Of a stretch of 64,000 nt of DNA, positions 1 to 64,000 are shown piece by piece. Source of the DNA: Selaginella moellendorffii (taxonomy: Eukaryota; Plantae; Lycopodiophyta). How positions within the stretch are numbered: the first letter of the stretch is position 1; every line of letters starts with the position of its first letter. The DNA lies in NCBI RefSeq assembly GCF_000143415.4, contig NW_003314293.1, forward strand, positions 651,763 to 715,762, given 5' to 3'. Below the pieces are notes generated by a model. The model was not told the DNA's origin, did no database searches, and worked only from the letters and a program-made list of their open reading frames with translations. The translations under genes and the position numbers were made by a program.

Positions 1-878
1 TTCTCTATATGCTTTGCCAGGGGAAATCTATAGCCAGAAACGAGAAGGAAAGTTAAAAGCATGAGTTGTTCGATCAACTTACTCGACTCGAGCAAGAAGA
101 TGGTCGTTTACTTTGAGCCGCAGAGAAGGGCAGATATCTCCTCGACCATCTCCAATGTAAACTACTCGATTTTCAGCTGGTTTGGAGCTGAGAATTCTAT
201 CGAGAATAAGACCCTGGAATTGAAAAAGAATTGGAAAACGAAGAAGAAAGAACTTTGTATGTATTTAGGCCTACCTTGCACATATTTGGAGGACAAATCA
301 AGCAACCATGAGGAACTTCGGAAGATTGATACGGCCGGACTCTAAGCAGGCCATGATCGTCAAGACTCGCGGGATTTGTGTGAATCTCGGAGAAGAATCG
401 AGTGAGATTGAAATTGTCGAGGATAGTTTGGATGAAAAGCGTGTTGGCATCGCTAATAATCTGGAGCTCGTATCTGCAAGAAGTTGGATCTTAGAACTTA
501 TAGAGTGGATCAAGGCAAAGTTCCCGAAAGAACTAAGTTTATAAGAACGAATCTCACCCAGCTGCTGCTACTGCTCTGATGGCTCTCGACATGGAGGAAT
601 CGAGCGGGATTGTTCGCAAGCTCGCTTCGATCTCGGCTAGAGTTCTTCCTCGAGACATGATCTCCACCATCATAGTATCCTGCCAAGAACAAGAGAGAAA
701 GTTCTTGACAGACAGGAGAGAAGAAAGAATTCATCGTTACCATTAGATCCGTCCAAGGGAGACTTCTTCGCAAAGAACGCATTAGATCCGAAGCGCCCAT
801 TTGCTCCACCACGAATGTATCACTGTTACAATTGATGAGGCTCCAGTCGAAATCAAACACCACAATGGAGCTCGCCAT
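1..878 (-). CDS. PHOSPHO1/PS2-PECP-like HAD phosphatase (multi-exon; 3' end runs off the window)
   Basis: Exon translations include VVFDFDWSL (HAD motif I), IISDANTLFI, EIHTNP, CPPNMCKG and YIGDGRGDICP, separated by short GT-AG introns. Confidence 0.9.
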
Positions 879-952
879 GGCCTCGAGAGAAGCTCTCGAG
901 AACTAGTCTACTGAGATTATTCGAAGAGAATCTTCCTTCCTTATATTTGGGT

Positions 953-961
953 TTAGGGTTT
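953..961. promoter_or_regulatory. Telo-box (TTAGGGTTT) in the 94-nt divergent promoter between the phosphatase and CCA genes
   Basis: Motif seen directly. Telo-boxes are established promoter/5'UTR elements of plant translation-machinery genes. Confidence 0.5.
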
Positions 962-972
962 TTTGGGCATCA

Positions 973-3342
973 ATGCTCGTTGCCGCCACTCCGGGATCGT
1001 TCGCGCTCTCCCGATTGCTCGCCGCGAGGCTGCATTGCGCGCGATTCGCACCGCGCTGCTCGATGTGCGCGCTGCCGGACGCTGCCGCGAGGAAGCGGAA
1101 GAGGATGGATGTCGAAATTCGCGACACGGTGAAGCTAAGCGCCGAGGAGGAGAAGATCTTTGACAGGCTCCTGGCGGTCGAGCGGCATTTCGGCCTAGGA
1201 ACGCAGCTGCGCGTCGCCGGCGGATGGGTTCGTGACAAGGTGAGAGATTCTAGTCCCAAACGAAGAAAATTGGTTTGATTCTCGTGTTCTTCCAGCTCCT
1301 AGGGAAGGATTGCTACGATATCGATATTGCGCTGGACAACATGCTTGGTCGCGATTTCTGCGAGAAGGTGAACGAGTATTTGAAGAGCATTGGCGAGGAG
1401 ACGAAGAGCGTGGGAGTGATACTGAGGTAAGCGTCTATAAGTTTTTCATGGAGACAACCTTTTCTGTCCTTTTGTTTCCCTCCCAGCAATCCTGATCAGT
1501 CGAAGCATCTAGAGACTGCAAGAATGAAAATCGAAGATGTTTGGGTTGATTTCGTCAACCTTCGAGCAGAGACATATGCTGATGATAGCCGGATCCCTTC
1601 TACCATGGTAAGAATGCTGCTTTTCGAGTCCTTGTATCTTTTGCTTCTGGCTACAGGAATTTGGAACTCCCAAGCAGGACGCAGAGCGCAGGGACCTGAC
1701 GATAAACAGGTAAACTTCGTCCCAACTTACAGCGACCTGACTTCCAATTTGGCAGTCTGTTCTACAACATCAACACTGGGCACGTTGAGGACCACACGGA
1801 TAGAGGCAAGTGTGTTTTTAGCTGCAAATCGGAAACTCCATTTATTCCCACTCTCAGGTCTTCGGGACTTAAAGGTCGGAGTAATCGCAACACCGCTTGA
1901 GCCACACGTAACCTTTCTCGACGATCCGCTGCGTGTCCTGAGATCTGTTCGATTTGGTAAGAATGTTGTTTGATACTTCAATATTTATCTCGGGAAGCAA
2001 TTGTTTTTCCAGCTTCACGCTTTGGTTTTGAGCTTGAAGACGATCTTCGGGCCGCGGCTTCCACGGGTGAAGTGAGGGATGCTCTCGAAAGAAAGATAAG
2101 CAGAGAAAGAATAGGCCATGAGGTATACCCTTGAATCTCCCTATGAAACATCTCTGATATCTTTCGTTCGATTGAATCAGGTCGAGCTTATGCTTTTAGG
2201 CAATGATCCGACTCAGGCGATGGAACTCCTGCTTGACTTGAAGCTCTTTCGATCTGTTTTTACCCCACCGGCACCGTTGTTAGTAGATGGATGGGAGAGG
2301 TAGACCGTTCAATGGTTTTGGTGTTGTGCTTATTGGTTTGCAATCTCCAGGTTGTGTGTGCAGCACATTCACGCTGCATGGGACGTTCTTCAGCTCGTCA
2401 ATGTTAAACTGACCGTAAGCTCGATTAATTTTAAAGTCACATATCTGACTAGCAGCTTAACTGGCAGGCAGAGCATAAGTTGAAGTTCTTGCTAGCTGCC
2501 CTCCTCTTTCCATTACAGGATTCAACATACGAAGGAAAGAAGCGGAAGAAGGCTAGCAGCTATGCTCAAATAAGTCGTTTTACTGACTGTTCCAGCTTTG
2601 CAGTTTCCAAGCACAAGCTTCATCATACGAGAGTCTCTGAAACTTAAGAATGCTGATGCGGACGGAGTAGGTTCTTCATGTATATCGATATTTGCTACTA
2701 ACACATTGTTTCAGGTTGTGGACTTGCATCGATCCGCCAGAAAGTTTGACAGGCTCGAGGATGTTCTTCTGTCAGATGCTGCTGAAGTAATTACCGCTCA
2801 TGCCGCCGCAAACACTCGGGAAGAAGTCCAAAGACTAGAAGCAGGTGACGCTTTTGCTTGGGTTTGTTCCTCATGCGCTGAGGATCGAATTTTTGTAGGA
2901 TTGGAACTCATGGAAATCAAGGAGTTGTGGCGGGCAGCGTTAGTACTCTCGTCACTCAACGACCTGCTAGAAAACCAAGCCTGGGATGCGCAAGAGAAAG
3001 CAAAGGTGTGCACTTCCGTCATGGACTTCATCTCGAAGCAAGGTAAAGTGAACTTCATATGTAGTGAGCACGGTGCGAGTGAAATATACAGGATTGGACG
3101 AGTCATGGAACACAAAGCCTCTTCTGGATGGAAAGGAAATAATGGCGGAGTTCCAGCTCAAGGGAGGCCCTGCCGTGAAGCACCTGGTAAGTAAATAGAT
3201 TATAATCCACTTTGGTTTCCACTCATGTATTCGAGCAATGCAGAAGGACTTGTCAATCCAGTGGCAGCTCGCACACCCGACTGGAACAGCGGGAGAGTGT
3301 AGAGAGTGGCTCAAACTAGAACACGCGAAGGGAAACAAGTAA
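973..3342 (+). CDS. CCA-adding enzyme (tRNA nucleotidyltransferase), multi-exon
   Basis: LRVAGGWVRDK-LLGKDCYDIDIALD, NPDQSKHLETA, DFVNLRAETY, DAERRDLTIN, TFLDDPLRVLR, KISRERIGHE and KPLLDGKEI. In-frame ATGs at 973, 1063 and 1105; stop TAA at 3340-3342. Confidence 0.93.
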
Positions 3343-3458
3343 TCTGCGCGATTCACCGTCCAAGTGAGTGAAAGTTTTCCCAGTTTCGTGCTCAAGCTCT
3401 TTCCATTTCCCAGATTTTTGCGAAGAATACAACCATTGCTAGCTACCAAAGATTTAAA

Positions 3459-4490
3459 TCAAGCCAGCGTCTCGTGAATAAACTGCGCGATATCACTCAA
3501 GCACTGGCGCGACGATTTGAGGCGATAGAAGATGTGGAAGACATGAACTCCACGCTTATACAAGAGAACCTTGACCTTCTTCCCGGCGGCGGCCATCCCT
3601 TGCGCGTAGCTCATCTGTGCGTCCTTGAGGAGATCATACTCGCCAACCAAAACCAAGCTTGGCGGGAGAGGAAGCGCCGTAATGTCCATCGATCGTGGGC
3701 CGAACACGTTGCAAATCGGGTGGTCGCGATCTTCCCCGTCGGGAAGATAGGCCCGCCAATACCAGTCGGTCATCTCCAGGCTGATTATGGGCCCATTCCG
3801 GAGCACAATCTCCGAGGGGCTCCTCTCCTGGCTGCCAAAGAAGGGCTGGATGAGAATGCTACCTCTCACGCGCAGTGGATCCAGTAGGGCTTGCTCCTCG
3901 GCGATGGCGGCGCGGCACACGACGAAGTGGGCGATGTTGCCGCCGGCCGAATCGCCGCTGAGGAAGCAGCGCGAGAGATCGGCCGAGGCTGGGAGGGCGT
4001 CCCTGGCTTCCTTGGATCGCAGCCATTTGAGGAAGTGGAAGCAAGAATCGTGCACGGCGGGGTAGCGATGCTCGGGCGCCAGCGGGTAATTCACCGAGAC
4101 GACGATGCAGCGCGCGATCTTGGCGAGGCGGCGGCAGAAGATGTCGTAGAGGAGGAAATCCGGGCGGAGGACCGCGAATCCGCCGCCGTGGTAGTAGATC
4201 ACGACGGGCAGCGACGCGGAGGAGCTAGTGTTCTTGGCGGCGTCGTCGGGGATGAAGAGCCTGGCCCAGCAAGAATCGCCCAGCGATGGCGCCGCGATGT
4301 CCCTGGTGGAGACGCCGTAGATCGGGATGGAGAGGGCGGGGAAGCGAATCTCCTCGATGCTGCCCAGCCAGCGGCGGATGGTGTAGTCGCTCCGGCGGAT
4401 GAGCGCGTTGGCAGTCTTGATGAGGCCGGAGAGCAGGCGAAGCGAGAGCGGCAGGCGCGCGCCACCGCCATCGCAGAGCGCCGCCGCCAT
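3459..4490 (-). CDS. Carboxylesterase of the HSL/GID1-like (CXE18-like) family, intronless
   Basis: HGGGF oxyanion motif, GDSAGG nucleophile, DWYWRAYLP-DRDHP, DLLKD and GVHVF (catalytic His retained). Likely start is MAAALCD at 4490; the ORF stays open to 4574. Confidence 0.88.
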   Translation of the reverse strand: MAAALCDGGGARLPLSLRLLSGLIKTANALIRRSDYTIRRWLGSIEEIRFPALSIPIYGVSTRDIAAPSLGDSCWARLFIPDDAAKNTSSSASLPVVIYYHGGGFAVLRPDFLLYDIFCRRLAKIARCIVVSVNYPLAPEHRYPAVHDSCFHFLKWLRSKEARDALPASADLSRCFLSGDSAGGNIAHFVVCRAAIAEEQALLDPLRVRGSILIQPFFGSQERSPSEIVLRNGPIISLEMTDWYWRAYLPDGEDRDHPICNVFGPRSMDITALPLPPSLVLVGEYDLLKDAQMSYAQGMAAAGKKVKVLLYKRGVHVFHIFYRLKSSRQCLSDIAQFIHETLA

Positions 4491-4633
4491 AGCCAAGAGC
4501 TTCCAAGAGCTTCCAAAACTTGCGAGTGACGAACAAGGAAAAGGCCAAGAAGTAATGAACCTGGGCGGGATCATGGCAGTCGATTATTGCAAATTTTCGG
4601 CCACTTATCCGCGAGACTTGCCCGAAATGGAGA

Positions 4634-6385
4634 TTAATTTTTCGCGTGTTCTTCGCTGGGGATTCTTCCATTCTCGCGGTGGATTCTTTGCGAGTGTTCT
4701 TCGCGGGGGATTCTTTGCGAGTATACGTTCGCGACCAAGACGTAGGCGCGGGGGTCTCGCCCGAGAACGCGATTTGCCGCCGCGACAACGCTGCCAAGAT
4801 CGTCCTGGCTCCGGCACGCCGCCAGGAAGCACGACCACTCCCACAGATCGGGCGCAAAGGGCATTGCTTGGATGAGATCCCTGGCGCTGGCCAGGTGCCC
4901 CGCGCGGCAGAGGAGATCCACGACGCAGCAGTAGTGCTGCTTGGTGGGCGTGATCGCGAAATCGGTGGCGATGGAGCGGAATCGCGCGCCGCCCACCTCG
5001 GGATCGCCCAGATGCCCGCAAGCGATGAGCAGCGATGCGAGCGAGGTCTCGTCCGGGGGGAGAAATTCGAGGTTTAGATCGAAGAAGAGGGCGAGGACGT
5101 GATCGCTGTGGTGCCCGGTTTGGGCGTAGGCTGCGAGCATCGTCCCCCAGGAAGCGATGCTTCTCTCCGGCATTTGCGAGAACAGATCTCGCGCTTGCTG
5201 CAAATGCCCTCTCTGAGCGAATGCGAGGAGGAGCTCGTTCCAGGAGATGAGATCTCTCTCCGGGATCGAGTCGAAGATCTTGGTGGCCGCCGGGAGATCG
5301 CAGGCGCGCGCGTAGGCGAGGAGGAGGGAGTTCCAGGCAATGGTGTCTCGCTCCGGCGCAGCGTCGAAGAATCTCTGGCATAGATCGGTGTCTCCGGCTC
5401 TGGCAAATCCCGCCAGGAGCGAGCTCCAGGAGATGAGATCCTTCTCCGGCAGGCGATCGAACAGGCACTTTGCTTCCTCGATCTGGCCGGATTGGGCGTG
5501 CGCGGCGATCATCGCGTTCCACGAGACGAGGCTCGAGAAGGGCATCGCGGCGAAGGTCTCGATCGATTTGGGCGTGTTTCCGGCGCTGGCGTAGGCGCAG
5601 AGCATCGCGTTCCAGGCGACGAGGTCGCGCTCGCGCATCACCGAGTGGAAGATCTCCTCGGCTCTGGCGATTTGGCCGCTGTGGGCGTAGCGCGCGAGCA
5701 TCGCCGTCCAGGAGACGGTGTTGTGGATCGGCATTGCGTCGAAGATCTCTCTCGCGGCGTCGGGATTGGGAGAAGCTCCCAGGATCAGGGAGGAAGATAC
5801 AACATCGTGTTGCGGCATTTGCGAGTAGAGTTCTTGAGCTTGCCCAAAATGCCCTCTTTGGGCATATGCGTGGAGCATCACAGTCCACGAGACGAGATTC
5901 ACGAGCGGCATTGCATCGAAAATCTGTTTGGCTTGCGTAGATCTCTCCTTTTGCGCGTAGAGATTCAGGATCGTGGTCCATGAAATGAGATCTTTGCCTG
6001 GCATTCGAGCAAAGAACTCGTTGGTTTGCAGCAAATGCCCTGTTTGGGCATGTGCTGCAAGCATCGAGTTTAGCGCCACCATGTTCCACTCGGGCATCCC
6101 GTCGAAGATCGTCTTGGCCTCGGCGAAGAGCGCATTGCGAGCGTAGCACGAGATCATCAGCGCCCACGAGAAGCAATCCCGGTCTCGCGGATCGATTCGT
6201 GCGAAGACCGCCGCGGCATCGAGCGGGCTGCCGTGGCTGGCGTAGGCCTGGATGAGCTTGTTGAGGACGAAGAGATCCGGGCGATGGATCCGAGCGTGGA
6301 TTGCTCGCAGCTCCGCGAGGCTGGCGCTGGCAGCGATGGCGCGCACGCATTGGGATCGTTGCTGGAGCGTAGAGGGCGCATTCAT
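4634..6385 (-). CDS. PLS-class PPR protein with E domain, intronless
   Basis: Tandem short PPR motifs (FDAMP..D..SW..ML.AYA..G), then HYCCVVDLLCRAG..MPFAPD..W..FLAAC. No DYW domain. Confidence 0.9.
   Translation of the reverse strand: MNAPSTLQQRSQCVRAIAASASLAELRAIHARIHRPDLFVLNKLIQAYASHGSPLDAAAVFARIDPRDRDCFSWALMISCYARNALFAEAKTIFDGMPEWNMVALNSMLAAHAQTGHLLQTNEFFARMPGKDLISWTTILNLYAQKERSTQAKQIFDAMPLVNLVSWTVMLHAYAQRGHFGQAQELYSQMPQHDVVSSSLILGASPNPDAAREIFDAMPIHNTVSWTAMLARYAHSGQIARAEEIFHSVMRERDLVAWNAMLCAYASAGNTPKSIETFAAMPFSSLVSWNAMIAAHAQSGQIEEAKCLFDRLPEKDLISWSSLLAGFARAGDTDLCQRFFDAAPERDTIAWNSLLLAYARACDLPAATKIFDSIPERDLISWNELLLAFAQRGHLQQARDLFSQMPERSIASWGTMLAAYAQTGHHSDHVLALFFDLNLEFLPPDETSLASLLIACGHLGDPEVGGARFRSIATDFAITPTKQHYCCVVDLLCRAGHLASARDLIQAMPFAPDLWEWSCFLAACRSQDDLGSVVAAANRVLGRDPRAYVLVANVYSQRIPREEHSQRIHRENGRIPSEEHAKN
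4645..4722. repeat. Short imperfect tandem repeat (GTGTTCTTCGC..GGGGATTCTT..) forming the PPR C-terminus
   Basis: Recurring gtgttcttcgc and ggattctttgcgagt units seen directly; they translate as SQRIPREEH/SQRIHREN/RIPSEEH. Confidence 0.7.
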
Positions 6386-6587
6386 AGAAAATCAAGCTTA
6401 ATCGTCGCTAGATCTGGCCGAGAAGCGCGAGATCCTCGTGTGGATTCGCTAGTCCCAATCACCAGTATAGTAGCTCTAGACTAAAGGCACTGCGTTCTTG
6501 GTGTTTTGTCTTCTTCGTCGTTGTCAACTAAAGGATGTGATCGTCGTTCTATTGCTGTGCTAGGTCTTTTATTTCGTTGTGGGAGAC

Positions 6588-9500
6588 ATGGCGCTCGACG
6601 ACGGTCTCCCCTCGCGCAAGGAGCTCCGATTCGCTGTCAATGGCAAGCTCGTCGTCGTCCGGGACGCTGATCCGCGCGCCAGCCTCGGGGATTTCCTCCG
6701 CGATAATCTGCTGCTGCGAGGTTTGAAGATGCCGTGCCGGCAAGGGGGATGCGGCGCTTGCACCGTCGTGATTTCCTCGCCTAGATCGAGCGATGGGGTG
6801 CTGCTGCGGCACAGGCCGGTAAATTCGTGCCTCCGGACGCTCTGCTCGGTGGATGGGATGCTCGTCACGACTGTGGAGGGGATTGGGAGCTGCAAGGGTG
6901 GATTGCATCGCGTCCAGCAAGCGCTCGTCAAGCACAATGGCTCGCAGTGTGGATTTTGCACGCCTGGCTGGGTAAGCTAGCGACGTATGATTATCTTGGA
7001 TTTTTCTTTCTTGTTCATCACAGGTGATGAATATGTATGGCTTGCTGCTTGAAACTCCAAATCCTCTGCCGCAGCAAGTGGAAGATCAGCTAGATGGAAA
7101 TCTTTGCAGGTAAGGTGTTGTTCCTCCATTTTCCAAGATAGTTTCTTACGTGGGTTTTGTGTGAAGGTGTACTGGATATCGTCCCATTTTGGATGCTTTC
7201 CAGTCTCTCGCGTGTTCTTCCGGAGATGGATGCAGCGCAGGAGACATCGAAGAAGTACCAACGTGTAAGAACTTGGCTTCGCTTCGCCAAGACGACGAGC
7301 TCGAGATCAGCAAGGGTGGAGTGACGTGGTTCCGAGTCTCGTCCTTGACATCGCTGTACAAGGTTCTCAGGAGCAATGCCGTTCACGACGTGCAACTCGT
7401 TTGTGGGAACACGTCGAGTGGAGTTTATCCTCGACAGTTCAAGAGCGTTGTTGTGGACATCAGCTGCATTGACGAGATGCGGCGTGTTAGTATCGACAGT
7501 CGTGGCATCCGGCTCGGTGGCGCAGCTTCGTTGAGCGACATGGAAGCAGTGCTGAATTCGAAGAAAGAAGTTTCTTCGAGCTATCGGTCGCTCTTGCAAC
7601 ACGTGAAACGGGTATGTTTCTTTCGATCATCTCTTTCCTCGTTCTAACCAAAGGTATGTTGTGGCACAGATCGCTACACATCAAGTTCGAAACATGGGAA
7701 CTGTTGCTGGAAATCTCATGATGACGTATCAAAATCTGGGCTTCGTATCGGACGTAGCAGTCCTACTTTTTGCCGCTGAAGCAATTTTGACGATCGCTCT
7801 CTCCGATGCAGTTCGGAAAGATTTGACCATCGAAGACTTTTTCAAGCTCCCGAGCGTGGACGAGATTGTCATTGTGGAAATTTTTCTTCCTTTGCTACCA
7901 GAGAGTGTACGATTTCTCACCTATAAAGTTGCTCTCCGGCGAGTGAACTCTCATGCTCTACTGAACGCTGCATTCAGGTTCGACGTCAACAGTAGCAAAG
8001 GTAGGCAATTGTTTACTCCTATACTTCATACATCCCAACCATGGCTCCCGTCTCAGGCTTGATTCAAAGCGCTCCAGTCATTGTTTATGGAGGAGTTGGT
8101 CATTTCCCTGTCCGAGCTAAAAATGCAGAAGCTTTTTTGTGGGGAAAATCTTTCACGGATCCCCAGGTACTCCTCTGCTTTCTTCTATCTATTCAGATTC
8201 GATTCTGTCCACAGGTTTGCGACAGTGCTCTCGAAATACTCCAGAAAGAGATTGTTATGGATCCTTCTTATGGAAACACAAGTTATCGCACATCTTTAGT
8301 GGCAGCATATTTCTACAAAGCGATATTGTCTTTGTGGCCTAAGGATCGCGTTCCCAGCACGTTGCAGTCGTCAATCTCAGAGGTTTCGGATGAAATGTCT
8401 ATACCTTGCTGATTTATTCACGTCCTTAATTTTAAATATGCAGTTCTCCTGGCCAATTACGTCTGGAACAAAAAGCTTTGATAAGGTACACATGCTGGTC
8501 TTGTTAGCTTGTGCGTGATCTCGTGTTTGGATTTTAAATGACAGGGCGACCCCTCACAATATCCTGTCTCCAAACCTCTGCCTAAGTTATCTGCAATGTC
8601 ACAGGTATTTTGCTCCAAAGGTTTTTTTGTTGTAATCCTTGTGCAATCCAGGCTTCAGGAGAACTGAAATATGTGAATGATTTCAACTTTGGGAACGAAT
8701 TATATGCAACATATGTAATTTCTACGGTTGGAAATGCAAAAATAAAAAGCATAGATCCTGCGAGAGCACTCGCAGAAAACGGAGTGGTAACATTTATCTC
8801 AGCTGCAACTTTAGCGGGTGCTGGATACAACAACAAAGTGAAGTAAGTTCAGCTTTACGATTTCTCATGCTTTATAGAAGAGTCATGGTACAGTGAATTC
8901 GAAGAAGTGTTTGCTACAAGCGACATTCTTTACTGTGGCCAAGCAGTGGGACTTGTTGTTGCGAAGTCGAAGGTGCCTTTCTTATTTACTGTTTTTCTTA
9001 TCTAACAGAGACTTACCAGAGAGTGGCGGATTATGCTGCGACATTAGTTGACGTGCAGTATATGGATATCAAGAAACCAATTATTACAATAGAAGATGCT
9101 GTTTCTGCCAATTCTTTCTTTCATAACAAGGACAGAGAACTTGAATTTCAACAAGGTACACACGCCACTTTTTAAGTCGACTTACCTGTTTTGAATCATT
9201 CACAGGATCCGTGACGGAGGCATTTAGTGATTCGGAGGCAATTCTAATAGAGGGCCAGGTATTTGAGGATTGAGAAACTTGTCTGTGCCAAACTAAACGC
9301 ATTACAACAGGTCAGCGTTGGCAATCAGTACCATTTCCATTTGGAGACCCAACAAGCAGTATGCGTACCGTCAGAGGATGGTTTCATTGAAGTGTACTCG
9401 TCCACTCAAAATCCCTCGAAGGTATGTGATGCCATGATGCATTTCTTATAACAAAATCATTTTGGAAGGTCCAAAGCTGCGTCAGTGCTGGACTCAATCG

Positions 9501-11874
9501 ACCTCAACACAAAATTACGGTAAGTTTAACTTGTCTCCCTCTGTTTCTTGTGAACTAGGTTCTTTTCTCAGGTATCTGTCAAGAGAATTGGAGGAGCATA
9601 TGGGGCGAAAATCAACCGGTCATTGTTAATTGCAATGGCTTGTGCGTTTGCGGCAGACTTGCTCAAGAGGCCCGTACGACTTGTTCTGGATCTTAGCACC
9701 AACATGCAGGTTGACATTTTCAATATATTAGTTTCTCCACTTAAAAATGCCACAGCTTGTAGGTGGTCGCAGTCCTTACTTTTGCAAATACAAGATCTCT
9801 GCAAGAAAAAATGGTCAAATCACTGGCGTGAAAATGGATATTATCAACAATCATGTGAGCTCTCAAAACTTGTCTCTATTTGTTTGATGTTTCAACCTGA
9901 ACAGGGAGCTCACTTCGATTTTGAGTATCCAACTGGTTCCACGCTACCAAATTTTATAGATGGCGCTTACAAAATTCCGAACTGGGATCTAAAGACGAAA
10001 ATTGCACGGACAAATACACCAGCTTGCACATATATGCGTGGCCCAGGTTTGCAAAAAAGTATTTTATTTTTTCTGAGATCCTTTTGCAGTTTTCGTTGAG
10101 ACCACCACTATGATTGAAACGGCATTAGATCATGTTGCATTTACTCTAGGCCTTGCTCGTGATCAAGTTCGCGAAATTAACATGTACGAGAAAGGCGACG
10201 TTTCTTTGAACGGGCAACGGCTTAACTATTGCAATGCAAAGTTAGTGTTTGACGCTATCAAGGTAATGTTTCACTTTTTAATATTCTTTTTCTGGTGCAT
10301 TACCTCTCGAGCTTTTAGGAGTCAAGTAACTATTTAATCCGTTCGAAGCAAGTGGACGAATATAATTCGAGCAACCTTTGGAGGAAGCGTGGAATATCAA
10401 TTGTCCCTGTGAAGTTCATCGCAGAGTGGCATGGCCTCCAGCATCTTGCTCTAATCAATGTGCATCCGGATGGAAGCATCAGCATCCATCACTCTGGATG
10501 CGAGATGGGACAGGGCCTTGACGTGAAGGTTGCTCAGGTGTGTAAACGTGTCGCTGTTTTGCTTTGTTTATCTCGTATGCTGGTTGGATTCTTTTCAGGT
10601 AGCAGCTATGACCCTTGGATCTCTGCAAGTAGATGTCTCCATGGAAGATATTGCTGTGCACACAACTACAACCACCGTCGCCAACAACGTCGCGGAAAGT
10701 GGTGGCTCCGTAGCTTCAGAGTTATGCGCAAAGGCCGTGCATGTAAGCTTTAAGAATTCACAGATCTGGATTTGTACTCACATATTCTCGCAGGATGGAT
10801 GCACTCAACTCGTCGACCGTCTTCGTGGAGTGAAGACCATGTTGGTCTCGGGATCAAAGAGTTGCTCCTGGAAGGATCTCATCAGCGCTGCAGTGAGCTC
10901 TGGAGTTGACCTTCAAGCCCGCGGCCGCGTGTATCCCGCTGCCGCTGAAGACGGTCCTTCCCAGTAAGTGTTCCTTTTACTTCCCGAGTTTTGTGCTCTT
11001 ACACACTTCCAAACAGATACACGTCGTTCGGAGCCGGCGTCACAGAAGTGGAAGTTGACATTCTGACGGGTCTGTATTTTGTGTATTATGGTTAGTGGTG
11101 AGGTGATCGACTCATCACAAATTTGTCCTTTCTTCTTTTTTTTTCTCGTCCCGTTTCAGGAGAAACATTCGTGATCCGTGCGGATGTCTTACTCGATTGC
11201 GGGAAAAGCTTGAATCCGGCCGTTGACATTGGCCAGGTAAGACTTCTACAGCGCTAGCACTGGAATTAACAAGTAGCTTCCACAGGTTCAAGGCGCTTTT
11301 ATTCAAGGACTCGGCTACTTCCTTACAGAAGAATTCCACTATGATCCTTCCACGGGCAAGGTAATTATTAGTCTCCACTGTTTTCCTCTTTTCTTATTCT
11401 TAGTTCTTGATTTATTTATTTTTCCAGCTTCTAACTGATGGAACTTGGGAGTATAAGCCACCATTTGCCAGGGACATTCCATACGAATTCAACACCGCTC
11501 TCCTCCCTAACAGTGAAAATCCTTCCGGCTTCCTTCGCTCAAAGGTACAAAACATTGTCGAACTCACTTGTTGCTAACTTGGAAGTGTCTCTAGTTCTCT
11601 GGAGAACCTCCTTATGGCACGGCTTGCAGGCAAGTTTCTCACAATCTTCAAAGAGAAAACTTTTGAGTTTGAGCTGACAAAGTGTTTGCAAATTGCTGTT
11701 TGCAGTGCCTTGCTAGCAGTGTCGCAAGCTCTCGCAGCCGCCAGATCGCAGTGGAATGGCGGCAATGGATGGTCTCCTCTCAGCTCTCCAGCAACGCCAC
11801 AAAACGTAGCCCTCGCGGCTGAGTTTCCACTCTCGTCAGTGAGCTTTCGAGAGCTCTTTTCAATGAATAAATGA
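6588..11874 (+). CDS. Aldehyde oxidase / xanthine dehydrogenase-family molybdo-flavoenzyme (many short introns)
   Basis: 2Fe-2S motifs CRQGGCGACTV, SQCGFCTPG and GNLCRCTGYRPI; FAD motif QVRNMGTVAGN; Moco-domain motifs HLETQ, GGAYGAK, CEMGQGL, SLNPAVDIGQVQGAFIQGLG, TWEYKPP and SGEPP. Confidence 0.92.
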
Positions 11875-12283
11875 AGAACCCTAAAAACAGGGGAAGGCTT
11901 TTATTTTAGGGTTTATGCTTGGGGGAGAAGAATGCTCGCGGCGATTCCATCCAGGATCGTCAATCCAGGTGAAAATGCAGCGTGTCGCGGGCGCTAGCGC
12001 CGTGCCGCGCTCGCAATTATCAATCAAAGAGCGCGCGAGTCGCGACATTCTTCTTCTGGGAGTCGCGATCCACAGGTATCTTTGCAAGTGGTAGTAAGAT
12101 ATTTATATGATTGGAAGGTATACATTATAGGGACGAGAGGATAGATTTCTCACATCTATTCGCAAGCTCCCCGTGTTAAACACACTCTCGGGAGAAAAAC
12201 AAAGGGGCAGGGAAAGAAAATATCAGCGCAACTTTACTATAGTACATAGCAGGAAAATGGCCGGGTCGACTCTCACACGTCGA

Positions 12284-13265
12284 TCACTGTGCCTTGACTC
12301 GCTGTTGCAGTAGATACTTTTCAACGTACAGCTTCCTGGAAAACAAAGAAGCGTTTTGGAAGATCTGTTCGGCTAGATTTTGTGCAAGTTTGGGTTACCT
12401 GGCTGCACTGTCGTCTGATCGCTGGTGCTGTGTTCTTACAGGATTTTCCGTGAACAGCAGCAGTGCCTGGAGAGAAGAAGAAGAACGAGAAACGAGAAAC
12501 GATCAGCCGTAAGAACTTTGAAATCGTTGGGTGTTTGGAGGCCTACCTTGATGTAATCGTTTGTGTCCAGAGTGAACCTGTGGTACATGCCGGGAGGGAG
12601 AACAACGAGGTCGCCTTTCTGGACGTAAAAGCGGATCCATTTGTCGTCGTAATCTCTGATATCCCAGTATCCTGCAAAAACAAGAGTTATTGAGTTTCGC
12701 TGAGCTCTCTTTGCTTTTCCAGAGCTTTGTACCGCTGCCATCGAGAATGAGACGGCTCTCCTCCTGGGAGTGCATGTGTTCCTTGAAGAAACCTTTCACT
12801 CTGGCGTCGAAGTCGACCATCGCTTCTCGAGAAACCGTTATGACTTCCTGCAACGAGATTGTCAAACATTGATGGATCGAAAGGAAAAAGCAAGTAGAGA
12901 ACGATGGCGGCGTGGCTACGTACGGAGTATTTGTAGCCGCGGTCGCTCCTTATGTTCTTCAGCTCGGTGTCGGACTCCCAATTATCAACATCTAGCTTCC
13001 AGGTGAGAATTCCCAGGCCTGTGAAGAACCAGAAATTTTATAATGCGTTAGCTTCTCTCCTTTGCAGATATGCTACTTTCAAGACTACCATGCACATGAG
13101 AGAGAGGGATGGCGCGGTTTGGATGATACTTGTGAGCAAGCTTTTCGTTTTCGTCGGTGCTGTTGTACTCCCAGGCTTGAATCTCCGACTAAACAATCCC
13201 CCAGACAAGAGTCAGCTGCAATTCGAAGGTAGAAAAACACAAGAGCTTACTTTCGATGCTTCCAT
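12284..13265 (-). CDS. ARD: Acireductone dioxygenase (ARD, cupin; methionine salvage)
   Basis: [55 protein letters not shown] across spliced exons. First-exon boundary approximate. Confidence 0.9.
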
Positions 13266-15567
13266 TCTGGCTTCTGTGCAGAAGAGAAGAGCAGGAGCAG
13301 AAATATATTTTGAAGATCGTGGAGGGGAAGCAGCAGATCGAGACAAAGGTGGAGTGACAAGTCGGAGGAGCTTAAACAGTGGTGCGGCCTAGTTGACTTG
13401 CTCGAGGTGGGACTTTTTCTTCCTCGCCGCTCACATTGTGTCTTCTTTTATAGATGGCTTTAACCTCGGCCAGGAACACAAGAAAAGCTCAAGAGGAAGG
13501 GGAAGACCGGTGACTGGTCCAGTGGGGGCCCCAAGGACGAGCATAAGATAACACTTCGCACCAGTGCTGCTATGACTAGTCCTAGCCGCAATGCTGGGAT
13601 TTAAATGCGGGAACGAGCAAAGCACAGTAGCTACCAGCAGCGGCAGCAGAAAGAGAAAGAAAAGCAACATCTATGGTCCGGTCGCGAGCAGGAGTAGTTT
13701 GCTCTTCGCTGATTCCGAGGAAAGTTATGGAAACAGGAATGGAAGTGATGGAGACGGACGGAAAGAAGACGGGAAAAAAAGTAAAAACAAAACGAAGCAG
13801 AGTGGGGGTGACTTTAAAACTCGCGACGAATCGAAGGAGGCTGAAGAGAGGAAAGCAAAACCGACATGCAAGCTTAAGTTTCGACGTAGAAAAGGGGAGT
13901 AGTGGCTGCTGCCGGTGCGGGTGCTGCTTCACGTCAGGCAACTGATATAACGGAAAAACGAACAGAATTGGAGCAAATGGCTGGAAGAAAACAAAGAGCT
14001 GAAAATGGAGGACAAGAGATCAGGTTGGAGCGAGACGGTGCGAGCGAGTAGCATGGCGTCACGTGGGTGGATTCAATGGCCTCGCTGCATGCACATTAAA
14101 TGCTCGCCAACACGCTGCTGCTGCTGCAACTTGGATCGATCGGCTGTTTGGTGGTGAGAGAGAGCTTTCCTTCTCGGACATGCTACAAACCATCAGGTAC
14201 AAAGATCGCTTCTGCTTCTGCTTTTCATGCCATGCATTGATTCTCGGACGGTTGAGGCTTTTGCCCGTGGTCTTTTTGTGTTCTTTTTTTGGCTTGAACG
14301 CTTCATTTAAGTATCGTGCCTGCGTTTCTTTACTCTTTCCCCTGGCATGTTTTTGTACCATGATGGCTTCTCATTGCTTGCATTTGCAGGACAAGGGAGA
14401 GCTTCTTTTTCCCAGAGGGAGACTACTATAGCACTATCAGTTCAAGTAAAACGGTACTTGGTCTCCTGGGTAGCCGGAGTTGAGTGCTGATTTCGATGTG
14501 GTCCTTTTTCCAGGAGCCGTCGCAAAACGTCGCAGGATCTAGCGGGGTACTGGGAGTCGGCTGCCAGTTTCTACGATGCTACGCGATGTGATTGTACGAG
14601 AATCACGCTTGACAAGATCTGCGCAAACGAGAAGAGCAGGCGATTGATTTTCCAAGCCTGAAACTCCGAGAGAAACAGCATGAGAAAGTCTATGTTGTCC
14701 CCCATGTGAGATTAGCATGTGGAACCGAGCGCTCACATGTTTGTGCTCGGCTTTCTAGGCCGGTTATATTCTTTGGATCGGCATTGGGTGGCACGTATAC
14801 GAGCGACGATTCGGCTTACGTACGGATCTGGTGCTTAAGTACACGAAACTAAGGAAAGATTCTACGACGGAGTCGAAGTTTACCTCGAAAGTATATGGCA
14901 CGGCTTGCCAAAATAGCTATTTGCATGGCTTAAACCCCTGGAACTCCTACAAAACGCTCGCGTGAATTAAAGCCTCGCCACCACGAACTCGAAAGGGTTG
15001 ATATTATAGACTCTTTGTGATTCGAGGGGAACTTATCATCACACCACCTATAGAGCATGCTTTTTCTAGTTCTAGATTATATGAGCCAAATTCTGGTTTG
15101 GTTTTCGGGAAAAGCTTTGGTGTTTTTCGTGATACTTGCAATAAATATCTAGATATGTGCATGTATTAAAATTGAATGAAGTCATGTTGTGAGGAGTCGT
15201 AGTTCAATAGTTTAGGAATTGTTTGGATTTAGTGGAAAGTCAGAAGCTACATGAAACTACCGACCATGGGCACCAGGATGAGGTTTCTTACAGTCTGATT
15301 GAGATGGGGTGTTTGGAAGAAAGGAAATGCAGGAGTTGAAGTGGCAGTTACCTGCATGATGTTTCAAGTATGGTGGTGTCAAGTCTTCCTAGAAGACTTG
15401 ACAAACTGAAAGGGAAAAAGATCATGGCAAGCAGCAGATGACTTTATTGTTTGCTGGGCCTGCAATCAAGTCTTCTAGGAATGAACTCACATGCAAGTTC
15501 AAGTCAAGAAGATTTTCTCTCTTTTTTTTTTTGGTTTTCTTTTCTCTGCTATAAAAATAGCAGGATT

Positions 15568-17059
15568 CTAACATGAAGCCTCAGAGAAACAGCAGAGGAA
15601 GTGTGTGTGTGCCACGATCCTTCCTACAAGTAGTTGTTTATCTTTCAGTAAAAGAATGTTGATGTTTATCTTAGCCCATAAGTTTTGAGTTGAGAGTGTC
15701 CACGGCTTGAAATGTGCCACCGCCTTCACTTTGCTGACAAGAAAAAGAGAGCAAACCATGTAAATGGCGTTCATTTGTACTTAGACTTACTGCGTAGAAA
15801 TTCACTGCCAGGAAGTTTGCATATCGATTTCCAGATGATTTCGCGCAAACGTCGAGCATTGCGAAAAGGGACTGGCCGTGATCTTTGCATTCCCTCGGTT
15901 CAAACGGAGTTGTGGGGAAATAGTTCTCAACGAAAAGTGAAACGGAGCGAGAAGCTAAAGGTGGCGATTCATCACGATTTCTACAACTCCCATTTTCCAT
16001 CCCATCGTCCCCATCTACACAAATCACAAGTTTAACAATGACTCCACAGGAAAAGAGATGGATTTGCTGCAAGCTTACATTGATTTTCAGACGTGTATCT
16101 CCATTGGTAAGCGATGCCTTCGGTGGCTTCTTTAGCCTGTGACGAGGTGAACACGAGCAATCTCTGGTTGCTTGCAATCATGTCCGCTAGAGTTGGCCAA
16201 TCTCCACCCGACTTTGGCATCTTTGAGACTGGGAACCACAACTTGTCAAGCCCGGCCGCCTTGAAGACGTTGGTCACACCATTTTGGGTGCGAACATAAT
16301 CTTCAATGAAGATGGTGATAACTTCTCTAGGATTTGCTGCTAGAAAAGCCTCAACCTCGCGCAGCGTCTCTACTGCCGGTTGCTAAAGGAAAGAAGGCAA
16401 GAAAAATGTAAAACAAAGGTCCAGAGGCAGCTTAGACTTACAAAAGCCGTGAAATCATAGCATATCCCTCCAAAAGAATGGCAGAGCCAAATATCATTTT
16501 TAAAGTCGTATAAATCCAGCATCAAACCCCTCACTCCATTCTGCATAGTGGCAAAAAACAAAAGCTTCAACATTTCAGAGGATATTGAGCGAACCTGGAG
16601 CTGACTCGTGACGGTGTCATCCTGGTTAGTGGGAGCAAATCTGGGGACTGGAAATCTTTGCTTCTCAGTTGAGATTGCAAAAGAATTATGGGTGGTAAGC
16701 CATGCATACTTGTTGAATGGCAGATCTGTTCGAGCCTTTGAAAAAGTAAAAATAAATGAAAGCGTTATGGAAGTTCTAGCTAGCCAGGAACGCGTAGAAT
16801 ACCAGCAGCGTTGCATTAGAGCGTATGCAAATGGGTTCTATGATTCCCGCGGCTGCGCAGGAGCTACAGTGAAGACCAGTGGCACAGTCCTCGTTATTGA
16901 AACATCTCTCTCCAATCTTGCAGGAAGGATAAAGATGGGAAAAGTTTGCATGAAAACGGATACATAGGATAGAACAATTACCTTGCATGAGTGATTTGAG
17001 CATGCTTGGGCGCCAAGGAGGGAGAGGAGGAGGACCAATGGCAGCATTTCCTCAGCCAT
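15568..17059 (-). CDS. PI-PLC X domain-containing secreted protein (At5g67130-like)
   Basis: Signal peptide, Cys-rich N-domain, LPFNKYAWLTTHNSFA, NGVRGLMLDLYDF, DWPTL..M..NQRLLVFTS and ANFLAVNFY. The 3' end is uncertain (stop at 15671, or a further exon to about 15568). Confidence 0.88.
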
Positions 17060-19890
17060 GAATTTGGTTCTAGGTTAACTCCCCCCTAGAAAAATGCCGT
17101 CGTTAGACTACACGACAATCATCTTGGACCAACAAACGAGGTTTTAATATGCTTTCTTAAATTTAATCTTAAAGAAAATATTCTTAGTATCTGCTATTTG
17201 TATTATAGATAAGTATTGGTATATTTCATAGACTTTACTTTCATACTTTAAATTCAATAATTATGCAATCTTTCCTTTCAGTTCTAAAATTAATTTCTGG
17301 GAGATTATTTGTTCTTAGCATTGAGTATCAAACTCATTAATTATCAGTTATACTTCATAGTTTAGTCCCAGTTTAGTCACAACTATTAGAAATTTTATCT
17401 TGGGTGCTATAAGAATTATTATAAAAATATACAATATTTTTGGTTTGTTTAAGCAAGACTTAGAATAAGTTTTAATATTCTAGGATTTTACCATTTAACA
17501 GTTTTTATTTATTTTATTAAATTTATATTTACAATTTATAAATGTTCCTAAATCCTTTCTAGTTTATTTTAGAAACTAAGTGTAATATGATTAATATTAT
17601 GTATATAAATTATAAATATGTTTAAGAGTTAAATTTTTGGGCTATAGTTAATGTTCCTTGTTTCTTACTCAAAATAAATTGTTATACATTGCAATGTTTA
17701 ATTTTCTTAATAGTAAGTGTTATTCTTACTTATTAATCTAATTGATCAAATAAAGTTTATAATTATAAGCATGTTGTAATTTATAAATACAAAATTAATC
17801 TTATTGCATATCAACCATTAGATGATAAAATAAAAAATAATATACTAGAAAGGGTTTTAAATAAATTATAAATACAAGATTAATCTAAATGAATAACAAC
17901 CATTAGATGGTAGCTAGAATATTGCTTAAGAAAACAAAAAATGCTGTTACATGGTTATTAATTATGAAATATACTAAACTCAATCCTTAGAAATGTGCAT
18001 ACTTGATTAACTCAAAAACCTTAGCTTATATACAACCCTTATCTATTAAAATCCCACTATTGGAAGCTATCAAGACTGGATGGCAAATAAATATAGCTCA
18101 TTTTGCCTATAATAGATTTGTACTAGAAATAAAAAATATTGCCTTATAAGTAGGCAAGGGAAGGCAAGTGAAGATAAGAGTCTTCATCTTTTTGCGGCAC
18201 ATTTACAAGTATTACACAACTTAAGAGAATCTCATGCCTCACATTGCCATTGAGCCACCACCTAATATCTCTCATAAGGGAGATAACTAGGGATGTGGAT
18301 GTAAAGGAAAATCTTGACAATACAAATTAAAGTAACAAAAATTCTCTTCTAAAAAAAACTTCCCTTTAGAAATGAAAATCCAAACTATGAGACCTCCAAG
18401 ATTCATTCCGCAAAAATCCAATGGCTAAGTATGCTACAAAAAAGCTAAATGCAGCAAGTACAGTGATAAAACACCACACCCAGATCAAGAACAGAGTTAT
18501 GACTTGTCTATGTCTATAGAGATAACTCTGATGCTGATACAAATCTCTTCAAGCATCGGGAAAGTGACGACACTAAACGAATGATGGATGTTGAAGTTGT
18601 GGAAGAAATTTCACAATTTATAGGCTATAAAGTCCAGCACACAATGCACTTACAAATGTTGCAAAACTATTGACTGTAGATACAACTAATGAGGCAAATT
18701 TAGGCCAAAAAGATCACGGCCAAGAAACTCAACAGAATAAAGAGGATGAGGCTAGTCTAAATGAACTAGAGGAGTACAAGCTAAGTCTTCTTGAGTCCAC
18801 CTATGCATTTGATAGTGACACACCCTTGGCTGATTAGTTTAACGAGATGAGGTAGCCACAACAGCAGTAGATACCGCAACAACACTACAAGGTCAAGGCT
18901 AATTGCACCTTCACTCACAGGACCACGAGTTAGTTGAGTGAGCCAATAGATGAAAGAGTTTGCTCAACACATCAAAAGAGGAGGCAATCAATCAATCGAC
19001 AAGCTAATGCAGCCGGTAGAAGACAAAGAAACAACAAAATACCATGTGCAAGTCTTGAGCTACTTCAAGATAATCACTAAGAAAGTGGATGAAATCATAG
19101 GCAAGCAAAATCATTAGTGCTACATAATCTAAGAACTCAAGAGTGCAATTCTAGCTTCCACATCCACCAATGTAAAGTGCATCAGACACCAAGAGTAGCG
19201 TATCAGTCACCAAGAGTAGTGCATCACTATGTCCAACCAGGAAAATTAGATCATACGTTAGGAATTTAACAATCTATGTTGAAGTGTTGAGCTTGTCACT
19301 ATAAAGACCAAGCTTAACAAATTAGAGTAGGATTTAGAGAATCTAATTGCCTAAGGACAGGTAGTAACTTTGTCATGGGGAGTGATGAAGAAGTAATGTT
19401 TTATCTTGTATATCATCTTAGGCAGAGCAAAAAAAGAAACTTTAGGCAAAATGAAGTTACGTTTAAGCTTAAACATCCAAAGAAGCTAGACTCAACCTAA
19501 GCAACACTTGTCATAAACAAGCGAGAAACAATTAGGAATGAATATAATATTTAGACATGCTAGAAAACTCACTATTATATGCATTTGCTTTGAAGTAATT
19601 ATCTTTTCTCCTGTTTATGATTATTTGTGCAAAATAGAGTTGAGAAAGTGATATGTGTTTATCTTTATTCATGCTTTTGGGGTTTTATAAGCAATTAAAA
19701 AGAACGACTTGAGAGACAATCTATATTGATTCAAATATAAAGGGAAAGGGCTCATGAATAAGAATGCACCCCTTTTCCAATTGATTAAAAATCTTAGGAT
19801 ATTTGAGGTTAAGTGTCTTTGTATTTGAATAGTATTAAGCTAAGTGACTTCTTGAGAAATCCAAATTCAGAAGCTTATAGGCTTGAAATT

Positions 19891-20040
19891 GAGTTCTCTT
19901 CTATTCTCTTCTCATTTTTCTTCTTCTTTTATTTCCTACATTCTTGTCTCTAATTGTTTGAGGTTGAGTTCTCTTCTATTTTTTTTTCTTTTTTTTTTCT
20001 TCTTCTTTTATTTCTTACATTCTTGTCTCTATTTGTTTGT
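19891..20040. repeat. Tandem duplication of a ~75-nt pyrimidine-rich unit
   Basis: gagttctcttctatt...ttcttcttcttttatttc.tacattcttgtctcta.ttgttt occurs twice consecutively. Confidence 0.75.
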
Positions 20041-23000
20041 CACTATTTTGTAGGCAAAGGCAACAATGCAAGTATAGGCAAAAAATGCCTTATTTAATGG
20101 GAAAAATATAAGTTGTCTCTAAGGTATTCTAGTTCTTAGAAAAATCAGTATAATAGCATATTAAATGAAGTTGGCAATAGGGTAAGAATCCACCTAATTT
20201 ATCATTTTTGTAAGTTGAAAATTATGCTTATAAAAAATGAATCTTACGTAGAGTCTTATAAATGTTAAAAGAAAGATAAGAGAATTGAACGAGCCCTAGA
20301 AAGTGTGACCAATCACTAGTGTGTCATCTTTGTAGTTGTGAGCTTGTTGCTATACTTAACATTGATTATATTAGCAAAGGTATAATTTGAGCATATATGT
20401 GGTCTAACATAATGTCGGTACTCCACCAAGATGTAATAGAGTTTATGCATAAACCTAAGCTAAACATAAAACAGGAAGCAATACAATAAATTGGAAGCCA
20501 ACCCAAACAAGAAGAAACATAACCAAATGTGGAAGTAAAGCAGATTATTAATATGCAAAATAAAATATAAATATATTTATTTATTAATTTTTAAAATATT
20601 TAAAACTAGGAGGTGGTAACTTAGGAGAAGATAAAGAATTTGATGAAGGTGATAGAAATTTTCTAGTACTTAGACAAATATAAGTGTTTATATCGAAATC
20701 ATCTTTATAAATTCTATGAAAATATGTAATTATAACCTTATATTTATTATAATACTTTAAATGTTGCACTCTTCACTAGATATATTAAAACTAATGCAAA
20801 AATAAAAAGTAAAATTGTAGAGTAAAAATGTTTTCTTTCCATGAATATAAACAAGGATACAAATGAAAATAAGAAGGAATATATAATATAGAACAAGTTA
20901 TTTGACTTAAAATATCAATAAAACATGAGATAAGATGTTTGAGCTCACTCAGTTTAGTTAATATTGTCTTCCACACTCATTATATATAACATATAGATAT
21001 TCAACAATGTTTATATTTTGTCATTATTAATATGATATGCACAAAGTAATCAAAAACAAAAGAACAGCTAACACAACTTATGTACTCCATAATTGCACTA
21101 TGACATTTATCCCCCTCTTTACTCACTTTGTGAGGAAATTGTGCTTGATACTAAAAATAATCTCTATAAATTCACTCCACTCCACCTTGCTTTAACTATG
21201 ACAAACCCTTGGAATATACTACTATATATATTATAGGATATTCTAGTATACATTTGGTGACCTCCATTTAGCCATATTTGACCTGGAGGAATCCAAAATC
21301 TCTAATGTGCACTCTTTATAGTGCCTTTTTATACTTCAACCAAGGATCGTCAAGTTATATGCATGGACTATTGTGAGTAAACTAGCAAGTTCTTGAGAAA
21401 GCCACTAGCTTGGAAGAGTCAAGGATGAGTTCTCCTTAGTAGAAGGTGACAATATGTGTTAGAAATCTGATACTCTAGTTTTGCAATCATTTGGTTCTAT
21501 ATTATTAATACTCTTGACAATGATTGTGTTTAGTTGCTCATTATTAGTCTTCTTTTTGTAAGACTTCTTCATAATCTAGACTCTATTTCACTAATATCTC
21601 CCTTTGGCAACAAGCTGGCTTGATTAAATCTCATTCTAGACTATATTTGGTGCAACCTCTAAGAGTGGGAGTGTTCTTGAGCACCTGTCTAATGATAGTG
21701 CATGGTCCACTCCAATCAACTTCTCTAAATTTCCCCTTTTGGAAAATCTCTATTGATAAACCTATATATGTTCATTAATTCTAAATCATGCCATAATAGA
21801 AGAAGCATGCCGGTCAAGGGAAAATTGGCTGAACGACTATGTGCAGACGCGAGAGAGAACTTGTTGAAGATGTTATTGCTATCGTTGCAAGAAAAATAGA
21901 GGGCTTTATTTATGTCATTACTTACACATGTTACTATAATTGTGTGTTGCTGCTGTCAATTCCCACCTTAGTCACAAGCCTCCAAACACACAATTAAGTT
22001 AAGAATTAACTTGAGACCTTTGATCCCCAAGAAGGCTCATGTGTGTGGTTGTGAGTGAGGATAAATTTGGCATTACTAGAATGAGCAAATGGATGTGCAT
22101 TAATAGAAGATTAGAGTACAATAGAGATAAGGATGGAGTTTGAGTGTTAACTCACCCCCTTAATTAGTCCTACATGATGGTAATCACCACTTCTTCCTAT
22201 TCCTAAGTCTGAAGGTTTAAGTCTTAAGACTCAGGATGATACTTCTAAATGCAAGGTTGATTTCCTATACTCCACTTTTCTCCCATGATTGAGTTGAGCT
22301 TCATCTCAAAGCTCTCACTGCTCCATGGCATCAAAGTGTTTTGTTGCTATTGCAACTCTAGAGAGCTCATTCTTGAACTTGTTGAGCTTCTGTTAAAACT
22401 TGTCATAGTTGTTATTGTGATCACTCTTGTTGTTATCATCCATGATAATGGGTGCCTACTTTGCTTTGAGCTTTCAAATCTCATTGCAAAACTCTACATT
22501 CTCCTTGGAGAGTTCCTTGTTATGTGGCATATATAGATACCTAGAAAGCTGTATCTTGAATGCTCCTCTTGAGCTAGAGAATATTGCTCTGGATTTTTAT
22601 GAGCTTTGCATCGAGGGGCTGGTAGACAATGGCATTGATCATAGCTTGGACTCTGTCTCACATGAAAACACCCATTGGATAGATGTGAGAAAGACTCGCA
22701 AAATCTGCTAGCATCAAGCATTTGTGAGATAGGCTGGAGATGTTGTATTTTGTCCACAAACTAGAGAAATGTTTAGCTTAAGATCCAGTATAGAATATCA
22801 GGCTTATAGTGTCACTCCTACTCAAGATGCTCTCGACTGTGGTGTTTGCGGTGATGTGGCATGTTATTGATGTTAGTGTCGAGAGCTGATTTGGTGGTGT
22901 TGCTGTGTTCAGTGGAGATGCTAGAGGCTGCTCCTGTTGGGTTGTGTTGATGTTACACTCCTCTGGCTGTGATGATTATAAGTTTGGAACCTCCTTCTTG

Positions 23001-26000
23001 GCATTCATCTCATTCTTGGCATCATCTAGCAAGGTGGTTATGTGTTTAGGATCTTGTTCCTAAGTCTTCTCTTGAATTTCCTTGCCTTGTGCTTCATGAT
23101 CTTTGTTGTTGGTTGTTTCCTGAACAGCTTTTCTGCTCTTGCATGTAGATGTTGCCTTGGCATTGTGTGTGGGTGGTATTATCTCAATTGATGCTCTTTA
23201 TCTCTTTGTTGGTGGAGTTAATGTTGGTGATGACGACTCTTCTAGATCTTCTTCTAACTTGCTTTCATTATCTTTATCTCCTTTGCCATCATCATAGAGG
23301 AGGATGAAATCTTCTTGTCTTTTTGAAGTGCATTCCCTTTTTCTTCATATTTGTGGTGTCTTTGTGTTTGTGGATTTGCTCGGTTTTTTGTTGCTATCAT
23401 ATGTTGTTATCTCTTTGATTTGTAGTGGAATGGTGGTATCATGTGTATGAGTGTTGCAATGTAGGGAAGTGCAAGTGTTTCACATTTGAGGCCATCTTGG
23501 ATCATTGTCATTGTGACATGGAGTTCCTTGATGAGCTTATCACGAAGGTAGTTTGCAATTTCGACTTGTATCTTCCACTACAAGTCACTGTAGAGAATTA
23601 CAATTGCTTTGCCGGTGAAAGTCATGGACTTCCACATCTCTAGTGTCGAGATTAAAAACTTGAGTTGCAGCTTGGCTTTGATCATTTATAGAGAATTTCC
23701 ACTATTATAGTTCTTAAGTACCTTGATACACTTCAATAGAATCCCCTTCGTGGGAATTGATATCACTTGCTCTCCACCAGTGGGAAGTTTGAATGCCCAT
23801 GTGAAGTATTTAGTGCTTAAGACAAATTTGTAGTTGTTGGTGTGCATGAAGTCTTCATTTTATGCTGGAAGAATCTTCTTAGCAATATTGATCTCATACT
23901 ACTTTTCCATGATTTTGGAGAATTCATAAAGCCCAACTTCATGTAGCCAAGTGTTGAGCTCTTCAATCCTCTTTCAAGTAGGATTGCAAGGTGAGAGGAG
24001 ACTCACCTTGATTATGCTGACTACCTTGGGATAGAAGATAAACTTCTTGGTGATGCTGCATGCTTATGTGCCCTGTTTTCCCATTTTGTTTTCTTGATCT
24101 CAGTGTGAAATATTGTAGTCGAAGGCATTAGGGTTAAGGATTTCACCATTTCATCAAATTTGACTATATGTTAAGTGGTTTGAGTTCAATTCTCTAGCTT
24201 GAATTTTCTCTTTATTGATGTTGTTTTCTTGTTGGACCTTGTTTTCTCTTGATCTTGTATACATTTGTTGTTGAATCTTAGTGGATTGTGATGATTATTG
24301 ATTATAATAGTGTCTTTTCTTGATTTCTTGAACTTGGAGTTTGAAAATTTTATTTGAGTTGAGTTTTCAAGCTTGATTCTTCTTGGAGTTATTTTCTTTT
24401 GTTTGATTGTTGAAATTTTCTTTGAGTTGATTTCTTGAGTTTGGATCTTGAGCTTTATTTCTTAAAATTTTTTTAAGTCGATTTGCCTTTTTATTGGAGT
24501 CTTGAATTTTGTGTTATAATTTCTTGAATTCTTGAGTGTCATGCTTGTGATTTTATTCAATGTTGGATTCTTGAGTCTCAAAGTTGTACTCTTCACGTCT
24601 TCCAAGATCATTGTTAATAAAATTGGTGCTGATCAATCAATATTTATTAAGCTTGTTAAGGTTAACAGTTTAGAGATATTTGTTGTCAAGTGTTGTAATT
24701 ACTACCATTCATAAAGCTTTAACTTCACATCATCCCTCCTCTCAGAAAAATGAAAGGTAATTAGGGTTCTTTTGTTGATAGGTTGAGATTTGAAAAAACA
24801 TGAGGAAGAAGCACTGGTGAATTTATAGATAGTGCAACTAAGTTGTTGAATGTCATATTAACCTTTATAAACTTGTGGTTCAACTTACCACAATATTTGA
24901 TATAGTCCCTTTCCTTGAGCAAAGAGCCTCTTAAACAAAACACATACCATAAATTGGGAAAATAAACTAGCACTAAATCATTTATTTTACTTTATAAATG
25001 GACAATAATGAGAGTTGTAGTCTCTTTATTGTCTCACTTGAACCAATAGAAGAACCAATGGAAGAATGCTTATTAAATATTGATCTTAAAACTTAGTATT
25101 ATAGCTTATGGGAATTGCACTTAACCTGTATTGACTAACACAAAAAAAATAACTAAGGATCTTTTGTTATAAAACTGAGTTTGAAAAATAAACACTAGAT
25201 GAACTAATGCCAAATTTATTCATTTAAGGTCCCTTCACTACTTATATGACTCTTTATTTTTTGGAAGAATCTCACAAAAACTTTCCACTATAGTAGCACC
25301 AATAAAATGTTGTTGATGCCAATGCTTCCATCTAAAAAATAAAGGATGTTAATCAAGGAAATGCTAACAATGTTAATATTGTTTAGCTAACGTAGGAGCA
25401 AACATCATAGCTACAACCATATTCTTACCCTTAAACATGGGCAACAATACCATTAACCTCTATTAGAACAAAAAAATTTCCTCCAGAAAATGGAGTTGAA
25501 AAGTGATGTTTTTATAGTATTGTGTTAGTTGAAGAATATTGTTAAAGATAGTTAGGGTAGGTGCATTACAAAATCTTGATAAAATGTTAACCATAACATA
25601 TTCAACTTGATATGTTTTAACATATTTGGCTTTGCATGAAATAAGAGACTTTAAAAGTGAACATTAAATTGCATAAGTAACTTGAGTGGCCCTTAACAAA
25701 GACAATGCAATTGGTAAAAGGCATTATCACAGTTGTCAGCATATCCAAATGCACACTTGAAAACGTTCAGGAAAAAGCTCTAATTTGCATAAATAATTAC
25801 ATTCAAACTATTATACCATTGCAATACTATCCCTTAAATATGTGGGAAACTTGCATAGACACTAGATATTATCCCAAAAATGATAGTTGTCAATCATTAC
25901 AAAGTGATTGAACCAATAGTACACATTATCCTTAAGATTCCCATTAAAAAAATCCAATTATATATGCAGCAAAAATAAAAGGAATTGCACCACATGTTAT

Positions 26001-26246
26001 AAATACTACCATTCATTGAGTTTGATTTGCATAGCATCAAAAAATTGCATTAATTGCTATTCTAGAGTTAAAGAAGGAGAAAAAGGTTGCTACAAAGGAG
26101 CAATATGCTATTTTTCCATAAAGATGAGCAAAAAGAAAATAAAAAAACAAAAGAAAAGAAAAGAAAAGCTATAGGAATAAAGGAGATTTAGATAATACAA
26201 AAGTTAAATCTAAATAAAAAACACAAATCCAAACATTCTTTTGGGA

Positions 26247-26255
26247 ATATATATA

Positions 26256-26323
<68 letters not shown>
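26247..26323. repeat. (AT)n microsatellite
   Basis: About 38 AT units with one interruption. Confidence 0.97.
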
Positions 26324-26327
<4 letters not shown>

Positions 26328-26600
26328 CCATATGTTTGAAAGATTCTAAATAAATTTTACTCAAAATTATAATATAAATAATATAAGTAAATATTAATTA
26401 ATAACTTTTCCATCAGTTGTTTTTTATGCCACCCAATGAATATTTGTATTCAAATTTATAAGTAATCCAAAAAATGTACAGCTTCACTCACCTTTGTGAT
26501 TTACTTTCATGGCAGGTTTTATTAAAATAATTATGGTTTTAAACATTCAAATACATATAAGAGAATATCCAAGCGCCGTTTAGGGTTTAGGGTTCTTCCT

Positions 26601-26721
26601 AAATGCAGGAGGCATAGCTCTGGCCTCTTCCACATGCCCTCTGCGCACCGCGCGAGCGATCGCAGGGGACATGTGGAGGATGCAAGATGTATGCCTGTTC
26701 CGCGAGCCTTCTATTGCATTT
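26601..26721. ncRNA. Long imperfect stem-loop, candidate miRNA precursor
   Basis: 26610-26645 pairs with 26661-26696; AAATGCA (26601) pairs with TGCATTT (26715-26721). GC-rich, directly after a double telo-box. Confidence 0.45.
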
Positions 26722-26774
26722 CTCAAGGTATTCTAGATACAGTGATCTCAGAAAAGCTCTACTTGTAGCTTGAT

Positions 26775-28475
26775 TCAAGGGGAAAACTCCACGGAATAGA
26801 CCCTCTCCTCTTCACGGTTGCCAAAGTTGAGACGGCGAGCAGTCACCTCGATCATGGACCTCCCAAAGAACATACTCACTAGCACCGCCCGCCCTCGTCC
26901 CAGCTCCACGCCACTCGACACATCGATCCCGAAGCTCTCCTCCAGTGTGCTGCCCACCTCGGTCACAAACCTGGGATGATCTTTGATCGAGGTGTAGAGC
27001 TCCAGCCTGACCTTCTCCTGCTTGCTCCCGACTGGAGAAACGATCGTCTCGACCTTGGAGTCTTGAGGAACCGGCTGGTTCTTCCGGACGGAAACAAGGA
27101 AATTATTTTCACAGCACAGGTGGCCATCTTCGTCCACGAGCATATACTGGAGAGGATCTCCGACCTCGAAAGGACGAATGGAGCTCATGCCGTAAGTCCT
27201 CCTAGAGATCCTCGACAGGACGAGGCGATCGTCAAAGCCCAGCATCACAGCTCCATTGCAGATGGCGCTTCCAGGATTTGGAGGCACGAAAACCTTCGCG
27301 ACTCTCTCTTTGAACGCCTCCCTGACTCGCGTGACAAGGTAGGGGTTGTTCGCGAATCCACCGACGAGGAAGATGTATCTCACCTTGTCCGAGCTCCCGT
27401 CCAGCTGCTGCGAGATGAGATGGACGATCTTGTCGACCTCGGGATCAAACACGGCCTTGATATCGGTGGCGTTAAACTTGAGCTCATCGTACTCGCCATA
27501 GTCTCGTTCCACTCCAAGCTTTTCGTCGTGCTTCCTCCACGCTTTGGAGAGCTTGCCGGGGATGGTCCAGGTGCTAACAAAGTCCGGTGAGCCATCGAAG
27601 GAGCACTTGACTTGGAACCACCATTTCATGAGCTGCATTCGATTCTTGGCGAGCTTTACAAACTCCGGCAGGCATCCAATCTTCTCCGCGAGGAAGCTCA
27701 TCATGTTCTCGTCCACGAACGTTGCGCCACCTATGGCACCCGAGCAAGCGCTAGTCTCGCGGACCTTGACACCGTTTTGGAACGCTCGGGTGTGGACGAC
27801 AGTGTCGATGGTTCCACCACCGACGTCGGCAACCAGGAAAGTATCGTTTCTCTTGAACTTGAGCGAGTCTATGAGCTTTGTCTGGCAGTAGAAGGACGCG
27901 GCTTCCGGCTCGAGGATGATCTTGACGGGAAAGTCAGCGCTGCTGATCCCTGCTGCCTCGGCAAAGGTACGCATATTTTGTTTGGCAGCGTCGTCCCACA
28001 GGGCCGGAACCGTGAGGCACCACTGGACTTCTTCCTCACGGAAGAAGTTCTTATAGAGTTCTTTGAGCTGGAGCTTGGCAAAGGAAGAGATGCAACGGAG
28101 ATAATCGACTGTTACTTTCTCCACGCTGAGACCACGATGAAGAAGAAACCATGGAGGAAGAGGAGGAGAAGAAGAAGGTTGTGCCGGAGCTAGATGCAGC
28201 TTAAACTTGGTGACGAAGATGCTGCCCGAGTTGTGACGCTCGGCGTCGTGTCCCCAGTGCTGGAGCTCGAGAGATGGAGCGGACGAAGGCGATGGCCAGG
28301 AGGTTGAGTAGAGCAAGCTGGTTTGCGTCTTGCAATACGGCTTCGCTCCGACTTCTCTCTGGCTGGGCCATTCGTAGAAGGAGTGGATGTCGGATGGATT
28401 GGACCTGTGAGCAAAGGCGAATCCGGAGAAAGTAGTGCCGAAGTCGAGACCCACGACGTATTTTGGAGTGCTCAT
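26775..28475 (-). CDS. Atypical Hsp70 of the HSPA12 type, intronless
   Basis: VVGLDFGTTFSGFAFAH, KTQTSLLY, WCLTVPALWDDAAKQNMR, ILEPEAAS, VADVGGGTID, LVGGFANNPYL and SRISRRTYG. No EEVD tail. Confidence 0.88.
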   Translation of the reverse strand: MSTPKYVVGLDFGTTFSGFAFAHRSNPSDIHSFYEWPSQREVGAKPYCKTQTSLLYSTSWPSPSSAPSLELQHWGHDAERHNSGSIFVTKFKLHLAPAQPSSSPPLPPWFLLHRGLSVEKVTVDYLRCISSFAKLQLKELYKNFFREEEVQWCLTVPALWDDAAKQNMRTFAEAAGISSADFPVKIILEPEAASFYCQTKLIDSLKFKRNDTFLVADVGGGTIDTVVHTRAFQNGVKVRETSACSGAIGGATFVDENMMSFLAEKIGCLPEFVKLAKNRMQLMKWWFQVKCSFDGSPDFVSTWTIPGKLSKAWRKHDEKLGVERDYGEYDELKFNATDIKAVFDPEVDKIVHLISQQLDGSSDKVRYIFLVGGFANNPYLVTRVREAFKERVAKVFVPPNPGSAICNGAVMLGFDDRLVLSRISRRTYGMSSIRPFEVGDPLQYMLVDEDGHLCCENNFLVSVRKNQPVPQDSKVETIVSPVGSKQEKVRLELYTSIKDHPRFVTEVGSTLEESFGIDVSSGVELGRGRAVLVSMFFGRSMIEVTARRLNFGNREEERVYSVEFSP

Positions 28476-28830
28476 CGCGATTGTAGGGAACTTTGGACGC
28501 AAGAGAAAAGGATAGCACTGCTTATAAGTTAGCTCCTTCTTGCGAACTTGCAGTCACACTCGGCTGGGAAACTTAACTTTTGTGTTGGCCAAAAACAAGA
28601 TATAAATCGTATCAAATTTCGTTCGAGAGGATAGATAAAAACTTGGCAGCCTGTTATAAGCCGTTATCACCGATTAGTGTAGGCTTGTAGGCACGTCGGC
28701 TGAGAAAGTTTGAGCTTAATGTGGGAAGATTAAATACACATGCTGTTGTTTTAGAACCAAAGATGAAAAACTTACGAACTCGTTTTGGAGGCAAAGGTGA
28801 CAAGTTATGGTTTCATTGAGAGCCATTCTT

Positions 28831-30852
28831 TCACATTGGAGTGTATAAACGCGTGAGCTCTAGCCAGTTCCCTGCACTTTGTGGTGTTTGCTGCATGGGA
28901 AAACAGAATTTAGAAGGTATGACTGTAATGTTTGCTGTATAAATTAAAAAACCTGTAGTTTCTCTACATGGTGCTGAAAGATCCACACAGTGGGAGCAAG
29001 TGTGGCAGCGCAAAACCAGTGCTGGCACTGCACACAAAAGAATTGATAACCTTGCCTGATGGAAACTAATATATGCTCACTATCTTTTGATGAAGTTTGC
29101 TTGGATGCATGGCGCCATGGGTCCTGGGATCCGTTCAGAAACATAATTCTTGAACCTGCTCAACGTTTGATTGATCGAACCATTCGTACCAAGAAACACA
29201 AAGGTTTACCTGCGATGTTCCGACCACCATAGTACAAGTTGGTCGTTTTCACGTCTGGAAACGTTCCATTTCCAAACTGCTCAGAACAATAGTTTATAAA
29301 AAATCTGGAAGCCTTTTCTTTAATCCAGTGTGAAATTTTACTAAACGTACTTACTGTGTGTTGATACGAGAGGAACGAACGCTGCTCTTCCGATCGGATG
29401 CAACTTGAAAATATCCCACTTCGGTACAATATTGAAAATCCCAGCTCTCGTTATCTCGTTCGTTACCATTAGTATCGTTGTTAATTCTTTCCAAAATCTT
29501 TGCATATGTTTTCTGTAATAAAGCATTTCTACATATGTCTATTATGTGTATATATAAGTTTGCGTACCAATAGGTTCCTGTTGCTTTTCTCTGCTTTGAG
29601 CAAAGGATCACATAAGCCATCTATTTTACCATATTGTATCTGGAGTATAAACAACACATGATTATACATAAACGTTATACTGTATGATTCATACTTCGCC
29701 AGCTGCAGCATTTGCTACATAGTCAAGAAGGGTATCATCTGTAATCTGTAAAGAAGAAAACAAACACATGGAAATATTAACTGTCAAGATAATTGAGTTT
29801 CATTGGGTAAAGAAAATGATTACAGGCTTACGTACATTATCCTGTGGAGAGAAACCGAATAGATATTTTATTTCCGTTGCATTTTCTACTAAACCTTGCT
29901 CGGTTAGCCTGGTAATTTCTTGTAGTGCCTGCTTGCATTTTGGTCCGACAGACACTCCCAGCTAGGCAAAGAATTTATAGATAAAAACAGGAATTCATCC
30001 CAGCAGAAAAGATAAGAATATTAGAAACTATGTAACTTATTCTTACCTGCTTATCGTAAGCACTGTAGTCTAGGATTGCCTCTACCACGGCCGAGCTTGC
30101 CCAGCTGCCAGCAACAAGATGAGGAAATTTAAGCCTAAACCAAGCGCTCAAAGCACCCGCATATGAACCTCCTATAACAATCCATGGATTTTTTTCAGTT
30201 TTGTTATATTTCTGGTTGATCAAGTCCTGCCATTGAAAAGGGGAAATATATATTTTTCTTGACAAGAGAGGTACTTGCCTGATAGTAGTCTATAAACACA
30301 GCATGATCAAAGAGAGATTGTTTTGATGTTAGATACTTCAGGTTGTGGAGATTCAAATGCTGGAACGGTGAGCTGTGGCCATAGTAGCGATGCTCGACTG
30401 TAACAATTGCAGCTCCGAAAGATTCAGCCAGAGTCTGAAACGTAAGTAGTAATTATTTAGGATAATCATAGAAAGAAATATAACTCACCCCTACGTAAGT
30501 GGTAACGTAATTTCCTGTGCAAGTTGACTCCCCACACATCACTAGAAATATTGGCCCATTGCGAGGACGAAAGAAATCGAGAAGCTCTAAATACTTCTGA
30601 GAAAATACTCGTGGATCCTGAAACAGGAAAGAAAAATCAGAGGAAAGATGCGAACTATGACCACACCTCTGGAGCGAAATGGTCAAGCTTCTGCCTGGTA
30701 AAGAAATTTACAGTCTCCTTGCCTCTTGGAGGTGACCGCGAGCCCGCTGGTAGAAATTCCGGCTTGAAACCAAGCCGTGACGCGGGCACAAAGGCGCTGC
30801 TAAAGCTTGTGGAAGTTGCAAGTAGAACGAAACACACAAGCAACACTCTCAT
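28831..30852 (-). CDS. Serine peptidase S28 (EDA2/prolylcarboxypeptidase-like), multi-exon
   Basis: Signal peptide [58 protein letters not shown] and HCVDL. Confidence 0.9.
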
Positions 30853-31779
30853 CTTCTCTTCTCTAGCTGGAAGATATCGAGAACAAGTTTGCCTCAAGAA
30901 CAGACAATGGCGGCCTCGATATCTAGCCAATGCTCAATCTGTAAGAACCGACTTTGCCTTGAGCTTTTAAGCATACTATAGCGGACCACAGAGACCGTCA
31001 TGACTTTGACATTCTCTGGTCCTGGAAATCCACTAGAGGTGCTGGGCCTCCAACATGCATAAAAAGAGACAGCACAAGTTCCCGGTCAAAAGCTCACTTC
31101 CAGAACAAAGTCCCGGTCAAAAGTCCACTTCCATACAATAATACATGTTTTTCAGGTCTGTGAGCACCCATAAGACCACTGGGTACTGGGTCCATATGGT
31201 TCCCTCAATGAAAAAGAAGAATGGAAGATATTTACCAAGAAAAACATTCACTGTTTTGTTGTCAGCTTCAGCACCACCACTCGTGACCACTCTGTACAAT
31301 TGCTTGAAATTCACAGTGTCAAACAAAAAGGACAAAGTTCCTTATGGATTCAAAGCGGGTCCCATGACTGTCTCCATTGCTTTTGCCATCAAAATAGTTT
31401 TCCAAATAAAATTAGGTTATTCGTGGTCATGTAAGGCAAAGGCTGTTAACCTCCCCAATTATTACTCCTGAATAAACTAAAAGGAAGAAAACAATGAGTA
31501 GGAGCTTTCACTGTTGTTGCCAGGTTGAGCTCCACCACTCTGCACAACTGCTGAAATTCAGTGTCAAACAGAAAGAACAGTGCAGTACTGTTTCCAATTC
31601 GCATTACAGAAACGTGGTCGGCCTACGTAAATCAGGACGCATTTTTTTCATTAGATAAAAATCGTACATAACTTTTCTTGTTATTGGAGTTCCCTTTTGA
31701 AATACCACAAGTCAACATAGTCAATTTAGTCATAATCAACAACTCGTTATGCAGAACATTATTTATAAAATATTATTAG

Positions 31780-33720
31780 ACTACCCCAAGATGGATGCTG
31801 CGACATTGAAGTGGGAAGCTAGCACATGAGAGAATTGCGAGGAGCAAATCCTTTACCTTGCAAATCTTGTTGTATGGCAAGTGCAGGAGCATGGACGAGG
31901 CAAAGGCAGTGTTCCCCAATGATTTATGTTGGTCGTAGCATATGCCCAAAACAAGCATCTTTGTGAGGCCCGGTTTCCCATAGGAAGAATGCCGCGGCCA
32001 AGCGTGGTCGCGTTTACGACAACCATAGCCACTTTTCCAGCAAATCCGGTTTGACCATGCAAGAGTCATGCTGGATCAAATGCCGCAGCTCGACGTCGTG
32101 ACCTGGACCATGATGATCGTTGTGAATGCGGATTTGGCAGCGGCAAGAGATGTCTTCAATCGAATGCCGCAGCGGAATGTGGGTCGTGGACAGCGACTGT
32201 GTCGGCTCTCGCGCAAGCCGGATCTTATCGAGACCACATATGTTTTCAAGTGGGACACATGTCGAACTTCATATTAGTCCGCTTAAACAAGGCGACCTTG
32301 TTCTCAGCTGGAAACGGAGAGGATGGCTCTGAATTAGTCCCCTGACATAGGTTCCTTAAAACCTTCATGTGACCTTGTTTATAGCAACGCGATTTTTACA
32401 GATGTGCCCGCCCGAGATCATCAGACAGCCCGGTCTAAGCTTTGTTCCGGGCCATGAAAACGTAAGATCACGTCACCACCAAGCGTCAGCGTCCTGGTTA
32501 AACAGCATTTCAAAGAAACAAACGAACTTGTAGTTACAAGGCGAGCAAACTATCCTTGTTATTCCCACTCAACTTAGGGAAGGCTGCAGGATGGCTACAG
32601 CAACTATGACTACGAGATCGAAAGCCGCGAGGTGGAATGTGGCGCGGGAAGCTATGGGAGTGTGAGGCTTGGCGTGTACAGGGAACAGGCAGTGGCAGTG
32701 ACGAGCAACANNNNNNNNNNNNNNNNNNNNNNNNNNNNNNNNNNNNNNNNNNNNNNNNNNNNNNNNNNNNNNNNNNNNNNNNNNNNNNNNNNNNNNNNNN
32801 NNNNNNNNNNAAAGAGAGATCGAAGTGATGCGCTCACTGAAAAGTGAGTTCCGCGTTCCTCGGCCGCGTCCAAAGGGGCTGGAAAAGATATTTGATCGTA
32901 TGCACGTAATTTCTGGACAATGATGACCGAAGCTTATTTCCAGCAAAGCCGGTTTGATCAAGGAAGAGTTTTGCTAGATCAGATACCGCAGCTCGACCGC
33001 GTCGTGGCCTGGACTGCGATGATCGTCGCAAATGCACAAGAGATCTCTTCGATGGAATGCCGCAGCGTGATGTGGTGTCCTGGACTACAATGGAGGAAGC
33101 TATTCGACTCGATGCCACGGGAATCCCACATCTCTGTAAATGTCTCCCACCAAAGAATATTACATAGGCTTTGAAAGAGCAAGACTTAACTTTTGATTTC
33201 ACACTCCAGTTCTTGGCTTCTGTGAACTCGGAGGATGGCTCTGAACTGTCAAGTAAAACCTCCATGATCTTGTCGACAGCAGCACAATTGTTACTAATGT
33301 GGCCGAGTGCAATCTTATACACTTTGTCCGGGATCACCAGGCGTTATAGCGTCCTGGTTAAACACAGGAAAGCCAGCGGGATAAAGTATCTTGGACTATG
33401 GAGCATGGTCATCATTCCCATGGGCAACGAATGACTACGCGATCGCAAGCCGCGAGGTGGATCCAATGTGGTGCGGGAAGCTATGGCAGTGTGAGGCTAG
33501 GCGTGTACAGGTTTCAGAGAGCAGCATCCGAAGAGAAATCGAAGTGATGCGGTCACTCAAAGGTGAGTTGCTGAGCTCGTAGGGCGTGGTGATTGCCAGG
33601 GATTTGTGTGGCAGTCTTTTTAGTCTGCATGGCAGAGGCATCGCTCACGAGGATGTCAAGAGTGACGCTCTGAACTTCGGGATGAGGGCCAAGATGTGTG
33701 ACTTTGGCACCGCCAGGCTC
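31780..33720 (+). pseudogene. Mosaic of decayed fragments: two units of PPR piece (+), FtsH2 C-terminal piece (-) and kinase N-lobe piece (+)
   Basis: PPR pieces match the 35208 gene (MPQLDVVTWT). Kinase pieces match the 43781 gene (ECGAGSYGSVRLGVY; IAHEDVKSD..CDFGTAR). FtsH-like YKIALGHISNN..DKIMEVLL on the minus strand. Stops and frameshifts throughout. Confidence 0.8.
32711..32810. other. Assembly gap (100 N)
   Basis: Run of n. Confidence 1.
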
Positions 33721-33999
33721 TCAATCAGGGACACCATTACATCCAGCCAAGTGATGAGATGCACTTGGTGTGGCACGAGGATTGGAGCCATGCTCATAAG
33801 GTCATTCTTCAAGGTTGCATTGCAGGAAAGGAAACTAAACAACAAACTTTCCATCGTCATCGGATTTATGTTTCTACTTATTGGATCGAATAACTAACAG
33901 TGTTACTTACATTCTCAGTTTTTATTTCAGACAACCATCGCTTAAATATATTTCAAAAAATTACACCATCAGTGTTTACATCAGCTGGCTTTAGGAGGC

Positions 34000-35110
34000 T
34001 TTAGGAGTTACAGAATCTTTTGTATCAGAGTTCCGATCTTACGCGTGGAGAATAAATACGAGTCTTCCTTCCCCACAACTTTGCAACTGAGCTTGAAAGT
34101 TCACGATGCAGAGTTTGATACCTTTACGAGTCTAGAGCCTTCATCGACAATACAATCTCCCTAGACTTCCAGCTCACACAAGCCATTGCAATTGAGCTGC
34201 AATATATGTGGTGTTGACAGCAACTCGTCCTCTTGATCTCTGTCAAACGCATGGTGCCGGTGATAAGTTAAACTTGTGAGTGAGGAAGACCTGATTACCA
34301 CTGGCGATTTCAAAGTCTCACCCTCGGCAAGACCAAGAACCTTGAGCAGCCGACAACTGGATAAAAAACTAGAGAGTTCATCATTAGTCAAGCTGTTAAC
34401 CTTTCATAGTCTGTGCTCCTGTATGAAAGAGAAGCATGAGTTCGTGTGATCAAAAGTGTTCAACCATGACAAGCTCAACTTCTCAAGCCTGTTACAACCT
34501 ATAACTTACATAGCAGATGCTGCGGGCCAACTTCCAGCTTCGGAGAAGCTCGCACTAATGTTCGAGTAAATTCGACAGATGAATCAAGGTCATTCTCGTG
34601 AGACTTAGAAACGAAGGACTCAAAGTCCAGTTTTGAATGTTATATCTATCAGTCTCATGCTTGAGAGGTTTGGAAACCCATTCAAAATCTCAGTGGGATC
34701 AAACGCATTCAACCGTGAGAAGCTCATCTTCTCAAGCCTGTTACAACCTATAACTTTCACAGCAACGCCTTCTTGTTGATGAAAAACTATCTCTTTCAGA
34801 TGCTGCCAGCCACTGCGGCCATCAATAACTATAAAGTACTTCTAGCTTTGGAGAAGCTCACATTATGTTGCATATTCTCACAACTGAAATTCCAGAGATG
34901 ACTCAGGGCTAGTCTTATGAGGCTTGGAAATGAAGGGAACACAGGAAGTCCAGTTTTGAATCTCATATCCTTCAGTGTCATGTTTGAGAGGCTTGGAAAC
35001 ATTCAAAATCTTCCAAAACACAGAAACTTCATATATTGGTAGCCCAACCTCAAGGATGCTTAATGAATCTCTAGATTTGTGAAGCTTTGGCCAATCAACG
35101 CCAATCATAT
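34000..35110 (-). pseudogene. Decayed F-box/LRR-type leucine-rich-repeat gene fragment with internal duplication
   Basis: LTNDELSSFLSSCRLLKVLGL..IRSSSLTSL resembles F-box/LRR repeats. The string ttctcaagcctgttacaacctataactt occurs twice (about 34480 and 34729). Confidence 0.45.
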
Positions 35111-35207
35111 CCATAAAGCCGCAATGACAATCATGTTTGAACTATAATGTATAAACCTTATTGGATATTTTAGCATATTAAACACCCAAGCACTAAACTA
35201 CCATGTC

Positions 35208-36985
35208 ATGGGGTACGAGGATGGATGCTGCAACATTGAATACTATGCACAGATCGTCCGGGCGTGTGGCAATGCTGGAATCTTGTTGGAAGCTCGAAGA
35301 GTCCATGAGAGAATTGCGAGGAGTGCTCACTCACAAAGCCGCTACCTTGCAAATCTGGTCGTGGCTATGTATGGCAAATGTGGGAGTGTGGACGAGGCAA
35401 AGGGTGTTTTTGATCGCATTAGCCTCCCTAATGATTTCTCCTGGAATATGTTGGTCGTAGCGTATGCCCAAAACGGGCATTTGCGTGAGGCAAGATTGCT
35501 GATAGAAAGAATGCCGCGGCCAAGCGTGATCGCATTGACGGCCACCATAGCCGCTTGTGCGGAAGCTAAAAGAGTTCAAGAAGCTTTGGCTTTGTTTGAA
35601 TCAATGCCGGAGTGGAATGTGGTGGCCTGGAACACGATCATTCAGGCACTTGCCATGAACGGGGATCTACGAGGGGCTCGAGAGATGTTCGATCGCATGC
35701 CATTCAAGGACGTCATTTCCTGGACTACGATGACTGAAGCTTACTTCCAGCACTGCCGTTTCGACCAAGCAAGAGTTTTGCTGGGTCAAATACCGCAGCT
35801 CGACGTAGTCACCTGGACTGCGATGATCGTCGCAAATGCCGAGAGTGGGGATTTGTTATCCGCAAGAGATCTCTTCAATCGAATGCCGCAGCGGAATGTG
35901 GTGTCATGGACTGCGATGATGTCGGCGCTCGCCCAAGCCGGAGAGCTCATCGAGGCCAGGAAGCTCTTCGACTCGATGCCACAGCGGAACTCCATCTCTT
36001 TCAATGTGATGATCGTGGGCTACTCGCAGCAGGAAGATCTGAAAGAGGCGAAGGGGCTGTTTGACGCGGCGCCAGAGTGGGATCTCGTCGCCTGGACGGC
36101 GCTCCTCCAAGCCCAAGCGGCAAGAGGCAAGCTCCAGGACGCCATAGAACTCTTCGATGAGATGCCGCAGAGAGATGCCGTAGTGTGCACCGCCATGATC
36201 GCAGCCTACGCCAGCCATGGCCGCCTCGACGAAGCTCGAAGTATCTTCGACACCATGCACGAGAAAGATGCCATCGCGTGGACAGCGCTCACAGCAGCAT
36301 ATGCCCAGGCAGGGCATCTTGAGCACTCAAAGACCATGTTTGATTCCATGCCCTTACAGGACACTGTGGTGTGTACGGTGATGGTGGCGGCGTACGGCGA
36401 CAGTGGCGACGTGCTCGCCGCCAGGAGCGTGTTTGAGAAAATGCCCGTCAAGTGTACAGCTGCCTGGAACGCGGTCGTACAGGCCTATGCCCAGCGGGGG
36501 CATATGCTGGACTTTCGGAAGCTCTTGGCCAGGATGCCCGAGCACGACACCGTGTCTTGGAACACGGCCATCCAGGCGAATGCCCAGAACGGGCACAGCT
36601 GCGCGGCTTTGGAATCCTTTCGGGCGATGCTGCTGGAGGGATTCCGGCGGATGAGCTGAACTTCAGTGCGGTTCTCGCGGCTTGCAGTCACATTGGCCAT
36701 GTTGAAAGCGCGCGGGATCTTTTTGTGTCCATGGCACTAGATCACGATGTTGCGGCGATGTTGGATCACTACGACTCGGTGGTGGACGTGCTGGGGCGCG
36801 CTGGGCGAGTGGAGGAGGCCAGGGAGCTCGTCGCCACCATGCCATTTCTTCCGGATGCTGTGGCGTGGACGACGCTGCTGGGTTCTTGCAAGAAGAACCG
36901 GATCAAAGCCGCGGAGGTGGCTGGAAACGCGCACAAGCTCAATCCAACAAGCTCGGCACCTTTTGTCTTGTGGATTGGTAGCTAG
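35208..36985 (+). pseudogene. PLS-class PPR gene with a 1-nt frameshift near 36640 before the L2-S2-E region
   Basis: The 483-aa PPR ORF ends LLEGFRRMS*. Another frame continues GIPADELNFSAVLAACSHIG..HYDSVVDVLGRAG..MPFLPD..W. Confidence 0.82.
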
Positions 36986-36991
36986 TCGCGA

Positions 36992-37098
36992 AGTTTTTCG
37001 AGGAAGAAGGAATGCGGAGTTTGTTCTTAAGAGGTGGCAAAGTGTTTTCGAGGAAGAAGGTTCTTAAAAGGTGGCAAAGTGTTTTCGAGGTAGAAGAA
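36992..37098. repeat. Tandem repeat (~37 nt: GTTTTCGAGGAAGAAGG-TTCTTAA.AGGTGGCAAAGT)
   Basis: Three partial copies seen directly. Confidence 0.75.
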
Positions 37099-37235
37099 AT
37101 GTGGAGTTTGAGAGAGGTTGGGTCACCAAAGTCCTGTAAAGAAGAAGAAAGCAAAGTTTTCAAGGAAGAAAGATGGATGGCTGGCTGTTTCGATAGATCT
37201 CCCGCTTCCATCTCACGAGCAATCCATGAGGGCGG

Positions 37236-39419
37236 ATGTTGAGGAATGCACTGCGCAAGCAGTTCGTCCTCCTCGGTAAGAAGCCTCCTCTCGATCTTTT
37301 CTCCACGATCTTGGCTTCTCGATCTCCGGCACTCCGGTCTCAGCACAGCGAACCCACCCTCCTTCCGGATCTCCAGTCGAGCAGCGAACAGGAAGCGCTG
37401 GACCTCGTCCGCCAGTGCTGCGAGCTGGGATCTCTCGACCAGGCAAAGCGTCTCCACGCCTCCATCCTCGAGAAGGGCGTCTCCAGCGCCAAGCTCTTCT
37501 CCAAGTACCTCATCCGGATGTACGCGCAGTGTGGCAGCCTTGAGGACGCGCAGCGCGCATTCGATGGCATCGCTCACCCGGGCGTGGTCTCCTGGACCGA
37601 GCTCGTCAAGGCGTATGCCCACACCGGGCATCTTGGCGAAGCATTTCGCTGCTTTCGCTGGATGCTCCTCGCGGGCACCCGGCCGGATCTAGTCCTCCTC
37701 TCGCAGCTCCTCCTCCACCAGGAGCCTCCGCTCGGCCTGGAAGAAGCCAAGCTCCTCGACGCGATCGTCTGCTCGTCCGGGTACGCCAGAGATTTGCTCC
37801 TGGGAACTTCGCTCCTGGTCTGGTATGGGCGATGCGGGCGGCTCGAGGAGAGCAAGGCCGTCTTCTCCAGGATGGAGGGCCGCGACGCCGCTGCCTGGAA
37901 CGCGATGATCTGGAGCGCCATTCTCAGCGGCGAGAAGAAGGAGGCATTGACACTCTTCCAGGCGATGAAGGACGAGGGCGTTGCTCCGGAGGGTGTGGAC
38001 TACTGGGCGGCGCTCAAGGCCTGCGAGCTTGTCTCGGAGGTGAGAGCTCTCCACGCCGAGATCTCCTCGAGGAAGATGGAGGGCGATCCCGATGTGGCCT
38101 CGGCGCTCATCGACTGCTACGGACAGCTTGGTGAGCTCGAGGTGGCGGAGCAGCTCCTCTTCACTTTCGGTCTCGAGGAGGCCCCGTGCTGGACGAGCTT
38201 ACTCGTCGCGTACGCTCGCCACGGATACCACAGCCGGGTGATCCAAGTCTTCCACGAGATGCAGCACAGGCGCTTGACGGCCAACTTCGCCACCTTCGCC
38301 GCGGTGCTCGACGCCTGCGCCGGGCTGGGAGCTCTCGTCGAGGGGAGAGTCATCCACCGGCGAGTCGTCGAGGTCGAGAAGCTCCCCATCGCTGGAACTC
38401 TGGCGAGGTCCCTCGTCAGCATGTATGCCAAGTGTGGAGAGCTCGGGGAGGCGTGGAGCGTCTTTGAGGGTGTCACCGGCAAGCGGGAGCTCAGGCTCTG
38501 GAACACTTGCATCGACGCGTTCGCGGCTCACGGGCAGGGGCACTCGGTGCTCCAGCTCTTCCAGCTGATGCAGCAAGAGGGAGTGAAGCCGGATCAAACC
38601 ACCTTCTCGAGGCTGCTATTCGTCTGCTGCTACGTTGGTCTCATCGAAGCTGGCTATGCTTTCTTCGCCTTGATGATCACTGACCACTTGCTATCTCCTA
38701 GCCTGGAGAACTACGCCTGCATGGTCGATCTTCTGGGACGAGCTGGAAACCTAGATGGAGCTCAAAAACTTATCACCAGAACTCCATATCAATCCAGCCC
38801 CGTTCTCTGGAGGAGCTTGCTAGCGGCTTGTGGGATCCAAGGTGATGTCGAGCGAGGAAAACGAGCCGCTGTTCAGATCTTTACTTTGGATCCAACCATC
38901 GCGGAGGTATACGTGGTGCTGGCGAGAATCTACGAGAGCACTGCGAAACCGGCCATCGCTCGAAAGGTAAAGCTGCTGATGAAGGAGCGAGATGTAAGCT
39001 CGGAGCTAGCCCGGAGCTGGATCCAGATCAGTGGTGTCATTCACAGCTTCACCACTGGAGATCAAACTCATCCCCAAACCGAGGAGATATACGCTGCTCT
39101 CCAGAAGCTCGAGGCTGATTATCCGGCCTGGGAGGCTGCCGGGACGAGCAACAACGACTTGACCATGCACGACGTCGATGAGGAGGATGAAAACTCGGTT
39201 CACAGCGAGAAGCTGGCTCTTGTCGTTGGCCTGATGAACTCGCGGTTCCAGGAGAATGAGACGCCGGTGGTGGTGTTTAAGAACAAGAGGATGTGCCGTG
39301 AGTGCCACTCTTTCTTTGCGACGATATCGAAGGTGGCCGCTCGTGACATTGTCGTGCGGGACAGCTCCAGATTTCATTGGTTTAGACAGTGTTCTTGTTC
39401 CTGTGGGGATTACTGGTGA
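37236..39419 (+). CDS. PLS-E-DYW PPR protein (organellar C-to-U editing factor), intronless
   Basis: Transit-peptide-like N-terminus, PLS repeats, HSEKLA (HxE), KNKRMCRECH (CxxC), VRDSSRFH and terminal CSCGDYW. Confidence 0.95.
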   Translation: MLRNALRKQFVLLGKKPPLDLFSTILASRSPALRSQHSEPTLLPDLQSSSEQEALDLVRQCCELGSLDQAKRLHASILEKGVSSAKLFSKYLIRMYAQCGSLEDAQRAFDGIAHPGVVSWTELVKAYAHTGHLGEAFRCFRWMLLAGTRPDLVLLSQLLLHQEPPLGLEEAKLLDAIVCSSGYARDLLLGTSLLVWYGRCGRLEESKAVFSRMEGRDAAAWNAMIWSAILSGEKKEALTLFQAMKDEGVAPEGVDYWAALKACELVSEVRALHAEISSRKMEGDPDVASALIDCYGQLGELEVAEQLLFTFGLEEAPCWTSLLVAYARHGYHSRVIQVFHEMQHRRLTANFATFAAVLDACAGLGALVEGRVIHRRVVEVEKLPIAGTLARSLVSMYAKCGELGEAWSVFEGVTGKRELRLWNTCIDAFAAHGQGHSVLQLFQLMQQEGVKPDQTTFSRLLFVCCYVGLIEAGYAFFALMITDHLLSPSLENYACMVDLLGRAGNLDGAQKLITRTPYQSSPVLWRSLLAACGIQGDVERGKRAAVQIFTLDPTIAEVYVVLARIYESTAKPAIARKVKLLMKERDVSSELARSWIQISGVIHSFTTGDQTHPQTEEIYAALQKLEADYPAWEAAGTSNNDLTMHDVDEEDENSVHSEKLALVVGLMNSRFQENETPVVVFKNKRMCRECHSFFATISKVAARDIVVRDSSRFHWFRQCSCSCGDYW

Positions 39420-39519
39420 TAATAACTTTTTTCCTCATGAAAACTACAAACACCTAGCACTGAAACATCAAAGCTCATCACATAGTTTGCAAATTCTAAC
39501 CTTCCATATGGTAGAGATG

Positions 39520-40878
39520 TTAAATTAGCCTGTCGTAGACTTCCTGGGCAAATGGCCTGTTGCTAGCATCGTTGTCCATGCATTCTCGGATACAGGCAGC
39601 GACATCGTCAGTGTAAGAGCTGAGAAGGCTGAGTATGCTTTCCCGATGAGACACTGCCGGATCACTGCCAAAGACTTCGGTGTTGGACAAGAGAAAGGAC
39701 TTCCCGAGCTTGAGCTCCGCCATCACCACCCCCATCGAGTAGATGTCACACTCAAAGCTGTAGCGGCCACCAGCAATGCGCTCCGGGGCCTGGTAAATCC
39801 TCTTGCGGAGCTCGTAGTGTGGATCATTCCCCGACCTCTCCCTCTCGCTCATTTCCAGGGGATCTGCGAGGCGCGCTAGGAGGAACCCCGCGAGCTTGAC
39901 TTGCAAGCTTGCGGCTTGCTGCTGGGCGACGATGAGAATGTTGTTGGAGCTGATGCTCTCGTGCACAATGTGGCACCTGTGAAGATCGGCTACTGCTGCT
40001 GCCAGGCTCAGAAGCACACTGTTGGTGGCACCGGGATCTAGTCCTCCCAGTTGCTGAAAACTGTTAGCAATCTGGAATTCCAGGGTGGTGACTGCGGACT
40101 TGGAGTGGCATCCTTCCACCCGGCTCATAATATGATAGCTTCCATCCTGTTCGATCATCTTCTCCATCTTCACCAGGCCTAGCTCACTTGCTGGTATGTC
40201 CTGGTAGACGAGGATCAGCCTTCCAATTCGATTCAGCCTGCAAGCTTTGACCTTGGGCGTCGTGCCAACGGGAATGGTTTCAACGAAAAACACAGACCCA
40301 TCATCTGCCTCAAGGAGCCGGTCTTGGTCCTGCGGATTATAACTGGGAAGGCCCGCCATGCTTCGGGAGTAGACATTGCTGCTGATGAGATCTTGTTTTC
40401 TGATGGGCTTGAGATTCCTGGGATCCATGATCTTCGAGATAACTTTCCTGGAGTTACTCATGCCATCTCTATCTTTGTCCTCATTGTTACCAATATCAAC
40501 AATGCCGCCCTGTGCTTGCTTGGACAAGCTGACCAATATGTGTACAATGTTGACCAATTTCTCGATCTTGTCTAGCTGCTCGCGGACCCTCTTTGCTACA
40601 AACATGGATTCGTCGAGCACCTTTTGGAGCTTACACAGCCGATTGTAAATGCGCTGGTTGCAGAGCAACAAACCTTGTTTTTGCTCGTCAGAGATCCCCT
40701 TTTGGGTTTCAGCCACTGACCGGAGCTCCTTGTAGATCTCCACAGCAAGCACCATCCGAGCGTAGTCTTCCTGGTCGAGTCTCTCCAACAAACCCTTCAC
40801 ACGATTCAAGAGGTTAATGATGCTATCGATGGAGGCGACTAGGCCAACAACACCCGCCACAACACTGAAAGGATCCAT
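39520..40878 (-). CDS. HeLo/HELL-like helical N-domain plus pseudokinase (MLKL-like architecture), 452 aa, intronless
   Basis: N-terminus MDPFSVVAGVVGLV.. followed by about 120 aa of amphipathic helices. Kinase C-lobe with HESISSNNIL (no catalytic Asp), QVKLAGFL (GFL for DFG), YQAPE, DIYSMGVVMAEL and RP. Confidence 0.8.
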   Translation of the reverse strand: MDPFSVVAGVVGLVASIDSIINLLNRVKGLLERLDQEDYARMVLAVEIYKELRSVAETQKGISDEQKQGLLLCNQRIYNRLCKLQKVLDESMFVAKRVREQLDKIEKLVNIVHILVSLSKQAQGGIVDIGNNEDKDRDGMSNSRKVISKIMDPRNLKPIRKQDLISSNVYSRSMAGLPSYNPQDQDRLLEADDGSVFFVETIPVGTTPKVKACRLNRIGRLILVYQDIPASELGLVKMEKMIEQDGSYHIMSRVEGCHSKSAVTTLEFQIANSFQQLGGLDPGATNSVLLSLAAAVADLHRCHIVHESISSNNILIVAQQQAASLQVKLAGFLLARLADPLEMSERERSGNDPHYELRKRIYQAPERIAGGRYSFECDIYSMGVVMAELKLGKSFLLSNTEVFGSDPAVSHRESILSLLSSYTDDVAACIRECMDNDASNRPFAQEVYDRLI

Positions 40879-40907
40879 GAAGGCACTGTTCAGCTCACAC
40901 TTTATCC

Positions 40908-43781
40908 CTAGTGTTTTTCCTTCTCCAGTGACTCCTTCCAACTTCTGGCCATCTCAACATCTCGTTCAAGATCTTTGTCCCCAAGGAACTTCCTCCACTT
41001 TTCGACCCCTTGGGTGTCACCCAGGGCGTAGCAGTAGCGGAAGCAGACCGCAGCAGATTGGCGGTGGCGTTTCTTCTCGGCAGCCATGGCAAAAAAGTTG
41101 TAGGCTTGCATGGACACTTGCTTCAGTCCGGTTCTGGAGGCCACTAGCATTCCCATGTTAAAGAGGCTTTCAGCGTCAAGCTTGTCAGCAGACTTGGAAA
41201 CAAGCTCGATCAGCTCCTCCCCGTCTTTGTCTTGGTAACCAGCACCCGCTTGGTAGCACACTTGTGGATGCAAGCTCCAGAGTGATCGCCGAAACCAGTA
41301 CTCGGCCTCGCTTGTGTACTGACCTTTCTTCTGCACGAGTAAGAACGCAAGCATCGACGCTGCTCTTTCTGCACCATGGAGCAAAGCCTGTTTCAGTAGC
41401 TTCTCGGCCCCAGCCAAATCTCCTCGATAACGCAGCATGCCCGCCAGCTCCACCATGGCTAGCGAATTGCCGAGATCCACGGCTCGTTGCAGCAGCTGGA
41501 GCTTGCGTTCCCTGCCCACGCCCCCGCAAATGGCAAGCTGCAGCATTGCGGTGTCGTTGCCAGCTGAAACTCCCTGCTCCCACAGGCGGACTGCCATGTC
41601 ATTGTCTCCATTCTGGGAGAACTCCATCGCTTGCATGCTCAGGGCCTCGGCATCGCCCGCTTCGGCGGCAGCTCGCCACCATTCCATTGCCTTGCGTTCA
41701 TCTTGGAGCCTCCTTCGATAGAGAGCACCGATTTTTGTGACGACACTTGGCTCCATGTACTGCCTTTTCTCTGCGAGTATCTGGTGCCACTCGTCTGAAT
41801 GGAATTTGGCCGACATATTGAAGAGAGCGTTCATAGCCTTGATGCTGACATCTCTTGATTGCCTGAATATCCTCATTACCACTTCTTCTTCTCCCAGCTC
41901 GAGCAGACCATCCATAAGATCATACTCTACTGTCGACTTGTGACGATTCATTCGAAAAAACAGCAGTAGCTCGTCATCGGAAGTCGAGTTGAACCTCTTG
42001 CTCAATAAAGTTCTGAGCCTTATGCAAATAGAGTTCAGCGCGAGACGTCCTTTCCCTTCCCGGTGAATCCTTGTATTGAGGATTAAAGCTTTCATGCAGC
42101 TCAACCTGGCCCAGCCGGAAGTCATCCTCTCTAAATTAGCGGCTGCAGTGTAGAAGTCAATTGCATCCGTGTTCTCACATCTCAGCTTGTACAAGTCGCC
42201 AATGAACTCAAGCAGTGCGCCGTTTCTCGACTCAGCCAAGAGCCCTGCCTTGTCAATCGTGCCTTTGACAACACTCCTGAGGATTCTCCCCAAGAGGCTC
42301 CCACCCTCGACGCTCCTCTCCAGAAACTCCATCTCTTTGGCAGGAAGCTCGCGGTAACCCGGGTTGACGGCCATGTAGAAGAGTGCTAGAAGTGCCTGTG
42401 CGTGTGCATATCCCGTCTTGGCTGCTTTCAAGAGAAGATCGAGTACGTTCCTGTGGTTGCCATTGACCGTGGGAGCAAACTCAAGACAAGAGCTAAACAT
42501 TCCGCTCCGCAAACTATATACGTTGGCAAACTCCACTTGAGCATACGCGTTACCCCGGCTAGAAAGCTCTGCTAGATGCTGTATTGCATCACCAATTCCC
42601 ATCCTGGTTTGTATCATTGCCAAGTAGTAGTCCACAAGGGCGCTCATCAACATGTTGACACCGATCTCGTCTTCGAGCATCACAAGGCAGTCCTTGAACA
42701 GTTCCAATGCTGCCTCCCAGTTTCTTTGGCATCCGTAGCCATGGAAGTTCATGATACCCAGAAAGAGCTTGGCCACTGCGCTTTCAGACGTGGTAAACAC
42801 GTCAAATGCCTCCTCGTTTCGTTGTTGATAGAAAAGCATCCTGCCCTGGCGGATGAGGTCGGCGTTGTCGCCTTCTTCGTTCTCAAGGAAAGTGTCGGTC
42901 CAATAACACGCCAAGTTGACCCTCTCCGCCTCCCCAATGGCATGATCAAGCAGACCTTTAAAGCTATCGAAATCACGATCATCGCTGGAGTAAAGATGGT
43001 CAAGAGCATCAAGGACCTCATCGCAGCTGGGCCTTTCGAGTGGGCAGGAAGCCAAACACTGGATTACGATTTCAACGTCGCCGAGGAGCTCTTGCAGCAC
43101 AAGGCCAAGGCTGTAGATGTCAGAGGCCAAGCGATGGTACATACTGCCAGGAGGAGCAGCCCGTTTCTCGGGTGCCATGAAAGCCGGTGTGCCGAGTACC
43201 TCCCCAAAGTCATTGTCGCCCATCTGTCTTGCGGTGCCAAAGTCACACAGCTTGGCCCTCAGCCCAAAGTCAAGCAACACATTGTCACTCTTGACATCCT
43301 CGTGAGCAATGCCTCTACCGTGCAGGCTGCAAAGGCCGCCACACAAATCCCTGGCAATCACCACCTTGAGACGGCCCGACAAGCTTTGGCCGCTCGCATC
43401 CAGCAACGCCCTGAGCGATAAGTTGTAAGCGAGCTCCATGACAATGCAGCGATCATCATCCAGCCCCGTTTGGACGCGGCCGAGAAACTGGACGACGCGG
43501 GACTCACCTTTGAGTGACCGCATCACTTCGACCTCTCTTCGGATGCTGCTCTCTGAAACACCTCGGTTGTAGCTCTTGACTGCCACTGCTTGTCCCCTGT
43601 ATACGCCTAGCCTCACACTGCCATAGCTTCCCGCGCCACATTCCACCTCGCGGCTATCGATCTCGTAGTCATTGATATCTTCGTTGCTGTAGCCTTCCCG
43701 CAGCAGTACTATTGGGGATGGAGATGCTGAGCAGTCCATAGCTCTTAGTTGATTGCGTTGTAGGCTAGTTATATTCCCCAT
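40908..43781 (-). CDS. Non-RD TKL-type protein kinase fused to SEL1-like repeats, 957 aa, intronless
   Basis: GAGSYGSV, VAVK, RREVEVM, HEDVKSDNVLL, DFG and GTPAFMAPE. SEL1-like repeats include LLKAAKTGYAHAQALLA, AMEWWRAAAEAGDAEAL and LQRAVDLGNSLAMVELA. Confidence 0.9.
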   Translation of the reverse strand: MGNITSLQRNQLRAMDCSASPSPIVLLREGYSNEDINDYEIDSREVECGAGSYGSVRLGVYRGQAVAVKSYNRGVSESSIRREVEVMRSLKGESRVVQFLGRVQTGLDDDRCIVMELAYNLSLRALLDASGQSLSGRLKVVIARDLCGGLCSLHGRGIAHEDVKSDNVLLDFGLRAKLCDFGTARQMGDNDFGEVLGTPAFMAPEKRAAPPGSMYHRLASDIYSLGLVLQELLGDVEIVIQCLASCPLERPSCDEVLDALDHLYSSDDRDFDSFKGLLDHAIGEAERVNLACYWTDTFLENEEGDNADLIRQGRMLFYQQRNEEAFDVFTTSESAVAKLFLGIMNFHGYGCQRNWEAALELFKDCLVMLEDEIGVNMLMSALVDYYLAMIQTRMGIGDAIQHLAELSSRGNAYAQVEFANVYSLRSGMFSSCLEFAPTVNGNHRNVLDLLLKAAKTGYAHAQALLALFYMAVNPGYRELPAKEMEFLERSVEGGSLLGRILRSVVKGTIDKAGLLAESRNGALLEFIGDLYKLRCENTDAIDFYTAAANLERMTSGWARLSCMKALILNTRIHREGKGRLALNSICIRLRTLLSKRFNSTSDDELLLFFRMNRHKSTVEYDLMDGLLELGEEEVVMRIFRQSRDVSIKAMNALFNMSAKFHSDEWHQILAEKRQYMEPSVVTKIGALYRRRLQDERKAMEWWRAAAEAGDAEALSMQAMEFSQNGDNDMAVRLWEQGVSAGNDTAMLQLAICGGVGRERKLQLLQRAVDLGNSLAMVELAGMLRYRGDLAGAEKLLKQALLHGAERAASMLAFLLVQKKGQYTSEAEYWFRRSLWSLHPQVCYQAGAGYQDKDGEELIELVSKSADKLDAESLFNMGMLVASRTGLKQVSMQAYNFFAMAAEKKRHRQSAAVCFRYCYALGDTQGVEKWRKFLGDKDLERDVEMARSWKESLEKEKH

Positions 43782-44069
43782 ACCATCGTGAGAGATGGTT
43801 CGTTGCGGCTGGAATCTCTGCGAATTCGGAGAGCATGACTCCCTGTTGACTTGGCTCGCTTAGCTCGCTTAGCCATGTCCTTTGTCATGAGCCCTTGTTA
43901 CAACTATAGCAGTGAGCAATTTCATGCTTGCATCAGCCTTGGATTCAAAACATGGAGTTCTGAATAACATAAAAAATTTAAATCTTGCTCCTTGAAGCTT
44001 ATCAAGGCCGATGCCAAAGCAAATTTTATAACTATAAATGTCTTTGAATCCCACCTCTCTGCACATGTC

Positions 44070-45730
44070 TGGTCACGACGTCGAGCTGCGTTTTTTATCC
44101 ATCTCGATCAAACCGAAACTGTGGAAGTCGTCGTCAAGGAACAAACATCTCTCGAGCCACTCGTAAAGCTCCGTTCATGGCAAGTCTTTGAATGATCGTG
44201 GTTCCAGGCCACCACATTCCACTCGGGCATTGATCAGCAACCATTGATATGGAATATCAATAACGTAGTTATTGATAACTTCGTTGCTATAGCCTTCTTG
44301 CAGCAATGGGGATGGAGATGATGCAGAATCTATAGCCGTACCTAACAACAAGGACGCGTTGTACCCATTCCAGCGGGAAAGATGGTTTGTGATTGTACCT
44401 TTGGAATCAAAGGATGAGGCAATCTGTGGGCCAAGAAAATTTAATTTCCAACTTTTCTTTTTGTCATTATTTGATCCGAGTCATGCAACATGCAATCTGT
44501 TGCCAAGCAGGCAATATCATCCATTCATTCATATACTATTTACCTTGTAACGGCCTCCAAGAAGCATGAGACCAATGGAATTAAATATGCCGTGTTGAAA
44601 ATTGCTGTAGCTGTTTGTCGTCGGCATCTATGATACACAGTAAACTGCGAGTCCAAGGAAAGACTGGAGTTGAGGAGAGAATCACGGCAATGTCACTAGC
44701 ATGCGCAATCTGAATGTTGCCAGGCAAAAGTCCACAGGTGGAGGGGTAAAGCAGACATACTACTCCAAATGTTGGCCCTGGCTTTAGCAGAATTTGCAAT
44801 TTACAAATACAGGACAATTAACAATTGTCATCCTCGAATTTAGCCGTCTCCGTTTGGAGATTCTAGCACGGTGAAGGAGATGGGGTGGAGCAGTTGAAAA
44901 CATGGACAGAGATAATCTTGAAACACTGCACACCGAACTGATAGACCAACTAGAGTTATGGACATGGCAAGCAATGGTGTTCTTTTGTATTGCATCAGCC
45001 TGGGCCAGGGGTTTGGTGGTGGCGTGATCTTACGTAATGATGGCCTAGAACTCCATGCTCGAGAAGGTTAGAGTGGGGTGTCGATCTTGGATGGTCACAA
45101 TCCTGAAACTTTTAATTGAGAAAGAAACCATAAGAGGGGATGAATTTAGAGCCATCCTCTCTGAGTTCACAAAGATTCCAACCGAGAACAAGGTCACCTT
45201 GCGTAAACGGACTCGGTTGCAAGCGTATACAATATTCTCTAGTGGGAGACATGTATAGTATAGACCACTGGAAGACATATGTAGTTAGAGATTCGTGATG
45301 GCAAGCTTCAGGGCCTTGATAAGATCTCTGGCTTGGGCTGAGCACCGACACCATTGCAGTCCACGACACCACAGCCCGCTGCGGCATATGATTGAAGAGA
45401 TCTCTTGTCGATTCCAAATCTCCGCTCTCGGCATTTGCAACAATCATTGCGGTCCAGGTGACAACGGCAAGCTGCGGCATTTTACCCAGCAAAGCAAGGC
45501 CCTTGCTTGATCAAACCGGCTTTGAGCTTCAATCATCGTCACCCAGGAAATCACGTCCTTGACTGGCATACGCTCAAACATGTCTCGAGTTCCTCGTAAA
45601 TCTCCGTTCATGGCAAGTGCCTGACTGATCGTGTTCCAGGCCACCACATTCCACTTCCGGCACAATGCTAAATCTTCTTGGGACTCTTTAAGCCTTTGCA
45701 CAAGCGGCTATGGTGGCCTTAAACGCGATC
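44070..45730 (-). pseudogene. Mosaic of decayed PPR (-), kinase N-terminal (-) and FtsH2 C-terminal (+) fragments
   Basis: PPR pieces at 44070-44235 and 45300-45720. Kinase piece SASSPSPLLQEGYSNEVINNYVID at about 44250-44337. FtsH piece MMA*NSMLEK..LIEKETIRGDEFRAILSEFTKIPTENKV at 45010-45195. Confidence 0.8.
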
Positions 45731-45973
45731 AAGGAGCTGGTCCAAATTCTTGGGAGAGCCGCTTCGCGCGTGAATAGATCTGAATAGAGGCAAAAAATTC
45801 TCCAGCAGCGTAGCTGTCTGGGTACTAAAAAGGTGACAGAAGTAGAAGTTAGCTTATAAATCAACTCCAGTTGAAATCGGACTTGGGGTGTACCTCTTCC
45901 GCTCCTGGTGCTCTCCTACAAATAATTTACAATCCCAGTAACGCACGTCCATCACCTCCAAGGGCTCGAGCTG

Positions 45974-48407
45974 TCATTTCGCGAGCTTCCCTTCGGCTCT
46001 AGCAGCCTCCTTGACGATGACGTTGATTCCTCGCACCCAGAAATCTGCATTGCTCTCACCCGATGCCTGAAAGTGCACCTCTCTCCCGGTGCTGGTGATC
46101 ACCCTGAAGGTTCCAGGCCCATCGTCGGACGACCTCCTGTTCTTCTGAAACCTGCTTGAAGCTCCCAGTCCGGCTTCCTTACACGCCACCGTACGCCTGC
46201 TTGTGTTACCCCACGTAAGCAAGCCCGTCCTCAGCATTCGAACCGACTTCAAGTGAGGAGTTCCCTTGCCTTGGCGAGTGTGCTTCGATAGCTGGCCTCC
46301 CAACAGGACAAGCTTCATCGCAAGGTGATCGAGGAGGACCTCTTCAGCCGCTTTCGTTGAGCTAGCCCTCTGGGCCAGAGTCAGAGCTGTCTCTCCCCTG
46401 CCGTTTGCGAGATTGCAATCGGCCCCCGCGTTTAGAAGCACTCTGCAAGCTTCTGCGTGCCCTTCCTTCGCGGCTAGCATCAGCGGGCTGTAGCCTTCCT
46501 CGTCCAGCAAGTTCACGGCGTATCCATGCTTGAGAAGCTTGCTCACACCTTCCAAGTTTCCCCGCCATGATGCGAAGTGGAGCGGCTTGAAGTTCTCCAC
46601 CTTGAGCAGGTCGCAGAGGATAGAATCCAGGAGGATTTTTTCCAGTTGCTCCAGCCAGCCACTGTACGTTGCAAGACATATGGCTGTCTCTCCTTTCCTG
46701 TTCTTCAAGTTCATGTCGGCTCCAGCATGCACGAGCAGCCGGAAAACTTCGACGTGACCGGATTGAGCAGCTATCATCAGAGCAGTGTAGCCGTATTGGT
46801 CTTGAGCGTTCACTTCCAAATACGGCTCCTTGAGAAGCCTCGACATGACTTTCACGTCTCCTCTCTTCGCGGCAAAATGAAGCTGCGAAAACACGTGAAG
46901 GTTGCTTGACTGGATACTGCATCCCGATTCGAGGGCCTTCCATATCACGTCGTTGAAAGATGCACCGTTGCCATTTGCTTTTGCTACTGTAAGAGCACTG
47001 TTGCCGCCTGTGTTTATAAACCCCGCATCTGCCCCGGCCAACAGCAGCTCCTTGCAGCACTGCTCGAGTCCCAGTCTCGCTGCTAGCATAAGACCTGTCT
47101 CCTCATTAGCTCCCACTACGTTCAAATCACATCCGTGTGAGATGAGCGTCTGTAGTATCGGAAGCGACCCATACTTGAGCGCCAAAAGTAGCGGAGGAAA
47201 CTCTTCGTCGGCTTTTGTGTGTATACCGTCCTCGACGTTGGCCCCGGACTTGAATAGCAATTCCACTGCTGGTGCATTGCGGCAAAGAATTGCATGGCAG
47301 AGAATTGTCCTCCCAAAATGATCGTCGTTTGGAGAGAAGTAGTTCAGAAGAAGCTCCAGTACTGCACCTGTTTCTTCCCAGTACTCAACAGCACACCATA
47401 GCTCGTTGTATGGGCTTGCTAGGCCTGCACCGACTCGCACTTCCTCCAGAGATCCAGGCTCCCATGACCATGCTCCGAGCGATGCCTTACACCCAGTTTT
47501 TGCTCCTGCCTGTAAAGAAGCGATAGGACGCATTAGTTCTTAGAAATTAAAACGACGAACTTTGTTCTAACAAGTGATAGTTATGGCATACCTCCAGAAG
47601 ATATTTGACAACGTGAACTTGCCTCCCAACGATGGCGGATATTAGAGGTGTACACCTTACGTTCGCATGAAGAGCTGGCTTTGCCGATCGCAGCAGCATT
47701 CTATACCACGAGTTGATGTCTACTCCACTCTACACTTTCGCCCATCAGTTTTTCAAAAAAACAACTCTTTGTTGACAGCATACCTGGATGAGAGCTTCAA
47801 CGACGTCCAGAAAACCCCGGTTACTTGCGTAAGCAAGAGCTTGCACGAGCACTTCGGGCCTTATCATCTCCGACGAAATAAGAATGTGCACGGACTTCAC
47901 TTGCTGATACAGGCAAGCTTCGAGCAGGGCGTCCTCCAAGGCGAGTTGGCCGGCACCAGACCTTTGCAAACAATTCACGATCTCGTGATGGCCCTCTCTT
48001 GCTGCTGCCGTGGACGCATAGCCTCTGAAAAGCTTTTCATTCGGGTCAGCTCCCGCAAGCTGCGAATAGAAGAATGTTTAATGTCAGCGAGAGAGAAAAA
48101 AAAAACTCCGGCATCGATATCTTACCAGTAGCATCTTCGCAATGTAGATGTGACCTGCGTGCGCAGCTGCAAACAAAGCAGTGACATCGGTTTTAAAAAT
48201 CTCGTGGTCGATCTTTACTTCGTCGGGAGCCTCCTCGTGCTGGATAGAATCCGTGTGCTTGACACGCAGACTCACGGGCCCCTTGTAGTTGACATCCACG
48301 ATCTGATCCGACAGCGCCTCGGAGACTCCGAGAACATCGCCCGCCAGAGCGCATTCTATCAGCCGCTGTGACACCGCATGCTCGCCCGCCATAGTCTTCG
48401 CATACAT
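45974..48407 (-). CDS. Ankyrin-repeat protein with C-terminal PH-like domain (At5g14230-like)
   Basis: VSQRLIE..DVTALFAAAHAG, many ankyrin repeats (GYTALMIAAQSGH, GYSPLMLAAKEGH) and C-terminal KHTRQGKG..LTWG..WVRGI. Confidence 0.9.
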
Positions 48408-49081
48408 CACGGCGCCGAGCGCCTACATTGCTGCGCGAAACATCCGCCAAGATCAAGCGCGCATTCGATTCCCCCAAAGAATCACTCACCAGGGCTCGAA
48501 ATATCCACAAGATCGGCCCCTTGCGCGCTCGATTCACCGACAGGAGCGCTCACCAGGGTCGATCGCCGGCTCAATCGATCCGCATTACAAGATTCGGCGC
48601 GGCGCTGCCCGGGCCTTATCGAGCGCCTGTGCGCGGCGGCGGCCGTCCATCCATCGCTGCGCCACCGCTGCTAGTTCTTACGCGCTCCAGGCACAGGGGG
48701 CGCATTTAAAAGACCTACTGTAGCGTCGCCTTCCTCCCTCCTTTTCTATCTATCTATCCATTCACACTATATACTCCAGCTAGGAAGAGAGCTTACACAC
48801 GAAAACTCTCACACACGACACAAAAATACAAACTCTCTGGCCTGTGAGAAAAATCCCATGCAGGCGTTACATATGCAACCAGCACAGTTAACGTCGACAC
48901 TGACTGACGCCGTCAAGTACCCTAACTGTACTGCTAAAATGTATATTCTTCGAATCATAAGAAGCCTTTTTTAGGGCTCTTAAAATACCTTTAGGGCTGT
49001 AAGTAGTATATTCTCCAAACCAGTGCCATAGATGCCTTTAGGGTTCTTGAGAGGGGGGATTTAGGGTTTATGTAAGAGATA

Positions 49082-49705
49082 ATGAACACTCTGTTCCAGC
49101 GGCTTCTTGCGGTGCCCCTCACTCCCTCGCGCTTGCAGCTGCCGCATTGCCGGGTAGCTCCATCGACGCTCACAGGTGAGTGGTCGAGTAGCGATTAGCT
49201 CAAGAGCGAGCGAATCTACCCACATTTTCTCAAGAATTTCGCTGCTCCAGGGGGGCGATGTGGCTTTCGATGGGGCACCGTGCGCTGCGCCGGCGCGGCG
49301 CCCTATCCCCCCAAGACCAAGTTCCGCAAGATGCACAAGGGGCGGTGTGAGGGGATCCTGGGCGATGGCAGCAAGCTCGCGTTCGGGACTTTCGGGATCA
49401 AGGTGCTACACTCGGGGAAGATAACGTACCAGACGATCGAGGCTGCGCGGCGGGTCATCTCGCGGAGGATCAAGGGCAGCGGCCGGATGTGGATCCGTGT
49501 CATTGCGAACTATCCGGTGACGAGCAAGCCCCTGGCGACTCGGATGGGGAAAGGCAAAGGCAACGTCTCGGGATACGTCGCTCGCTGCAAAGCTGGGAAG
49601 ATCCTGTTTGAGGTGGATGGCTTAGCTCCGGTTGCTGCGAAGGAAGCGCTCATTCAAGCCGGGCATAAGATTGGCCTCCGGACCAAGATCGTCGAGTGGT
49701 CGTGA
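49082..49705 (+). CDS. RPL16: Nuclear-encoded mitochondrial-type ribosomal protein L16 with presequence (exons 49082-49175 and 49251-49705)
   Basis: YPPKTKFRKMHKG, IEAARR, WIRV..P.TSKP..RMGKGKG, ILFEVDG and terminal VEWS. A phase-1 GT-AG intron joins an Arg/Leu/Ser-rich presequence in frame. Telo-boxes near 49038 and 49061. Confidence 0.92.
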
Positions 49706-49910
49706 AAGAGTTTTGCCAGGTTTGTGTGAGAGGTCTCTGGTCTTCTGTTTGCTCACTGGACGTTTGCCTTTTAGGAGCTCTCGATCGATCAACAGCAACT
49801 GTAAGCTAAGATTTTTTTTTTCTTGCTTCAAACTCTTGTGAATCTCACCATGAAATACAGTCTTCTTTTTGGGAAGCCAAGCTCGCTAGCTGTGAAATGA
49901 AGCACTCTGG

Positions 49911-52082
49911 ATGAGTACGCAACAAAGCAGGATAAGATCCAACGCAGCGGCTTTACTTACCAGGATACGAGCTTGCAGAAACTTGGAAAGAGCAAGAAAA
50001 GTTCACGCCGAGGCTGTAGAAACCGGTGACCATCTCGAAGCGTTCGTCGCAAACTCTCTTGTCAGGATGTTCGCAAAGTGTGGCAGCATGGCCGACGCTC
50101 GTCACGTCTTCGACAAGCTTCCACTGCCCGATGTAGCGTCGCAAAACGCACTGATTCAAGGCTACGCGGAGAACGGACAGGGTGAAGTTGCCTTGGAGCT
50201 CTTCGAAAGCTTGCGGCAGCGTAGCTACAGGCCGAGTTCCCGTAGCTTTGTCGCTGTTCTCAAGGCTTGCATCGATCTAGCAGCGAAAGAGGAGGCCAAA
50301 CTGGTCGATGGAAGGCCCGTGAAGTCGGACAGTCTCGGAAAAGGAGTGGAGATCCATGTTCTCGCAGGAAAACTCGGTTGTCTCGGCAGCATCTTCGTGC
50401 TAAACAGCCTGATCAGCTTCTACGCGAAGTGTGGCAGCATGGTGGACGCTCGCAGGGTGTTCGACGGCATGAAGCAGCGAGATATAGTCTCCTGGACGAG
50501 TTTGATGCTCGGCTACGTTGAAAGTGGAGAGCCAGAGATGGGGCTGGATCTGTTCGCAGCGTTGCTAGCCCAACGAGACTGTGATCCGGACGCTACAACC
50601 TTCGTGGCTGCTCTCAATGCTTGCACTGCTCTGGCGGCGAAAGAAGATGGCAGACTTGTCGATGGAAGAGTTCTGAGACTTAAGTCGCTGGAGCAGGGAA
50701 TGGCGATTCACTGCGAAGCTCGGAAGCTCGGCTATGATCTCCACAGCGTCTTCGTGGCGAACAGCTTGATCAACATGTACGCCAAGTGTGGAGGCTCGCT
50801 GGACGCTCGTAAAGTCTTTGACAGTATGACGCACCACGACGTTGTCTCCTGGAATTCTTTGATACTGGGCCTTGTCGAGAACTCTCAAGGTGGACTGGCT
50901 TTGGATCTGTTTCCCTGCTCGAGCTGCCCTGCTCAAACTCTCAGCTTCGTGATCGCCCTCAAGGCCTGTAGCTGCGTTGCTGCCAGTGAGGATGGAGAAC
51001 TTGTCGATGATAAGATGGTGAAAGTCGAAGCTCTGGCGAAGGGGATGGAGATCCACTCTCGAGCACGAAAGCTGGGCCACGAGTCGGAGATTCTCGTCGC
51101 AAACGCGCTGGTTGACATGTACGCGAAGTGCGGAAGCTTGGAGGACGCTCGCGGGATTTTCAACCGGATGCCGCTGCACAGCCTTGTTTCCTGGACGAGT
51201 TTGATGCTCGGGTACGCGGAGAATGGCGATGCTGACCAAGCGCTGGAACTCTTCGCCTTGGTGCGAGCTCGAGGCTGCGACGTGCGGGCATATCTCGCGG
51301 CGCTGAAAGCTTGCGGGACTGTGGTGTCGCTGGACCTCGCAAGAGCCATCCATGAAGACATCACTCGAGCCGGACTGGAGAATTCTCTGGCTCTGGACAC
51401 CGGCCTGGTCGACGTTTACGCCAAGTGTGGAAGCTTGGATTCTGCTCGTCGAGTTTTCGATGCTGTAGCCTCGAAAGACTCGGTGACTTGGACAGCGCTC
51501 GTAGCGGGCTATGGCAGACAAGGTGACACAAGCCGGGTCTTCGAGTTCTTTCACAGGATGCAAGACGAGGGACTTCGGCCAAACGCTGTGACTTTCCTGT
51601 GTCTTCTCACTGCCTGTAGCCATGGTGGGCTTGTCGAGACGGGGAAGAGCTACTTCCAGGCGATGGAGCCCAGATATGGTCTTGTTCCTGGTATCGAGCA
51701 CTACCACTGCATGCTGGACATGCTTGGTCGCGCCAACGAGCTCGAGAGTGCCGTGGAGATGGCGAGAAGGATGCCTTTCAAGCCAAACCCGGTGACTTGG
51801 ATCACCATCCTGGGAGCCTGTCACAAGTGGAAGAACGTCGCGGTGGGAAGGATTGCGTTTGACGCGCTGGTGGAGCTGGAAGTCGGCGAAGGAGCCGTGT
51901 ACACGCTCATGTCCAGCATCTATGGAGCTCGAGGGATGTGGGAAGAACAGGCTCGAGTGCTGGAGGCCATGAGAAGAGCTCGAAAGAAACCGAGACGGCG
52001 ATGGTGGTCGGACCAAATGGAAAGGATTATCGGTGGCGATTCTTGTCAAGCTCGCTGTTTGTCTGGAAAATCAAATTTTTAG
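49911..52082 (+). CDS. PLS-class PPR protein with E domain, intronless
   Basis: MYAKCGS..DAR.VFD repeats, LTACSHGGLV, EHYHCMLDMLGRA and MPFKPNPVTW. No DYW domain. Confidence 0.92.
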   Translation: MSTQQSRIRSNAAALLTRIRACRNLERARKVHAEAVETGDHLEAFVANSLVRMFAKCGSMADARHVFDKLPLPDVASQNALIQGYAENGQGEVALELFESLRQRSYRPSSRSFVAVLKACIDLAAKEEAKLVDGRPVKSDSLGKGVEIHVLAGKLGCLGSIFVLNSLISFYAKCGSMVDARRVFDGMKQRDIVSWTSLMLGYVESGEPEMGLDLFAALLAQRDCDPDATTFVAALNACTALAAKEDGRLVDGRVLRLKSLEQGMAIHCEARKLGYDLHSVFVANSLINMYAKCGGSLDARKVFDSMTHHDVVSWNSLILGLVENSQGGLALDLFPCSSCPAQTLSFVIALKACSCVAASEDGELVDDKMVKVEALAKGMEIHSRARKLGHESEILVANALVDMYAKCGSLEDARGIFNRMPLHSLVSWTSLMLGYAENGDADQALELFALVRARGCDVRAYLAALKACGTVVSLDLARAIHEDITRAGLENSLALDTGLVDVYAKCGSLDSARRVFDAVASKDSVTWTALVAGYGRQGDTSRVFEFFHRMQDEGLRPNAVTFLCLLTACSHGGLVETGKSYFQAMEPRYGLVPGIEHYHCMLDMLGRANELESAVEMARRMPFKPNPVTWITILGACHKWKNVAVGRIAFDALVELEVGEGAVYTLMSSIYGARGMWEEQARVLEAMRRARKKPRRRWWSDQMERIIGGDSCQARCLSGKSNF

Positions 52083-52356
52083 CTGAGAGTGTATCCAAGT
52101 AGTTGCTGGAAAAGTCTAGAGCTTGAGGAAGAAGAAAAAGAGCATCACGTAGCGGGCAATAGCCGTAACGCGCTAAAACTCGTGTAGGAAAATCTTTTAT
52201 TTGGGGCCAATCCAGGAAAGTAGCACCTGAGAGAGACATATAAAGGTAGGGTTTAAAATTCCACAAGAGAGAGAAGAAAAAAAGAGAGGCTTACTTTTGA
52301 GCGTGTTCTTGTGGACTTGTTCCTTGTTCTACAGGTTTTGCTCGATCGATCGATCC

Positions 52357-53262
52357 ATGGGAAAGAGGAGAGTGGAGATCAACATCATCTCCGCCGAGGG
52401 CCTCAAGCTCTCGCCGAGCTTCGGTAAGCCTCACACCTACGCAGTGGTATGGATCCATCCCTCCAAGAAGTTCTACACCCACGTCGACCAAGAGGGCGCC
52501 AAGAACCCCGTCTGGAACCAGAAGCTCGTCATCAGCGCCGACACCTACTCGCTGGAGCAAGGCTCGGGCAAATTCACCATCGAGATCTTCCACCGCGGCC
52601 ACATCCACGACAAGCCCATCGGCACCGTCGAGGTCCCGTTCAAGGAGCTCCCACACGAGGCGCGATTCAACCGCGAGACCCCGTCGGAGATCCAGTACAT
52701 GGCGTTTGAGATCCGGCGCCCCTCGGGAAGAATGAAAGGCGTCCTCAACCTCTCGATCCGCCTGAGGGAAGTCTCGCCACACTGCAGCAGCAGCAGCAGT
52801 AGCAGCAGTAGCTGCTCTTCCGAGCCAAGCTCCCCAAGAAATTCTGGAAAATTTCCTCCTCCTCCTCCTCCTCCTCCACCGCAAGATCCAGTCTATCCCC
52901 CAAGCTATCCTCCTCCTCCACCGCAAGATCCAGTCTATCCCTCAAGCTATCCTCCTCCAGGCTATCCCTCTTACGGCGCTCCCAGCAGCTACGATCGAGA
53001 CTACCACCAGCCGCAGAGCTATGGCTATGGCGGAAATTTCCAGCAGCAGCCTCCTCTAGGCTATGGAAATTTGGGGCCAGGATATGGACAAACGCAGCCG
53101 AATTACTACGCTCCTCCTCCTCCTCCTCCTGCTGCCAAGAGCGGCCATAGCAATCTTGCGCTTGGAGCTGGAATCGCCGCTGGAGCACTGGGAGGGCTCG
53201 TTCTCGGTGAGGTCGTGGAAGACATCGCGGAGAATGCCGACGACGACGACGATTTCGAATGA
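52357..53262 (+). CDS. SRC2-like C2-domain protein with Pro/Tyr/Gly-rich tail
   Basis: VEINIISAEGLK..YAVVWI..THVDQEGAKNPVWNQKL..RRPSGRMKGVLNLSI; tail LGAGIAAGALGGLVLGE. Confidence 0.9.
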   Translation: MGKRRVEINIISAEGLKLSPSFGKPHTYAVVWIHPSKKFYTHVDQEGAKNPVWNQKLVISADTYSLEQGSGKFTIEIFHRGHIHDKPIGTVEVPFKELPHEARFNRETPSEIQYMAFEIRRPSGRMKGVLNLSIRLREVSPHCSSSSSSSSSCSSEPSSPRNSGKFPPPPPPPPPQDPVYPPSYPPPPPQDPVYPSSYPPPGYPSYGAPSSYDRDYHQPQSYGYGGNFQQQPPLGYGNLGPGYGQTQPNYYAPPPPPPAAKSGHSNLALGAGIAAGALGGLVLGEVVEDIAENADDDDDFE

Positions 53263-53449
53263 AGAACCCTTAGGCCTAGGCCTAACTTCTATTCAATAAA
53301 GTTCTCATTCTCTCATTCCATCATCTCATCGCAAATGGATTTCAAAGAAATATTTCACGACCTAGCTCTCATCTGTTCACTTTGATTTTTTTGTTTTCTT
53401 TGTGCTACACTGCTGCTATTGAATTTAGTAGATCTAAGCTCGTGTACAC

Positions 53450-54590
53450 AGATTATTACTCTTTCTTTGCTTTCGTCAAAACAATTCAAGATCAACCTAA
53501 TTTATTTTAAAAAAAACCTCTAAACCCTAAGTTCTTCCCCAAAAATACAAGCCATATAAATAAAAAATTAATAAAGTATAAATGAAAAATATGAATTTCT
53601 AGTATTTAATATATAAATTAAGTTAAAAAATAATGGAAATTTTACATAAATATTACATCTGCTAATAATAATTTATCCTTTAAGTTATTGTTATATAAAC
53701 CTATAAAGTTTTTTATTTAGGGATTAAAATTATATTAACAATAAGGAAAAATAAAAAAAGTGTTGTCATGAGTGTTGAAAGTTTTTTAGAGATTAAAAAG
53801 TAATTATAACTAACGTGCTCTTTTTAAATTTTAGAAAATATTAAAATTATATAGTTAATGTATTAGTAGTTTATAATTTAAATATATATATTTAATTAAA
53901 GTATTTATCATTTATTTAGCTCTAGTCAATAAATCATTAAATATATAAATAAAATATAACAATTGAATGTTTAAATTTAATACTTCAAGATTCCACAATA
54001 ATTTTATTTAATTATATCTTTATAATAAAATTTAATATTTAAATTTGTTTAAAGAAAATTTTATAAATACTAATTTTAGATATGAGTTTTCAATAATGTG
54101 TATTTTATTATCTCATGACAACCAACATCCCAATTAATCCTCATATATATCATTTATGATGGCAGGTAGCACTAAGAATTTTAATAATATAATAATAAAT
54201 AAATTTTTTTATTTTAACAACAATTATAAAAATTTCAGTCACATTAATTAATCCATGATATTAAAAATTTTAGAGAACTTATTACCGTTACTTAGAGAGG
54301 GTCGATTACCTTAGCTTGAGTTGAGAGAGGCACTGCAACTTATGGCTTACAATATGGATAAAATTTATAAAGAAAAATAAAACACAAACATAAAAAATGA
54401 ATATAACTAACATTTTATTGTAGTTATAATAATTATCACAACACATTCATTAATTCCAGATAGATTTAGTTTTTCATAATTTACAATCAATTAGATTTAT
54501 ATATTTATAAATTAAATACGTGGTAAGATGACTTTAATTACTTTTATTATTAATTATATTACATGTTTTAGATCCTAGTTAATTCTAATG
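53450..54590. other. Extremely AT-rich non-coding insert (possible decayed non-autonomous element)
   Basis: Sharp compositional boundaries, no ORF, no terminal repeats recognised. Confidence 0.4.
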
Positions 54591-56200
54591 TCTTGAGCAA
54601 ACCCGCATAGCCATAAGAGCCACAGTTTTTGATGCTCCACTCGTCCAGAGAAGCATCTGGATTCTATCTGTATCTCCTGTAAGCCTTGCATTCTAAGCTG
54701 TCATGAAACCCAACATGACACTACGTGCACAGCCGAGTGTCACAAGCCCCACAGACAAAGATCGAAGAAAACGAGCTCTTGTACACACTGATGCCGCCGA
54801 TGGCTTGGGCCTTGCAGAAGAACTGGGCGATGGCACACTGCTGAGGCTGATTAGTGGCAAAACCTGTAGCTCACCTGCTCGAGGCTACGAAAACTCTCAC
54901 AGAAGATTTGCACAGCTCGTCCATCTGCTGTGGAGCAAGGCTGCAAAGTCGGCAATAAGGAACACCTCCTGGTAGCCTTCGGCAGTGCAAGTGATTTGGA
55001 ATCATCACTGTTCCTGATACTCGATCAAAGCTGGTTGGCAACACAATCGCAGCAAAAGGCCACAAGCCTCGAGCTTGTACTCGTTGATGATCGAGCATAA
55101 GCAAACTGGACAATCCTTTGCTGTTTTTACTGCCACTGGATTGCTTCGTTCGATCTACAGAACTTCTTGCCTTCCTTTCTCCACACACTCCACGCACGAA
55201 CAAGGAATGCCACCAGTGGTTCATGCTCACAGCAGCTCCCATTGATTTTTCCAGCCCCGCTAAGTCGACCCCAAATTTTCCAAACAGAGCTCTCATCACC
55301 CCAAGAGGAGGCCCATCACCTTGCAGTGAGATCTGTCGCTCCTGGTTAGCTCCAACACGAAGGCGAGATTTGCAGGGCCTGACCGTGAACTCTGTAGTAG
55401 CGCCGGTCGCACCAGCTAACCAGCTTCATCCAGCAGGCCATCTTCGAGAGAAGCACCTTCCACCAGTTTTTCTTGAGCTGTCTTGCACCGAGCCACACCT
55501 TGCAAGCTCAAGGATGAAATTTCAATCACCTGTTCACCAAGATGCGCTGGTACTTGTCGTTCGTACTTCGTTCTTCGTACTCACCCGCAGCTTTCTCATG
55601 AATCACGACACTTCATCAAGGTGAAGCAAGAATTTATGGGAAGCTTTGAGTGGAAAGAAGATGACGAAGATGTCGGGAGGATCACACATGAGATGAGAGC
55701 CGTGACAGCAGCAACCGCAGCTCGCTGGTTAGCTTTCGTCACGGGAGTGATAAACAGACTGTTGCCGGCCTTTGAAAGTGCGTCTTGGACCCCGAGTTTC
55801 AGCGCAGATGCTGACGATCGAAAGGCTCCAAAAAGCTTGAAATGCCTTCACCGCACTCGTCAAAGAGAATGAGCAGCTCGTTGTCAACCAGCTTCGTATG
55901 CCAGCAAAGTGGACGCCCCAGGCTCTTTCACCATTCCGCTAGACCGATCAGAATCACGGGTGTTCGAAATTCTCAATGCACTCTCTCGCGCTTGTCTCGC
56001 CAAGGTTGTCTCCACCGCCAGATGCTGCATGGCTTCTGTAGCATATACGTGCAGCTCGTTCACGCGACTCTCGATCCTGGACCTTGTGTGGCTGCCACCT
56101 CTAGCCTCGAGCTGCTTTTGTAGCAAAGCTAGTCCGCTCTGTTTTTTGGACTCTAGCCATGAGAGTGTCCCTATGACCGTTCTGTGAAGTCTTTTCCTCC

Positions 56201-58184
56201 TCAGCGACTGTGGATGGACTCGCTCGCTGTTGATAGCGGCCGTTTAGTTGTCGAAAACACGCAAAGATACGCTTGGAGCTCTCGATCAACAGGGAAATGA
56301 GCATGGAACACCTTCTTCACCTGTGAACAAAGAAAGATGAATCCATCGATAAACAGTGAAAGAAAACAAAGGAGAGAGGACTTGCCAGCTTGTAAGAGCG
56401 TGCTTCCAGAAATGGCCGGAGTTTGTCCTCCAAAGAGTCGAAAAAGACGATGTGGCTGGGCACGTTCCCGTCGCCAAACATGACGGAGAGTGCTGCGAGT
56501 GGATCTTCCATGAACCGTGAGGCCTCGTCTTTGCCGCCATCGCTGCTGGGAGAGCAATCTAAGAATCTCATTGGCAAATCCTTGTGCAGCGACGAGTAGA
56601 ATGGAGTCGCATGGCATTGCGTCAGAAACGCAATGCTTTCCACCCTTTGGTCTGTCGCTTCTTTGCCAAGATACTCCATCACTGCTTCTGAGCCGCGCTG
56701 TTTGGACAAAAGTAAACAAAAAAAGACATTGTCTACAAAACAACCAGCTTGCAATCACCTGATGGACGAGCGAAGTGTAAAGCGCAGTTGGAGCGTTAGA
56801 GACAAGCAGCCCGATGAGAATGATTGTAAGCTTAAGCGGCCATCGTCCACCGGATTTTTCTTTGACGATTTTCTTGCTTCCGGCCTCAATGGAGGCAAGG
56901 CTGTATCCAGCAAACAGCATCGCCAAAGGAAGAGCTGGCAAGACAAACCTGCGAAAACACCATGACTAGAAAAGTTGTTCTTCATACATGCACGAACGAG
57001 TACCTGAATTCTTTGTGCCCGAGCAGACTGTACGTGAACAATATCCAGGCTACAAGACCCGCAAGAAACCACTCCCGCGACCACCAAATCCCAAGCACAG
57101 CTAGCGGCAAGTGTGTGAACGCCATAGCTGGAAACCCCTGAGTGAAATACCAGTGCCAGGGATGGCTGCCGTAGAAGTCACCACCACCCGAGAGGAAATT
57201 AAACTGGAAGAATCTCAGCGGCACAAATATCCACTTCCCGTACATGATCCTGTCCAAAGAGAAAGTCGCTCCAAGAATGACACACCTGGAAGTTGGAAAC
57301 GAATGTGAGGCTTTGAAGCATGGAGCGGTTTGCTTACCCGATAGGAAGAACTTCATGGAGGAGATATCTGAATTTGTCACGGCATTCATAGAGGTGATAA
57401 ATCCCCACGTATAGCCAGATGACAGCGCTAGTAGGCCGGATGGCACACGAGATCCATGCAACGCATAGAGCAAGCTGACGATTCGACATAAATCCTAAGT
57501 GCTTGTCGATGGTTGGAGATGACCAGTAGAAGAGAGCAATCGTCGTGAGGACAGTCTCGATGCTGCTGGATAGAGTGCGAACCATGCAAAAGAAGGTGAA
57601 CCAGTTCACGAGCTGGCAAAACATCTGCATAACAAAGTTCGTGAGAATCGCGAGCTTTTCTCTCATTTTTTTTTCTGATGGAACTTACGGTCCACTTTGC
57701 CACACGGTCACCGAATGCTCGACGAGAGAGCTTCCACAGGTAAACATCACCGGCTGCGGCAATGAGAGACTGAAAAAGCCTTGGCGACCTCGCCTAACAG
57801 AGTCATACATGACAAAGCTAGAAGGAATTAGAACTCTCTCGGAAACGAAAGCTCAAGTTTTATCGAAAGCTTACCATGAACCATGGAGTATCCAGCTTAA
57901 GCACTGCCAACATCTTGTAGAGCGCAGCGAACATGAGCGGGTGGAGGTAGCTGCGAAGACCTTTGTTCCATTCCCAAGTGAGATGTCCATAGCTAGATCA
58001 CAAAGAAAACAAGAATGTATGACCGAGAGATTTGTTTTTGAGCTTACCCGAAGACAATGCGGTGCGCAACTTCGAGTGCTTGCCAGTGCTCGTCCGGGTT
58101 GAAGTACGTGCGAACGAGCAGGGCATTCAGCAAACGAAACGCAATACATAGCACCCACAATCCACGCTCTCCGCCAAGCGCCAT
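56201..58184 (-). CDS. PIGB: GPI mannosyltransferase 3 (PIG-B/APTG1), multi-exon
   Basis: RTYFNPDEHWQALEVAH, NWFTFFCMVRT, AIRPTS, YGSHPWHWYFTQGFP, LGHKEFRF, QCHATPFYSSLH..MRFLDCSP and FHAHFPVDR. Confidence 0.92.
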
Positions 58185-58201
58185 AAAGCGTAAGCGATCC
58201 T

Positions 58202-58461
58202 TGGCTATGGCGAAAATTTCCAGCAGCAGCCCGCTAGGCTATGGAAATTACCAGCAACCGCAGCCGAATTTCTACGGTCCTCCTCCTGCCAAGGGCACCC
58301 ATAGCAATCTTGCGCTTGGAGCTGGAATCACCGCTGGAGCTCTGGAACTGGGCGGGAGAATGCCGCCGACAAGGATTTCGAATCAAGAACCCTAAACATT
58401 GAAGAACCCTAAATTTTATTTAATAAAACAGTTCTTCTCTCTCATTCCATCATCTCATCGC
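58202..58461 (+). repeat. Decayed direct duplicate of the SRC2 3' coding end and 3'UTR (53022-53332)
   Basis: Near-identical strings ggctatggc.gaaatttccagcagcagc, catagcaatcttgcgcttggagctggaatc and ctctcattccatcatctcatcgc. Confidence 0.9.
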
Positions 58462-59191
58462 TGGGCAGCCTTCCAGATCGAAACACCGCAAACTTGGACG
58501 CCACCGAGTGTGAGAAAGGAATCCCATGGACGCCCAAGAACTCCTCGAGCATCGCCCTCACTCTCTCCGGATCCGGCGTCTCACACTCCACCTCGTACGC
58601 TGTCCCAAACGCGTAGCGCGTCTCGTCCAGCTCCAGCTTCTCGCCCTCCCACTCGAAAACCTGGCGCGTGTTCTTGAATCCCCCCAGGCACACGAATTCC
58701 GTGACCCCGAATTCGCGCACCACTCTCTGGACGATCGCGCTGGTCACCGCCGGGAGCTTGGATGGATCGCCCACGCATTCCCTGCCGGTGGCGGCGTCCA
58801 GATCCTCCTCGCTCTCCTCCACCCGGCTCACACCATTCTCCAGGATCGCGCGCGCCTTGAGCGACACCACGCAGCGCGCATCGCCGTTGTAGAAGCGCAG
58901 GCGAAGAACCGCGCGCCGCGCCGAGAGCTCGGCATTGGCACCGTCGAAGAAGAGATTCTCCTGCTCGTGCTTGATCTTGAAGTAGGGCAAGAGGATCTCC
59001 GCGAGCCGGGCGTGCGATCGATCGTCCGGGAGCGTGAGCTTCACCTCAACCTCCATGCCCGCTGCCGCTGACCTAATTCGAGGCGATCGAGCTAGGGCAT
59101 TCGCGTGGAGGAGAGATTTCTTCATCCCTCGCGAGGAAGGAAATCCTGGCAATTGCGGGAGCTGGGAGATTCTCGCGAGCGCGGACGCCAT
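58442..59191 (-). CDS. Triphosphate tunnel metalloenzyme 3-like (CYTH) with N-terminal extension, intronless
   Basis: MEVEVKL (ExExK), QENLFFDG, VLRLRFY, LGGFKNTR, LELDET..YEVECE and SKFAVFRSG. Confidence 0.92.
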   Translation of the reverse strand: MASALARISQLPQLPGFPSSRGMKKSLLHANALARSPRIRSAAAGMEVEVKLTLPDDRSHARLAEILLPYFKIKHEQENLFFDGANAELSARRAVLRLRFYNGDARCVVSLKARAILENGVSRVEESEEDLDAATGRECVGDPSKLPAVTSAIVQRVVREFGVTEFVCLGGFKNTRQVFEWEGEKLELDETRYAFGTAYEVECETPDPERVRAMLEEFLGVHGIPFSHSVASKFAVFRSGRLPSDEMME

Positions 59192-59281
59192 AGCTGCCCC
59201 AAAATCTTCTCAAAAACAAGACCGCTTTCTTCTTCCCTTCAAGAATTTCTCCTAAGATCCAGGAAATCCTCCACATTTCTT

Positions 59282-59530
59282 TCAAGCTCGCGAGGCCGGG
59301 CCATTCGCAAGAGCAGCAGTGGCAGTGGCAGTAGCGCCGCCTTGGACAGCGGCCGATTCGCGGCGGAGCTCCTTCACAACAGCCGCGAGCGCTTCCGGAT
59401 TCACGCCGTGCTCGCAGAGCGCGATGCAAATCGAGAGCGTCTTGCGATCCAGACCTGTGTTGAGAAGATTTGCGATGTGGTGCGCGAGATCCAGGGCCTC
59501 CCTCGCCCGCTGCAAGCCCACGCCCTCCAT
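59282..59530 (-). CDS. MZT1: Mitotic-spindle organizing protein 1 (MZT1/GIP1)
   Basis: [50 protein letters not shown] is the MOZART1 signature. Confidence 0.95.
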
Positions 59531-59860
59531 CCCGCTAGAACCCTAGCGGGAAATTCCGGAACGATCTGGACCGTCCATCTGGCGGCTCATTACACTGCCT
59601 AGGTTTGCTCGATCAGCGATGGGATTGATTGAAGCGCTCTCACGGACGAATCGCCTTGGTGTGTCCTCTCCTCTTTCTTGTGCTCGATCGCTCTTCTTTA
59701 CATGATCCTCGTTTCCTGCAGCTACTTTCGTTGTCCCGGCTCTAAAAGATCAAGAAATGCGCGTCGTTTGAGCTTCCTCTTCGATCGACGAGGAATCGAA
59801 GAGAATGAGCAGCGATCGTCGACGCTCTTCTTACATCTGGTAAAATTCGGTGAAGAATCG

Positions 59861-60721
59861 ATGACCGCTTCCTTCTTTTTCTCTACAGAAATCTTCTTTC
59901 TGAATCATTCGGGGCCTAAGCTTTCCATGCAGGTGGTACGATAAGAGCTTGAATTTCTTCCGTGACCGCAGCGCCAAGCAAGAACTGACGACTCGATCAT
60001 CCAAAACTCTCACGGACTTGGATTGCTGCTCGGTTTGCCAGGAGCAATTCACTCTTCCTTGTCAAGCGAATTGCACACACTGGTTCTGTGGTACGTCTTA
60101 AGTTCTTCCAGGCTTGGTTGAGAACTTATCTTCGTTTTTTCCTCTTTGTTTGAGAACTTATCTTCGTTTCTTTCTTCTTTCCTTTCAGGAGAATGTATTC
60201 TCAGAGTGTGGGAGTATGGATCAGCGTTACTCCCTTGTAAATGTCCCATTTGTCGACAACCAATCACTCACTTGTGGCCTAGCGAATTTTCTACGACTGA
60301 AGAGGCTACGAATTTCATGCCACTGCTGACTGACATCGCGACTTACAATCTTAACTTCGATAGCCGAGTGATCACCATTTTGCGAGTAAGTTTTCCTACT
60401 TTTCAAAGTTCTCGCTTATGCTCTGGAGTTCTTTCTTAGCGCTGGCTACACTGGGTGATCTTCCAGCTGAAATTCCCCGACACAGAGGTTCGGTGTCTCC
60501 ACGTTCTTCACTTCCTTTTTGTGAGTGAAACTTTCGAGCTTAGATGGTTTTGTTTTAACTTAAGCTCTTGCAGCTCCTGGTTCTCGCTCTTTACGTCGTT
60601 TGCACGCTCAATCTCATACTCGAAGGTAAGCTGGCTATTCGGGTACGTTTGTAAGAGCGCTCCAGGTTCAGTGACAGATGGAGATCTTTACAAGCTCGTT
60701 CAAGCTCTCCAGGCTTTGTAA
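59861..60721 (+). CDS. RNF170-like C3HC4 RING E3 ligase (boundaries approximate)
   Basis: CSVCQEQFTLPCQANCTHWFC|GECILRVW..CKCPICRQPIT, then YN..F and hydrophobic C-terminal exons. Confidence 0.75.
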
Positions 60722-60800
60722 ATACTTCTCCGAGGCAAACTAAAGTAGGATCCTTTTCGATCGGCTTCGAGGGTTTGGACAGACAGTGAAGAAAGAGTTC

Positions 60801-61550
60801 ATGGAACTTAATGCGGCACACAGATGGGTCGCGGGTTTCAACGTTGCCGAGGGAAAATCCGGACTGCGTGTGCTGTGTTCTACCAGGAGTCTTCCCAGAC
60901 TACCGATAATGAGGGGCCGGAAGCTGGGAAGAGAGGCAATTCTCACTGTACAGAGCTTGAAGAGAGCCAAAGGTGTCCGGGAGGAGATGGAACAAGTGCT
61001 CAAGTCTCAGGTGTCCCGGCTTCTCAAGACTGACATGCTCGAAGTTCTGCGGGAGCTACACAGGCAAAACGACTGTGTTCTAGCTTACGAGGTAACCAAA
61101 GTTCTCGGTGTTCTCTCGTTCTAACTTTGCAAACAGGTTTTCAAGCTCATACGAAAGGAAATGTGGTACAAGCCCGACTCGCAGCTCTACTCCAGCATGA
61201 TGAGCTTGATGGGAATGAACGCTCGACTTCGCGACGTAGAGGTACTGTTTCAGGAGCTCCAGGGAGAAATGCTGCCGGATGGGCTGGTTTACACTGAGCT
61301 CATGACGGCTTACTTGAGATGCGAGAGACCAAACGATGCGATCGACACATTCCAGGAGATGAAGCAACTGGGGCTCACGGTGGAGCTCAAAACTTTCACC
61401 ACTCTGGCCAAATGGTTGGAGAAAAAAGGCCTTGGCGAGGAAGCTAGCGCTGTGAGAGCCGAATGCGAGGAGAAGTATCCAAGACGAAGAAGAAAGAATG
61501 AAGAAGAACAAGGCAAAAAACCAAGCTCGCGTAAGCGTGGACAAAGCTAA
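60801..61550 (+). CDS. THA8-like short PPR protein (intron 61092-61136)
   Basis: LGREAILTVQSLKR..SRLLKTDMLEVLRELHRQN..VFKLIRKEMWYKPD..Y matches the THA8/THA8L pattern. Confidence 0.85.
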
Positions 61551-61619
61551 CGAGAAATTTAATCCCAGAGATATGCGTGGGTATATTCTTCTCTCTATCT
61601 GGGCTTAGGGTTTTAGGGG

Positions 61620-62879
61620 ATGCAGCGCTCGAGGCGCGTTGCGCAGCAGGGATTCAAGGCGCTGTCTGGATTTCGAGTCTTTAAGGAGGATTCTTCGTCG
61701 TTGTGGCATTGGCAGCAGCGCCGCGGATTGAAGATCGATGGATCGGAGGTGAGAAGAGCGCAATGCGGCATTGGATTTGCTTTGATCGAGTGTGGTTTTG
61801 TGTAGGTGAGAGTCGGGCAGATTTTGGAGCGCAAAGGTAATGCTCTTCTGTGCGTTGTTCTTTCTTTCTCTTTTTCTGACAGGCAGTGATCACTCATAGG
61901 GCGCCTTGTGCAGGTTAATTTCATGTCTTTCTTTGTTTTTTTTTGTGTGATAAGCTTTTTTTTCTTCGGCTCTTTCAGGTTATAAAGATCGCTCATGCTC
62001 ATGGAGGCCGTGGTGGAGCTACAATTCCGGTTTGATTTTCTAGATCCACCAATTTCATTAACTGAGACCTTTTTATTCCTTTATTCTTTTTTCTCTCGCT
62101 TGCTTGCAGATCGAGTACAAGGATCTGATCAGCGGGATCAAGTCAACTGAGCGTTTGCGAACCTCAGAATCGGTGGAAAGTACGTTGATTTCCCCAAAAT
62201 TCCATTGTGATACTAAACGTCCTAGTGCGCAGGAGTGGCTGTCGATTCGAAAACCTTTACATATCTGTACGACGAGGGACAAATGGCGATTTTGATGGAG
62301 TAAGTGCGCACATGTTTCTTCCAAGATGTAGCTGACGCGTTTGCAGTCCAAAAACGTTCGACCAGGTTACAGTGGACAAAGAGCTCTTTGGAACTGGAGC
62401 TTCATATCTTTCAGGTGTGTCGTTTTGCGATTCCAAATCTCAGGAAAAAATGAGTTGTGTGTGATTTTGTTCTAGATGGAATGTCTGTGACGGTGCAAAT
62501 GCACGAGGGTAAACCAGTGACTGCTTCGGTACCAGTTTCTCTGACATGCAAAGTGGTCGAAGCTGAGCCTTTTATGAAAGGCCAGACCCAAGCTGCAGCG
62601 TAAGTTGCTATTTTCAAGCATCCTTTTGACTCCTGGCCACAGGTACAAGCACATCACGCTAGAAAATGGCAAAATAATCATGGTGAGTTTTGAGTTTTCT
62701 CCTTCCGCATTCTACAATGGTGAACTCTCGTCTTTGCAGGCCCCTTGCTTCATCGTTAGTGGAGACCAGATAGTTGTCAACACAGTGGAAGACACTTACG
62801 TGACAAGGTTAGGATGCATTCTCTTTTATGCCGAACAGTGGTCTTCATGTTCTGCTTCTACAGAGCTTCCAAAGAATAA
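61620..62879 (+). CDS. EFP: Elongation factor P, organellar (probably mitochondrial), multi-exon
   Basis: QQRRG presequence end, VRVGQILE, GGRGGATI, ERLRTSESVE, YLY, TCKVVEAEP..KG, LENG..APCFI..GD.IVVNT..YVTR. Telo-box-like TTAGGGTTTTAGGG immediately upstream. Confidence 0.88.
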
Positions 62880-63227
62880 CAAACACGACTCTCTTCCAAG
62901 GAAGAGTAATCTCGGGGAGTTTAAAGAGTATCAAACAAAAGGTACTTTGCGGCGTTCAGTTTCAGTCCTAATTGCCTTACATCCTCCCGACAAAGCTTCC
63001 CTGGCTTTTAAGGATTTCTAGAGGGCGAGACTTCTTCTCTGGCCGGTGTGAAGAGACCGGGGAGGGGACCATTTCAAGCCAGATCTATTTCACGTGGTAT
63101 CCGACGGAATAACTTGTGCCAATGGTTCTCCGTCCGTCGCCGTGTTGGGTTCCTTTTGACGCGCTAGAGGAGTAGACATATAGACTTTCTGGGATCTGGA
63201 AGAAGAGCAGTGCTTCTCTAGAGCAAG

Positions 63228-64000
63228 ATGGGGGATAGTGAGCAGCACAGGCATTGGGAATGGTCCAGGCTTCCAGCTGAGCTCCGACACAGGATTCTTC
63301 ATCTTCTTCCGCTCTCTTCGGCTCTCGTCGCCCGAGCGGTATGCAAGGATTGGAAAGACTCGCTCTCGACGTGGTCTGGGCGGAAGTCGTGGTTTCTGGT
63401 GAAGGACGAGCAAGTCGAGCAAGAAGGCAGCTTGAAGTGGTCAATGGTTGATGCGGAGACAGGCAGCTGGATTCGTCTCGGTGGCCTCTCGCGCTTTGCG
63501 ACTTCCGTGGCTGCCGGGGACGGCCTGGTGTGCCTGTGCGTGGGGAATTCCGCGAGGCCCGAGTTTTACGTGGGGAATCCATTGTTTGAGAAGTCATGGC
63601 AGAAGCTACCGGAGCTCCCTCCGCTCAAGACTTTGACACTGGCGAGGCTGGTGCTGAGTGCCTCGGCGCTTACATGCGTCCTGGGCATTGTTTCCGAGGA
63701 GCCACCGGGTGTTACTGTCAGCGCCAGTGTCACTAGCAACAGCGGCAGTGGATCTTCAGGCTTCAAGGTCCTGGTTGGACGCTGCGGGTACATCGTTGTG
63801 TACGAGTCGCGAGCTGGAAAGTGGCGAGAGGTACAGGGAGACACGCCGGCGCTGGCTCTTCAGCTTCTCCAGGAGTCGGACGAGCGCAGCATTGTGCCGG
63901 TGAGACGAGGATCCCAGCTGCTGTGGTCGCCGCTCCGATCCAGCGGAGGTATAGTTGGTTTCGATTTCGCAGCTCTCACTTGGTTTGTCTTGGAAGCAAC
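63228..64000 (+). CDS. F-box protein (truncated by window end)
   Basis: WSRLPAELRHRILHLLPLSSALVARAVCKDW F-box, then AAGDGLVCL..YVGNPL..WQKLP. Open to the window end, so absent from the ORF track. Confidence 0.88.
   Translation, partial: MGDSEQHRHWEWSRLPAELRHRILHLLPLSSALVARAVCKDWKDSLSTWSGRKSWFLVKDEQVEQEGSLKWSMVDAETGSWIRLGGLSRFATSVAAGDGLVCLCVGNSARPEFYVGNPLFEKSWQKLPELPPLKTLTLARLVLSASALTCVLGIVSEEPPGVTVSASVTSNSGSGSSGFKVLVGRCGYIVVYESRAGKWREVQGDTPALALQLLQESDERSIVPVRRGSQLLWSPLRSSGGIVGFDFAALTWFVLEA

Follow-up and report, generated by a model that had tools for sequence, protein, structure and literature searches.

The described seed-plant MLKLs include AtMLKL1-3, Pm13 and wheat R3AK, the last of which is paired with an NLR. 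An MLKL that executes cell death in genetic partnership with a sensor gene, an NLR, has been described in the Poales (bioRxiv 10.64898/2026.08.07.743466). A further preprint describes MLKLs across the seed plants and assigns them a serine-rich region that follows the kinase domain (bioRxiv 10.1101/681015). In fungi, an architecture combining a HELL domain with a kinase or pseudokinase has been noted (PMC12881547), and the Glomeromycotina show huge expansions of the Sel1 and Pkinase_Tyr families (PMC9453076).

The locus considered here lies in a window of 64,000 nucleotides from Selaginella moellendorffii (contig NW_003314293.1, positions 651,763 to 715,762), to which all positions below refer. 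It consists of gene 1, which encodes a kinase-Sel1 protein, and gene 2, for which the assignment as an MLKL-like candidate effector is well supported by its predicted architecture. An earlier note had proposed a RIPK-MLKL-like module at this position. Its MLKL-like half has survived, through a modelled four-helix bundle and the placement of mouse MLKL at the top of a profile search; its RIPK-like half has not, and the pairing is confined to Selaginella among the relatives examined.

Organization, expression and haplotypes of the gene pair

Table 1. Features of the gene pair, in window coordinates.
Feature	Position	Strand	Description	Basis
Gene 1 CDS	40908..43781	-	957 aa, intronless, kinase and Sel1-like repeats	ORF call, Pfam, haplotype comparison, RNA-seq
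Gene 1 kinase domain	43017..43655	-	residues ~43-255; TKL-like, non-RD (HED)	Pfam, solved-structure search, alignment
Gene 1 helical/Sel1-like repeat region	40947..42884	-	residues ~300-945, ~650 aa	BLASTP, solved-structure search
Spacer, gene 1 stop to gene 2 ATG	40879..40907	-	29 nt; transcribed	Sequence, RNA-seq
Gene 2 CDS	39520..40878	-	452 aa, intronless, MLKL-like protein; ATG at 40878, stop at 39520	ORF call, family profile, RNA-seq
Gene 2 predicted four-helix bundle	40510..40851	-	helices 10-31, 36-58, 64-89, 95-123	AF2 model, structural matches
Gene 2 linker	40309..40509	-	residues 124-190; short helices 142-151, 161-166; possible brace	AF2 model
Gene 2 pseudokinase domain	39523..40308	-	HES (306-308) for HRD, GFL (331-333) for DFG, no glycine loop	Pfam, alignment, family profile
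Gene 2 Ser344 codon, activation loop	39847..39849	-		Family alignment, mouse MLKL alignment
Transcribed span of gene pair	39430..43896	-		RNA-derived contig and raw reads

Stranded RNA-seq reads covered positions 39468-43883 of the minus strand without a break, spacer included, and a single RNA-derived contig of 4723 nt (39180-43896) spanned both genes. Over positions 39100-44600, splice joints were absent from the reads of two raw RNA-seq runs and from the RNA contigs. This continuous, joint-free coverage indicates that both genes are intronless and expressed, in agreement with the initial description of two intronless ORFs on the same strand, 29 nt apart. Gene 1 ends with a TAG codon (40910-40908) and is read in a different frame from gene 2. 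Read depth over gene 2 was ~4-5 times that over gene 1, so that most gene 2 RNA may arise independently, and in run X22 the depth falls near position 40940. Translation of the second ORF from a dicistronic mRNA, after 957 codons, is unlikely.

The pair sits between PPR genes, in a plant genomic setting, in both haplotypes. Decayed pieces of the gene 1 kinase domain are found at 32584-33897 and 44211-44336, which points to local duplication.

The second haplotype likewise has both reading frames unbroken. Its spacer is longer by a 9-nt insertion, at 38 nt as opposed to 29 nt, and the inserted bases include a stop codon in frame with gene 2. At window position 43751 this haplotype has one additional nucleotide, which removes the first gene 1 ATG from the reading frame, and the ORF begins instead with MDCSAS (residue 15). 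Within the gene 1 repeats, the total length of the indels that distinguish the haplotypes is divisible by three, and RNA from both alleles was detected. The dN/dS ratio between haplotypes was 0.59 for gene 1 and 0.28 for gene 2, with an excess of synonymous differences in each (p = 0.031 and 0.021, respectively; 0.004 jointly). Both genes are under purifying selection. The Sel1 region of gene 1 differs between haplotypes by 2.7-3.7% (dN/dS 0.55), the same pace of divergence as that of the neighbouring non-coding DNA. Simulation placed the probability of the gene 1 ORF staying open by chance at p ~0.07, a value that is not decisive.

The kinase-Sel1 protein

The kinase domain of gene 1 matches Pfam Pkinase at 4e-32, and all of the catalytic motifs are present: GAGSYG, VAVK (K69), HEDVKSDN (D162, N167), DFG (D180) and APE. 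From its C-lobe, between the motifs DIYSLG and ERP, ~39 alignment columns are missing, and the lack of this alpha-G region means that kinase activity is not assured. The top solved-structure matches were LRRK2, CTR1, TNIK, DLK, RAF and IRAK4, with no RIPK among the best 60 listed, and the RHIM-type motif (I/V)Q(I/V/L)G was absent from both proteins. The repeats match the solved Sel1 proteins 6deh, 6ork, 6ur7 and 8sxq (E 9e-6 to 1.5e-3); the Pfam Sel1 model scored below its cut-off, at 14 vs 30.7 bits. The motifs, the TKL-type matches and the Sel1 matches together uphold the earlier note's reading of a non-RD TKL kinase with ~650 aa of Sel1-like repeats, which had overlooked the missing alpha-G segment. 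A particular kinship with RIPK, also claimed, is not supported, given the ranking of the solved structures and the lack of a RHIM. In both respects, and in the possession of Sel1 repeats, gene 1 is unlike RIPK3.

The best non-self match to gene 1 was the kinase-Sel1 protein BGZ98_002967 of Dissophora globulifera (Mortierellomycota; E 2.4e-40), with whose Sel1 region the gene 1 repeats align (BLASTP 2e-11); no plant relatives of gene 1 surfaced in the search. Atlas clusters of kinase-Sel1 architecture scored 0.96 against gene 1, an architecture that elsewhere characterises Mucoromycota and Parabasalia. As in the Mucoromycota proteins, a TKL-type kinase is followed by Sel1 repeats, and as in the first kinase domain of the Dissophora protein, the alpha-G segment is missing. 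Gene 1 differs from the latter protein in having one kinase domain instead of two, identity between them being only 25-34%, and in adjoining, within a plant genome, an MLKL-like gene, a neighbour that the fungal locus lacks.

The MLKL-like protein and its family

A Pfam kinase domain was found in gene 2 at 3e-16. The domain keeps N313, APE, D378 and R441, and the substitutions listed in Table 1 agree with the earlier identification of a dead kinase downstream of gene 1. The single sequence of gene 2 already matches MLKL at 1.6e-7. With a profile of the gene 2 family, mouse MLKL (4m68 and 4btf) ranked first and second among 177,635 distinct solved sequences (E 8e-19 and 2e-18); Arabidopsis MLKL chains were absent from the 60 best matches listed, their presence in the searched set being unconfirmed. 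The alignment to mouse MLKL pairs HkNInS with HRNISS, vkLagf with VKLAGF and YeaPER with YVSPER. Ser344, which is invariant in the five-sequence family alignment, aligns beside serines of the mouse MLKL activation loop, at what we take to be the site of phosphorylation by RIPK3. The gene 2 protein ends 11 residues beyond R441-P442, a conserved pair in the final subdomain of the kinase.

The AF2 model of the N-terminal domain contains four helices (pLDDT 70-89, pTM 0.60), followed by a linker with pLDDT below 55. No other 19-residue stretch of the protein is as hydrophobic as residues 6-24 (Kyte-Doolittle 2.11). Among solved structures, the predicted bundle came closest to the Rx CC domain, with Z 13.5-13.8 and an rmsd of 2.2-2.4 Å over 104 aligned residues of 107-108. 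Lower scores, in a range below about 13 in which Z can reflect the common arrangement of helical bundles, were obtained with NRG1 CC-R (10.5-11.4), MLA13 CC (10.0) and MLKL (9.8 for 4btf residues 2-116, rmsd 2.0 Å, 90 residues aligned; 8.4 for 6ux8). CC, CC-R and MLKL bundles were enriched among the best matches, but generic bundles, among them the Cbl TKB domain and designed proteins, came close in score, so agreement with the MLKL bundle is at the level of the fold only. The best Foldseek E-value was 0.37, and the N-terminal family profile gave no meaningful match to solved structures. The Pfam models HeLo, MLKL_N, SesA and PigL_N did not match gene 2; for HeLo and MLKL_N, relaxing the threshold to E 10 and including four relatives still gave no match. 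Language-model features lay nearest to Ascomycota HeLo clusters for the N-terminal part (0.92) and HeLo/DUF7580-kinase clusters for the whole protein (0.96), which serves as a lead only. Of the HeLo or four-helix-bundle domain claimed in the earlier note, the four-helix fold is therefore supported by model and structural matches, while the HeLo and MLKL_N profiles remain unmatched.

Gene 2 resembles vertebrate MLKL in size (452 aa vs the 469-residue 4btf chain), in the predicted order of four-helix bundle, linker and a pseudokinase that ends the protein, and in its degenerate motifs, with H-x-N/S for HRD and G-F-x after KLA for DFG. Further likenesses are the activation-loop serine and the adjoining protein kinase gene. 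It is unlike vertebrate MLKL in that its bundle has no sequence-level match and its host is a plant, and, unlike RIPK3 and MLKL, gene 1 and gene 2 are adjacent and share RNA. With the seed-plant MLKLs, which have roles in plant immunity, it has in common a HeLo or four-helix bundle joined to a (pseudo)kinase. It differs from them, as the seed-plant preprint describes them, in ending with the kinase domain, with no serine-rich extension, and in having its relatives in moss, lycophyte and fern. Its N-terminus is rich in hydrophobic and small residues (MDPFSVVAGVVGLVAS...), as in fungal HeLo/HELL proteins, and, as in the fungal HELL-kinase/pseudokinase proteins, a helical bundle precedes a kinase-like domain; unlike in the fungal systems, there is no Pfam match to HeLo, SesA or PigL_N and no evident amyloid motif or partnering NLR. 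Its putative partner is a kinase-Sel1 protein, in contrast to the NLR of the Poales. The assertion that no plant system with this two-gene layout had been described holds for a kinase-Sel1 gene beside an MLKL gene, but linked NLR and MLKL pairs are described in the Poales (bioRxiv 10.64898/2026.08.07.743466).

The relatives of gene 2 are P0121 (45% identity), the moss protein PNR37260.1 of Physcomitrium and three copies in the fern Adiantum. None has the HRD Asp or DFG, and each carries Ser344; the relatives have HKN and share the same start, a Met-plus-hydrophobic-helix N-terminus. This is a small family of stand-alone proteins of ~410-450 aa in moss, lycophyte and fern. Recurrence of the pair, which the earlier note had suggested looking for, was not found: no kinase-Sel1 gene was called within 10 kb of the three Adiantum copies, the transcript of P0121, the closest relative, has a non-coding leader with no kinase-Sel1 partner, and no MLKL-like gene neighbours the Dissophora relative of gene 1. 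Among the relatives examined, the pairing was seen only in Selaginella.

Alternative explanations and proposed working of the pair

The deposited annotation, GenBank model EFJ22078.1 (1365 aa), describes a single fusion protein, produced by splicing out an intron that takes with it the stop codon of gene 1 and codons 1-30 of gene 2. This model was rejected and is scarcely credible: the RNA reads, free of joints in both raw runs and in the RNA contigs over 39100-44600, refute it, the ORFs are in different frames with an extra spacer stop in haplotype 2, and the relatives of gene 2 start at the same N-terminus as gene 2 itself. A decaying, lineage-specific locus, with one or both genes becoming pseudogenes that have no current function, is very improbable. 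It would fit the dN/dS of gene 1, the divergence of the Sel1 region at the pace of non-coding DNA, the frame-shifted first ATG in haplotype 2, the shortened kinase C-lobe and the indecisive simulation of an ORF staying open by chance. Against these stand two intact ORFs in both haplotypes, repeat indels that preserve the frame in sum, the significant synonymous excess and expression of both alleles; gene 2, moreover, combines a dN/dS of 0.28 with 45% identity to a distant relative and all of the family motifs.

Two other explanations concern what the genes do. We consider it quite possible, if on balance doubtful, that they are independent neighbours, gene 2 being controlled by something else, as its stand-alone moss and fern relatives must be, and gene 1 being an unrelated kinase-Sel1 signalling protein. 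Their tight spacing would then have arisen incidentally, through local duplication or insertion in a region undergoing rearrangement, and gene 2 would be driven by a promoter located within the 3' end of gene 1. The three Adiantum loci and the P0121 transcript, which have no such neighbour, the lack of plant relatives of gene 1 in the search, the decayed kinase fragments nearby and the greater read depth of gene 2, with its drop near 40940 in run X22, all favour this explanation. However, it would be unusual for unrelated genes of a eukaryote to stand as close as 29-38 nt, a spacing that both haplotypes retain, with RNA continuing through it. A functional connection would also be in keeping with a kinase gene placed beside a pseudokinase from the only family for which switching by a dedicated kinase is known. 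Less probable, and in our view unlikely, is a non-lytic signalling or scaffolding role for gene 2, in which the bundle is a generic interaction module and the output is signalling and not cell death, with or without gene 1. Generic four-helix bundles do match almost as well as cell-death domains, the HeLo and MLKL_N models are unmatched, and Arabidopsis MLKL-dependent immunity is described as separable from cell death (bioRxiv 10.1101/681015). The very hydrophobic N-terminal helix, the HeLo-like language-model features, the MLKL-specific motifs of the pseudokinase and the enrichment of CC, CC-R and MLKL bundles among the best structural matches argue otherwise.

The reading that we tentatively favour, with somewhat less than even confidence, is a two-gene unit specific to the Selaginella moellendorffii lineage. 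The evidence pointing to phosphorylation of the gene 2 protein by a RIPK-like sensor consists only of adjacency and shared transcription; contact or catalysis between the two proteins, the sensing of a ligand and any action on membranes are inferred. In such a unit, the pseudokinase of gene 2 would restrain the four-helix bundle. Binding of a ligand or partner by the Sel1 solenoid of gene 1 would be followed by action of the gene 1 kinase on that pseudokinase, with the surroundings of the invariant Ser344 in the activation loop as the probable target, and the freed bundle would oligomerise and act on a membrane. The kinase-Sel1 protein may thus trigger its MLKL-like neighbour to give an immune or cell-death output.

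An MLKL-like protein family of non-seed plants

In this stretch of the Selaginella moellendorffii genome, the downstream gene of the pair (gene 2) encodes a hydrophobic N-terminal helix, a predicted four-helix bundle, a linker and a pseudokinase. A word-indexed homology search with this protein gave zero matches; its family was recovered by exhaustive search, to which a profile search contributed just one further Adiantum copy. The closest relative, P0121, is encoded by a 1.85-kb RNA-type contig and shares 45% identity with gene 2 over its full length. The other relatives are Physcomitrium patens PNR37260.1 and three copies in Adiantum nelumboides. The long top matches of the exhaustive search were considered as Selaginella paralogues and rejected, their named sources being protist, arachnid and metagenome kinases. 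Every family member is a stand-alone protein of 409–452 aa, opening with Met and then a helix in which hydrophobic and small residues abound. The Asp of HRD is absent throughout (HES or HKN), as is the DFG motif (GFL, RFI or GLI). Conserved in every member are the Asn of the catalytic loop, APE, the Asp of alpha-F and, in the activation loop, an invariant serine, Ser344 in gene 2.

Comparison of the family profile with every solved sequence placed mouse MLKL first and second (8e-19 and 2e-18), and gene 2 as a single sequence matched MLKL at 1.6e-7. The alignment pairs HkNInS with HRNISS, vkLagf with VKLAGF, and YeaPER with YVSPER of mouse MLKL, and sets Ser344 beside the mouse loop serines. 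In its pseudokinase motifs gene 2 is nearer to animal MLKL than expected, and from sequence the resemblance between the two pseudokinases is read as either specific kinship or very close convergence. The identification of gene 2 as an MLKL-like protein, in a family of non-seed plants not described before, is well supported. Plant MLKLs with a serine-rich tail are described across seed plants (bioRxiv 10.1101/681015), NLRtracker assigns the label 'MLKL' in every plant lineage on which it was run (PMC11218826), and fungi carry HELL domains fused to kinase or pseudokinase domains (PMC12881547).

The N-terminal domain was modeled with AF2 from its first 190 residues and a six-row family alignment. 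A single-sequence model of gene 2 was discarded (pLDDT 40), and an alternative alignment was dropped as folding input, as MAFFT had set the glycine loops of other kinases onto the N-terminal helix. Residues 10–123 form four helices in the retained model (pLDDT 70–89, pTM 0.60), residues 124–190 are poorly defined, and hydrophobicity along the whole protein peaks at residues 6–24. In exhaustive structural alignment the top match was the Rx CC domain (Z 13.5–13.8, rmsd 2.2–2.4 Å, 104 of 107–108 residues). The best rows also included the NRG1 CC-R (Z 10.5–11.4), the Sw-5b N-terminal domain (Z 10.8), the MLA13 CC (Z 10.0) and the MLKL bundles 4btf (Z 9.8, rmsd 2.0 Å) and 6ux8 (Z 8.4), although helical bundles can reach about Z 13 through arrangement alone and generic ones scored almost as high as the cell-death domains. 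Foldseek against solved structures gave nothing at E ≤0.001 (best E 0.37), the N-terminal profile had no meaningful match among solved-structure sequences, and an atlas shape search with the model returned weak helical matches only. By language-model features, the clusters most similar to the N-terminal domain are HeLo clusters of Ascomycota (0.92), and those most similar to the entire protein are HeLo/DUF7580-kinase clusters (0.96). The N-terminus is therefore likely to be a CC/HeLo/4HB-type four-helix bundle, homology to those domains being unproven. The earlier note had described a helical bundle joined to a dead kinase; the predicted helices and the lost HRD and DFG motifs bear this out, but the Pfam models HeLo, MLKL_N, SesA and PigL_N matched neither gene 2 nor any of four relatives.

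The adjoining kinase-Sel1 gene

The upstream gene (gene 1) encodes an N-terminal kinase domain (Pfam E 4e-32) that keeps GAGSYG, K69, a non-RD HED, N167, DFG and APE. Among its best 60 matches to solved structures LRRK2, CTR1, TNIK, DLK, RAF and IRAK4 lead, so the domain is mainly TKL-like. The remaining ~650 aa match solved Sel1-repeat proteins (9e-6 to 1.5e-3), the Pfam Sel1 model staying under its cut-off. These results uphold the reading of gene 1 as a non-RD TKL kinase with a long run of Sel1-like repeats, but the kinase is less intact than it had seemed, as ~39 alignment columns are missing between DIYSLG and ERP, in the alpha-G region. The comparison with RIPK, in turn, fails: no RIPK occurs among those best 60 matches, a search of gene 1 for a RHIM-type motif found none, and the kinase is the sole resemblance.

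The best non-self match of gene 1 is a kinase-Sel1 protein of Dissophora globulifera (Mortierellomycota; E 2.4e-40), the first kinase domain of which has a comparable alpha-G gap and the Sel1 region of which matches the gene 1 repeats at 2e-11. The homology search with gene 1 found no plant relative, and the atlas clusters with kinase-plus-Sel1 architecture belong to Mucoromycota and Parabasalia. Sel1 and Pkinase_Tyr domains are strongly expanded in Glomeromycotina (PMC9453076). Contamination was ruled out: the pair sits between PPR genes, on scaffolds of >1.5 Mb and in both haplotypes, and the plant-like surroundings, which include several PPR genes, DYW-type among them, and an upstream ankyrin-repeat gene (743 aa in the haplotype 2 annotation), indicate that it is resident in the genome. 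Decayed pieces of gene-1-type kinase domain in the same stretch show that the locus has a duplication history. PPR-like ORFs lie between them, and one piece is truncated, with VAVT replacing VAVK. An N run at ~32710–32810 marks an assembly gap.

Features of the locus and its surroundings
Feature	Position	Strand	Remarks
Gene 1	40908–43781	-	ORF, 957 aa
Gene 2	ATG 40878, end 39520	-	ORF, 452 aa
DYW-type PPR gene	37236–39419	+	Converges on gene 2, stop codons 100 nt apart
Ankyrin-repeat ORF, 519 aa	45974–47533	-	2.2 kb upstream of gene 1, same strand
Intronless 575-aa ORF, weak Hsp70/actin-like ATPase match	26775–28502	-	Pfam HSP70 4e-11, partial region
Decayed gene-1-type kinase-domain piece	32584–32857	+	46–80% identity (range over the three pieces)
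Decayed gene-1-type kinase-domain piece	33430–33897	+	
Decayed gene-1-type kinase-domain piece	44211–44336	-	

Layout, transcription and haplotype variation

The observed layout is confirmed: 29 nt separate the stop codon of gene 1 from the ATG of gene 2, and the reading frames of the two ORFs differ. Raw reads of two stranded RNA-seq runs, together with two sets of contigs derived from RNA, were mapped over 39100–44600; minus-strand coverage was unbroken from ~39468 to 43883 with zero joints, so both genes are intronless, as the earlier note had proposed for this closely spaced same-strand pair. The GenBank models EFJ22078.1 (SELMODRAFT_443349; a 1365-aa fusion, with which the gene 1 product clusters in the public collection) and EFJ22079.1 (a 243-aa chimera) were rejected since the introns that they require lack RNA read support, and the locus 39520–43781 is thus mis-annotated in GenBank. 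The short distance between the stop codons of gene 2 and the convergent PPR gene makes it probable that the 3' ends of their transcripts overlap.

Some RNA crosses the gene boundary, carrying gene 1 3' sequence, the spacer and gene 2 5' sequence: a single 4723-nt contig extends from 39180 to 43896, and spacer reads come from both haplotypes. Read depth over gene 2 is ~4–5 times that over gene 1, with a clear fall near 40940 in run X22 and a gradient in run X21. Most gene 2 RNA may have its start within the gene 1 3' end, a depth pattern equally compatible with 3' bias. Leaky scanning to a second ORF is reported in green algae (PMC7896298, PMC11291117); past 957 codons it is implausible as a route to gene 2, which is therefore expected to have its own mRNA. 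The gene 1 5' leader contains several upstream ATGs, one of which opens a uORF of 5 codons overlapping the start. A stretch of 33–35 nt within gene 1 (42967–43001) is common to an unrelated transcript of much higher expression, and the reads and contigs matching it (word depth ~430 in X1) continue into other sequence on both sides.

Both ORFs are also intact in haplotype 2, the second S. moellendorffii copy of the locus (scaffold GL377610.1), which is 97.6% identical over this stretch. There a 9-nt insertion lengthens the spacer to 38 nt and adds a stop codon in frame with gene 2; indels within the gene 1 repeats add up to three bases. One extra nucleotide at 43751, present also in an RNA contig, throws the first gene 1 ATG (MGNITS...) out of frame; the protein of that allele must then begin at MDCSAS (residue 15). 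Judged by its residues, MGNITS resembles an N-myristoylation-type start motif and is allele-specific.

Between haplotypes gene 1 has a dN/dS of 0.59 and gene 2 one of 0.28, with an excess of synonymous differences in each (p = 0.031 and 0.021) and in both jointly (p = 0.004). Divergence is 0–1.7% in the kinase domain, gene 2 and neighbouring coding regions, and reaches 2.7–3.7% in the Sel1 region (40800–42899), equal to that of nearby non-coding DNA; this high value could reflect diversifying or relaxed repeat evolution. In simulation the repeat ORF survived 69 random substitutions in 7% of trials. The gene 1 repeats evolve fast yet remain constrained, a pattern as compatible with a sensor domain as with relaxed constraint.

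Readings of the gene pair

That the two genes constitute a functional module is possible, a view we hold tentatively and somewhat short of an even chance. Gene 1 as sensor kinase for gene 2 is a reasonable hypothesis based on shared transcription and on a spacing of 29–38 nt that both haplotypes keep. It is unsupported by conservation: recurrence of the pair as a conserved neighbourhood was found at none of the loci compared, with no kinase-Sel1 gene called within 10 kb of the three Adiantum copies, a 115-nt non-coding leader in the P0121 transcript, and no pseudokinase neighbour found for the Dissophora kinase-Sel1 gene. Gene 1 and gene 2 may instead be independent neighbours, which we regard as rather doubtful while taking it seriously. 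Less weight is given to each of a non-lytic role, decay and the refuted GenBank fusion model. A fusion of the two genes by frameshift or read-through is rejected on their different frames and the extra spacer stop in haplotype 2. Within the library searched, 'MLKL' and 'Sel1 repeat' occurred together only in an unrelated protist-symbiont preprint. For wheat and across the Poales, a linked NLR/MLKL pair with MLKL as cell-death executor has been reported (bioRxiv 10.64898/2026.08.07.743466).

The most specific form of the module reading is a plant version of the necroptosis switch in which a kinase acts on MLKL. In it a dedicated Sel1-sensor kinase (gene 1) would phosphorylate an animal-type MLKL-like executioner (gene 2) whose ORF follows 29 nt downstream on the same transcript. 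Gene 1 may, on this view, derive from an ancient transfer out of a Mucoromycota-like fungus, while the family of gene 2 would be ancestral to non-seed land plants. As a whole this proposal is unlikely. Kinase-triggered killing by MLKL is regarded as a vertebrate invention, and no activating kinase is known for seed-plant MLKLs.

Moss, lycophyte and fern thus possess a compact MLKL-like family with the degenerate active-site motifs of animal MLKL, and in S. moellendorffii its gene adjoins an intact kinase with RNA common to both. As both genes are short and intronless, the pair offers a cheap and concrete test for a plant kinase-to-MLKL switch. It bears on how a eukaryote expresses two long ORFs 29 nt apart, on the origin of plant sensor-executor gene pairs, and on Sel1 solenoids as possible immune sensors beyond fungi.

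Follow-up and report, generated by a model that had tools for sequence, protein, structure and literature searches.

The spikemoss Selaginella moellendorffii carries a stand-alone gene for an MLKL-like protein of 452 aa, where the label refers to architecture and not to descent. The gene lies within a 64,000-nucleotide stretch of genomic DNA, here called the window, whose numbering is used throughout. The interpretation proposed here, which is given slightly better than even chances, is that of a stand-alone gene whose product joins an N-terminal bundle of the HeLo/MLKL-4HB kind, a linker and a dead TKL pseudokinase, and which may act as a latent executioner at membranes. The locus comprises:

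39520..40878, minus strand: complete intronless coding sequence of the 452-aa MLKL-like pseudokinase, stop codon at 39520-39522 (open reading frame list and translation, RNA-seq, pN/pS)
40879..40907, minus strand: spacer 5' of the ATG, 29 nt when counted from the listed end of the upstream open reading frame and 26 nt when counted after its stop codon (TAG, 40908-40910)
40908..43781, minus strand: 957-aa kinase, possibly a partner, in which Gly-loop, VAVK, HED and DFG are intact and the tail consists of helical TPR/Sel1-like repeats (open reading frame; Pfam)

The open reading frame list and translation give 452 uninterrupted codons that begin at the first ATG. An exact look-up of the 452-aa protein returned no match, and the protein is not annotated in the collection in that form. 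GenBank model EFJ22078.1 (1365 aa) fuses the upstream 957-aa open reading frame to that of the pseudokinase, by splicing that removes the upstream stop codon together with the first 28 codons of the pseudokinase frame. The partial model EFJ22079.1 (243 aa) leaps from the upstream kinase domain to just before the pseudokinase ATG. Does the pseudokinase frame then form the C-terminal end of a single long kinase-Sel1-pseudokinase protein, as EFJ22078.1 has it? The existence of that model favours a fusion, and so do the closeness of the two frames, which share a strand with 26 nt between them, and the RNA reads that cross the spacer. RNA-seq data argue otherwise. Two stranded runs from the same species were mapped over 39300-43900, and nearly all first mates fall on the plus strand, which corresponds to minus-strand RNA. 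No splice joints appear in this interval in either run, though reads cover the proposed intron, and both GenBank splices are therefore unsupported. A 47-nt in-frame intron that would link the two frames was also considered and was rejected, with zero supporting reads. Depth is 10-23x over the pseudokinase frame vs 1-6x over the upstream frame, and it rises 3-4 fold in the bin that holds the pseudokinase ATG. Moreover, the 28 excised codons are the best-conserved N-terminal block among the relatives, and the homologues from moss, fern and contig P0001 (described below) are separate proteins of 409-436 aa. A fused protein thus appears extremely improbable.

RNA from the upstream gene is on the same strand as that of the pseudokinase and continuous with it, and it probably continues through into the pseudokinase gene. 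Most pseudokinase transcripts, we infer, begin just 5' of the ATG, within the end of the upstream open reading frame; start or end pile-ups were not reported in the RNA-seq of 39300-43900. Loose read ends at 40893, which on the RNA strand read GTGTGAG+TTCTAGCTA+CTGAACAG, occur because the other haplotype carries a 9-nt insertion in the spacer.

A kinase that has lost every catalytic residue might also be a decaying, non-functional pseudogene that retains its open reading frame by chance, and the JGI models did make the frame an exon of another gene. Allelic variation speaks against decay. The coding sequence has 17 listed variants, nine synonymous and eight non-synonymous (pN/pS ~0.25), with no stops or indels among them. 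In addition, moss, spikemoss and fern share the same substitutions, and expression exceeds that of the neighbour. The likelihood of a pseudogene is considered very small. The frame is more than a chance one because there is RNA-seq on the correct strand with no joints, because pN/pS is low and because full-length relatives exist in moss and fern. It represents a real, expressed, stand-alone gene.

Sequence comparison places the gene in a small family, with members so far in spikemosses, a moss and a fern. When 1.84 billion representatives were searched exhaustively with phmmer, 2005 proteins matched at E<=0.001, nearly all of them over the kinase C-lobe alone. Matches that extend from the N- to the C-terminus are P0001 and P0122. 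P0001 (432 aa, 45% identity) is encoded on a transcript-like 1.85-kb contig from run SRR4210093, which is monocistronic and has its own CT-rich leader, with 115 nt of it included 5' of the open reading frame. P0122 is a full-length relative from Physcomitrium patens (PNR37260.1, 427 aa). Two adjoining genes of Adiantum nelumboides encode P0105 and P0151; P0105 is a full-length relative, yet its best stretch aligns to query residues 189-428 alone. A third Adiantum copy was recovered by a family-profile search. The Adiantum homologue gene is a single intronless open reading frame.

How far does the family extend? Word-indexed homologue searches gave nothing with the whole protein or with region 1-190, and with the family profile only the third Adiantum copy already mentioned. 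A metagenome scan found generic kinases only, and the 163 collected proteins contained no further family member by an HMM built from the N-domain. The closest named matches outside the family, among the top 20 of the single-sequence search, are from saprolegnian oomycetes, Amoebozoa, a green alga and an arachnid; those from saprolegnian oomycetes and Amoebozoa are multi-kinase proteins and not ordinary plant kinases. Ten top matches in which the N-terminal region is long turned out to be tandem kinases or response-regulator kinases, with no HeLo fusion among them. In the literature library searched, no paper names the Selaginella or Physcomitrium accessions, and none was found on a moss-spikemoss-fern pseudokinase family.

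The C-terminal part of the protein contains the following:

39523..40326, minus strand: pseudokinase domain with a TKL/IRAK-like fold, residues 185-452
40279..40281, minus strand: Glu200 in place of the beta3 (VAIK) Lys, family-invariant (alignment with 14 ordinary kinases; invariant column)
39934..39963, minus strand: catalytic-loop remnant HESISSNNIL, residues 306-315, with Ser both for the HRD Asp and for the Lys two positions further on
39871..39903, minus strand: QVKLAGFLLAR, residues 326-336, where DFG is replaced by GFL (aligns to MLKL QVKLAGFELSK)
39847..39849, minus strand: Ser344, an invariant activation-loop Ser with acidic residues after it, a putative phospho-switch (invariant column in two family alignments)

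A first-pass annotation, made from the letters alone, had called the protein an MLKL-like pseudokinase with a HET-S-like N-terminal helix. The strings that it quoted (MDPFSVVAGVVGLVAS, residues 1-16 of the 452-aa protein, and the two motifs of residues 306-315 and 326-336) are all present in the intact frame. The loss of the Gly-loop, the VAIK Lys, the HRD Asp and the DFG Asp is borne out by alignment of the family with 14 ordinary kinases: GxGxxG is absent and the position of the alpha-C Glu is occupied by a hydrophobic residue. The family catalytic loop is H-[EK]-[SN]-I-[SNG]-S, and the DFG position reads AGF, TGF, SRF or AGL. The losses of the HRD and DFG catalytic Asp are equivalent in all relatives. 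Retained in the family are PER of APE, a CDIYSxG block and the subdomain-XI Arg. Pfam at E<=1 reports the kinase profile alone, from profile position 61 onwards (residues 236-448, E 2.7e-16). Judged by these sequence motifs, the domain is clearly a pseudokinase. Nucleotide binding appears unlikely because the beta3 Lys has become Glu and the alpha-C Glu a hydrophobic residue. The possibility that beta3 and alpha-C had exchanged their Lys and Glu charges was entertained and then dropped, as the alpha-C position is hydrophobic and not Arg.

Is the likeness to MLKL more than shared decay? The TKL consensus reads HRDLKSxNILL in the catalytic loop and VKIxDFGLA in the DFG block (examples). Likeness to MLKL motifs is cheap because two or three substitutions from this consensus suffice. 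This favours a different reading of the protein: a pseudokinase scaffold whose N-helices are only a membrane anchor or a dimerisation coiled coil, an adaptor with no pore or death activity, where the MLKL likeness is a product of convergent TKL decay. Such a scaffold is regarded as possible but doubtful. Structural neighbours of the kinase domain are consistent with it, as IRAK, RLK and RAF kinases are level with MLKL. Sequence profiles point the other way. Against the PDB, the family profile finds mouse MLKL first (4m68, 8e-19; 4btf, 2e-18), then STK33 (2e-17) and then the MLKL chain 6vbz (3e-17). With residues 337-452 only, where the catalytic loop and DFG block are excluded, the top three are MLKL (39.9, 39.3 and 36.1 bits), and the best non-MLKL scores are those of STK33 (33.3), BRAF (32.5) and IRAK4 (32.2). 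MLKL chains thus stay on top with the motifs removed, and the likeness therefore exceeds common motif decay. The lead of MLKL over other kinases is small, 5-7 bits (with the full family profile, 71.2 vs 66.6 bits), and the human protein has a lower rank. With this margin, vertebrate MLKLs score as the nearest solved relatives by sequence, in agreement with the MLKL-like label first given to the domain. No chain named as a plant MLKL is among the best 60 PDB matches, either with the family profile or with residues 337-452. As to the MLKL string given in the annotation, HMMER alignments to mouse and rat/horse MLKL chains place H-x-N-I-S-S-S-S-F-L (in mouse H-R-N-I-S-S-S-S-F-L) and QVKLAGF against the two spikemoss motifs.

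The N-terminal part contains three features:

40813..40878, minus strand: residues 1-22, a hydrophobic N-terminal segment with many small residues (MDPFSVVAGVVGLVASIDSIIN), candidate membrane-inserting helix (hydropathy; conserved in family alignment)
40510..40830, minus strand: predicted four-helix N-domain, residues 17-123, with helices at 17-32, 37-58, 64-89 and 95-123 (AF2 and family alignment)
40327..40509, minus strand: linker, residues 124-184, with two short helices (142-151 and 161-166) and conserved K161 and L164, possibly a brace (AF2 pLDDT <50; invariant columns)

Residues 3-25 form the hydrophobicity peak of the protein, transmembrane-like, in all four lineages; the Kyte-Doolittle 19-residue maximum of each protein begins at residue 3-9, with a mean of 1.57-2.11. 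Conservation of a hydrophobic first helix, as in HET-S (PMC3531502), argues against a mere scaffold. With an alignment of 20 sequences, AF2 predicts four N-domain helices at pLDDT 60-75, with residues 1-15 scoring 31, and insertions and deletions in the family map to the predicted loops. A single-sequence AF2 model gave merely two long helices at pLDDT 40; it was judged unusable, and it would fit a scaffold. A Foldseek search of the PDB, a wide VIA-align search and a second VIA-align look gave matches all confined to the kinase domain, which have no bearing on the N-domain. The four helices expected in the first-pass annotation are also predicted by AF2, and fold matches in the PDB are found on the kinase domain only.

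What kind of bundle might this be? Ascomycete clusters of HeLo (PF14479), PigL_N and SesA (PF17107) are the language-model neighbours, at 0.87-0.92, of residues 1-135 in each of three proteins (Selaginella, moss and fern) that are ~20% identical to one another; the tool's calibration classes scores of 0.90-0.92 with <170 shared features as leads. PigL_N is taken here to be the former Helo_like_N (PF17111). HeLo, HeLo-like, SesA and MLKL 4HB have been treated as one superfamily (PMC9815663). In feature space, N-domains as divergent as these three all have the HeLo superfamily as neighbours, which is a point against the scaffold. Another is that HeLo-kinase proteins head the ESM Atlas fold search with the whole model: two ascomycete kinase clusters, one with HeLo and DUF7580 and the other with DUF7580, come out on top at TM 0.57 and 0.58 and span query residues 5-452 and 9-452. 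The aligned lengths of these HeLo-kinase rows (309-315) are barely over those of unrelated multi-domain kinases (301-304), and the matches are leads by that tool's own calibration.

Sequence matches for this region were sought as well. Pfam gave no HeLo, HeLo-like, SesA, MLKL_N or RPW8 match in the N-domains of five family members at E<=10, and the PF14479, PF17111 and PF17107 profiles gave none at the same threshold; the absence of HeLo, MLKL_N and RPW8 matches favours the scaffold. Searches of PDB sequences with residues 1-40, residues 1-135 and an N-lobe/linker profile returned chance-level matches only. The N-domain profile had as its sole PDB match a de novo four-helix design (E 0.003), likewise counted as chance-level, with no MLKL. 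The HET-S likeness first claimed is retained as a conserved segment of transmembrane hydrophobicity with HeLo-type language-model and Atlas neighbours, and the Pfam check for HeLo, HeLo-like, MLKL_N and RPW8, which the same annotation had put forward, came out negative in every family member examined, as did PDB sequence searches. Taken together, the models suggest a predicted four-helix bundle of the HeLo, HeLo-like or MLKL-4HB kind.

How might a latent executioner of this type work? At rest, the pseudokinase and linker would keep the helical bundle closed. A signal would then free the bundle, most simply an active kinase that phosphorylates Ser344, and the obvious candidate for such a kinase would be the product of the kinase-repeat gene 26 nt upstream. 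The freed protein could oligomerise and its first helix could insert in the membrane, with ion flux or cell death in defence as a possible outcome. Alternatively, the protein may be an immune signalling device gated by its pseudokinase.

The adjoining kinase-repeat protein, which keeps its catalytic motifs, is a candidate activator of the pseudokinase. Its open reading frame matches Pfam Pkinase at 4e-32 and gives weak TPR/Sel1 matches. A kinase-repeat frame is absent from the 6 kb 5' of the Adiantum homologue and from the 115-nt leader held 5' of the P0001 frame. By analogy, the kinase-repeat protein and the HeLo-like pseudokinase, partly co-transcribed from a dicistronic RNA, might constitute a lycophyte death switch similar to RIPK3-MLKL, in an ancient non-seed-plant lineage shared or exchanged with fungi rather than with animal or seed-plant MLKLs. 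This is an unlikely prospect. If it were true, kinase-gated executioners built on four-helix bundles would be a recurrent or ancestral immune device of eukaryotes.

MLKL-type executioners are known from animals and seed plants, and HeLo-type bundles from fungi. Whether all these are related or convergent is debated; Mahdi et al. (10.1101/681015) favour animal-plant convergence. Mosses, spikemosses and ferns now contribute a further lineage, from the base of the land plants: a compact, intronless family of putative HeLo-like pseudokinases. Its kinase domain scores closest to rodent MLKL, and its whole-protein shape appears closest to fungal HeLo-kinases. Physcomitrium, a tractable model, allows the family to be tested directly. 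The tandem arrangement, with a motif-intact kinase 26 nt away, supplies a specific candidate for a switch triggered by a kinase. Two gene models in GenBank are corrected as well.

How does the protein compare with known systems? With vertebrate MLKL it shares domain order and size (452 aa vs 469 aa in 4btf, a full-length mouse chain) and a dead kinase in which the DFG Asp is changed to Gly and the HRD Asp is lost; the catalytic-loop and QVKLAGF strings are near-identical to those of rodent MLKL in HMMER alignments. However, MLKL retains the beta3 Lys where the spikemoss family has Glu, and the spikemoss N-domain has no MLKL_N Pfam match. In place of a clear brace of two helices, the spikemoss protein has a poorly predicted linker; its first helix also greatly exceeds that of MLKL in hydrophobicity, and no RHIM kinase partner is known.

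Seed-plant MLKLs have a Ser-rich C-terminal extension, a five-helix brace and, in the AtMLKLs, ~4 exons (Mahdi et al., 10.1101/681015). As in AtMLKL1-3, the spikemoss protein is a plant protein in which a predicted N-terminal helical bundle precedes a pseudokinase, and an immune role is plausible. It differs in several respects. There is no Ser-rich tail, as the Pfam kinase match reaches residue 448-451 of 452; the gene is intronless, in contrast to the AtMLKL genes; and a linker of ~60 aa stands in place of the five-helix brace. On the definition of Mahdi et al. (10.1101/681015), the protein thus falls outside the seed-plant MLKL family. The published NLRtracker table has 0 MLKL in S. moellendorffii v1.0 and P. 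patens v3.3; the v1.0 spikemoss model is mis-fused and is without residues 1-28. The initial premise that described plant MLKLs are limited to seed plants is outdated, because the same table lists MLKL-PKin proteins in Sphagnum, Azolla and Salvinia.

RPW8/CC-R domains and the CC domains of plant NLRs are likewise four-helix executioner bundles with a functional first helix. We take the spikemoss N-terminal string to be reminiscent of RPW8, as a lead only. Unlike RPW8/CC-R domains, the spikemoss N-domain has no RPW8 Pfam match, and its predicted bundle is joined to a pseudokinase and not to NB-ARC.

In HET-S, residues 1-34 form an N-terminal transmembrane segment that is buried in the soluble fold and expelled upon activation, and the hydrophobic N-terminal helix of the spikemoss protein parallels this segment (PMC3531502). 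[quoted passage not shown] No paper that describes fungal HeLo-kinase proteins was found in the literature searched. Fungal HeLo, HeLo-like (HELL) and SesA domains are, however, the nearest language-model neighbours of three family members, and ascomycete HeLo/DUF7580-kinase proteins give the best whole-model Atlas matches (TM 0.57-0.58). These model-based leads point to fungal HeLo/DUF7580-kinase proteins as the closest overall look-alikes of the spikemoss protein.

Immediately 5' of the intronless MLKL-like pseudokinase gene (39520-40878, minus strand) lies a second open reading frame, whose kinase part precedes a C-terminal region of helical repeats, about 650 aa long, that gives weak TPR/Sel1 matches in Pfam. 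The elements of this neighbourhood are as follows:

40908-43781, minus strand: 957-aa kinase open reading frame with intact catalytic motifs (GAGSYGSV, VAVK, HED, DFG)
32584-33717, plus strand, and 44211-44336, minus strand: partial copies of its N-terminal or kinase part, found by tblastn
37236-39419, plus strand: intronless gene encoding a 727-aa PPR protein that carries E, E+ and DYW deaminase domains

The upstream kinase begins with MGNITS, a possible N-myristoylation site. Only 26 nt separate the end of its open reading frame from the MLKL-like ATG, and RNA-seq depth over the kinase gene, 1-6x, continues unbroken into the downstream gene. How are the two genes represented in GenBank? The deposited models EFJ22078.1 and EFJ22079.1 are each spliced across both reading frames (39520-43781). 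One splices out the upstream stop codon together with codons 1-28 of the MLKL-like frame; the other leaves out the entire repeat region and also holds mini-introns of 27-45 nt. These models look wrong, because two RNA-seq runs contain no splice joint across this interval.

About half of the reads carry a second haplotype, with a 9-nt insertion in the intergenic spacer at 40893 (TTCTAGCTA, RNA strand), a base substitution immediately before the MLKL-like ATG (position -1, 40879) and many further allelic differences.

The tblastn matches are short pieces, 46-80% identical to the upstream kinase, and look like fragments or diverged paralogues close to the gene pair. Within the upstream frame, 33-35 nt (42967-43001) also occur in transcripts of far greater abundance (their contigs are about 1.5 kb long and reach a depth of 430), hence the loose ends on either side of this stretch in all four RNA-seq runs. 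The stretch probably corresponds to a conserved kinase subdomain that a highly expressed paralogue has in common with the upstream frame.

The PPR-DYW gene is convergent with the MLKL-like gene. With only about 100 nt between the two stop codons, the 3' ends of the genes must nearly touch or overlap. Elsewhere, 16001-26000 is a long AT-rich stretch (GC 0.30-0.40 versus about 0.5 in the rest of the window).

Homologues of the MLKL-like protein are present in the fern Adiantum nelumboides, with one locus at 6001-7308 of contig JAKNSL020007543.1. MCO5591060.1 and MCO5591058.1 are near-identical and lie on one contig with locus tags two apart, and a third copy is on a separate contig; the pseudokinase family has thus undergone a recent expansion in this fern.

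What the first reader, a model, noticed from the sequence alone, without database searches (positions are those of the whole stretch)
40908..43781. Kinase + SEL1-repeat architecture, non-RD, with an N-myristoylation motif
Seen: MGNITS fits the MGxxxS myristoylation consensus, the catalytic loop is HED (non-RD), and SEL1-like repeats occur in two blocks. Established: non-RD kinases are enriched among innate-immune kinases, and TKL-kinase/SEL1 fusions are heavily expanded in arbuscular mycorrhizal fungi and some protists but atypical of angiosperms. Inference: a membrane-anchored intracellular receptor kinase, possibly of non-plant origin.
Basis: partly seen in the sequence, partly recalled or inferred. 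Interest (0 to 1): 0.72.

Follow-up and report, generated by a model that had tools for sequence, protein, structure and literature searches.

The report
Spikemoss kinase with Sel1-like repeats
This is a real, expressed spikemoss (Selaginella moellendorffii) gene for a soluble signalling kinase fused to a long Sel1/TPR-like helical repeat arm; it belongs to a small undescribed family so far found only in seed-free plants, lies 29 bases upstream of an MLKL-like dead kinase, and its supposed lipid anchor is probably not a real conserved feature.

Summary
The 957-codon intronless ORF (40908-43781, minus strand) is real, intact and transcribed. The genome is Selaginella moellendorffii.

**Confirmed**
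- It is a complete TKL-like kinase with an HED (non-RD) catalytic loop.
- About 690 helical residues follow, best matched by Sel1-like repeats. Pfam's Sel1 cut-off is not met, and block 1 is weak.

**Not upheld: the myristoyl anchor**
- The second haplotype has a 1-base insertion that puts MGN out of frame, so the shared ORF starts at MDCS.
- Conserved uORFs end just after the MGN ATG.
- No homologue starts with MG.

**Origin unresolved**
- A full-length homologue (HED and the short C-lobe kept) exists in Adiantum ferns, and a partial one in a protein of unknown organism.
- These form one strongly supported clade that is not nested in fungal, oomycete, amoebozoan or bacterial kinases.
- Arabidopsis CTR1 scores like the best protist hits.

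**Context**
- An MLKL-like pseudokinase gene starts 29 nt downstream and is transcribed continuously with it.
- Between haplotypes the kinase half is nearly identical, while the repeat half is 3.3% diverged (omega 0.55-0.9).

**Best reading:** a cytosolic sensor or scaffold kinase, perhaps upstream of the pseudokinase. The scan already noted the other haplotype's copy (s1-422200).

The parts
40908..43781 (-). Complete intronless CDS of the kinase-SLR protein (957 aa from the MGN ATG; stop TAG at 40908-40910)
   Evidence: The RNA-seq shows no splice joints and minus-strand coverage over 39484-43899.
43737..43739 (-). Second in-frame ATG (MDCS, codon 15). It is the only start shared by both haplotypes and lines up with the start of the homologues.
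43782..43896 (-). 5' leader with upstream ATGs at 43888, 43876, 43836 and 43786. uORF1 (35-39 codons) and uORF2 (23 codons) end at 43769 and 43765, just inside the MGN-MDCS interval. Both uORFs are kept in haplotype B.
   Evidence: The transcript contig reaches 43896 and no reads lie beyond 43900. uORF listing.
42987..43664 (-). Protein kinase domain (aa 40-265), TKL-like, only about 226 aa long. The C-lobe lacks the alphaG segment between subdomains IX and XI.
   Evidence: The Pfam match stops at profile position 192 of 263. Alignments. PDB neighbours are LRRK2, CTR1, DLK and IRAK4.
43296..43304 (-). Catalytic-loop HED (aa 160-162): non-RD, invariant in the whole family
42192..42884 (-). Helical repeat block 1 (aa 300-530): degenerate Sel1-like repeats. 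This is the best-conserved non-kinase part of the family (33-34% identity to Adiantum, 29% to P0139).
41742..42191 (-). Middle helical region (aa 531-680). No family assignment, low model confidence, partly missing in Adiantum.
40911..41741 (-). Helical repeat block 2 (aa 681-957): Sel1/TPR-like pairs of 12-14-residue helices. It is the most polymorphic part between haplotypes (omega 0.90).
39520..40878 (-). Downstream partner gene (452 aa): N-terminal helical region plus a dead kinase (HES for HRD, AGF for DFG). Its ATG lies 29 nt after the kinase gene's stop codon, and it is transcribed continuously with the kinase gene.
32402..33897 (+). Degraded kinase-domain relics of the same family. HED is kept in one piece and VAVK has become VAVT in another. 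The pieces are interrupted by frame breaks and an assembly gap.

Best explanation
The gene encodes a soluble cytoplasmic Ser/Thr kinase of the TKL type. It is non-RD (HED), has a shortened C-lobe without alphaG, and is fused to a ~690-residue Sel1/TPR-like alpha-solenoid. It belongs to a small, undescribed family seen so far only in seed-free land plants: Selaginella, Adiantum, and one protein of unknown organism. Shown: the ORF is intact and transcribed in both haplotypes; the catalytic residues are complete; the architecture has been kept since the lycophyte-fern split. Inferred: the solenoid is the binding (sensor or scaffold) part. Inferred further: the kinase, being non-RD and so probably not gated by activation-loop phosphorylation, is switched by what the solenoid binds. 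The most plausible substrate is the MLKL-like pseudokinase encoded 29 nt downstream on the same continuous transcription unit, by analogy with RIPK3 phosphorylating MLKL. N-myristoylation is not a conserved property. At most it is a peculiarity of one allele, and translation most likely starts at MDCS.
For: - Existence and expression. Coverage is stranded over 39484-43899 with no joints, and both alleles are seen.
- Kinase competence: (IAHED..K..N.LLDFGLR.K.CDF is invariant).
- Repeat identity.
- Family: Adiantum capillus-veneris KAI5066517.1 at E 2e-82, aligned over aa 59-921; P0139; one clade with 100 SH-aLRT support.
- Long-term constraint: the repeat arm is alignable between lycophyte and fern. 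Between haplotypes aa 266-957 has omega 0.55, below neutral (p=0.018).
- Sensor-like polymorphism: the repeat half has dS 0.053 against 0.02 in the flanking genes (p=0.004). Omega of block 2 is 0.90, above the flanks' 0.28 (p=0.008). The kinase half has 0 synonymous changes.
- Partner: the 29-nt gap (38 nt in haplotype B), reads crossing it, and one 4.7-kb contig over both genes. The partner's solved-structure hits include MLKL (1.6e-7). Its language-model neighbours are Ascomycota HeLo/DUF7580 kinase-like clusters (0.96).
- Against the anchor.
Against: - No functional data exist. The kinase-pseudokinase link rests on adjacency only.
- Adiantum shows no called gene within 10 kb, so the pairing is not shown to be conserved.
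- Pfam does not call HeLo in the partner, and its structure model failed (pLDDT 39).
- No RHIM-like motif is present in either protein.
- Adiantum has DFE for DFG and a degenerate G-loop, so catalysis may not be what the family conserves.
- Omega near 1 in block 2 could equally mean relaxed constraint.
- The AF2 model of the whole protein is weak (mean pLDDT 57).
- The haplotype A MGN start cannot be excluded without translation data.
Confidence: 0.55

Rival explanations
1. One reading: an N-myristoylated, membrane-anchored intracellular receptor kinase recently acquired from a non-plant donor (Mucoromycota-type kinase-Sel1).
For: MGNITS fits the consensus, and its ATG has a good context (G at -3, G at +4). 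The best word-search hit is a Dissophora kinase-Sel1 protein. Its first kinase domain shares the short C-lobe.
Against: Haplotype B has MGN out of frame, and that allele is transcribed. uORFs overlap the MGN ATG. The homologues have no MG start. Fern homologues on a 157-Mb chromosome make a recent transfer untenable. The gene sits between PPR-DYW and ankyrin genes in both haplotypes. Its GC3 is ordinary.
Confidence: 0.08
2. Ancient horizontal acquisition: an early land plant took up a kinase-Sel1 gene from a Mucoromycota-like fungus or a protist, and seed plants later lost it.
For: Kinase+Sel1 with a ~225-aa short kinase domain is otherwise seen in Mortierellomycota (Dissophora, Actinomortierella). 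Sel1-like and kinase genes are highly expanded in Rhizophagus (PMC8647823). The gene is intronless in Selaginella and in A. nelumboides. A clade of the plant family plus Dissophora short kinase domains is not rejected (AU p=0.07). The partner also has fungal-looking neighbours.
Against: The plant clade is not nested in any donor group. Per-domain scores to protists and fungi (65-83 bits) are no better than to Arabidopsis CTR1 (71 bits). No ordinary plant kinases were in the tree. The repeat arm matches bacterial TPR proteins as well as fungal Sel1. The Mortierellomycota loci have no pseudokinase neighbour.
Confidence: 0.2
3. The kinase-SLR protein is a lineage-specific scaffold kinase with no link to immunity or cell death, and its adjacency to the pseudokinase is coincidental (a compact genome with overlapping transcription units).
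For: The pairing is not seen in the Adiantum annotation. The downstream gene has 2-4 times higher read depth, which suggests a promoter of its own. The S. moellendorffii genome is gene-dense here.
Against: A 29-38-nt spacing on the same strand is kept in both haplotypes. The partner resembles MLKL and HeLo-kinase proteins. Other notes of this scan report MLKL-like pseudokinases fused to SEL1 repeats elsewhere in this genome (untested).
Confidence: 0.25
4. The gene is drifting towards loss: relaxed constraint on the repeat arm and a damaged start region.
For: Omega is 0.90 in block 2, not different from neutral (p=0.40). There is a frameshift between the two ATGs in haplotype B. Kinase relics of the same family lie 7 kb away.
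Against: The ORF of 942-957 codons is intact in both haplotypes despite 69 substitutions and one in-frame indel in the repeat half. Overall omega is 0.55, below neutral (p=0.018). The gene is transcribed. The full length has been kept since the lycophyte-fern split.
Confidence: 0.1

Closest known systems
Mucoromycota kinase-Sel1 proteins (e.g. [quoted passage not shown]
   Same: A TKL-like kinase is directly followed by Sel1-type repeats. The first kinase domain of the Dissophora and Actinomortierella proteins is also ~225 aa and lacks the alphaG segment.
   Different: The fungal proteins have canonical Sel1 repeats (17 repeats, 530 bits), usually two or more kinase domains, and HRD catalytic loops (visible in the alignment). 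Here the repeats are degenerate (14 bits), there is one kinase domain, and the loop is HED. The kinase tree does not nest the plant family among them.
RIPK3-MLKL necroptosis pair of vertebrates
   Same: An active kinase lies next to a protein with an N-terminal helical region plus a dead kinase, whose solved-structure matches include MLKL.
   Different: There is no RHIM. The kinase is not a RIPK orthologue; its nearest solved kinases are LRRK2 and CTR1. It carries a repeat solenoid. No functional link is shown.
Plant MLKLs (Mahdi et al., bioRxiv 10.1101/681015) and fungal HeLo/HELL-kinase-like proteins (PMC12881547)
   Same: These give context for the partner gene: a helical bundle plus a pseudokinase. 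The plant MLKL family is reported as conserved across seed plants. Fungal HELL domains fused to kinase or pseudokinase domains are described.
   Different: The target itself is not an MLKL. The partner is nearer to Ascomycota clusters by language-model features and was not shown to belong to the seed-plant MLKL family.
Raf-like/CTR1 MAP3Ks and LRRK/ROCO TKL kinases
   Same: These are the best solved-structure sequence matches: LRRK2 75 bits and Arabidopsis CTR1 71 bits. GenBank and UniProt label the locus 'MAP3K' or 'MAP kinase'.
   Different: Identity is only about 30%. The catalytic loop is HED rather than HRD, the C-lobe is truncated, and the accessory domains differ.
Sel1-like repeat proteins (SEL1L, Legionella LpnE/LceB, Oxalobacter 6ok3)
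   Same: The C-terminal arm gives its best sequence and fold matches to these.
   Different: The Pfam Sel1 cut-off is not reached. The repeats are irregular, and the Sel1-like blocks are split by a middle region (aa 531-680) with no family assignment.

Membership tests
Eukaryotic protein kinase superfamily (active) | G-loop GxGxxG, VAIK Lys, alphaC Glu, catalytic Asp plus Asn, DFG, APE | tested here: met
   GAGSYG 49-54, K69, E83, HEDVKSDN 160-167, DFG 180-182, APE 203-205. Pkinase E 4e-32.
Eukaryotic protein kinase superfamily (active) | Full-length C-lobe (alphaF to alphaI, including alphaG) | tested here: not met
   The Pfam match ends at profile position 192 of 263. About 30-40 residues between subdomains IX and XI are absent here, in Adiantum and in P0139.
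Non-RD kinases | No Arg before the catalytic Asp | tested here: met
   HED, invariant in all six family sequences and kept in a relic copy.
TKL group | Nearest characterised kinases are TKL members | tested here: met
   LRRK2, CTR1, DLK, Raf and IRAK4 lead the PDB hits, but STE20 (TNIK) and Src-family kinases score close behind. This is similarity only; no kinome-wide tree was made.
Sel1-like repeat (Pfam PF08238) | Score above Pfam's gathering threshold | tested here: not met
   14.1 bits against a cut-off of 30.7.
Sel1-like repeat / TPR clan solenoid | Significant sequence or fold similarity to solved SLR proteins | tested here: met
   phmmer E 1e-5 to 5e-5. hhalign 95%, E 2e-8. Foldseek top hit 6ok3 at E 1e-9 with low TM-scores on a pLDDT-57 model. 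Atlas 10 of 10 Sel1. Block 1 is only E 0.011.
N-myristoylated proteins | MGxxx[ST] at the true N-terminus | tested here: inconclusive
   The motif is present in haplotype A. Whether this ATG is used is doubtful: four upstream ATGs, with uORFs ending just downstream of it.
N-myristoylated proteins | Motif conserved in alleles and homologues | tested here: not met
   It is out of frame in haplotype B and absent from Adiantum, P0139 and the paralogue model.
Receptor-like kinases (RLK/Pelle) | Signal peptide or TM segment; IRAK/Pelle-type kinase | tested here: not met
   The maximum 19-aa hydropathy is 1.5, inside the kinase core. IRAK4 is not the best match.
Mucoromycota kinase-Sel1 family | Kinase domain nested within that clade | tested here: inconclusive
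   Not nested. A forced clade with the Dissophora short kinase domains gives AU p=0.07.
RIPK3-MLKL-type module | Kinase phosphorylates an adjacent or partner 4HB-pseudokinase; RHIM in the kinase | not testable with these tools
   Adjacency and co-transcription are shown. No RHIM-like tetrad is present. Phosphorylation cannot be tested here.

The most novel reading that the evidence does not exclude
The kinase-SLR gene and the HeLo-like pseudokinase 29 nt downstream form a two-gene, possibly dicistronic, RIPK3/MLKL-like death or immune switch of seed-free plants. The Sel1-like arm would be a polymorphic sensor kept as two old alleles (raised dS and omega), while the kinase half is homogenised. 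The module is older than, and separate from, the seed-plant MLKL family.
Probability: 0.2. Interest if true: 0.8.

Novelty: new variant of a known kind. Interest (0 to 1): 0.5.

Why it matters
Kinase-Sel1 fusions are known as expanded, uncharacterised families in Mucoromycota. Plant MLKLs have been described across seed plants. This locus adds a kinase-SLR family in a lycophyte and in ferns with its own hallmarks: HED, no alphaG, and a degenerate repeat arm. In Selaginella it is physically coupled to an MLKL-like pseudokinase.

If the two act together, this would be a kinase-triggered executioner pair in an early-diverging vascular plant. That would make the evolution of necroptosis-like signalling outside animals directly testable.

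If they do not, the locus is still a clean example of three things: a lineage-restricted kinase architecture lost in seed plants; an N-terminal motif that fails once alleles and homologues are compared; and a fused database gene model (EFJ22078.1) that RNA data do not support.

Tried and rejected
- **Word search of the repeat arm alone:** it found only the protein itself.
- **Word search of the partner:** it found nothing, not even the partner itself.
- **AF2 model of the partner from two near-identical alleles:** it failed (pLDDT 39), so no fold search was run on it and the HeLo call stays a lead.
- **Pfam at E up to 10:** no HeLo in the partner.
- **Fused 1365-aa JGI model (EFJ22078.1) and the 243-aa and 318-aa models:** rejected, because no splice joints appear in RNA-seq.
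- **A programmed frameshift joining the two ORFs:** considered because the downstream frame is open for 21 codons upstream in haplotype A. Dropped because haplotype B closes it.
- **Contamination:** rejected, because synteny (ankyrin gene, kinase, pseudokinase, PPR-DYW) holds in both haplotype scaffolds.
- **Compositional anomaly:** none (GC3 0.615 against 0.59-0.79 in neighbouring genes).
- **Conserved pairing:** Adiantum DNA was not retrievable and no neighbour was called. The Mortierellomycota loci have no pseudokinase neighbour.
- **Literature:** searches for kinase+Sel1 in Selaginella and for MLKL in Selaginella gave nothing relevant.
- **Organism of P0139 (UniParc UPI000162633D):** the tools could not give it. 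From memory the ID range suggests a 2008 moss deposit, but this is untested.
Full report
**1. What is there**

The window holds an uninterrupted 957-codon ORF at 40908-43781 on the minus strand. Its neighbours are PPR and PPR-DYW genes, an ankyrin-repeat gene and other plant genes. The protein cluster names the organism as Selaginella moellendorffii. GenBank holds a fused 1365-aa model of this locus (EFJ22078.1, 'MAP3K') and a 318-aa model from the second haplotype scaffold. The second haplotype (GL377610.1, locus L001) has the same gene order: ankyrin gene, kinase, pseudokinase, PPR-DYW. Contamination is therefore excluded.

**2. Expression and gene structure**

Two stranded RNA-seq runs cover 39484-43899 on one strand only. 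There are no splice joints and no reads beyond 43900. A 4.7-kb contig of another run is colinear with the genome from 39300 to 43896. The gene is therefore intronless, and the fused database model, which needs an intron, is not supported.

Read depth is 2-7 over the kinase gene and 10-20 over the gene downstream. Variants of both haplotypes appear in the reads, so both alleles are transcribed.

**3. The kinase**

- Pfam Pkinase scores E 4e-32 but matches only profile positions 6-192 of 263.
- All catalytic residues are present: GAGSYG, K69, E83, HEDVKSDN, DFG, APE, D221, R250.
- The loop is HED, so the kinase is non-RD.
- About 30-40 residues between subdomains IX and XI (the alphaG segment) are missing.
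- The nearest solved kinases are LRRK2 (75 bits), Arabidopsis CTR1 (71), TNIK, DLK, Raf and IRAK4. The domain is therefore TKL-like.
- There is no hydrophobic segment that could span a membrane.

**4. The repeat arm**

Pfam gives only sub-threshold TPR_10 and Sel1 matches. Other evidence is stronger.

- The last ~280 residues match solved Sel1-repeat proteins at E 1e-5.
- A family profile aligns to the Sel1 array of a Dissophora protein with 95% probability.
- The AF2 model (mean pLDDT 57, but 70-80 over aa 660-950) is a run of paired 12-14-residue helices.
- Its best Foldseek hits are Sel1 proteins and SEL1L, followed by TPR superhelices.
- The ten nearest Atlas clusters all carry Sel1.
- Block 1 (aa 300-530) is weaker at E 0.011, but 9 of its 13 listed weak hits are Sel1-repeat proteins. 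The aligned motifs are typical, for example LGxMxxxGxGxxxNxxxAlxxF.
- Block 2 also aligns to bacterial Ala-rich TPR proteins.

'Two blocks of Sel1-like repeats' is a fair description of a degenerate SLR/TPR-clan solenoid.

**5. The myristoylation motif**

MGNITS fits the consensus, but four observations speak against it.

- (a) Haplotype B has one extra A between the MGN and MDCS ATGs. There the MGN ATG heads a 37-codon out-of-frame uORF, and the long ORF (942 codons) starts at MDCS. The insertion and two linked SNPs appear in a contig from an independent run, so this is a real allele.
- (b) The leader reaches at least 43896 and holds upstream ATGs at 43888, 43876, 43836 and 43786. Two uORFs, conserved in both haplotypes, end at 43769 and 43765, which is after the MGN ATG but before MDCS. 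Under the scanning model this favours re-initiation at MDCS (inference).
- (c) The Adiantum proteins and P0139 begin at the alignment column of the MDCS Met, and none has Gly2.
- (d) The paralogue model has a different N-terminus.

Translation itself was not measured.

**6. Relatives**

The word search gave only the protein's own cluster, a Dissophora globulifera kinase-Sel1 protein (E 2e-40) and many unrelated kinases.

The exhaustive search found a full-length homologue, Adiantum capillus-veneris KAI5066517.1. It scores E 2e-82 with 29% identity over aa 59-921. HED and the short C-lobe are kept, and DFG has become DFE. Two A. nelumboides proteins also appeared, as did P0139 (436 aa, organism not given). 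P0139 has the same HED short kinase and a homologous stretch to aa 385-536. The A. capillus-veneris gene lies on a 157-Mb chromosome, and the A. nelumboides gene is intronless.

After these hits, per-domain scores drop to 65-83 bits. Those come from Acanthamoeba, Polysphondylium, Mastigamoeba, Actinomortierella, Achlya, Dissophora and others. That is the same range as Arabidopsis CTR1.

In a tree of 88 kinase domains the plant sequences form one clade (SH-aLRT 100) on a long branch. The clade is outside the Mortierellomycota, oomycete, amoebozoan and bacterial groups. Forcing it together with the Dissophora short domains costs 20 log-likelihood units (AU p=0.07). No ordinary plant kinases could be included.

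The family is therefore old in land plants and absent, as far as this search shows, from seed plants. Its ultimate origin is open.

**7. Allele comparison**

| Region | Synonymous changes | Non-synonymous changes | dS | dN | omega |
|---|---|---|---|---|---|
| Kinase half (aa 15-265) | 0 | 2 | 0 | 0.0035 | not defined |
| aa 266-957 | 23 | 46 | 0.053 | 0.029 | 0.55 |
| Last block (aa 681-957) | 6.5 | 20.5 | 0.036 | 0.033 | 0.90 |
| Flanking pseudokinase gene | 7 | 7 | 0.0235 | 0.0067 | 0.28 |
| Flanking PPR-DYW gene | 10 | 9 | 0.0198 | 0.0054 | 0.27 |

- The repeat half is below neutrality (p=0.018) but above the flanks' omega (p=0.004).
- Its dS exceeds that of the flanks (p=0.004) and that of the kinase half (p=0.0006).

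This fits a polymorphic binding surface on old alleles next to a homogenised kinase. Relaxed constraint in the last block cannot be excluded.

**8. The neighbour**

Twenty-nine nt after the stop codon (38 nt in haplotype B) a 452-codon ORF starts. It has a helical N-terminal ~125 residues and a kinase fold with HES for HRD and AGF for DFG.

Its solved-structure hits are STK33 (8e-10) and several MLKL pseudokinases (from 1.6e-7). Its Atlas neighbours are Ascomycota HeLo/DUF7580 kinase-like clusters (0.96). Such fungal HELL-pseudokinase proteins are described in PMC12881547. Plant MLKLs are reported across seed plants (10.1101/681015).

Pfam does not call HeLo and the structure model failed, so the helical-bundle identity is only a lead. 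Neither protein has a RHIM-like tetrad.

**9. Reading**

The descriptive part is well supported: a soluble non-RD TKL-like kinase with an SLR arm, from a family restricted to seed-free plants. The mechanism is inference from architecture, adjacency, co-transcription and the polymorphism pattern. In that reading the arm senses or scaffolds, and the kinase acts on the adjacent MLKL-like protein.

Earlier notes of this scan describe the haplotype B copy in the same terms (s1-422200). They also report MLKL-like pseudokinases fused to SEL1 repeats elsewhere in this genome. I did not test those notes.

Noticed in passing
window 32402-33897 (+): Broken relics of the same kinase family: pieces with ECGAGSYG..VAVT and with IAHEDVKSD..CDFG, interrupted by frame breaks and a run of N (assembly gap near 32710-32810). 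The haplotype B gene model EFJ18219.1 (231 aa) is stitched from such pieces.
   Followed up: partly
window 44211-44336 (-): A short stretch 430 nt upstream of the gene translates to a 52%-identical copy of aa 14-49 of the kinase protein. It is probably a duplication remnant.
   Followed up: no
window 42967-43001: A ~33-nt stretch inside the kinase CDS is shared with another, much more highly expressed transcript (contig depth 430 against 46). Many reads match only this stretch and run on into unrelated sequence on both sides.
   Followed up: no
window 43765-43888 (-) and L001 5842-5970: Two upstream ORFs (35-42 and 23 codons) in the 5' leader are kept in both haplotypes. An in-frame 9-nt (AKR) repeat difference preserves the uORF1 frame, which may point to translational control.
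   Followed up: partly
window 42987-43739 versus 40911-42986: There is a sharp change in haplotype divergence within one gene: 2 differences in 753 nt of the kinase half against 69 in 2073 nt of the repeat half. This suggests a gene-conversion or recombination boundary near codon 266-300.
   Followed up: partly
window 39520-43781: GenBank models EFJ22078.1 (1365 aa, fusing both ORFs through an intron), EFJ22079.1 (243 aa) and EFJ18360.1 (318 aa) are not supported by RNA-seq, which shows no joints.
   Followed up: yes
window 45974-47533 (-): Ankyrin-repeat gene directly upstream on the same strand (743-aa model in haplotype B). Several distant kinase hits carry ankyrin repeats, but no link to the kinase-pseudokinase pair was examined.
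   Followed up: no
window 4605-6395 (-): A 596-codon ORF in a GC-rich stretch (61%) with no Pfam family at E 0.001.
   Followed up: no
window 35208-39419 and 49911-52082: Three intronless PPR genes (one DYW type, one E type) flank the locus. The PPR-DYW gene differs by 0.9% between haplotypes, with omega 0.27.
   Followed up: partly
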